Source: Bacteroidota bacterium
GTDB lineage: Bacteria > Bacteroidota > Bacteroidia > Bacteroidales > JAADJA01
Assembly (NCBI GenBank): GCA_024278155.1
Contig: JAJRTT010000035.1
Coordinates: forward strand, 1-32,548
Direction: 5' to 3'
Length of the DNA stretch: 32,548 nt
Position 1 is the stretch's first letter, and every line of letters starts with the position of its first letter. Position numbers and translations under genes: made by a program. Positions 1 through 32,548 of the stretch are shown here, in pieces. The notes below the pieces were generated by a model, which was not told where the DNA came from, did no database searches, and worked only from the letters and a program-made list of their open reading frames with translations.

Positions 1-327
1 AACACGGCCCTTGAGAAGTTTAGGAAAAAGCAGCAAATGTATGCCCTGGGCGATGAGTTTGAGTGTTATGAAGATATTGACACAGCAAACGTAATCAACG
101 ATATTTCGGCCCAGGATTTAATTCATTTGATAAGGGAGTTGTCCCCAAAATATAAAATGGTGTTTAACCTTTATGCAATCGAAGGGTATTCCCATAAGGA
201 AATTGCCGATATGTTGGGGATCTCCGAAGGGACATCCAAATCGAACTTGGCAAGGGCAAGGTATATCTTGCAGAAAAAAGTTAAACAACATTATTACGTA
301 TCATCTTCGAAAGTACAGAATGAATAG
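1..327 (+). CDS. ECF-type RNA polymerase sigma-70 factor, C-terminal part (5' end lies outside the window)
   Basis: The frame is open from base 1. It carries a region-4 HTH signature, LSPKYKMVFNLYAIEGYSHKEIADMLGISEGTSKSNLARARYILQKK. The stop is TAG at 325-327. Confidence 0.85.
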   Translation, partial: NTALEKFRKKQQMYALGDEFECYEDIDTANVINDISAQDLIHLIRELSPKYKMVFNLYAIEGYSHKEIADMLGISEGTSKSNLARARYILQKKVKQHYYVSSSKVQNE

Positions 328-1753
328 TGACAAGAAAAATATAGATCAGCTTTTTGAAAGTGTCCTGAAAGGGCATCGGGAGAAACCTTCACCGGGTGCC
401 TGGAACCGTTTGGACCGGAACCTGGATGGAATGGGGCCAAAAAAGACTGTTGTTTTTCTGAAATGGATGGCTGCCGCTGTATTGGTTTTGTTTGCATTTG
501 GTTCCGGGTATTTTTATGCAGTTTATAATATTTCTGACGATTCAGTCGCGGATAAAGCCACTCCTGCAGTTGAAAACTTCCATATCCCTGAAATAAATGG
601 TGATATGCCAATTGTTATCGATGTGGCAGAGGATAATTTGAATGAGGGAAATGAGAACGCGATTCAGATGAATGAAAAAGTTGTCGTTCCGCAAAAAACT
701 ACTGACAAAAATGAAAAGTTGGTTGCGGACAACAACAATTTACCAAAAAACATAAAACACAGCTCCTTGTCCAATTCCAAGGAGGACATGGAAAACAATG
801 AAATTGCTTCAATTTTTGTTACTTCAAAAGATGTATCGGGAGATTTGATTGAAATACTGCCCGTACAAAACAGTGAAATTTTCATTTCAGAACCAGTTGA
901 AGTCAATCAGGTTGAAGAAACCAAACTTGAAACCAGTGAACTTGCCCAGGTTGACTTCTTTGATAAAAGCGGGATCCCTGATGGATTTGGCGGGAAAAGT
1001 GGTATTGAAAGCAAATGGGGCATAGGTGCTCGTGTTGCGCCAATTCAATCATACAGGGAGATTAGTTTTACAGGTGACGAAAATTTCACACAGGGGGTTG
1101 TCGCCGAATCAAATTTCAACGACAGGGAGGATAAGTTGAATTCTTATGCCGGTGGTGTTGATGTCCGTTATCAAATAAGCAGCAAATGGAGTTTTCAATC
1201 AGGTGTGTATTTCTCCAGAATCGGACAGGTGAACAATGACGCACTGGCTTTTAAGCAGGAAAATAACAGTTTTATGTTGTTTAAGGTCACCACTTCAACC
1301 GGTGAGATAGATATTGCCTTTGATAAAATCCCTGACGATATAAAGAGTTTTTCGGATACCAAGGATACCACTGAGCTGAAAATCTCAAAAGATATCCGTG
1401 TGGAGCAAACATTTGATTTGTTTGAAGTACCATTTTTGATTGGATATAAAATCGGAAACCGGAAATTAACTTTGAATTTGGCAGGAGGTTTTAGCCCGGC
1501 TTATGTTGTCAACAATTCTTCAACGCTAATAGCTGACGACCAAAAGCACGATATTGGGAGTTCGGCAAATATTAATTCAATGATCGTGAACAGTAGTTTC
1601 TCATTGGGAATCCAATATGCTTTTACTAAAAAACTTGCGTTAAACTTTGAACCGACTTTTAAGTATTCCTTAAATCCCATCAACAAGGACAACCGGTTCA
1701 ATTACCACCCCTATTCATTGACCTGGTTTACGGGTGTCCGTTATAGTTTTTAA
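320..1753 (+). CDS. Putative anti-sigma-like single-pass membrane protein with a C-terminal outer-membrane beta-barrel-like (PorT/OMP_b-brl_2-like) domain
   Basis: The ATG at 320 overlaps the sigma gene stop (ATGAATAG), so the listed 173 start is an artefactual extension. The protein has a short N-terminal cytoplasmic segment and one TM helix (VVFLKWMAAAVLVLFAFGSGYFYAVY). A long Asn/Glu-rich linker follows. The C-terminus has alternating-hydrophobic strands and ends ...LTWFTGVRYSF with a terminal Phe. Confidence 0.6.
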   Translation: MNSDKKNIDQLFESVLKGHREKPSPGAWNRLDRNLDGMGPKKTVVFLKWMAAAVLVLFAFGSGYFYAVYNISDDSVADKATPAVENFHIPEINGDMPIVIDVAEDNLNEGNENAIQMNEKVVVPQKTTDKNEKLVADNNNLPKNIKHSSLSNSKEDMENNEIASIFVTSKDVSGDLIEILPVQNSEIFISEPVEVNQVEETKLETSELAQVDFFDKSGIPDGFGGKSGIESKWGIGARVAPIQSYREISFTGDENFTQGVVAESNFNDREDKLNSYAGGVDVRYQISSKWSFQSGVYFSRIGQVNNDALAFKQENNSFMLFKVTTSTGEIDIAFDKIPDDIKSFSDTKDTTELKISKDIRVEQTFDLFEVPFLIGYKIGNRKLTLNLAGGFSPAYVVNNSSTLIADDQKHDIGSSANINSMIVNSSFSLGIQYAFTKKLALNFEPTFKYSLNPINKDNRFNYHPYSLTWFTGVRYSF

Positions 1754-1974
1754 GCCAGGGCCAATACACAATTCCAAAAGCGGGTGGTTTTATCTAATGA
1801 CGGCAGCCCAGTAGGGCCAAAAACTTGAGCCCTTATAGAATCCTGTTCCAAAATGGTTGTACGCACATTTCAATAACCTATTGAGTGGCTGGTGGAACCC
1901 CGAATAGAAGATTTGTCCAGGAATTGCTTTGAAACGTAAAGTCAATACTGATAACTCGTGGACAAAAACACAAT

Positions 1975-2016
1975 ACGGAAAATATCGACAAAAGTATTTT
2001 TGTCGATATTTTCCGT
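1975..2016. terminator. Perfect 19-bp stem / 4-nt loop hairpin between convergent genes
   Basis: ACGGAAAATATCGACAAAA-gtat-TTTTGTCGATATTTTCCGT. On the minus strand it is followed by ATTGTGTTTTTG, so it is more plausible as the terminator of the 2152..2916 gene. Confidence 0.5.
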
Positions 2017-2151
2017 AAGTAAAACTGGGGAACGGCCTGTACGATGAAACTTGCTTTAATGAACGGTACTTTGGTATTCTGATCCTATCAATAAGAACAG
2101 CCGGTTCAACCTTAAACTAACGTACGAAGCGTGAAATGTATTAATATACTT

Positions 2152-2916
2152 TTATCGCCTTCTCCTCATGGGCATCCTTCCACCTCCACGGCTGCTTCTG
2201 CCAAAGCTTCCGCCTCTTTTCTTGCCACCTCCGCCAAACAGGCTTTCGATATAATAGGTTACCCCTACGCTTATATAGCTATAATAATCATTATTATCGT
2301 TTTTCTTTAGGTCATCGAGCTTGTCGTTTTGGGCCTGGCGGATCGATATGTCCGCATTCACCCCAAACCTGTCGGTTATCTTATAATCCAGCCCCATTCC
2401 AAAAAAGTAAACAAATTCGGGCGTGCCGGTGTCTTCTATGGAAGTCGTTCCTTCCTTTTTGTTTACCTGGATACTTTTAAACCGGAATTGCCCGATGCCT
2501 GCGTACATGGTAAAATCAAGGTTCGTTAAATTATCCGGAAAAATCAGGTTTACCAGGTTTACCTTACCATGAAAATTATATTCCAATACATCGGCATTAA
2601 AAGTTGCGTTTGAATTCTCCCCTTTTAACTTGCCAAGCAATAATTGCCCACCCATACTGAACTTGTCGCTAAAATGCTTGGAAAAAATACCTCCATATGC
2701 CAAACCGCTTTCGTTGGTGAGCTTCCCCATAATATCAGAGTCATAAAGGCTTAAGTCACCAAAAAAGGATGTTTGGCCTGCATTGATGTTTATTGACCAC
2801 ATGTCCCAAAAGCCAGGCTTCCATCTTCCTCCCCAACCCTGGGCCGATGTAGTATCAGGAATAACAAGTGTCGTAAAGACAACTACTGCGAGTAATACCT
2901 TGATTTGCTTTTTCAC
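2152..2916 (-). CDS. Outer-membrane beta-barrel protein with an Arg/Gly-rich basic C-terminal tail (paralog A)
   Basis: Signal peptide MKKQIKVLLAVVVFTTLVIPDTTSAQ. Beta-strand periodicity is present. Shared motifs with the neighbouring gene are GQTSFFGDLSLYD, GQLLLGKLKG, TPEF, VNAD and NDKLD. The last strand is YISVGVTYYI and the tail is GGGGKKRGGSFGRSSRGGGRMPMRRRR. Confidence 0.75.
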   Translation of the reverse strand: MKKQIKVLLAVVVFTTLVIPDTTSAQGWGGRWKPGFWDMWSININAGQTSFFGDLSLYDSDIMGKLTNESGLAYGGIFSKHFSDKFSMGGQLLLGKLKGENSNATFNADVLEYNFHGKVNLVNLIFPDNLTNLDFTMYAGIGQFRFKSIQVNKKEGTTSIEDTGTPEFVYFFGMGLDYKITDRFGVNADISIRQAQNDKLDDLKKNDNNDYYSYISVGVTYYIESLFGGGGKKRGGSFGRSSRGGGRMPMRRRR

Positions 2917-2995
2917 TGTTATAAGTTTTATGTTCGTATTGAATAGGACTAATTTGCTTTTATTTAAATGGATTGCACATTGTGCTTTCCGTAAA

Positions 2996-3769
2996 CTATC
3001 TTCGTTTTATCAATGAGAATCTTCCCCCAGTATGGCGAAATCCCCTTGCTGACCGGTTTATGTTGTTTATTTTATAAGTTGCCCCAACTGATAAAAATGT
3101 GTAATAATCATCATCTTTATTGTTGTTGGTTGTTCCGTCCAGTTTGTCATTGTTGGCCCATTGTACGTCCAAATCAGCATTTACATCAAAAGAGTTGCTG
3201 ATTTTGTAATAGATTGCCGGGCCCAATAAGAACAAAAACTCAGGTGTTTTAGGATTAATGGTAATATCTGCCTTATTGGGGTCATTGAACATCAACCTTG
3301 AATCGAAAACATATTCACCCAAGCCGATTTTTGCCAAAACAAAAAAGCGTGAATCATTTCCAGGTAGCAGCAGGTTCACAAAATTCAAGGTGAAATTCAC
3401 CGATACCTGCTTGATGTTGGCTTCGAAATTGGATACTGAATTCTTTCCTTTGAGTTTTCCCAAAAGCAATTGTCCCTGAAGGCCGATCACCGGGGTCAAC
3501 TGTCTTGCAAGTTTAAACCCATAGGACCAGGAACCTTCTTTTGACAGTTTGTCCGAAAGTTCATTGTCGTATAAACTTACATCGCCATAAAAGGAAGTTT
3601 GACCAATAGATGTCCCTATTGACCAATGTTTTAATAGGTTGGACCACTTATATTTTTGTCTGTCGTACTGTGCAAAGGAAAATGATTGAAATAGAAATAA
3701 AACCATTACCGTAATCAGTATGGCTTTAGCCTTTTCTAAAATTTTAATATTTCTATTTTCGTTTTTCAT
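2996..3769 (-). CDS. Outer-membrane beta-barrel protein with a basic C-terminal tail (paralog B)
   Basis: The internal ATG at 3769 gives MKNENRNIKILEKAKAILITVMVLFLFQSFSFAQ as a signal-like N-terminus. It carries the same motif set as 2152..2916: GQTSFYGDVSLYD, GQLLLGKLKG, TPEF, VNAD and NDKLD. The last strand is FLSVGATYKI and the tail is NNINRSARGFRHTGGRFSLIKRR. Confidence 0.75.
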   Translation of the reverse strand: MKNENRNIKILEKAKAILITVMVLFLFQSFSFAQYDRQKYKWSNLLKHWSIGTSIGQTSFYGDVSLYDNELSDKLSKEGSWSYGFKLARQLTPVIGLQGQLLLGKLKGKNSVSNFEANIKQVSVNFTLNFVNLLLPGNDSRFFVLAKIGLGEYVFDSRLMFNDPNKADITINPKTPEFLFLLGPAIYYKISNSFDVNADLDVQWANNDKLDGTTNNNKDDDYYTFLSVGATYKINNINRSARGFRHTGGRFSLIKRR

Positions 3770-4040
3770 TATCAGACACCTAAGGTATTCTCGATTTAAA
3801 TAATTATGGACACATCGTGTATTCAATGTTTGTACCAAAGTGTTTAAGTTATGGGTAATCAGCCTTATACAGACATCATATTTGGATGGTCTTAAAAGGG
3901 AATAGATTGTTGTTTGTGCGACAATTGATTAAAAGTGCTGAAATACAGTCTGTTGGTGTTTTCTGGGAGGTTTTTTTAGTCGATTTGCCCTCTCCGTTAT
4001 CGTAGGAAACCTACTTTAAAAGGGGATATTCAATTGGGGG

Positions 4041-4077
4041 AATAAAAAAACGGTTAATGTATTTTTCATTAACCGTT
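4041..4077 (-). terminator. Rho-independent terminator closing the minus-strand sulfur-reductase cluster
   Basis: The minus strand reads AACGGTTAATG-aaaaata-CATTAACCGTT, a perfect 11-bp stem, followed directly by a T run (TTTTTTTATT). It lies about 30 nt after the stop of 4107..4748. Confidence 0.85.
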
Positions 4078-4106
4078 GGAATATATCATTTTGATCGAAC
4101 AATAAA

Positions 4107-4748
4107 TTAGCATCCTCCTGATGCAGCTGCTTTTTTCTTCTTCCGGCGGACCTTAACAGGTTTTTTAGTATCTGTGCTTGTGGTTGTTGAGGTTGAAACT
4201 GTACTTCCTGCAACTTTTGCATAATCAAAGTCTGCTGTTCCCTTAAAGTAAGAATCGTCACTTTCAGTATCGGCCAGGTTATCTTTGTGCATTTTGTAAT
4301 AGTCGTATCCACCGGCCAGTACTTTTACGTTATCATAACCAATTTGCCTGAAAAGCATCCATGGTCCATTTGCCTGCAATTGGTTATCGCCATAAAGGAC
4401 AACAGAAACACCTTTATCTTTAAATTCCTTGAGTTGTTTGATTTCTTCTTTTCTGGTGAGGTCATAGGCCGAGATGTTGATCGCCCCCGGTATATGGCCC
4501 CTGCTGTAGGTAAACTTGTCCCTGATGTCGATTAACATGATATTGTCATCGGTTCCGGCCACAAAGCTGGCCAGCTCATATGGATAAAGGCAATTCCCCT
4601 TTTCCGAAATCATCCGTAAAGTTTGCTCAGGAACTTGTTTATAGGTTAACCAAGGGGTTTTCAAAGTTATGAACCCAACCACGATGATGATAAAAAATAT
4701 GGAAAGGGTTATAATTGACTTTTTAGGGTTTAATTCATGTACGTGCAT
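4107..4748 (-). CDS. Membrane-anchored rhodanese-like domain protein lacking the active-site Cys, with a C-terminal ...RRKKKKAAASGGC tail
   Basis: N-terminal hydrophobic anchor SIITLSIFFIIIVVGFITL. Rhodanese fold motifs are IDIRDKFTYSRGHIPGAINI and GYDNVKVLAGGYDYY. The catalytic-loop position reads VVLYGDNQLQA, with no Cys. A Ser/Thr-rich linker precedes the tail. Confidence 0.8.
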   Translation of the reverse strand: MHVHELNPKKSIITLSIFFIIIVVGFITLKTPWLTYKQVPEQTLRMISEKGNCLYPYELASFVAGTDDNIMLIDIRDKFTYSRGHIPGAINISAYDLTRKEEIKQLKEFKDKGVSVVLYGDNQLQANGPWMLFRQIGYDNVKVLAGGYDYYKMHKDNLADTESDDSYFKGTADFDYAKVAGSTVSTSTTTSTDTKKPVKVRRKKKKAAASGGC

Positions 4749-4864
4749 AATGTTTGTTTTTTAATGTTGATCTGAGCGAAATCCCGCCATTGTGGGGCAA
4801 TAAGGTTTTAATGTGATAATGAATGAATTTAGTTGTTTTAAAGAATTAATTATATCATTGTATA

Positions 4865-4900
4865 ATTGAACCATTGAACCATTGAACCATTGAACCATTG
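4865..4900. repeat. Tandem octanucleotide repeat, (ATTGAACC) x4.5 on plus / (CAATGGTT)n on minus
   Basis: Direct reading gives attgaacc attgaacc attgaacc attgaacc attg. It sits in the 157-nt gap between the two rhodanese-like genes and starts 6 nt past the stop of 4906..5523. Confidence 0.95.
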
Positions 4901-4905
4901 TCTCC

Positions 4906-5523
4906 TTAACAACCGCCCGAAGCAGCTGTTTTTTTCTTTTTCCTTTGAATCTTTACCGCTTTTTTGTTGGATGACTTCTCGGATGTTTCTGTTTTGGCAC
5001 CGGTAAAATACATCTGGGCGCCTTTCCTGAAATCATACAAGGCGAACTCTGTTGAAGGAGAGTCAGTTGAAGGTTTTTTGGGTTGGATTATCGTTCTTAT
5101 CCAACAGTTAAGGCCTCCTTTCATGACATATATATTATCGTACCCAAGTCTTTTGGCAAGTACCCATGCCTGATCGGCTTTGATGTCGTCATTTGAGAAA
5201 AACAAAACTTTCATCCCATCTATTCCAAGATAGTCCTGATAGGATTCTTGCAGCAAACTATCGAGAGGGATATTGATGGATTTGGGCAGTGAAAATTTTT
5301 CATAATCTGCTGTAGGCCTTACATCCACCAGTTCGAGGCTTGGGTCGCCCTCAATGATTAACTGGGCCACCTTATCGGTACTCACGTAACGTGTGGGCTG
5401 GATAATCTCCCATAATAGTTCATCCGGGCCTATTTGCTGGTACTTTTGTCGTTCGGGAACGACTAACAATCCACCGGCAAGAACAATCATCAAAGCAGTG
5501 AGGATAATATAATTTTTGTTCAT
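4906..5523 (-). CDS. Membrane-anchored rhodanese-like domain protein lacking the active-site Cys, with a C-terminal ...QRKKKKTAASGGC tail
   Basis: N-terminal anchor YIILTALMIVLAGGLLVV. Rhodanese fold motifs are LVDVRPTADYEKFSLPKSINIP and GYDNIYVMKGGLNCW. The catalytic-loop position reads VLFFSNDDIKA, with no Cys. The protein ends AASGGC. Confidence 0.8.
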   Translation of the reverse strand: MNKNYIILTALMIVLAGGLLVVPERQKYQQIGPDELLWEIIQPTRYVSTDKVAQLIIEGDPSLELVDVRPTADYEKFSLPKSINIPLDSLLQESYQDYLGIDGMKVLFFSNDDIKADQAWVLAKRLGYDNIYVMKGGLNCWIRTIIQPKKPSTDSPSTEFALYDFRKGAQMYFTGAKTETSEKSSNKKAVKIQRKKKKTAASGGC

Positions 5524-5528
5524 GATTC

Positions 5529-6131
5529 TTAGAATTTATAGGGTGTAATGTTTTTTCTAACTCGTTTTTCAATGATCCAGGTTATCCAGAAAGCTGCAAG
5601 GGCGATAACCACAAATGCAAACGCAATCCATTGTGCGGAAATGCCAAGCATATCTGTTATTGTTGGCGAACCCATGTCGCCGCTATAATAAAAATCCTGA
5701 AATAGGGGAAAAGCCTCGGAAAACAAAAAGATTCCAAGGAAAAGCCCACCTGTGAATACAAGGGCATCGAGTTTGCCGATGGCAATGGCCGTATAGCTGG
5801 TGCCCGGGCAAAACCCCCCAATGATGAACCCAAACCCCATTACAACACTTCCTGTTATCATAGGTGTGAGATAGGTTGGCAGAATAAATATTTTGTCCAT
5901 TTCGAGCCAACCGAAGTAATCAAAATAGAGAAGGCCTACCATCGCAACAATTACTGCGGTAAAGAACACCCGGAGCACAACAAAGTTATATCCGTAAAAA
6001 ACTCCGGCAAGGTTTCTTGAAGAAGAAAAGCCTGAAGCTTCCAGCACAAAGCCAAAAGCAATACCGAGAAGCAGGGCTATTACGAAGTCCCAGTTTCCGG
6101 TCAATATGCCATTAGGAATTAAAGGTCCCAT
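5529..6131 (-). CDS. YeeE/YedE-family sulfur-transport membrane protein (half-size, second of pair)
   Basis: Polytopic membrane protein of 200 aa. It has the Gly-rich re-entrant motifs typical of the Sulf_transp family (LEASGFSS, GGFCPGTSY). Confidence 0.75.
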   Translation of the reverse strand: MGPLIPNGILTGNWDFVIALLLGIAFGFVLEASGFSSSRNLAGVFYGYNFVVLRVFFTAVIVAMVGLLYFDYFGWLEMDKIFILPTYLTPMITGSVVMGFGFIIGGFCPGTSYTAIAIGKLDALVFTGGLFLGIFLFSEAFPLFQDFYYSGDMGSPTITDMLGISAQWIAFAFVVIALAAFWITWIIEKRVRKNITPYKF

Positions 6132-6165
6132 TATATCTATGTTTTAAAATGTGAATAATCAAAAA

Positions 6166-6699
6166 TTAAATCCAAAGTTTCCTGAAAAAATAAGCAACGG
6201 CATAACCCGTCCCAAATATCCCAAACATAACAATCATCCCACCGAATGAAAATGTGGCGGTTCCGCTCAATGCTGCCCCACTTGTGCAACCTCTTCCAAA
6301 TTGGCTCCCAAACCCAAAAAGGATGCCCCCGACCGCCGCTCCGATCAATCTTGTCTTACTTGTTATTTTTGGTGAGTGCTCGACCCTGAATTTTTTTATC
6401 CTGCCAAATATGGCGCCCGACAATAACCCCCCGATAAATATCCCAATGGATTCAAAAACCAGCCAGTTATACATGGGGGAATGGTCGTCGCTTATGAACT
6501 TGCTATAAAAGGCACTCTCTTCGGCATGGCTCGACGATACCACATCAACCGATGTTACGACTGCACTTTTAACAGCCCCACTGGCACCCAGTCCACGGCC
6601 GGTAATGTAAACTGTTACTATAATAAGTATGCCCAATAACAAACCTCCAAAATAAGGGTTGATGTAATGCGGGTAATTTTTTATTTTATGCTTTTTCAT
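6166..6699 (-). CDS. YeeE/YedE-family sulfur-transport membrane protein (half-size, first of pair)
   Basis: Polytopic membrane protein of 177 aa. Motifs are GRGLGASGA and GRGCTSGAALSG, the latter being the conserved Cys motif of the Sulf_transp family. Confidence 0.75.
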   Translation of the reverse strand: MKKHKIKNYPHYINPYFGGLLLGILIIVTVYITGRGLGASGAVKSAVVTSVDVVSSSHAEESAFYSKFISDDHSPMYNWLVFESIGIFIGGLLSGAIFGRIKKFRVEHSPKITSKTRLIGAAVGGILFGFGSQFGRGCTSGAALSGTATFSFGGMIVMFGIFGTGYAVAYFFRKLWI

Positions 6700-6720
6700 T
6701 TTTTTGAATTTTCATCACAA

Positions 6721-6749
6721 ACCTGCCCGCCCTAAACTTTGGCAGGCAG
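6721..6749 (-). terminator. GC-rich hairpin inside the cluster, between the NrfD-type gene and the first yeeE-like gene (possible attenuator or RNA stabiliser)
   Basis: The minus strand reads CCTGCCTGCC-aaagtttag-GGCGGGCAGG, 10 bp including one G-U, followed by TTTGTG. It lies 22 nt before the ATG at 6699. Confidence 0.4.
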
Positions 6750-6829
6750 GGGTTCAAAGACACAAAGGTTTCCTTTTATTCATTTGTATGCCCAAACCAA
6801 ATATGGATAGTTCATTTATTAATATTTCG

Positions 6830-7771
6830 TCAATATAAAAATCGTGTTATCTGACCGGCTTCTACCATTACGAACCTGAAAACCAAACCTCCAATAAGGA
6901 TAAAAGTTGAAGGGATCCAGATGGGCACATGATAGCCCCTTAGTTCAAGGATTTCCATTATCGCAGGGAAAATGAGCCCAAGTACTACAACAAATGCCCA
7001 GAAAGTAACCGTGAAATCACCTCCGAGGAATAGTTCTGCCGCTTCGATTTTTGCTGCCGATCCTGCAAGGAACCCCATGAACATATGTGTAATGAGGAAA
7101 AGCTCAACTGTAATCAATATTAAATCAATACGGCCCAAAACTTTTCTTTCGTATTTGCTCTTCGATATCATCATTGTGAAAGCCAGTCCGGTCGAAAGCC
7201 CTGAAACCAAAAACAGAGGCCCTAAAATGGATGTGTTCCACAATGGCCTGGCATTAAAGGCAGATAATAAAATCCCCGTATAAACCCCAAGGATAATGGC
7301 AAGGGCCATGATTGTCCAGGCCATGGTTTTCCTGTATTTGATGGCAAATGCCTCAAACTTGTTCAGGATTTCAAATTTCCAGTCCCACCTGGGGAACATC
7401 TCTTTCATATACGAAGCTACCCATATCACTGAAAGGGGTGTTATGAACATCAATGTCCAGGCACCCCACGACATGGGCGATGTAAACCTTACCGTGGTAT
7501 ATAACCTCCAGAAGTAGAGTTGGTGTTTCAGGTCGAGGAACAAAGCAAATAGTCCAAGGGCCAGGGCAAACGGGGCAAGCAAAGGTGCCCACTTTACGCT
7601 TGCCTGCATATCCTTTTCTTTTTGCATCACAACAAAATACCCCGCAAAAAACAATATTCCGGCAGCAAGGCCGCCCAGGAACAGATACAATGGGATTTGC
7701 CAGTGCCAGATGTGCAGATAAGGATCTATGTTGGGGATATTGCGCCCGCTTACAAATAATTCTTCTTTCAT
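6830..7771 (-). CDS. NrfD/PsrC-type integral membrane anchor subunit of a molybdopterin oxidoreductase
   Basis: The protein is 313 aa with about 8 predicted TM helices. Its position is immediately downstream of the FeS subunit. The N-terminal PYLHIWHWQIPLYLFLGGLAAG motif is typical of the polysulfide reductase NrfD family. Confidence 0.8.
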   Translation of the reverse strand: MKEELFVSGRNIPNIDPYLHIWHWQIPLYLFLGGLAAGILFFAGYFVVMQKEKDMQASVKWAPLLAPFALALGLFALFLDLKHQLYFWRLYTTVRFTSPMSWGAWTLMFITPLSVIWVASYMKEMFPRWDWKFEILNKFEAFAIKYRKTMAWTIMALAIILGVYTGILLSAFNARPLWNTSILGPLFLVSGLSTGLAFTMMISKSKYERKVLGRIDLILITVELFLITHMFMGFLAGSAAKIEAAELFLGGDFTVTFWAFVVVLGLIFPAIMEILELRGYHVPIWIPSTFILIGGLVFRFVMVEAGQITRFLY

Positions 7772-7898
7772 CTGTTATAATTTAATAATTCGTTAATGTT
7801 TGTATTCGGCAGACTACTTTGTACAGGGCAAATTCCCGGGACATTGGTCAGACGGATGCAAATATGGCTATTCATTTTATTTTGATTTAGGTTCAATG

Positions 7899-8432
7899 TC
7901 AAGTCAGGAAATATAACTGTGGCTTTGTTCCGGCTTCGGGTGCCAATACCTTCCACCTCCTGTTCTTCAGTGCTTTGGAAACATCACTGTTGGGATCGTC
8001 GAGGTCGCCAAAATGCAAACATTTCGTTGGGCAAACTTCCACGCAGGCCGGATTTTGTCCCTTGTCGAGCCTATGTTTGCAGAAAGTGCATTTGTCAACA
8101 TATCCTTCTGGATGGGAATAACGTGCATCATAAGGGCATGATTCAATACAGGCGCCACAGCCGATACATTCATTGTGTGTAACCATAACAATTCCGCCCT
8201 CCACAATATGGCTCGCCCCGGTTGGGCAGCATCTTACGCAAGGGGCATTATCGCAGTGGTTGCAACGTTCCGAGCGCAATTCGATTTCCACGTTCGGATA
8301 ACTCCCGCTCACATTTTCAACGATCCAGTCCCTGCAATATCCGTGAGGGACATTGTTTTCTGTTTGGCAGGCAACCACACAGTCACCACAGCCTACACAT
8401 TTTTTTGTGTCAATAGCCATTGCATATCTCAT
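7899..8432 (-). CDS. 4Fe-4S ferredoxin-type electron-transfer subunit (PsrB/PhsB/NrfC-like)
   Basis: It has four Cys clusters: CVGCGDCVVAC, CNHCDNAPCVRCCP, CIGCGACIESCP and CTFCKHRLDKGQNPACVEVCP. Its ATG overlaps the upstream gene stop (ATGA at 8429-8432). Confidence 0.9.
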   Translation of the reverse strand: MRYAMAIDTKKCVGCGDCVVACQTENNVPHGYCRDWIVENVSGSYPNVEIELRSERCNHCDNAPCVRCCPTGASHIVEGGIVMVTHNECIGCGACIESCPYDARYSHPEGYVDKCTFCKHRLDKGQNPACVEVCPTKCLHFGDLDDPNSDVSKALKNRRWKVLAPEAGTKPQLYFLT

Positions 8433-8881
8433 GACTCAACCTCCTCTTTTTTAGGGTTCCCTAATAAAAATGTAACAAAATTCCCTCTCATCCCGGTTCC
8501 ACCCATCACAGGGTCGGTCATAACATGTGTCACCAGTTCCGAATCGCTTGCGCCCTTTCCATAGGAACGCGACAATCGCTTTTCTTTGTGGCCAAAACCA
8601 TGGACCATGTAAACCGAATCCCAACGGATACGTTCGGTAACGCGAACTTTAATCGGGAAGGAGGAAACAACATCATCCTGGTTTTTCAGCCAAACCTTTT
8701 GGCCATTTTCGATTCCCCATATTTCAGCAACCCTTGGATTGACCCATAATTTGTTCTCGTCCATTAAATCATCGAGGTTGGGGTTATTTGTCGTACGACT
8801 GAATGTATGCATGGGTGCGCGGCCATAATTCAACCGGTAAAATCCTTCAGGGGGCTCTGGATGTGAAGTGTAATTGGGCAA
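8429..8881 (-). CDS. C-terminal fragment (molybdopterin-dinucleotide-binding domain) of the molybdopterin oxidoreductase catalytic subunit; same frame as 8990..10690
   Basis: The listed start is only the first TTG after an in-frame stop. Coding-like sequence (..NTGKIELYSTELDYEGFDP) continues upstream of it. The domain sequence includes VWLKNQDDVVSSFPIKVRVTERIRWDSVYMVHGFGH. Confidence 0.8.
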   Translation of the reverse strand: MPNYTSHPEPPEGFYRLNYGRAPMHTFSRTTNNPNLDDLMDENKLWVNPRVAEIWGIENGQKVWLKNQDDVVSSFPIKVRVTERIRWDSVYMVHGFGHKEKRLSRSYGKGASDSELVTHVMTDPVMGGTGMRGNFVTFLLGNPKKEEVES

Positions 8882-8989
8882 AGGATCAAAACCTTCATAA
8901 TCAAGTTCGGTAGAGTAAAGCTCTATCTTTCCCGTATTGGTGTTGAATTCAAAATCTTCAAGGTTTTGCAGGAAATAAAGATCGTCATA

Positions 8990-10690
8990 TTACCTGTCAA
9001 ACTTCTTCACCCCAATGCGTTTCATTTCTTCAAGGGATGAACCCACGTGTTTCAATTGCCAGTCCAATACTTCCTCAATCGAATCACATTTAAAATATTC
9101 ATCCAATCCCAAACGGCTTCCCAATTGCTTGGCTATCCACCAATTGGGTTTGGAGTCATATTTCGGTTTGGCCGCTGGCATCCGAAGTGCTAAAAACGGT
9201 TCACGATGGGGCGAAGTCCTTACAAAATCATAACGTTCCAGATAGGTACATTCGGGAAGGACCACATCGGCATAGGCCGTAATGTCCATGGGCATGGTAT
9301 CGATAACGACCAGGAATTCCAGGTTGTCGATTGCTTCGAGTGTTTTATTTTGGTCGGGCAATGAAGCGAGCAGGTTGGTCCCATAAACAATCCAAGCCCT
9401 CAATTGGTAATCCATGTCCGGGTTTGGGATGGTTGCATCGCAAATCCCTGTTGACAGCACTTCGTGAACAAGATTGTATTTTCCCGGAGGATAAGCATCT
9501 TTCCAAGTTCGGGATGGTTTGGGGTAAGGCGGTGAAGGGTATTTTGGGAGATGGACTTTTTCAGGAACATAAAATCCGCCCCTTCTTCCCCAGGAACCCA
9601 ATAATGCATTGAGAATGGCAATTGCCCTCGACCGTTGGGTGTCGTCGCCGTACCAGGTAACATGCCTTCCGGGGTGTACGATAACAGCAGGGGAGGCATA
9701 GGCCATCTCGCGTGCCGTTCTCCTTATTATCTCAGGTTCGATGGTGGTAATCCCAAAGGCCCATTCAGGGGTTTTGTCTTTTACATGTTCTTTGAGTTCA
9801 TCAAAACCAAATGCGTATTTCTTGATATATTCTTTGTCGTATAATTCTTCTTCGATAAGAACATGTGTCCAGGCAAGAAGTAAAGCAAGGTCGGTTGCGG
9901 GTTTTATGGGCAGCCAATATTTTGAGTGGGAAGCGGCCGTTGAAAACCTGGGATCAACGGTAATGATTGTTGCCCCATTATCAATGGCATCCGACATTTC
10001 CTGTATTTGGCCGTTGTGCATGTTTTCGCCAATGTGCGAGCCGATAAGTACCAGGCATTTGGTGTCCCTTATATCGGTTCTTTCCGGTGATTGGACATCT
10101 TCACCGTAAGTTGCCGTAAATGCAACTTCGCGAGGGCCGCGGCATTGTGCAAAAGACGGTGCGGAAATATTTGGGGAACCAAAGGCTTTTACTAAATGCC
10201 CCATGAGTTTGCCCCCGGTACCGTGTGAAAACAGGGCAACGCATTCGGGGCCATGCTCCTTTTTGATCTTCGACATTTTACTTGCGATCAGGTCAAGGGC
10301 TTCTTCCCAGCTTGCCTCCCGGTAGTATTGTGTGCCATTTTCTTTGGTTTCCCTTATCAATGGTGTTTTCAAACGGTCTTCATCGTGGTACATGCCTATT
10401 CCGCCCGTTCCCCTTGGGCATAACCTGCCGTTGCAGTGCGGGTCTTCTTTATTGCCAATGATTTTCCTTATCTCCCCTTTTTTGTCAACATAGGTCCAGG
10501 CCGCACATTTCCAGAAGCAAACCTCGCAAAAGGTTGGGTAAGGTGTCATGTCTTCGTCACTTACCGCTTCGTTTTTTTCGGCTGCATAGGCTGCATTTAT
10601 CCCGTTGAAGTTCAGCGAACTTAAACCTAATGCGATGGCTCCTGTACCGAGTGTCGAGATTTTTATAAACTGTCTGCGATTTGTTTTCAT
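8990..10690 (-). CDS. N-terminal 566 aa of a Tat-exported molybdopterin (Mo/W-bisPGD) oxidoreductase catalytic subunit, Psr/Phs-like; ends at a premature in-frame stop
   Basis: Twin-arginine signal MKTNRRQFIKISTLGTGAIALG. The N-terminal FeS motif is CEVCFWKCAAWTY...HCNGRLCPRG. The candidate Mo-ligand region is SFAQCRGPREVA. Total length across both fragments is about 750 aa, as expected for PsrA/PhsA-type enzymes. Confidence 0.85.
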   Translation of the reverse strand: MKTNRRQFIKISTLGTGAIALGLSSLNFNGINAAYAAEKNEAVSDEDMTPYPTFCEVCFWKCAAWTYVDKKGEIRKIIGNKEDPHCNGRLCPRGTGGIGMYHDEDRLKTPLIRETKENGTQYYREASWEEALDLIASKMSKIKKEHGPECVALFSHGTGGKLMGHLVKAFGSPNISAPSFAQCRGPREVAFTATYGEDVQSPERTDIRDTKCLVLIGSHIGENMHNGQIQEMSDAIDNGATIITVDPRFSTAASHSKYWLPIKPATDLALLLAWTHVLIEEELYDKEYIKKYAFGFDELKEHVKDKTPEWAFGITTIEPEIIRRTAREMAYASPAVIVHPGRHVTWYGDDTQRSRAIAILNALLGSWGRRGGFYVPEKVHLPKYPSPPYPKPSRTWKDAYPPGKYNLVHEVLSTGICDATIPNPDMDYQLRAWIVYGTNLLASLPDQNKTLEAIDNLEFLVVIDTMPMDITAYADVVLPECTYLERYDFVRTSPHREPFLALRMPAAKPKYDSKPNWWIAKQLGSRLGLDEYFKCDSIEEVLDWQLKHVGSSLEEMKRIGVKKFDR

Positions 10691-11197
10691 TCCGACTTCA
10701 TTTAAATATGTAATAAGCTACATAAGTGTATTTGTTGATGCAAAAATAGTTACAATTATGATAAATGTCATATGTCCATGTCTTGAGTGTGTATTTTGTA
10801 AAACACTGGTACACAAAACTATAAATATTGGCTTCATATATCTTTGAGAATGTAATGGACTGGTAGTTTGGAGATTACATTTCTTATTTAGAAGAAGTAT
10901 AAATTTCGCTTAAGCGCATATTTATAAGTAATTCTAAATTGCGGAAAACCTTTTGGGCCGAAGTTGGCATTATGCGGAAGCACTCCAGAAGGTTAACATT
11001 GTGAAGGAGTGGGGAATCACCCAGCTAACACAGCAGTCGTATTTTTTGTCTTCAGGCCTTTCATTGTTTGGGGATTTCTCCCTTGCACGCCATGGCCTGC
11101 GCATTGGGTTGAAATGACAACGAAGACGAGGGTAGCTCCCAATGAGTTTCAGGGTCTTCAGGCCATGTGAAATTGGATTTGTTAGGGGCAAAAAAAG

Positions 11198-12022
11198 TTA
11201 TTGTTTTATCCCGGTAGTGACTTTGCCCGTTTTGGTATCAAGTTCGGAACCGCCCATGGAATGGGGGATCATATACATCGAAAGCAGGACAATGGCGGCA
11301 ATGATTGGCCACAATCTGTTTTTCCTTTTTTTCCACAAAACCAGAATGGCAAACGTCCAAAACAGAAATGCGAAGATTGTTTTGTTGTCGGTCCAATCGC
11401 CACCAAAAGGCCAACCGGTCCAGTAATCGCCAAAAGCATATTTCTGGACAATAGGGCCAAGGATCAGTCCACCGATAAGTAAACAGATCGTGGTGACTTT
11501 TGCATAGCTAAAAGTCCGATGCCCTTTACCTATAGCTTCGATTCCGGTGCGCATAGAGTAAAGCATGGCCAGAAACATGAAGATTACATGGGGAATAAGG
11601 ATATACAAAGGAACGCCGCCTTTAAACCGGATCACGACCGGATCCTCCCTTAAAATTATTTCCCGGTCGCTGGAAACCACGGTAACTATATATTCAAGTT
11701 TTCCGGCGGGAGGTTGGTGAGGGAGGTTCGCAGACAAATAATCCCCATCATGCACCATGTTTATTTTCTCCCATTCATCCTGCGTTCGGTACTTCCTATA
11801 AGAGATAAACCCATTGATATTTTCAGGGACTTCAATTTTAACCCTTGCATCCTTTTTGCCTCCCCAACTTGTGATCAATTTGTAGGAGTAGCTTATCCCA
11901 TTAATTTCGATCTCTCCCTTTGTTGGATAAGTGGGCCCTGTGGTTTTCTGATAAACAGCAATCCCAACCGTAAATACAATGGCGAAGACCCATAAATATG
12001 TTGATTGTGTTTTTGAGATCAT
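11198..12022 (-). CDS. Conserved-looking 5-TM membrane protein with a periplasmic beta-rich domain and a Trp-rich loop (function unknown; WWD-like motif)
   Basis: The internal ATG at 12022 (MISKTQSTYLWVFAIVF...) forms an ATGA overlap with the stop of the upstream ORF. The listed 12196 start would add a non-membrane-like extension. TM helices flank the loop YAFGDYWTGWPFGGDWTDNKT. Confidence 0.65.
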   Translation of the reverse strand: MISKTQSTYLWVFAIVFTVGIAVYQKTTGPTYPTKGEIEINGISYSYKLITSWGGKKDARVKIEVPENINGFISYRKYRTQDEWEKINMVHDGDYLSANLPHQPPAGKLEYIVTVVSSDREIILREDPVVIRFKGGVPLYILIPHVIFMFLAMLYSMRTGIEAIGKGHRTFSYAKVTTICLLIGGLILGPIVQKYAFGDYWTGWPFGGDWTDNKTIFAFLFWTFAILVLWKKRKNRLWPIIAAIVLLSMYMIPHSMGGSELDTKTGKVTTGIKQ

Positions 12023-12384
12023 CCTGAATTGTTTACTGATTTTAAAGCTGCAAAAGTAGGGATTTTGTAAAAACCTTTGGTGTCGAAGTTGAACAGTGTG
12101 CTGGGGAATAGGCCCACGAGTAGTAAGAAAGGTTGAAATACAATTGACTTTTTCTTCTTTGCCAACAGGCATAAACTGTAGGGTGCCCGGATCCATCGCC
12201 GATACAATCTGTGAGTATTCATGATCTCCTCAATTTCCTTTTCTGTCAAATATATGAGGTAATGTTCTATTTCTTTCCTTTCCGGTACCAAGAAATCAAG
12301 TTTGCCAAAAAAGTTACTATTTAATTTATTTTGCATTTCCACCATGAAAGGCTTGATTTCATAATATTGTTCGTAAGCTCCCAA
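12019..12384 (-). CDS. Hypothetical protein, possibly truncated or frameshifted; start uncertain (TTG 12384 or ATG 12345)
   Basis: The ORF stop overlaps the ATG of the downstream gene (ATGA). I recognise no family motif. A second frame immediately upstream (MATFKPHLATFMDGGDFDTWELT...) looks coding but is out of frame. Confidence 0.35.
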   Translation of the reverse strand: MGAYEQYYEIKPFMVEMQNKLNSNFFGKLDFLVPERKEIEHYLIYLTEKEIEEIMNTHRLYRRWIRAPYSLCLLAKKKKSIVFQPFLLLVGLFPSTLFNFDTKGFYKIPTFAALKSVNNSG

Positions 12385-12562
12385 GTGTCGAAATCACCGC
12401 CATCCATAAAAGTAGCCAGGTGTGGCTTGAAGGTGGCCATGCTTTCAAAAACAGTATTGGTGAATTTTGCATTTGCTGGTTGAATCTGCCATAATTAAAA
12501 GCCTAACTAAGATTTTTTATTATGGTGTTGTTCAGGGTTTTTTCATAAAACCGGCATTTTTG

Positions 12563-12637
12563 TGGGATATAGTGGATTCGAACCACTGACCCCCGCCCTG
12601 TCAAGGCGGTGCTCTGAACCAACTGAGCTAATATCCC
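12563..12637 (-). tRNA. tRNA-Val (anticodon GAC)
   Basis: The reverse complement folds as a cloverleaf. The acceptor is GGGATAT/ATATCCC and the D arm is GCTC..GAGC. The anticodon stem-loop is CCGCC-TTGACAG-GGCGG. The T arm is AGTGG-TTCGAAT-CCACT. Confidence 0.93.
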
Positions 12638-12699
12638 CTGGCAATTTGCTGCAAAAATAGAAAATCATTTCAAATTCACAATCATTTACTTTGTTTTTA

Positions 12700-12707
12700 T
12701 ACTTTTG
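12700..12707 (+). promoter_or_regulatory. Bacteroidota-type -7 promoter box (TACTTTTG = TAnnTTTG) upstream of the dipeptidyl-peptidase gene
   Basis: It is an exact match to TAnnTTTG, 78 nt before the ATG at 12785. I found no good -33 TTTG at the standard spacing. Confidence 0.4.
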
Positions 12708-12784
12708 TCAAAAGTACGTGCTTTTGAATTAGATCCATTCCAGGACTTGGTTTGGGCATTTCCAAATAAACAAAATCTGGTATT

Positions 12785-14977
12785 ATGAAAAGAATTTCCA
12801 TCCTTATCCTTGTTTTTACCCTGTTTCAGGTTGTCGTACTGGGACAATCCGCGAAAAAGGAATTCACGCTTCAAAGTGTATTTCAATCACCCCGGTTTTA
12901 TCCGAAAGGGGTTTATGGCATCGTCCCGTTGAATGATGGGGAAAGTTATTGTGCCCTGGAATCGGACAGCATAATTATTTATGATTATAAGAGCGGGGAA
13001 AAAACAGGGATTATTGTGACCAAAGCTCAATTAATCCCAAATGGCGATACGGTTCCGATTTCGATGAGGGGTTTTCAATTGAGCAAAGATGAATCAAAAA
13101 TATTGTTTTCCACAAAAACAGAGCAGATATACCGGCATTCCACAAAGGCTGAATTTTATATTTATGACAGGGAAAATGAAGAATTGACCCTTTTGTCGAA
13201 TAGCGGGAAACAGCGCCTGGCCGATTTTTCGCCGGATGCTTCAAAGGTTGCATTTGTTCGCGGCAATAATATTTTCATCAAGGACTTGGTCACTGGATAT
13301 GAAGTGCCTGTGACGAAAGATGGGAGAACCAACAATCTTATCTATGGCACGACCGATTGGGTTTATGAAGAGGAGTTTGGGTTTACAAAAGCCTTTTTTT
13401 GGTCACCGGATGGAAATAAGATTGCATTTTACCGTTTTGATGAAAGCAATGTGAAAGAGTATCAACTGACCCATTGGGGCGATTTGTACCCTGAGTACCA
13501 TAAATACAAATACCCCAAGGCTGGCGAAGACAATTCCATTGTCAGTATCCATGTTTATGATCTTGAAACTGGTGAAACAAATACGATGGATACCGGATTG
13601 GAAACCGATATTTATATTCCGAGGATCAAATGGACGAATGACCCTACTAAACTGTCTATTCAATGGATGAACCGTTTGCAAAATGAATTGAAGATATTGG
13701 TAGCCGATGTAAATGAGGGGAAAACCAAACCTATCTATATAGAAACAAACAAGTATTATATTGATATTACCGATAACCTGAGCTTTCTGGAAGATAACGG
13801 GCGGTTTGTTTTTACAAACGAATCAGATGGGTACCACCATATATATATGTATGGCATGGATGGTAGTTTGATTACACAAATTACCCGGGGGAAATGGGAT
13901 GTGACAAGCATATATGGGATAGACGAAGACAGGGAGGTGATTTATTATGGCTCAAGTGAATCGTCACCTCTTAACAGGGACTTCTATCAAATTGGTTTTG
14001 ATGGGAAAGGGAAGAAGTTGCTTTCGGAAAAAGAAGGTGACAACAGAATCCAGTTTAGCAAGAAATTCAATTATTACATAAGTACTTATTCGGATGCCAC
14101 TACCCCTCCAATTATTACTGTCAATTCTTCAAAAGGCAAAGAGTTAAGGGTATTAAAGGATAATTCAGGCTTAATCGATACGTTGAACAATTATACCTAT
14201 AGCAATCGTGAGTTCTTTTCGTTCACAACAACGGGAGGGGTGAATTTGAATGGGTGGATGATCAAGCCTTTCGATTTTGACCCTTCCAAAAAGTATCCTG
14301 TTCTAATGTATGTATATGGCGGCCCCGGGTCCCAAACCGTGCGGAACAACTGGGGAAGCGGGGATTTGTGGTATCAGATGCTTTCGTCAAAAGGGATAAT
14401 CATTGTTTCGGTGGATAACCGGGGAACGGGTGCCCGTGGGGAAGAGTTCAAAAAAACAACCTATCTAGAACTTGGCAAATATGAAACCGAAGATCAGATA
14501 GAGGTTGCCAAATACCTTGCCTCGCTCGATTATGTCGATAAAGACCGGATCGGAATCTGGGGATGGAGCTACGGTGGCTTCATGTCCACTTCATGCCTCA
14601 CCAAGGGAGCCGATTATTTTTGCATGGGGGTAGCTGTGGCCCCGGTCACGAATTGGCGTTATTACGATAACATTTATACCGAAAGGTTTATGAGGACACC
14701 ACAGGAAAACCCTGAGGGATATGACGAAAATTCACCCATTAACCATGTAGAAAACCTCAAAGGGAAATTCCTTTTGATTCATGGAACTGCCGACGATAAT
14801 GTGCACATCCAGAATTCGATGGATCTGATCACTGCGCTGGTTGCGGCCAATAAGCAATTCGATATGCAGTTTTATCCCAATAGCAACCATGGGATTTATA
14901 CAGGGAAAAATACCCGCATTCATTTATATACAAGGATCACGGATTTTATTTACGATAATTTATTATTAAAAGAATAA
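12785..14977 (+). CDS. Dipeptidyl-peptidase IV (S9B prolyl oligopeptidase family), secreted
   Basis: Signal peptide MKRISILILVFTLFQVVVLGQ. An N-terminal beta-propeller region (DPPIV_N-like) is followed by a C-terminal alpha/beta hydrolase. That hydrolase carries the nucleophile elbow GIWGWSYGG, plus HGTADDNVH and NSNHGI for the Asp and His. Confidence 0.92.
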   Translation: MKRISILILVFTLFQVVVLGQSAKKEFTLQSVFQSPRFYPKGVYGIVPLNDGESYCALESDSIIIYDYKSGEKTGIIVTKAQLIPNGDTVPISMRGFQLSKDESKILFSTKTEQIYRHSTKAEFYIYDRENEELTLLSNSGKQRLADFSPDASKVAFVRGNNIFIKDLVTGYEVPVTKDGRTNNLIYGTTDWVYEEEFGFTKAFFWSPDGNKIAFYRFDESNVKEYQLTHWGDLYPEYHKYKYPKAGEDNSIVSIHVYDLETGETNTMDTGLETDIYIPRIKWTNDPTKLSIQWMNRLQNELKILVADVNEGKTKPIYIETNKYYIDITDNLSFLEDNGRFVFTNESDGYHHIYMYGMDGSLITQITRGKWDVTSIYGIDEDREVIYYGSSESSPLNRDFYQIGFDGKGKKLLSEKEGDNRIQFSKKFNYYISTYSDATTPPIITVNSSKGKELRVLKDNSGLIDTLNNYTYSNREFFSFTTTGGVNLNGWMIKPFDFDPSKKYPVLMYVYGGPGSQTVRNNWGSGDLWYQMLSSKGIIIVSVDNRGTGARGEEFKKTTYLELGKYETEDQIEVAKYLASLDYVDKDRIGIWGWSYGGFMSTSCLTKGADYFCMGVAVAPVTNWRYYDNIYTERFMRTPQENPEGYDENSPINHVENLKGKFLLIHGTADDNVHIQNSMDLITALVAANKQFDMQFYPNSNHGIYTGKNTRIHLYTRITDFIYDNLLLKE

Positions 14978-14978
14978 A

Positions 14979-15009
14979 TTTGCTTTTATAATTAAAATTT
15001 ATACTTTTG
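14979..15009 (+). promoter_or_regulatory. Bacteroidota sigma-A promoter: -33 TTTG (14979-14982) and -7 TACTTTTG (15002-15009), 19-nt spacer
   Basis: It matches the TTTG-N19-21-TAnnTTTG consensus. It lies 44 nt upstream of the rpsU ATG. Confidence 0.55.
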
Positions 15010-15052
15010 CACCCCGATTTTGAAATATTCATTATAATTAAATAACGGAAAA

Positions 15053-15250
15053 ATGATAATAGTACCTGTTAAAGAAGGCGAAAGCATCGAGAGGGCTTTG
15101 AAAAAGTATAAAAGGAAGTTTGAAAAAACCGGAGTTATAAAAGAGTTGCGTGAAAGGCAAAAGTTCACAAAACCTTCTATAAAGAACAGAGAGCAGAGAT
15201 TAAAAGCCATATACGTACAAGGTCTTAGGGATAAGGAAGAAGGCTTGTAG
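15053..15250 (+). CDS. rpsU: 30S ribosomal protein S21
   Basis: MIIVPVKEGESIERALKKYKRKFEKTGVIKELRERQKFTKPSIKNREQ... has typical S21 sequence and length (65 aa). Confidence 0.93.
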   Translation: MIIVPVKEGESIERALKKYKRKFEKTGVIKELRERQKFTKPSIKNREQRLKAIYVQGLRDKEEGL

Positions 15251-15285
15251 TATAAAAGAAATTAACTTTTTTTAAGGAAGAAATA

Positions 15286-15315
15286 CTTGTGTTATCAAAA
15301 TTTTTATTAATTTTG
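15286..15315 (+). promoter_or_regulatory. Candidate promoter: CTTG (-33-like) and TAATTTTG (-7, 15308-15315)
   Basis: The -7 box matches TAnnTTTG. It ends 5 nt before the ATG at 15321 but 29 nt before the ATG at 15345, which argues that 15345 is the real recombinase start. Confidence 0.4.
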
Positions 15316-15344
15316 AGACAATGGTTTCTTCCTTTTTTGTTTTA

Positions 15345-16232
15345 ATGGATATTCAACTTTTTTTTCAATATTTGGAGACTGAGAAAAGATGCTCGCCTCA
15401 CACCTTAAAGGCATACAAAGCTGACCTCGCGCGGTTTTTTGGTTTCATTTCAACCCAATACCATATTAAAGAAATCCCAGAAATAGAACTCCCCATGATT
15501 CGTTCATGGATTGTTTCGATGATGGATAATGGGATATCTTCCCGTACAATCAATAGAAAGCTATCAAGCTTGAAATCACTGTACAGGTTTTTGATCAGGG
15601 AGGATATTGTAAAAGTAAATCCGGTCACTAAAGTAATCCCTCCAAAATCGGCCCAGCCCCTTCCGGTATTTGTCGATAAGAAAGGAATGGATTTGCTTTT
15701 TGACAAAGTGGAATTTGAACAGGGTTTTGTGGGAAGCCGGGACAAGTTGATCTTGGAGATGTTTTATTTCACGGGGGTCAGGTTATCAGAATTGATTGAG
15801 ATGACAGATGCTAATGTCGATTTGTCCCAACAACAAATAAAAGTACTTGGAAAAAGGAACAAGGAGCGTATTATCCCTATTGATATGGTGTTCATCCAAT
15901 CCATTCGGAATTATATCGGGACCAGGAACAAAGAAGTGGGGCAATCCGGGCCGGTCAGTTTTTTATTTCTTACGGAAAGTGGAAACAAAATGTACAAAAA
16001 ACTTGTTTATCGGATAGTGAATTCGTATCTTGGGAAGGTTTCTACATTAACAAAAAAGAGCCCTCATGTTTTAAGGCATACTTTTGCGACACATATGTTG
16101 AACAATGGTGCTAACCTCAATACAATTAAAGAATTCCTTGGCCATTCGAATTTGGCAGCAACACAAATTTATACACATAATACAATAGATAAGCTTAAAT
16201 TGATATATGAACAAGCCCATCCCAGGGCATAA
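15345..16232 (+). CDS. Tyrosine site-specific recombinase, XerC/XerD-like (alternative start 15321)
   Basis: The N-terminal SAM-like domain reads FFQYLETEKRCSPHTLKAYKADL. The catalytic residues appear in context: GVRLSEL (Arg), HVLRHTFATH (His-x-x-Arg) and LGHSNLAATQIYTH (His...Tyr). Confidence 0.88.
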   Translation: MDIQLFFQYLETEKRCSPHTLKAYKADLARFFGFISTQYHIKEIPEIELPMIRSWIVSMMDNGISSRTINRKLSSLKSLYRFLIREDIVKVNPVTKVIPPKSAQPLPVFVDKKGMDLLFDKVEFEQGFVGSRDKLILEMFYFTGVRLSELIEMTDANVDLSQQQIKVLGKRNKERIIPIDMVFIQSIRNYIGTRNKEVGQSGPVSFLFLTESGNKMYKKLVYRIVNSYLGKVSTLTKKSPHVLRHTFATHMLNNGANLNTIKEFLGHSNLAATQIYTHNTIDKLKLIYEQAHPRA

Positions 16233-16252
16233 AATGATGAAAGGACAATTCT

Positions 16253-16552
16253 ATGAAAGTAAAAATTAATTCAGTTCACTTTAAAGCTGACAGCAAACTG
16301 GAAACTTTTATTAACGAAAAAATTGATAAACTTTCTGGTTTGTATGATGGTGTTATTGGAAGTGATGTTACACTTAAAGTTGACAACACCGAGTCGCCTG
16401 AGAACAAAATCACCGAAATCAAGTTAACGGTAAGGGGCAATAACCTATATGCAAAGAAGCAATGCAAGACTTTTGAAGAGGCCACGGATATAGCTGTAGA
16501 TGCCCTGAGAAAGCAGCTTTCGAAGCACAAGGAGAAGTTCAAAAAGAGGTAA
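16253..16552 (+). CDS. hpf: Ribosome hibernation promoting factor / RaiA family (short form)
   Basis: The protein is 99 aa. MKVKINSVHFKADSKLETFINEKIDKL...TEIKLTVRGNNLYAKKQCKTFEEATDIAVDALRKQL is typical of the sigma-54 modulation/S30EA family. Confidence 0.88.
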   Translation: MKVKINSVHFKADSKLETFINEKIDKLSGLYDGVIGSDVTLKVDNTESPENKITEIKLTVRGNNLYAKKQCKTFEEATDIAVDALRKQLSKHKEKFKKR

Positions 16553-16573
16553 ATAAATTTATTTTATTTTTTC

Positions 16574-16605
16574 TTTGATTATTCAAATTATGTTTTATAC
16601 TTTTG
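16574..16605 (+). promoter_or_regulatory. Bacteroidota promoter: -33 TTTG (16574-16577) and -7 TACTTTTG (16598-16605), 20-nt spacer; likely drives the tRNA-tuf unit
   Basis: It matches the consensus and lies 47 nt upstream of tRNA-Thr. The extended TATACTTTTGCA box is the same as the one upstream of rpsU. Confidence 0.5.
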
Positions 16606-16632
16606 CAGTCCTTTTTTTGAGGACTGTTTTTT
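16606..16632 (+). terminator. Hairpin plus T-run downstream of hpf
   Basis: CAGTCCT-ttttttg-AGGACTG followed by TTTTTT. It abuts the -7 box of the tRNA promoter. Confidence 0.45.
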
Positions 16633-16651
16633 ATTGTAGGAAAGCAGAAAT

Positions 16652-16725
16652 GCCAATGTAGCTCAGTTGGCCAGAGCAGCTGATTTGTAATCAGCCGGTC
16701 GGGGGTTCGAATCCCTCCATTGGCT
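16652..16725 (+). tRNA. tRNA-Thr (anticodon TGT)
   Basis: The acceptor is GCCAATG/CATTGGC. The anticodon stem-loop is GCTGA-TTTGTAA-TCAGC. The T loop is TTCGAAT. Confidence 0.93.
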
Positions 16726-16756
16726 CGTTCTTTAAAATGATGAAAACTTAAGAAAC

Positions 16757-16838
16757 GGGGGGATTCCAGAGCGGTCAAATGGGGCAGACTGTAAATCTGT
16801 TGGCGAAGCCTTCGGAGGTTCGAATCCTCCTCCCCCCA
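16757..16838 (+). tRNA. tRNA-Tyr (anticodon GTA), long variable arm
   Basis: The acceptor is GGGGGGA/TCCCCCC. The anticodon loop is CTGTAAA. The variable arm is GGCGAAGCCTTCGG. The T arm is GGAGG-TTCGAAT-CCTCC. Confidence 0.93.
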
Positions 16839-16925
16839 CTCTTCTTTTCTTTGTTGAATTGTAAAACCGGGGAATTGCTTATATTGTTAAGTCGTTTCCT
16901 TTTATGTTGTTCAGCAATTGCTTAA

Positions 16926-16998
16926 GCGGGAGTAGCTCATTTGGTAGAGCGATAGCCTTCCAAGCTATAGGTGGCCGGTTCGAGCCCGGTCTCCCGCT
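16926..16998 (+). tRNA. tRNA-Gly (anticodon TCC)
   Basis: The acceptor is GCGGGAG/CTCCCGC. The anticodon stem-loop is ATAGC-CTTCCAA-GCTAT. The T arm is CCGG-TTCGAGC-CCGG. Confidence 0.93.
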
Positions 16999-17003
16999 CA
17001 AAG

Positions 17004-17075
17004 GCCATTGTAGCTCAGGGGTAGAGCGCTTCCTTGGTAAGGAAGAGGTCATGAGTTCAATTCTCATCAATGGCT
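17004..17075 (+). tRNA. tRNA-Thr (anticodon GGT)
   Basis: The acceptor is GCCATTG/CAATGGC. The anticodon stem-loop is CTTCC-TTGGTAA-GGAAG. The T arm is ATGAG-TTCAATT-CTCAT. Confidence 0.93.
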
Positions 17076-17130
17076 CTTAGTTTGATTCTTTTTTTATACA
17101 TAGTAAACTCTATTTTTAACAATAATTGAT

Positions 17131-18318
17131 ATGGCAAAAGAAAAATTTGATCGTTCCAAACCGCACGTTAATATTGGTACAATTGGTCACGTTGACCACG
17201 GTAAAACCACATTGACCGCTGCTATTACATTAAACCTCCAGGATTCAGGCCTTGCAACATTCAAGTCCTTTGACGAAATTGATAATGCCCCTGAAGAAAA
17301 GGAAAGAGGTATTACAATTAACACAGCTCACGTTGAGTACGAAACTGCCAATAGGCATTATGCACACGTTGACTGTCCCGGTCACGCTGACTATGTGAAG
17401 AATATGGTAACAGGTGCTGCCCAGATGGACGGTGCCATTCTTGTGGTTGCCGCAACTGATGGACCTATGCCCCAAACCAGGGAACATATCCTTCTTGCTC
17501 GTCAGGTAGGTGTGCCTAAAATCGTTGTTTTCATGAACAAGGTTGACATGGTTGACGATGAAGAACTCCTTGAGCTCGTTGACATGGAAATCAGGGAATT
17601 GTTGAGTTTCTACGAATTTGATGGTGACAATACCCCTATAATTCAAGGTTCTGCTCTTGGTGCACTTAACCAGGAAGCAAAATGGATTCCTCAAATCCAT
17701 GAACTGATGGAAGCTTGTGATACTTGGATTCCTTTACCTGAGCGCGACGTTGATAAACCTTTCCTTATGCCTGTTGAGGATGTATTCTCAATTACGGGTC
17801 GTGGAACAGTTGCAACAGGGAGGATTGAATCCGGTGTAATCAAAGTTGGTGAAGCAGTTGATATTATCGGATTGGGTGCAGAAAAACTCAAATCGGTTTG
17901 TACGGGAGTTGAGATGTTCCGTAAAATACTTGATAGGGGAGAAGCCGGTGACAACGCAGGGTTGTTGTTAAGGGTAATTGATAAGAACGAAATTACAAGG
18001 GGAATGGTAATCGCACATCCTGGTTCAATTACTCCCCATACCCATTTTAAAGCTGAGGTTTATATCCTGAAGAAAGAAGAAGGTGGAAGGCATACCCCGT
18101 TCCATAACAACTATCGTCCGCAGTTCTATTTCAGGACAACGGACGTTACCGGGGAGATTATTTTACCAGAAGGTGTAGAAATGATCATGCCTGGTGATAA
18201 CCTTACAATTGAAGTGAAATTGATCACTGAAATTGCAATGGCTAAAAACCTGAGGTTTGCTATTCGTGAAGGTGGCCGTACAGTTGGTGCTGGTCAGGTA
18301 ACCGAAATCATAGAGTAG
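17131..18318 (+). CDS. tuf: Translation elongation factor Tu
   Basis: [45 protein letters not shown] and NKVD are the G1, G3 and G4 motifs. The length is 395 aa. Confidence 0.98.
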
Positions 18319-18346
18319 CAATAGCCTGTTTGATATAAAATTTGAT

Positions 18347-18379
18347 AAAGGTATCCCGTAAGAATTTCGGGATGCCTTT
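18347..18379 (+). terminator. 12-bp hairpin after tuf (terminator, attenuator or processing signal before tRNA-Trp)
   Basis: AAAGGTATCCCG-taagaattt-CGGGATGCCTTT, with one G-U pair. It is followed by ATATG, so there is no strong T-run. Confidence 0.4.
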
Positions 18380-18411
18380 ATATGCAAATTGCGAATATTT
18401 ATCAATTACGA

Positions 18412-18484
18412 ACGGGTGTAGCTCAGCTGGTAGAGCTCTGGTCTCCAAAACCAGGAGTCGTGGGTTCGAATCCTACCACCCGTG
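18412..18484 (+). tRNA. tRNA-Trp (anticodon CCA)
   Basis: The acceptor is ACGGGTG/CACCCGT. The anticodon stem-loop is CTGGT-CTCCAAA-ACCAG. The T loop is TTCGAAT. Confidence 0.93.
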
Positions 18485-18499
18485 CAAAAGTTTAATACA

Positions 18500-18697
18500 A
18501 TGGCAAAATTCAGTATATCAGGTTACGCAAAAGAAAGTTATGACGAACTTGTTCATAAAGTATCGTGGCCCACATGGAGCGAGCTCCAGAACAGCGCAAT
18601 CGTAGTTTCGGTGGCTTCCCTTATTATTGCCTTTGTGGTTTATTTAATGGATTTTTCTTTTCAGAGCCTAATGAAATTATTTTATAATAATTTTTAG
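18500..18697 (+). CDS. secE: Preprotein translocase subunit SecE
   Basis: The ATG at 18500 gives MAKFSISGYAKESYDELVHKVSWPTWSELQNSAIVVSVASLIIAFVVYLMD, with a single C-terminal TM. Its position between tRNA-Trp and nusG is canonical. The listed 18482 start is a GTG inside the tRNA. Confidence 0.88.
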   Translation: MAKFSISGYAKESYDELVHKVSWPTWSELQNSAIVVSVASLIIAFVVYLMDFSFQSLMKLFYNNF

Positions 18698-18759
18698 TAT
18701 CGCATTCCTGATTGTAGATAAACCAAATTGTGCATTTAAAGATAATCATTACCTAAGAA

Positions 18760-19302
18760 ATGAGCGAACAAGTTAAAAAGTGGTATGTTGTAAGGGCCAT
18801 TAGCGGAAGCGAGAAAAAGGCAAAGCAATATCTTGATAGCGAGATTAAGCGATTGAAATTGGAAGATTTCATTTCGAAGGTGCTCATTCCTTATGAGAAA
18901 GTATATCAGGTAAGGAACGGGAAAAAAATCAGTAAAGAGAGAAACCTGTACCCCGGTTATATCCTTATTGAAGCTGCATTGGTCGGCGAAATCCCCCACA
19001 TTATCAAAAGTATCCCCAATGTAATCGGGTTTATAGGGACAAGGGGGGAACCCAATGCTTTGCGGATGTCAGAGGTGAACCGTATCCTTGGTAAAGTAGA
19101 TGAACTTGCAGAACAGGGCGAAGAGGTGAACATACCATTTATTATTGGAGAGTCGGTTAAGGTTATCGATGGGCCATTTAATAGCTTCAGTGGTGTGATC
19201 GAGGAAATCAACGAAGAGAAGAAAAAACTGAAAGTGATGGTAAAGATCTTCGGAAGGAAAACACCACTCGAACTTGGTTTTATGCAAGTCGAAAAAGAAT
19301 AA
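18760..19302 (+). CDS. nusG: Transcription termination/antitermination factor NusG
   Basis: The NGN domain reads KKWYVVRAISGSEKKAKQYL. The C-terminal KOW region reads GESVKVIDGPFNSFSGVIEEINEEKKKLKVMVKIFGRKTPLEL. Confidence 0.95.
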   Translation: MSEQVKKWYVVRAISGSEKKAKQYLDSEIKRLKLEDFISKVLIPYEKVYQVRNGKKISKERNLYPGYILIEAALVGEIPHIIKSIPNVIGFIGTRGEPNALRMSEVNRILGKVDELAEQGEEVNIPFIIGESVKVIDGPFNSFSGVIEEINEEKKKLKVMVKIFGRKTPLELGFMQVEKE

Positions 19303-19384
19303 AATTGAATATTGAGCTGTTACACAATATAAATTCAAGCTGTTACGCAAAACAATTATTTATTTAAAGTTTAGATTTTAAAAG

Positions 19385-19828
19385 ATGGCTAAAGAAGTAA
19401 GTGGATTAATCAAATTACAAATCAGGGGAGGCGCTGCAAATCCTTCACCACCAGTTGGGCCTGCATTGGGTGCAAAAGGTGTTAATATAATGGAATTTTG
19501 CAAGCAGTTTAATGCGCGTACACAGGATAAAGCCGGCAAAGTACTTCCGGTGATTATCAGTGTTTACAAAGACAAATCCTTTGATTTCATCATCAAAACC
19601 CCGCCGGTTGCGGTTCAGTTACTTGATGCGGCAAAGCTTAAAAAGGGCTCTCCTGAATCCAATAGGTTAAAGGTGGCCACTGTTAGCTGGGATCAAATAC
19701 AATCAATTGCCGAAGGGAAAATGGTTGACATGAATGCCTTTACGGTAGAGTCCGCGATGCACATGGTTGCAGGAACTGCCAGAAGTATGGGCATAAAGGT
19801 TAAAGGCGCTTTTCCGGTAAGTAATTAA
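19385..19828 (+). CDS. rplK: 50S ribosomal protein L11
   Basis: [43 protein letters not shown] is the canonical L11 N-terminus. Confidence 0.97.
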
Positions 19829-19914
19829 AATTGCAATTTCACGGATTTGCATCATTTAATCGTGATTGTGATTTGTGGGGAAATATAACTAGAGTTAATT
19901 AATAAAAAGGTAAA

Positions 19915-20610
19915 ATGGCCAAATTAACTAAGAATAAGAAAGAAGTTTTAGCTAAATTCGATAAAGAAGGGATATATCCTATTACCGATGCTGCTGGTAT
20001 TGTCAAAAAAATCACATATACCAAATTTGATGCATCTATCGATATGGATATTCGATTGGGCGTTGACCCCCGAAAAGCCAATCAAATGGTGCGGGGAACA
20101 GTTGCCCTTCCTCATGGTACAGGTAAATCAATAAGAGTACTTGTGCTGTGCAGTCCTGATAAAGAAGAAGAAGCTAAAGAAGCAGGAGCTGATTATGTTG
20201 GACTTGATGAATACGTCCAGAAAATAAAAGGTGGATGGACTGATATTGATATAGTTATTACAATGCCAAGTGTTATGTCAAAAGTAGGTGCATTGGGAAG
20301 GATATTAGGCCCCAGGGGACTGATGCCCAATCCTAAGAGCGGTACAGTGACCATGGACATTGGCAAAGCAGTAAAAGCAGTAAAAGCAGGTAAAATTGAT
20401 TTCAAGGTTGATAAAACAGGGATCATTCATGCAGCTATCGGTAAAGTATCTTTTAACGAAGATATGATCATTGATAATGCAAGAGAACTTATTAATACAA
20501 TTATGAAGTTAAAACCTTCTGCTGCAAAAGGTACCTATGTAAAAAGTATTTATTTGTCAAGTACAATGAGTCCTGGTATTCAAATCGATCCTAAATCAGT
20601 TACTTTATAG
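19915..20610 (+). CDS. rplA: 50S ribosomal protein L1
   Basis: [34 protein letters not shown] is the canonical L1 motif. The length is 231 aa. Confidence 0.97.
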
Positions 20611-20642
20611 TATTAACAGATTAAAGGTAAAAGACTTTCATA

Positions 20643-21167
20643 ATGAAAAAAAGTGAAAAAAATCAACTTATAGATATCATTGCCGAACAACTAAATCAGA
20701 ACAGCAATATTTATGTGGCAGATATTTCAAACCTGGATGCAGAAAATACAAGCAACCTGAGAAGGCTTTGTTTTAAAAACGATATCAAGTTGACCGTTGT
20801 CAAGAACACATTGCTCAAAAGAGCGATGGAAAAATCAGGGAAGAACCTCGATGATCTATATGAAATCCTTCAAGGCCCTACTTCCCTTATGTTTTCCGAG
20901 GCAGGAAATGCTCCTGCAAAACTCATAAAGGAGTTCAGGAAAAAGACGAAGGACAGGCCCTTGTTAAAAGGTGCTTATGTGGAAGAATCAACTTATCTGG
21001 GTGACGACCAACTGGAAACACTTGTAAACATCAAATCGAAAAACGAACTGATCGGCGACGTGATTGCATTGTTGCAATCCCCGGCCAAAAATGTCATTTC
21101 GGCATTACAATCAGGTGGTCAAAGTCTTACCGGAATTCTTAAAACCTTATCGGAAAAAGAAGGATAG
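20643..21167 (+). CDS. rplJ: 50S ribosomal protein L10
   Basis: The call rests on its position between rplA and rplL, its 174 aa length, and the L10-like sequence LRRLCFKNDIKLTVVKNTLLKRA. Confidence 0.92.
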   Translation: MKKSEKNQLIDIIAEQLNQNSNIYVADISNLDAENTSNLRRLCFKNDIKLTVVKNTLLKRAMEKSGKNLDDLYEILQGPTSLMFSEAGNAPAKLIKEFRKKTKDRPLLKGAYVEESTYLGDDQLETLVNIKSKNELIGDVIALLQSPAKNVISALQSGGQSLTGILKTLSEKEG

Positions 21168-21232
21168 GGCAATTTAGATTATTTCAACTAGTAAAAAAAC
21201 AATTTGTATAACATTAATAAAACGAATATAAA

Positions 21233-21610
21233 ATGGCAGACTTAAAAGCATTTGCAGAACAATTAGTTAATTTGACTGTTAAAGAAGTAAACGAATTAGC
21301 TGAAATCTTAAAAGACGAATATGGAATCGAACCTGCAGCAGCAGCTGTTGCAATTGCAGGACCGGCAGCAGGCGGCGAAGGCGCGGTAGCCGAAGAACAA
21401 ACCGAATTTGATGTAGTCCTTACAGCAGCGGGCCAATCAAAACTGGCCGTTGTGAAACTGGTTAAAGAACTTACCAGCCTTGGTCTCAAAGAAGCCAAGG
21501 AATTGGTTGACTCAGCACCTAAAGCTATCAAAGAAGGTGTAACAAAAGATGAAGCAGACGCATTACAAAAGCAATTGGAAGAAGCAGGAGCAGAGGTTGA
21601 GGTTAAATAA
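21233..21610 (+). CDS. rplL: 50S ribosomal protein L7/L12
   Basis: An Ala/Gly-rich hinge ([17 protein letters not shown]) is followed by the C-terminal domain [28 protein letters not shown]...[11 protein letters not shown]. Confidence 0.97.
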
Positions 21611-21631
21611 GGATTTTAGATTGTGCTGCTG

Positions 21632-21676
21632 GAATTAGGCTGCTATTGCATTGTAAAATGTTTGGCGGTCTAATTC
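21632..21676 (+). terminator. Possible rplL-rpoB intergenic attenuator hairpin
   Basis: GAATTAGGC...GTCTAATTC forms 9 bp including one G-U and can be extended with wobble pairs. T-rich sequence follows further downstream. The call is weak. Confidence 0.3.
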
Positions 21677-21722
21677 TATATTTGTATGTTCTTATTTTTT
21701 TAACTTTTAAATACTTACAACC

Positions 21723-24700
21723 TTGGCTATTTCCGACAACAACAGAATCAATTTTAGTTCCACAAAAATAAAATACGAATATCCCGATTTTCTTGATATC
21801 CAGGTGAAATCCTTCCAGGACTTTTTTCAGCTGGAAACCAACCCTGAGAACAGGATCAACGAGGGATTGTATAAGGTTTTTAGTGAAAACTTTCCAATTA
21901 CCGATGCCAGGAACAACTTTGTATTGGAATTCCTTGATTATTTCATTGATCCCCCCCGGTATTCAATCGTGGAGTGCAATGAAAGGGGATTGACTTACAG
22001 TGTCCCCTTAAAGGCAAAACTGAAACTTTATTGTACCGACCCGGAGCATGAGGATTTTGAAACCATCATCCAGGATGTTTATTTGGGCATGATCCCCTAT
22101 ATGACACCCAAGGGCACCTTCATTGTCAACGGGGCAGAAAGGGTAATCGTTTCGCAATTGCACCGTTCGCCAGGTGTTTTCTTCGGACAGCACAAACATG
22201 CCAATGGTACTACACTGTATTCAGCCAGGATTATCCCTTTCAAAGGATCATGGATCGAATTCACAACTGACATCAACAATGTGATGTATGCGTACATCGA
22301 CAGGAAGAAAAAACTACCCGTAACCACTTTGTTGCGTGCAATTGGATATGAAACCGACAAAGACATCCTTGAGATATTTAACCTTGCAGATGAAATCAAA
22401 GTGAGTAAAGCCGGGTTGAAAAGGGTTATCGGAAGAAGATTGGCCGCAAGGGTCGTATGTTCATGGGTAGAGGATTTCGTGGATGAGGATACAGGTGAAG
22501 TAGTTTCAATTGAAAGGACGGAAGTAATCATTGACCATGAAACCGAGCTTGAAACAGCCCATATTGCACAAATTATGGATTCCGGTGTGAAAACAATTCT
22601 TTTGCACCGCGATGAAACAACGGCTACCGACTTTTCCATTATTTTCAATACCCTGCAAAAAGATACGGCCAACTCTGAAAAAGAAGCTGTTGAATTTATT
22701 TACAGGCAATTGAGGAATGCCGAGCCACCTGATGAGGAAACCGCACGTGGTATTATCGACAAATTGTTTTTCTCCGATAAAAGATATGACCTTGGGGAAG
22801 TTGGAAGATATCGGATAAACAAAAAATTGGGTTTATCCGTTGATTCAAATACCAAAGTCCTTACAAAAGAAGATATTATCGATATCCTGAAATACCTGAT
22901 TGAATTGGTCAATTCAAAAACAGATGTAGATGATATTGACCACTTGAGCAACAGGAGGGTGAGAACTGTTGGTGAGCAGTTGTATTCCCAGTTTGGAGTT
23001 GGTCTTGCGCGTATGGCAAGAACTATCCGGGAAAGGATGAACGTCAGGGACAACGAGGTTTTTACACCAACTGACCTGATCAATGCCAAAACACTCTCTT
23101 CGGTTATCAATTCGTTTTTTGGCACCAATGCTTTGTCGCAGTTTATGGATCAAACAAATCCGTTGTCGGAGTTGACCCATAAAAGAAGGATTTCCGCTTT
23201 GGGCCCTGGTGGATTGTCAAGGGAAAGGGCAGGCTTTGAGGTACGTGACGTTCACTATACCCACTATGGCCGTCTTTGTACGATTGAAACACCTGAAGGC
23301 CCGAATATTGGTTTGATTTCTTCACTTTGTGTTTATGCCAAGATCAACAGGCTGGGGTTTATCGAAACACCTTATAAGAAGGTTGTTGACGGGGTTGTTC
23401 AAATGGACGAACCACCGGTTTACCTGAGTGCCGAAGAAGAAGAAGATAAGATTATAGCCCAGGCAAATACTGTGCTTGAAGATGATGGTAATTTTGTGAA
23501 CGACAGGGTGAAAGTCCGGTTTTTTGCCGATTACCCGATTATAGAAAAAACGAATGTCAATTTAATTGATATCGCCCCGAACCAGATTGCCTCCATTGCT
23601 GCTTCGCTCATCCCGTTCCTGGAACATGATGATGCCAACAGGGCTTTGATGGGATCAAACATGATGCGGCAGGCAGTACCGCTCTTGAATTCCGAAGCCC
23701 CGGTCGTGGGAACAGGGATTGAAGGGCCACTTGCCCGTGATTCCCGAGTTTTGATCAATGCCGAAGGGGATGGTGTGGTCGAGTTTGTTGATGCAAACGA
23801 AATCAGGATCAAATATTCGCGCCACGAAGATGAAAAACTGGTCAGTTTTGAAGATGATGAAAAAACCTATTTTCTGACAAAATTCAAAAGGACCAATCAA
23901 AATACGTCCATTAACCTTCGTCCCATTGTGAAAAAGGGGGACAAGGTGCAAAAAGGACAAGTGCTTTGCGAGGGATATGCAACCCAGGATGGAGAACTTG
24001 CACTTGGTAGGAACTTGATGGTTGCTTTCATGCCCTGGAAAGGATATAATTTTGAGGATGCCATTGTTATTAGCGAAAAAGTTGTAAAGGAAGATATATT
24101 TACTTCCGTTCATATCGAAGAATTTACCCTGGAAGTAAGGGATACTAAACGTGGGATCGAAGAATTAACAGCTGATATTCCCAATGTGAGTGCGGAAGCC
24201 ACAAAGGATCTGGATGATAATGGGATTATCAGGATTGGTGCAGAAGTGAGGGAAGGTGATATCCTGATCGGGAAAATAACCCCGAAAGGTGAATCTGACC
24301 CAACTCCGGAAGAAAAGCTTCTTAGGGCCATTTTTGGTGACAAGGCCGGTGACGTGAAAGATGCCTCTTTAAAGGCACCCCCTTCGATGAAAGGTGTCGT
24401 GATTGATAAAAGGCTTTTTTCCAGGGCCATCAAAGACAGAAAGGCAAAAACAAAGGAGAAGGAGATTATCGAAATCCTGGACGTTGAATACAATAAAAAT
24501 ATCGAGGAGCTAAAAAGCAAACTTGTCGATAAATTGACAGTTCTCGTGAGTGGCAAAACTTCCCAGGGAGTGTTCAATAAATTCAAGGAAGAACAGATTC
24601 CCAAGAAAACAAAGTTCACCCAAAAATTGCTTCAGGGCATTGATTACCTGAACGTGAACTCTTCCAAGTGGACCACCGATAAAGCAAAGAATGAGTTGAT

Positions 24701-25532
24701 CAAGCGATTGATTAACAACTATACCATAAAATACAAGGAGTATCTTGGCATTTATAACCGCAAGAAATTCGTTGCAAGTGTCGGGGATGACCTTCCCAAT
24801 GGAATTGTGCAAATGGCGAAAGTTTTTGTTGCCAAAAAACGAAAGTTGACCGTAGGTGATAAAATGGCCGGACGACATGGGAACAAAGGCATTGTTGCCA
24901 AGATTGTACGTGAAGAAGATATGCCGTTCCTTGAAGATGGAACCCCTGTTGATATCGTCCTTAACCCCTTGGGCGTACCTTCAAGGATGAACCTCGGACA
25001 GATTTACGAAACCATTCTTGCATGGGCCGGTATGAGGCTTGGTGTCAAGTTCGCTTCCCCGATTTTTGATGGGGCAACTGCCGAGCAAATCGATGGGTAT
25101 ATGAAAAAAGCCGGACTTCCTTCCAATGGGATGGTTTATCTTTATGATGGCGGGACCGGAAAAAAATTCGACCAGCCGGCAACTGTTGGTTATATCTACA
25201 TGCTGAAACTTCACCATATGGTGGATGATAAGATGCACGCCCGTTCCATTGGCCCTTACTCGCTTATTACCCAGCAGCCTCTTGGTGGTAAAGCCCAGTT
25301 TGGTGGACAAAGGTTTGGTGAGATGGAAGTCTGGGCACTCGAGGCCTTTGGTGCGGCCAATGTGCTGCAAGAAGTCCTTACCGTCAAGTCAGATGATGTG
25401 GTGGGACGTGCTAAAGCCTATGAATCCATTGTGAAAGGTGAAAATATGCCCAGGCCAAATGTCCCTGAATCATTTAACGTTCTTGTACATGAATTGAGGG
25501 GCCTTGGCCTGAATGTTACTTTCGACAAGTAA
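21723..25532 (+). CDS. rpoB: DNA-directed RNA polymerase beta subunit (apparent TTG start)
   Basis: The protein is 1269 aa with conserved blocks throughout, for example [20 protein letters not shown] and [18 protein letters not shown]. The first in-frame start after the upstream TAA is TTG at 21723. Confidence 0.98.
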
Positions 25533-25584
25533 TTCTCACATTCTGTTTTTTGTAATTTTTTAACTGAATTAAAGTACATACTAT

Positions 25585-28500
25585 ATGGCATTCAGAAAAG
25601 AAGAAAAAATCCCCAGTGAATTTTCAAAAATCACAATTAGCCTGGCTTCTCCCGAAATGATCCTTGAGAGGTCACATGGTGAAGTAACAAAACCTGAAAC
25701 CATTAATTACCGGACTTATAAACCGGAACGTGATGGTTTGTTTTGTGAACGTATTTTCGGCCCTGTTAAGGATTGGGAATGCCATTGTGGTAAATACAAG
25801 CGGATACGCTACAAGGGAATCGTTTGTGACCGCTGTGGTGTTGAAGTTACCGAAAAGAAAGTAAGGCGCGAGCGGATGGGGCATATCCACCTTGTTGTAC
25901 CGGTTGTCCATATTTGGTTTTTCAGGTCTTTGCCCAATAAGATTGGTGCATTGCTTGGCCTTCAGACAAAAAAACTGGATACAATTATTTATTATGAAAG
26001 ATATGTTGTTATCAACCCGGGAGTAAAAGAAGCCGAGGATATCAAATATTTGGATTTCCTTACGGAAGAAGAGTATTTTGATATTATTGATTCACTCCCT
26101 GCAGATAACCAACACCTGGACGATTCCGACCCGGATAAGTTTATTGCAAAAATGGGCGCCGAGGCAATCCATGATTTGCTCGCCCGTCTTGATTTGGACA
26201 AGATGTCGTACGAATTGAGGCATAAAGCAAATACAGAAACCTCACAACAACGTAAACAGGAAGCTTTGAAAAGGCTTCAGGTTTACGAAGCTTTCAGGGA
26301 CGGGATGAAACGGATAGAGAACAGGCCCGAATGGATGATCGTGAAAATTGTCCCGGTGATCCCGCCTGAACTACGCCCACTTGTCCCCCTTGATGGAGGC
26401 AGGTTTGCGACTTCCGATTTGAACGACCTTTACAGAAGGGTCATTATTCGGAACAACAGGTTGAAACGCCTGATCGAAATAAAGGCGCCCGACGTTATCA
26501 TGCGTAACGAAAAAAGGATGCTCCAGGAAGCTGTTGATTCATTGTTTGATAATTCCCGGAAATCGAATGCCGTTAAAACGGAATCGAACCGTGCATTGAA
26601 ATCCTTGAGCGATAGCTTGAAAGGTAAGCAAGGCCGTTTTCGTCAGAATCTCCTTGGTAAAAGGGTTGACTATTCAGGCCGTTCTGTAATTGTGGTTGGC
26701 CCTTACCTCAAATTGAACGAGTGTGGATTGCCAAAAGGAATGGCATCGGAGCTTTTCAAGCCCTTTATCATCCGCAAAATGCTGGAAAGGGGAATCGTGA
26801 AAACGGTAAAATCTGCCCGGAAAATTGTTGACAGAAAAGATCCCGTTGTTTGGGACATACTCGAAAATATCCTAAAAGGACACCCTGTAATGCTAAACCG
26901 TGCCCCTACTTTGCACAGATTGGGTATCCAGGCATTCCAGCCTAAACTGATCGAGGGGAAAGCTATCCAGTTGCACCCACTTGTATGTACGGCTTTTAAC
27001 GCTGACTTTGATGGCGACCAGATGGCTGTCCACGTTCCTTTGGGAAATGCCGCCATCCTTGAAGCACAAATGTTGATGCTTGCATCGCATAATATCCTGA
27101 ACCCCGCAAACGGTGCACCTATCACTGTCCCTTCACAGGACATGATCTTGGGCCTTTATTATATCACAAAGTCAAGGAAGAGTATTCCTGAACACCTTGT
27201 GAAAGGTGAAGGGGGGACATTCTACGGGCCAGAGGAAGTTATTATTGCCTTTAATGAAGGAAGGGTTGACTTACATGCGATCATCAAGTGTAAGCTCAAT
27301 GATGTTGAAGATGGCAAACCGGTCACAAAAATGATTGAAACTACTGTTGGAAGGGTTCTTTTCAACCAGGTAGTACCCGATGAATATGGTTATATCAACA
27401 GTGTATTGACCAAAAAAGCATTGCGCGATATTATTGGGGATGTGCTTAAAGTTACCGGAACCGCGAAAACTGCGGATTTCCTTGACGATATTAAAAACCT
27501 TGGGTTTAAAATGGCATTTGAAGGAGGTCTCTCTTTTAACCTTGGTGACGTTATTATCCCCGATATCAAGGAGGAACTCATTACTAATGCAAATGCAGAG
27601 GTTGATGAAGTAAGGAACAATTACAATATGGGTTTCATTACGAACAATGAAAGGTACAACCAGATTATTGATATCTGGACCCATACAAATTCAAGGTTGA
27701 CCCAAACACTGATGAATACCTTGAAAAAAGACCAGCAGGGATTTAACCCGATTTACATGATGCTTGATTCAGGTGCAAGGGGTTCCAAGGAACAAATCCG
27801 CCAGTTATCAGGGATGAGGGGCTTGATGGCAAAACCACAGAAATCAGGTGCAACAGGTGGTGAGATTATTGAAAACCCAATTTTGGCCAACTTTAAAGAG
27901 GGCCTTTCAGTCCTTGAGTATTTTATTTCCACGCACGGTGCGCGTAAAGGTTTGGCCGATACCGCCCTTAAAACTGCTGATGCGGGCTACCTTACCCGTA
28001 GGCTTGTTGATGTTTCCCAGGATGTTGTTATAAATACACGGGATTGCGGAACCTTACGGGGCTTAACGACCACTGCATTAAAGAAAAATGAAGAGGAAGT
28101 TGAAAGCCTTTACGACAGGATCCTTGGAAGGGTTAGCCTGCACGATATTTATCACCCTTTGACGGGAGAATTGATTGTTGCAGGAGGTGATGAAATGAAT
28201 GAGGTTACGAGTAAGATAATTGATGAATCTTCTATTGAGCGGGTTGAAATCAGATCGGTACTTACCTGTGAGGCAAAAAGAGGTGTTTGTGCCAAATGTT
28301 ATGGCCGTAACCTTGCAACCGGACGTATGGTCCAGAAAGGTGAAGCGGTTGGGGTAATTGCTGCGCAGTCGATTGGAGAGCCGGGAACACAGCTTACCTT
28401 GAGGACTTTCCACGTAGGTGGTACTGCTTCCAATGTAACGGTTTCGTCCACAATTGTTGCCAAGTTTGACGGGGTGCTTTCCATCGAAGAGTTAAGGGTG

Positions 28501-29910
28501 GTTGATTATGTTGACCCTGAAAAAAACAAATACAATATCGTGATTGGCCGTTCTGCCGAATTGAGGGTTTTGGACAAGAAAACTGGTGTAATCCTTATGT
28601 CTGGTAATATTCCCTATGGTGCAAAATTGTTTATTAAAGAGGGGGCAGTCAAGAAAGGCGATAAGATAGCCGAATGGGATCCGTACAATGCTGTAATCTT
28701 GTCGGAATTTGGCGGGAAAGCAAAATTTGAGAATATAATCGAAGGGGTTACCTTTAGGGTAGAATCCGATGAACAAACGGGATACCATGATAAAGTGATC
28801 GTGGAAACCCGCCAAAAAGCAAAGAATCCATCCATTAAAATAATGTCAAAAACCAATGAGGAAATCCGATCTTACGATATACCTGTTGGGGCGCATATTA
28901 TTGTAGAAGAAGGTTCAAAGTTGAAAGCAGGTGATATTTTGGTAAAAATCCCCAGGGCAATTGGAAAATCTGGCGATATCACGGGTGGCCTGCCAAGGGT
29001 AACCGAGTTGTTCGAGGCACGGAACCCATCTGATCCAGCTAAAGTAGCTGAAATTGATGGTGTTGTTTCTTTCTCAAAGAAATTGAAAAGAGGGAACAGG
29101 GAAGTTATCATTACTTCAAAAACGGGCGAACAGAAGAAATACCTGATAGCTACCTCAAAACAAATTTTAGCCCAGGAAAATGACTATGTCAAGGCTGGGA
29201 CTTCTTTGTCCGAAGGAGCTATGACACCAGCTGATATCCTTGCAATTAAAGGGCCGATGAAGGTTCAGGAATATATTGTGAACGAAATTCAGGAAGTTTA
29301 CAGATTGCAGGGCGTGAAGATCAATGACAAGCATTTTGAGGTGATCGTCCGCCAGATGATGCGCAAGGTTGAAGTTGCCGATCCGGGCGATACGAAATTC
29401 CTTGAAGGCGAGTTGGTGAACAAAATAAACTTTATGGAAGAAAACGATGAGGTCTTTGGAAAAAAAGTAGTCGTTGAGCCAGGTGATTCCATCTTGTATA
29501 AAGCAGGGATGATTGTTAGTGCACGTAAACTGAGGGAAGAAAACTCACAGTTGAAAAGAAAAGACAAGCTATTGATCGAATCAAGGGATGCCCAACCTGC
29601 CACTGCACGTCAGGTGCTACAGGGAATTACAAAAGCTTCCTTGCAGACAAGTAGTTTTATCTCTGCCGCTTCCTTCCAGGAAACAACCAAAGTACTGACC
29701 ATGGCTTCTATCAATGCGAAACGGGACGGGCTGCAGGGCTTGAAGGAAAATGTAATTGTTGGGCATTTGATCCCGGCAGGTACAGGTTTGCGCGAATATG
29801 AAAACCTGATCGTTGGTTCCAAGGAGGAGTACGAAGCACTTATTGCTGCCAAAGAGGAAGTTGATTCTGTTGAAGGAACTTCTGCACAGGTGGATATTGC
29901 AACTGAATAG
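25585..29910 (+). CDS. rpoC: DNA-directed RNA polymerase beta' subunit
   Basis: The protein is 1441 aa. It has a zinc-binding [20 protein letters not shown] and the catalytic [15 protein letters not shown]. Confidence 0.98.
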
Positions 29911-29936
29911 TTTGAATCATATTAATAAATTTGGTT

Positions 29937-30248
29937 ATGAAAGATCAAGCACAACAAAGTAAAATCAATATTGAACTGAGCGAGGAAATGGCCGAAGGCA
30001 TTTATTCCAATTTGGCGATAATTACCCATTCACATTCAGAGTTTATCGTTGATTTTATTAAAATGATGCCGGGTGCGCCCAAGGCAAAAGTAAAGTCGAG
30101 GATAATCCTTACCCCTCAACATGCGAAACGCTTGTTCAAGGCTTTGAAAGACAATATCGTAAAGTTTGAACGATTGCATGGGGAAATAAAGGTTCCGGCG
30201 GCTGAGCACCTGCCATTGAATCTTGGTGGGCCAACGGCCCAGGCATAA
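29937..30248 (+). CDS. Small conserved protein of the DUF3467 type found downstream of rpoC in Bacteroidota
   Basis: The ATG at 29937 gives MKDQAQQSKINIELSEEMAEGIYSNLAIITHSHSEFIVDFI... The listed 29931 start is a TTG two codons upstream. Confidence 0.7.
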   Translation: MKDQAQQSKINIELSEEMAEGIYSNLAIITHSHSEFIVDFIKMMPGAPKAKVKSRIILTPQHAKRLFKALKDNIVKFERLHGEIKVPAAEHLPLNLGGPTAQA

Positions 30249-30256
30249 TGAAACCA

Positions 30257-30286
30257 AAACAGCAAATTTATTTGCTGTTTTTTTTT
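30257..30286 (+). terminator. Rho-independent terminator ending the rpoBC-DUF3467 unit
   Basis: AAACAGCAAA-ttta-TTTGCTGTTT is a perfect 10-bp stem running into a run of about nine T. Confidence 0.85.
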
Positions 30287-30354
30287 GCAAAAAATTTGAT
30301 AACAAGACTATTCCCGCCGAATTAGTGTTATTTTTACGGTGATTATTATTCAGC

Positions 30355-31881
30355 ATGGATATGGCATTCTTAAGGTATTTCAAGTATTTGTTTTTATTGG
30401 TTTTTCTCGCACATGGGATTTCCTTGTTTGCCCAGGAAACAACGAGGGTGAAATTGATCCGTGCAGACGAATGGAAGCATGACAAACGCCTTGGCGAAAA
30501 AATCCAACGATTGATTGGCGATGTCATTTTAAAGCACGATAGTACCTACCTGTATTGCGACAGTGCCTATTTGAACGATGAAACAAACAGCTTTGAAGGC
30601 TTTGGAAATGTTCGGGTCAAGGTATCCGATACCTTGAATATTTACAGTGATTGGCTGAATTATAACGGGAATACCCGGATTGCCGAATTGGATCAGAATG
30701 TCCGCTTGGTTGACAAGAAAGCCACTTTGTTCACAGAACACCTTTGGTATGACAGGAATACGAAAATCGCATGGTATCTTACGGGCGGTAAAATTGTGGA
30801 CACGGCCAATCAACTCACAAGTCAAAGGGGGTATTTTTATACGGACAGGAACGAAGCTTATTTTAGTGAAAGTGTAAAGCTGGTAAATGAGAAATATACC
30901 ATGGATTCGGATTCAATGATGTACAATACTGTTTTTAAGGTTTCCCATTTCTTTGCACCTACGACCATTGTGAGCGATTCCAATTTGATTTATTGTGAAA
31001 GGGGTTGGTACGATACCGAAAACGACAAATCGTTCTTCAGGATAAATTCCTACATAATCACGAAAGAACAAAAACTGGAGGCCGACAGCCTTTACTACGA
31101 ACGTGCCACTGATTTTGGGGTTGCGAGGGGAAATGTGGTCATGACCGATACCATTAACAATATGATGCTCCTTGGGAATTATGGTGAATTTAAAAAACGC
31201 GCAGGTTATTCATTTGTAACGGATAGCGCCCTGGCTATCATGGTTGATGAGAGGGATTCTTTGTTTTTGCATTCCGATACGCTGTGGATGCTTTTTGATT
31301 CGGACCAAAATATAAAATCCATATTGGCCTATCACCATGCAAAGTTTTTCCTAAACGATTTGCAAGGATTATGTGATTCACTGGTATATGGTTTTGCCGA
31401 TTCCACGATTTACCTGTACAAATCACCTGTCATGTGGTCCGAGGCCAATCAACTTACGGCAGATTCTGTAAGGATAGCTCTGGCAAACAACCAGATTGAT
31501 TCCCTTGCGTTGATCGGTTCGGCTTTTATTATCTCCATTGATGATTCCCTTGGCCAAACTTACAATCAGGTGAAAGGACGAACGATTGTAGGGTATTTCA
31601 AGAACAATGAAATGGTGAAAATCATGATTAATGGAAATGCCGAGTCCATTTATTTTGTCCGTGACGAGGACAAAAACCTGATGGGCATCAACAAATCGGT
31701 TTCGAGCGATATGAATATTTACCTTGAAAACAACGAAATCAGCATACTCACACCAATTATTAATGTTGATGCCCACATGTACCCAGTTGGGGAGTTGTCT
31801 GGCCCGGAATTGAAGTTAAAGCATTTCAAATGGATCGAAGGGAGAAGGCCGGTGAAGAAAGAAGATGTCTTTGTGTGGTGA
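30355..31881 (+). CDS. OstA-like (LptA/LptD N-terminal beta-jellyroll repeat) domain protein, secreted
   Basis: Signal peptide FLRYFKYLFLLVFLAHGISLFAQ. It has repeated 'GNV.v...d..l.sD.l.Y' type beta repeats, for example GDVILKHDSTYLYCDSAYLN, GNVRVKVSDTLNIYSDWLNY and GNVVMTDTINNMMLLGNYGEF. Confidence 0.6.
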   Translation: MDMAFLRYFKYLFLLVFLAHGISLFAQETTRVKLIRADEWKHDKRLGEKIQRLIGDVILKHDSTYLYCDSAYLNDETNSFEGFGNVRVKVSDTLNIYSDWLNYNGNTRIAELDQNVRLVDKKATLFTEHLWYDRNTKIAWYLTGGKIVDTANQLTSQRGYFYTDRNEAYFSESVKLVNEKYTMDSDSMMYNTVFKVSHFFAPTTIVSDSNLIYCERGWYDTENDKSFFRINSYIITKEQKLEADSLYYERATDFGVARGNVVMTDTINNMMLLGNYGEFKKRAGYSFVTDSALAIMVDERDSLFLHSDTLWMLFDSDQNIKSILAYHHAKFFLNDLQGLCDSLVYGFADSTIYLYKSPVMWSEANQLTADSVRIALANNQIDSLALIGSAFIISIDDSLGQTYNQVKGRTIVGYFKNNEMVKIMINGNAESIYFVRDEDKNLMGINKSVSSDMNIYLENNEISILTPIINVDAHMYPVGELSGPELKLKHFKWIEGRRPVKKEDVFVW

Positions 31882-31946
31882 CAAGACCTTCCAGCATTGG
31901 CACAATCTGGAATCGTTGCAGAGGTATCAATTAAAGAAGTTTTGAT

Positions 31947-32548
31947 ATGAGGAAAAAAGAACGTTTCGAAAAGATCATTGCCTGGTTTGAGGAACATATG
32001 CCCGTTGCCGAGACGGAACTGAAATATACATCTCCCTACCAATTGGCAGTAGCTGTGATTTTATCTGCTCAATGCACAGATACTCGGGTGAACCTGATTA
32101 CCCCGAAATTTTTTGCCGTGTTCCCTGATGAGAATTCCCTTGCGGCGGCAACAACCGATTCGGTTTATGAAATCATCAAAAGTTGTTCATATCCCAATAA
32201 CAAGGCAAAGAACCTTATCGGAATGGCCAAAGGCCTGAAAGATGATTTCAAAGGGGCAATGCCATCAGAGATTAACGAACTACAGAAATTACCTGGAATT
32301 GGAAGGAAGTCGGCAAATGTGATTGCATCTGTGTATTTCAATAAACCGGCAATGGCAGTCGATACACATGTTCTCAGGGTTTCGGCCCGGTTGGGTTTGA
32401 CAATAAATTCAAAAACCCCTCTTGAAACTGAAAAACAATTGGTGAAATATATCCCGGAAGATAAAATTGCCATTGCCCATCATTGGTTGATATTGCATGG
32501 CCGCTATGTTTGCCGGGCACGTAAGCCAAAATGCGTGGATTGTGGGTT
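31947..32548 (+). CDS. nth: Endonuclease III (3' end outside the window)
   Basis: This open frame is absent from the ORF track because it has no stop inside the window. It reads MRKKERFEKIIAWFEEHMPVAETELKYTSPYQLAVAVILSAQCTDTRVN. The HhH-GPD motif is LQKLPGIGRKSANVIASVYF...AVDTHVLRV. The FeS motif begins CRARKPKCVDCG. Confidence 0.9.
   Translation, partial: MRKKERFEKIIAWFEEHMPVAETELKYTSPYQLAVAVILSAQCTDTRVNLITPKFFAVFPDENSLAAATTDSVYEIIKSCSYPNNKAKNLIGMAKGLKDDFKGAMPSEINELQKLPGIGRKSANVIASVYFNKPAMAVDTHVLRVSARLGLTINSKTPLETEKQLVKYIPEDKIAIAHHWLILHGRYVCRARKPKCVDCG

Follow-up and report, generated by a model that had tools for sequence, protein, structure and literature searches.

The operon and its genes

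The window analysed here, a contig of 32,548 nucleotides from a Bacteroidota bacterium, carries on its minus strand an operon in which the genes of a predicted sulfur reductase are followed by a split YeeE/YedE channel and by two rhodanese-like genes, rhdB and rhdA, each encoding a Cys-terminal tail (all coordinates below refer to features of the minus strand). The first gene, psrA (8429..10690), encodes a Tat-exported molybdopterin catalytic subunit with PF00384, PF04879, and PF01568 domains, and an RRQFIK Tat signal is visible at its N-terminus. It is followed by psrB (7899..8432), encoding a four-cluster Fe-S subunit (PF13247; NCBIfam matches to NrfC, TtrB, and DsrO-like models), and by psrC (6830..7771), encoding an NrfD-type quinol-oxidising membrane subunit (PF03916, E = 2e-47). 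The psrA gene of the window is interrupted by an in-frame TAA at 8990-8992, which was found at no other locus compared. One of these, L001, is 98% identical and has a Glu codon at this site, and the remaining loci all have sense codons; recoding at the psrA stop was therefore rejected. The intact PsrA of L001 matches the Thermus thermophilus PsrA structure 2vpw over its full length (E = 8.6e-201). The operon context is accordingly that of a PsrABC-type polysulfide reductase, the substrate of which may be polysulfide, thiosulfate, or another compound.

The YeeE/YedE protein is split into two half-size PF04143 proteins. The C-terminal half is encoded by yeeE1 (6166..6699; profile positions 177-308), and the N-terminal half by yeeE2 (5529..6131; profile positions 4-159), the product of which has an additional, H7-like fifth helix. 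Each half retains a single invariant Cys in a conserved pore loop, within GRGCTSG in YeeE1 and within GGFCPG in YeeE2. The start of rhdB (4906..5523) lies 5 nt past the yeeE2 stop codon; it encodes 205 aa ending in ...QRKKKKTAASGGC, with a TAA stop and a PF00581 match at E = 2.9e-14. The last gene, rhdA (4107..4748), encodes 213 aa ending in ...RRKKKKAAASGGC, again with a TAA stop (PF00581, E = 1.3e-18). Both reading frames are as described in the first-pass annotation, which had recognised them as rhodanese-like paralogs. A terminator-like hairpin with an 11-bp stem and a following T run (4049..4077), located ~30 nt past the rhdA stop, is likely to mark the end of the operon.

About 110 operons, from genomes as well as metagenomes, retain the arrangement psrA, Fe-S subunit gene, nrfD, yeeE1, yeeE2, rhdB, rhdA; co-occurrence of the tail with YeeE/YedE and NrfD-type genes had been proposed as a check at first reading. 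The identical seven-gene order was seen in ~75 of the 80 genome loci, and also on all long metagenome contigs recovered with a subgroup that is ~30% identical to RhdA, in a scan that used an alignment of 10 closer sequences as the query. Psr and YeeE invariably co-occur, so that gene presence fits either of them as the partner of the tail. The family is large, with at least 264 species representatives and ~200 sequence clusters at 50% identity, and its cultured carriers belong to Draconibacterium, Maribellus, and Mangrovibacterium, among them Draconibacterium sediminis, Maribellus luteus, and Mangrovibacterium lignilyticum. Its members are presently annotated as 'rhodanese-like' only or, misleadingly, as active sulfurtransferases.

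The Gly-Gly-Cys tail and loss of the loop cysteine

RhdA and RhdB were found to have a clear rhodanese fold, as originally proposed. PF00581 scores 67.8 bits with RhdA and 53.8 bits with RhdB, compared to a gathering score of 22.2, and the best Foldseek matches are rhodaneses without exception. The AlphaFold2 models have overall pLDDT values of 77 (RhdA) and 80 (RhdB), with values of 80-95 in the rhodanese cores. Ahead of the confident core, both models contain an N-terminal helix, spanning residues 8-27 of RhdA (4668..4727; mean Kyte-Doolittle hydropathy of 2.86 over ~19 residues) and residues 3-20 of RhdB (5464..5517). Together with the hydropathy of both segments, these helices agree with the hydrophobic anchor that had been assigned to each protein. 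The RhdA transmembrane (TM) helix is preceded by an invariant MHxHExNP peptide, in which H2, H4, N7, and P8 are invariant. The rhodanese domains of the two proteins share an identity of only 23-28%.

Active rhodaneses and sulfurtransferases carry a Cys at the start of the loop that follows the central β-strand, and neither RhdA nor RhdB has a Cys at this position. In residue-level alignments with solved rhodaneses, RhdB Ser110 (codon tca, 5194..5196) is placed opposite the catalytic Cys of the FYCASGKRG motif of yeast RDL1/RDL2 (3d1p and 6k6r), and RhdA Gly120 (codon ggc, 4389..4391) lines up with the corresponding Gly of Alr3790, itself a Cys-less domain; the earlier reading of both loops as lacking the catalytic Cys is thus borne out at the level of single residues. 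The loop Cys is absent from 124 of 126 representatives of the ~200 clusters at 50% identity, with the catalytic column occupied by Ser in 57, Gly in 54, Ala in 8, Asp in 3, His in 2, and Cys in 2 sequences of this wider family. The dead-loop sequences themselves, YGD[DN]QLQANGPW and SNDDIKADQAW, are conserved at ~60-100% per position.

The C-termini of RhdA (...VRRKKKKAAASGGC) and RhdB (...IQRKKKKTAASGGC) share the pattern R-[KR]-K-K-x5-G-G-C-COOH. The tail module spans R201-C213 in RhdA (4110..4148) and R193-C205 in RhdB (4909..4947; delimited by homolog alignment, AlphaFold2, and the register profile), and consists of a basic block, a spacer of small residues, and the terminal Gly-Gly-Cys. 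The module keeps a constant register, its basic block occupying positions -11 to -8; R202, G211, G212, and C213 (RhdA numbering) do not vary in either the A or the B family, and K204 and K205 are close to invariant. AlphaFold2 pLDDT values fall below 50 over residues 181-213 of RhdA and 177-205 of RhdB, and no docked tail pose was present in the AlphaFold2 models of the two proteins. A flexible, near-identical tail ending in Cys, as first noticed from the open reading frames, is therefore supported by the conservation and by the models. A GGC terminus was found in 120 of the 120 best RhdA-type sequences among 401 homologs, and in 120 of the 120 best RhdB-type sequences among 584, so that the homolog search proposed in the first-pass annotation returned a GGC terminus in all 240 best-listed sequences. 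Among 127 short representatives of the 50% identity clusters, 97 end in GGC, 12 in GGC followed by one residue, and 18 in (E)nGC; of the remaining short representatives, none is Cys-terminal and most are visibly incomplete. Nearly all full-length representatives of the ~200 clusters (50% identity) end in (G)GC, and many family members contain no Cys besides the terminal one. No feature of the RhdA/RhdB family is more conserved than the terminal Cys, and the GGC terminus and the conserved dead loops are confirmed as a pattern far beyond chance. The tail, in turn, appears to be a functional unit separate from the rhodanese domain.

Rhodanese domains without activity often serve as interaction modules, and the best PDB match of RhdA is itself a Cys-less rhodanese domain, that of Alr3790. 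A regulatory or structural function of the Cys-less domains, with a merely incidental terminal Cys, is nevertheless highly improbable, given that the Cys is present in 240 of the 240 best-listed homologs and across ~200 clusters despite domains that diverge to ~25% identity.

Both genes of the window end with a Cys codon followed by TAA, and the other loci use an ordinary mixture of TAA, TAG, and TGA; selenocysteine or read-through at the tail was rejected on these grounds. The same stop codons bear on a broader proposal, in which the system would handle selenium instead of, or besides, sulfur, and selenium bound to the tail Cys, as a selenotrisulfide or perselenide, would pass between a Psr-like selenite or polyselenide reductase and a YedE-type selenium channel. 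Several NCBIfam matches point in this direction, namely those of YeeE2 (E = 5.6e-05) and YeeE1 (E = 3.8e-05) to the YedE selenium transporter, of RhdA to ExtH, the rhodanese of a selenite/tellurite reduction operon, and of both paralogs to the TM-plus-rhodanese N-terminal part of the selenoprotein TsoB. All of these matches are weak, however, and lie far under the curated cut-offs, whereas PsrA matches the T. thermophilus polysulfide reductase along its full length. No selenoprotein or selenium-utilisation genes were seen in the window or in the inspected loci, and a role in selenium metabolism is considered improbable.

The charge pattern of the tail is not universal, since in some family members poly-Glu replaces the spacer and the terminal GC is kept. 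Docking of the basic tail on the acidic dead loop or domain of its own protein was found to be unsupported. AlphaFold2 leaves the tail undocked, and tail charge did not correlate with dead-loop or domain charge, the loop charge being -1.2 in members with basic and with poly-Glu tails alike. The periplasmic cavity of YeeE has been reported to be positively charged (PMC7449682), so that direct insertion of a strongly cationic tail is not obviously favoured. As an alternative to the cavity, the basic block may rest on anionic lipid head groups.

A polybasic block near a terminal Cys resembles membrane-targeting motifs, and would leave both ends of the protein pinned. The tail might accordingly be viewed as a sorting, anchoring, or modification signal, in which the Cys is lipidated, metal-loaded, or covalently linked to another component and the polybasic block only holds the protein at the membrane; the unstructured tail of the AlphaFold2 models would be compatible with such a function. 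We regard this as quite unlikely. The operon consists of the psrABC-type genes, yeeE1, yeeE2, rhdB, and rhdA only and contains no conserved modifying enzyme, the poly-Glu variants keep the terminal GC without adjacent basic character, and the tail is confined to rhodanese scaffolds near sulfur reductases. To our knowledge, C-terminal Cys lipidation of this kind is not known in bacteria.

Topology and role of the terminal cysteine

The rhodanese domains and tails of RhdA and RhdB are probably located in the periplasm and held by the single N-terminal tether, as suggested by the Tat signal of PsrA, the Sec and lipoprotein signals on tailed relatives, a gene fusion, and the charge bias of the helix flanks. 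In the fusion protein, encoded at locus L049, a single TM helix connects a YeeE2 half with a rhodanese that is Cys-less in its loop and ends in GGCS. The very basic linker after the last YeeE2 helix should be cytoplasmic, which would place the rhodanese outside. This topology fits the reported location of the YeeE C-terminus on the inside (PMC7449682). The flank charge bias favours an N-in, C-out orientation for both types in the wider family, and is ambiguous in the close RhdA and RhdB families alone. Opposite topologies of RhdA and RhdB were also considered, and were dropped in view of the wider-family N-in bias of both types and the export signals on tailed relatives.

The tail is reused as a module on active exported rhodaneses. 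Two-domain rhodaneses that are exported and retain the catalytic Cys come in a long form of ~300 aa, with 301 aa in the L038 type, of which 85 of 86 sequences end in GGC, and in a short form (~282 aa) that lacks the last 18 residues. Lipoprotein rhodaneses that combine a catalytic Cys with a GGC-type tail were found at three further loci (L104, L065, and L132).

The tails of RhdA and RhdB were found to vary together. Over the last 12 residues, the identity between RhdA and RhdB is 0.857 within a genome, compared to 0.652 between genomes. At position -4, both paralogs carry an identical residue in 70 of 77 genomes, against 31.6 expected (the observed value was reached in 0 of 2000 permutations), and in 100 of 107 operons; on a tree, this residue has changed at least 10 times in RhdA and at least 14 times in RhdB. 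Recent gene conversion is an unlikely cause of the tail identity, because a shared codon underlies only 39% of the identical tail residues and the two genes of the window show synonymous differences. Comparison of the tail with alignment columns of PsrA, the Fe-S subunit, NrfD, YeeE1, and YeeE2 gave high mutual information in every protein, as a result of shared phylogeny. A Lys at one PsrA column, the best of the charge-complementary ones, goes with Glu-type tails, with only ~3 evolutionary events behind the association.

The conservation of the Cys, the operon, the YeeE2-rhodanese fusion, the presence of the tail on active rhodaneses, and the co-variation together strongly support, on comparative grounds, the tail Cys as a functional thiol that works with the YeeE channel and/or Psr. 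To this extent the interpretation offered in the first-pass annotation is upheld, as is its description of the protein anatomy; the analogy to YeeD/TusA that it also drew is not (see below). On balance, we somewhat favour the view that the terminal Cys is a tethered sulfane-sulfur carrier serving PsrA and/or YeeE1/YeeE2, which would act in the manner of Sud or SoxY without being a member of either family. Each protein would be held in the cytoplasmic membrane by one N-terminal helix, with its Cys-less rhodanese domain facing the periplasm and continuing into a disordered linker of ~30 residues, which ends in R-[KR]-K-K, five small residues, and Gly-Gly-Cys-COOH. The terminal Cys would be the working thiol, and might load sulfane sulfur as a persulfide or polysulfide, or possibly as a thiosulfonate. 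The flexible arm could then connect the active site of PsrA with the opening of the split YeeE1/YeeE2 channel, both on the periplasmic side, and shuttle sulfur in one direction or the other, and the tails of RhdA and RhdB would dock at one common partner site.

The tail co-variation is compatible with any shared partner site, including one at which the terminal Cys acts as a redox or resolving thiol. Such a thiol might release sulfide by attacking persulfides or polysulfides on YeeE or on substrate bound to PsrA, or might gate the channel through a reversible disulfide with a partner Cys, for example that of YeeE1. YeeE1 and YeeE2 keep exactly one invariant pore-loop Cys each, and a YeeE homolog of solved structure requires its periplasm-proximal Cys (PMC7449682). 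A flexible terminal thiol could reach this residue. This mechanism remains unlikely in our view, as the tail is also present on exported rhodaneses with a sulfur-transferring Cys, for which a relay is more natural than a gate, and as there is no second nearby Cys to form a redox pair, many members being single-Cys proteins.

Within the framework of a tethered sulfur carrier, it is conceivable, though doubtful, that the Gly-Gly-Cys tail is a portable 'dipstick' that threads its thiol into the periplasmic funnel of YeeE1/YeeE2 and/or PsrA, with the Cys-less domains serving as adaptors for holding or loading the arm. Sulfur would then cross the membrane interface by direct handover between proteins and would never be free. 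If true, the tail would be the counterpart of YeeD on the periplasmic side and would add a third sulfur-carrier arm to those of SoxY and DsrC, and psrABC-yeeE1E2-rhdBA would constitute a conserved seven-gene unit for both sulfur respiration and import in sediment Bacteroidota.

In many sediment Bacteroidota, the Cys-terminal tail is most likely an undescribed sulfur-carrying arm that operates beyond the cytoplasmic membrane. The handover of sulfur in insoluble or reactive form to an enzyme or channel is a poorly understood step of polysulfide and thiosulfate respiration and of zero-valent-sulfur transport. Under such a function, the labels that annotation pipelines would apply, a 'dead rhodanese' or an active SseA-type enzyme, would both be wrong.

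Comparison with known sulfur carriers

No curated family or paper describing this architecture was found in a literature search of open-access papers, in line with the first impression that it was not a described carrier type, and no NCBIfam model reaches its cut-off for RhdA or RhdB. The best PDB sequence match of RhdA, Alr3790 of Anabaena (3hix), likewise has a Gly at the catalytic position; the matched Alr3790 chains differ in that no membrane anchor and no Cys-terminated tail were seen.

Sud of Wolinella succinogenes is reportedly a periplasmic rhodanese that feeds polysulfide sulfur to Psr through a single Cys. It has the fold of RhdA and RhdB, and serves PsrABC through one Cys that takes up polysulfide sulfur and passes it to the reductase; RhdA and RhdB show strict linkage to a psrABC-type operon and a probable periplasmic location, and may play a comparable role. 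In Sud, however, the Cys lies in the active-site loop of a soluble homodimer with no membrane anchor, tail, or YeeE partner, whereas in RhdA and RhdB the loop contains Gly or Ser, and the sole conserved Cys is the C-terminal residue.

The resemblance to SoxY that had been pointed out at first reading holds only as a functional analogy, in that SoxY is a periplasmic carrier with sulfur adducts on the Cys of a flexible, Gly-rich C-terminal arm (GGCGG), but fold, signal, and motif are all different. SoxY is a protein of Ig-like fold with a Tat signal and an obligate SoxZ partner; it functions in an oxidative pathway and carries two Gly residues after its Cys. In contrast, RhdA and RhdB have a rhodanese fold (Rhodanese being their sole Pfam match), a signal-anchor TM helix without a twin-arginine motif, a GGC-COOH terminus in which Cys is the last residue and is preceded by a basic block, and a reductive Psr context. 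A scan of eight operon proteins gave no match to a SoxZ family, and the set of operon genes does not change from locus to locus. The family suggests a form of sulfur handover that differs from both Sud and SoxY, in which the reactive Cys would no longer sit in the rhodanese pocket but at the tip of a tethered, flexible arm. Flexible C-terminal Cys residues that enter the buried active site of a partner are also known from the DsrC/TusE arm and from the Cys tails of MerA and thioredoxin reductase; these proteins are cytoplasmic, with unrelated folds and other chemistry.

YeeD/TsuB is a small Cys-bearing protein that is encoded beside YeeE and required for YeeE function (PMC11073785, PMC11582611). 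It is cytoplasmic and has a TusA fold, whereas RhdA and RhdB have a rhodanese fold and are probably periplasmic. PF01206 gave no match to RhdA or RhdB at E values up to 0.01, neither sequence contains a CPxP motif, and the operon lacks a TusA-like gene. The analogy to YeeD/TusA is also topologically wrong, as YeeD is on the cytoplasmic face of YeeE and the tails described here are placed in the periplasm.

For the channel itself, the closest parallel is offered by the split YeeE proteins. Split YedE1E2 transports zero-valent sulfur (PMC10812762), and YeeE1 and YeeE2 are half-size proteins with one conserved Cys each, like PmpA and PmpB (PMC11582611). The tie between a split YeeE and a respiratory reductase, which is physical in the fusion and genetic in the operon, points to a possible, testable role of YeeE-type channels outside sulfur assimilation. 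Compared to the ~130 aa of the PmpAB/YedE1E2 proteins, YeeE1 and YeeE2 are longer (177 and 200 aa), with the extra H7-like helix in YeeE2, and they are set in a psr operon together with two dedicated, tailed rhodanese-like partners.

Cys-less rhodanese scaffolds and their C-terminal tails

The psr operon on the minus strand of the window closes with two paralogous genes, rhdB (4906..5523; 205 aa, ending ...IQRKKKKTAASGGC) and rhdA (4107..4748; 213 aa, ending ...VRRKKKKAAASGGC), whose open reading frames were found exactly where the first-pass annotation had placed them. Both genes stop at TAA, so the terminal Cys is neither a selenocysteine nor a read-through artefact; that the system handles selenium is very improbable. 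Pfam Rhodanese was matched by both proteins far over its gathering score, and none of the curated NCBIfam models attained its cut-off for either. The earlier proposal of a rhodanese fold without its loop Cys was upheld by residue-level alignment to solved rhodaneses, which placed RhdB Ser110 opposite the FYCASGKRG cysteine of yeast RDL1 (3d1p) and RDL2 (6k6r), and paired RhdA Gly120 with the corresponding Gly of Alr3790, whose rhodanese domain is likewise Cys-less. AlphaFold2 models built from family alignments revealed the anchor, domain, and flexible tail that had been anticipated: a single N-terminal helix (residues 8-27 in RhdA, 3-20 in RhdB), a confidently modelled rhodanese core, and pLDDT < 50 over the final ~30 residues. 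Foldseek matched the models to rhodanese folds only. Both proteins are built alike: a Cys-less rhodanese scaffold tethered to the membrane leads through a disordered linker into an invariant, fixed-register tail ending in Cys. In RhdA, the TM helix is preceded by MHVHELNP (residues 1-8; window 4725-4748), presumably a short cytoplasmic peptide, in which H2, H4, N7, and P8 are invariant across the RhdA family; its His-x-His is a possible binding site for a metal or for a partner. Distant relatives of RhdA carry MKELNRTxRL in its place.

Homologs in a 90%-identity protein collection numbered 401 for RhdA and 584 for RhdB. The C-terminal motif was found to be retained, with a GGC-COOH end in 240/240 homologs of the two types among the matches listed, many of them without any other cysteine. 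The Cys-less loops are conserved too, as YGD[DN]QLQANGPW in relatives of RhdA (A type) and SNDDIKADQAW in relatives of RhdB (B type). A profile of both types recovered 220 clusters at 50% identity (E < 1e-30). Among 127 short representatives within the best 150 of these clusters, 97 ended in GGC, 12 in GGC plus one residue, and 18 in (E)nGC; none of the remaining representatives had a Cys end, and most were visibly truncated. The catalytic column, read over 126 representatives, held Ser (57), Gly (54), Ala (8), Asp (3), His (2), or Cys (2). The rhodanese domains of the A and B types share only 23-28% identity. R202, G211, G212, and C213 (RhdA numbering) are invariant over both types, and the register is fixed, with basic residues at -11 to -8 (counted back from the C-terminal Cys), five small residues, and then G, G, C. 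No other part of these proteins is as well conserved as the tail, and conservation of the terminal Cys contradicts, and effectively excludes, its being an incidental residue. A poly-Glu run (...EEEEEEGC) replaces the small-residue spacer in P0299, P0306, P0364, P0365, P0370, and P0382, found among both A-like and B-like members, keeping the Cys and inverting the local charge.

The two tails also co-vary. Over the last 12 residues, RhdA and RhdB are 86% identical within a genome versus 65% between genomes, a match that 0 of 2000 permutations reached. At position -4, which is A, S, or E, the two paralogs agree in 100 of 107 operons, even though this residue changed at least 10 times in RhdA and at least 14 times in RhdB, as counted on a neighbour-joining tree of NrfD and the Fe-S subunit. 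Recent gene conversion as the source of the tail identity is unlikely, because the same codon is used at only 39% of the identical residues. The simplest reading of these sequence patterns is that both tails would fit one common partner site.

The operon and its surroundings

The operon's minus-strand genes 5′ of rhdB and rhdA start with that of a PsrA-like molybdopterin subunit, which bears the Tat signal RRQFIK; next come those of a four-cluster Fe-S subunit and of a membrane subunit of NrfD type, and then those of two half-size YeeE/YedE proteins (YeeE1 and YeeE2). A terminator-like hairpin lies 3′ of rhdA. Psr-type identity of the first subunit was indicated by the intact PsrA of a related locus, L001, which matched Thermus thermophilus polysulfide reductase PsrA (2vpw) over its full length (E 8.6e-201). 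In the window, psrA (8429-10690, minus) is interrupted by an in-frame TAA (8990-8992, minus), at which a sense codon stands in all 70-plus other loci and Glu (KKFDR-E-YDDLY) is encoded in L001 (98% identical). This stop, confined to the window, arose from one nonsense mutation or from a sequencing error and, as no relative shares it, the window copy may reflect such an error or a recently inactivated operon. A single Cys is invariant in YeeE1 (within GRGCTSG) and in YeeE2 (within GGFCPG); the Cys of the split proteins PmpA and PmpB are counterparts of the two essential pore cysteines in full-length YeeE (PMC11582611; PMC7449682).

When one genome per species was scanned, relatives of RhdA turned up in 264. 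All of the best 80 loci are labelled as Bacteroidota or Bacteroidota-related MAGs, and their carriers include Prolixibacteraceae (cultured Draconibacterium, Maribellus, and Mangrovibacterium), Lentimicrobiaceae, and Ca. Sulfidibacterium. Co-occurrence with YeeE/YedE and NrfD-type genes extends to gene order: psrA, the Fe-S subunit gene, nrfD, yeeE1, yeeE2, rhdB, and rhdA follow one another in each locus with enough contig, and the identical seven-gene operon is present on every long metagenome contig recovered with a seed subgroup ~30% identical to RhdA. rhdB and rhdA are obligately linked to PsrABC-type genes and to those of a split YeeE channel.

Several other features surround these genes. 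The rhdB-rhdA spacer contains a perfect tandem octamer, ATTGAACC x4.5 (window 4865-4900; GGTTCAAT on the coding strand). Two outer-membrane beta-barrel paralogs (PF13505) are encoded 3′ of rhdA (2996-3838 and 2152-2916, minus), and their C-termini are unusual in being rich in Arg and Gly (...GGGRMPMRRRR and ...GGRFSLIKRR); the pair recurs 3′ of rhdA on the same strand in 13/158 loci, distant operons included, and could provide an outer-membrane route for the substrate. For a predicted 332-aa membrane protein encoded 5′ of psrA (11198-12196, minus), neither a Pfam match nor a relative at any other locus was found. Judged by ORF sizes and order only, 17131-29910 is putatively the conserved tuf, nusG, rplKAJL, rpoB, rpoC region, which would give the sulfur operon ordinary chromosomal surroundings, in a genome of Bacteroidota type.

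Reuse of the tail and membrane topology

The tail is also borne by other exported rhodaneses. A Sec-signal-bearing two-domain rhodanese of ~300 aa that keeps its catalytic Cys (CNTGVIAS) ends in ...KKxKxSSSDGGC; its gene lies 5′ of psrA in 10 loci (at 1500-2405 in L038), next to a Porin_O_P gene and one for a regulator of Crp/Fnr type. Within this family, 85 of 86 long forms have the GGC end, and 33 short forms of ~282 aa stop 18 residues sooner, without the tail. Lipoprotein rhodaneses with a catalytic Cys and a GGC end occur at L104, L065, and L132, where their genes adjoin those of octahaem cytochrome c (PF11783) and cytochrome b. In the Draconibacterium locus L049, a YeeE2 half and a rhodanese without the catalytic Cys (Ser stands at that position) are joined via an additional TM helix, and the fusion ends in ...KKASGGCS. 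This fusion gene belongs to a second cluster directly 3′ of rhdA (11169-15223 of OY781971.1), with genes for an octahaem cytochrome c (PF11783), a cytochrome b561-like membrane protein, and a YeeE1-like protein; comparable groupings, in which a tailed lipoprotein rhodanese accompanies an octahaem cytochrome and a cytochrome b, are found at L104, L113, and L132. Because active and Cys-less rhodaneses alike carry it, the tail is tied to periplasmic sulfur-reductase neighbourhoods rather than to rhodanese activity, and is a portable module on exported rhodaneses. That it acts as an anchoring or modification signal is given little credence.

Four indirect lines agree in suggesting that the rhodanese domains are periplasmic: the Sec or lipoprotein signals of the tailed paralogs, the Tat-exported PsrA, the L049 fusion linker, and the charge of the N-terminal flank. 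The linker, RVRNKQMKFSRTTLNR, between the last YeeE2 helix and the rhodanese anchor helix, is strongly basic, in agreement with the cytoplasmic C-terminus of YeeE in the crystal structure (PMC7449682), which places the rhodanese outside. Flank charges are ambiguous for the close RhdA and RhdB families alone; across the wider family, the N-flank has the higher net charge of the two flanks, at +1.95 versus +0.51 for A-like members and +1.71 versus -0.15 for B-like members.

A candidate sulfur-carrier arm and its known counterparts

Taken from sequence, predicted structure, and gene context, the function of RhdA, RhdB, and their tail is slightly more likely than not that of a carrier arm. The terminal thiolate would take up sulfane sulfur, whose source could be polysulfide, thiosulfate via the active tailed rhodaneses, or the YeeE pore Cys, and the arm would swing it to PsrA, to be reduced, and/or to the mouth of YeeE1/YeeE2, to be transported. 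In rhodaneses, anionic sulfur species are drawn in by cationic residues of the active site; the basic block beside the Cys may likewise draw such species, lower the thiol pKa, hold the arm on the membrane surface, or combine these roles. That the same conserved Cys serves instead as a redox or gating thiol is unlikely, though the least unlikely of the alternatives to a carrier arm. The cultured carriers make the system directly testable.

The system would work most like Sud of Wolinella, a periplasmic protein of rhodanese fold that supplies Psr, and also like SoxY, whose Gly-rich C-terminal arm bears sulfur on a Cys. The loop Cys is a defining feature of Sud, however, and is absent from RhdA and RhdB. 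The likeness to SoxY drawn in the first-pass annotation holds for the Cys on a Gly-rich C-terminal arm, but not for the SoxY fold, Tat signal, or GGCGG motif, all of which are lacking. The analogy with YeeD/TusA was abandoned: the fold differs, and YeeD works at the cytoplasmic face of YeeE, whereas the rhodanese domains are probably periplasmic. The architecture was not found described in the open-access literature. Sulfur-carrier arms as such are known; what is proposed as new is such an arm on a new scaffold, in a new operon.
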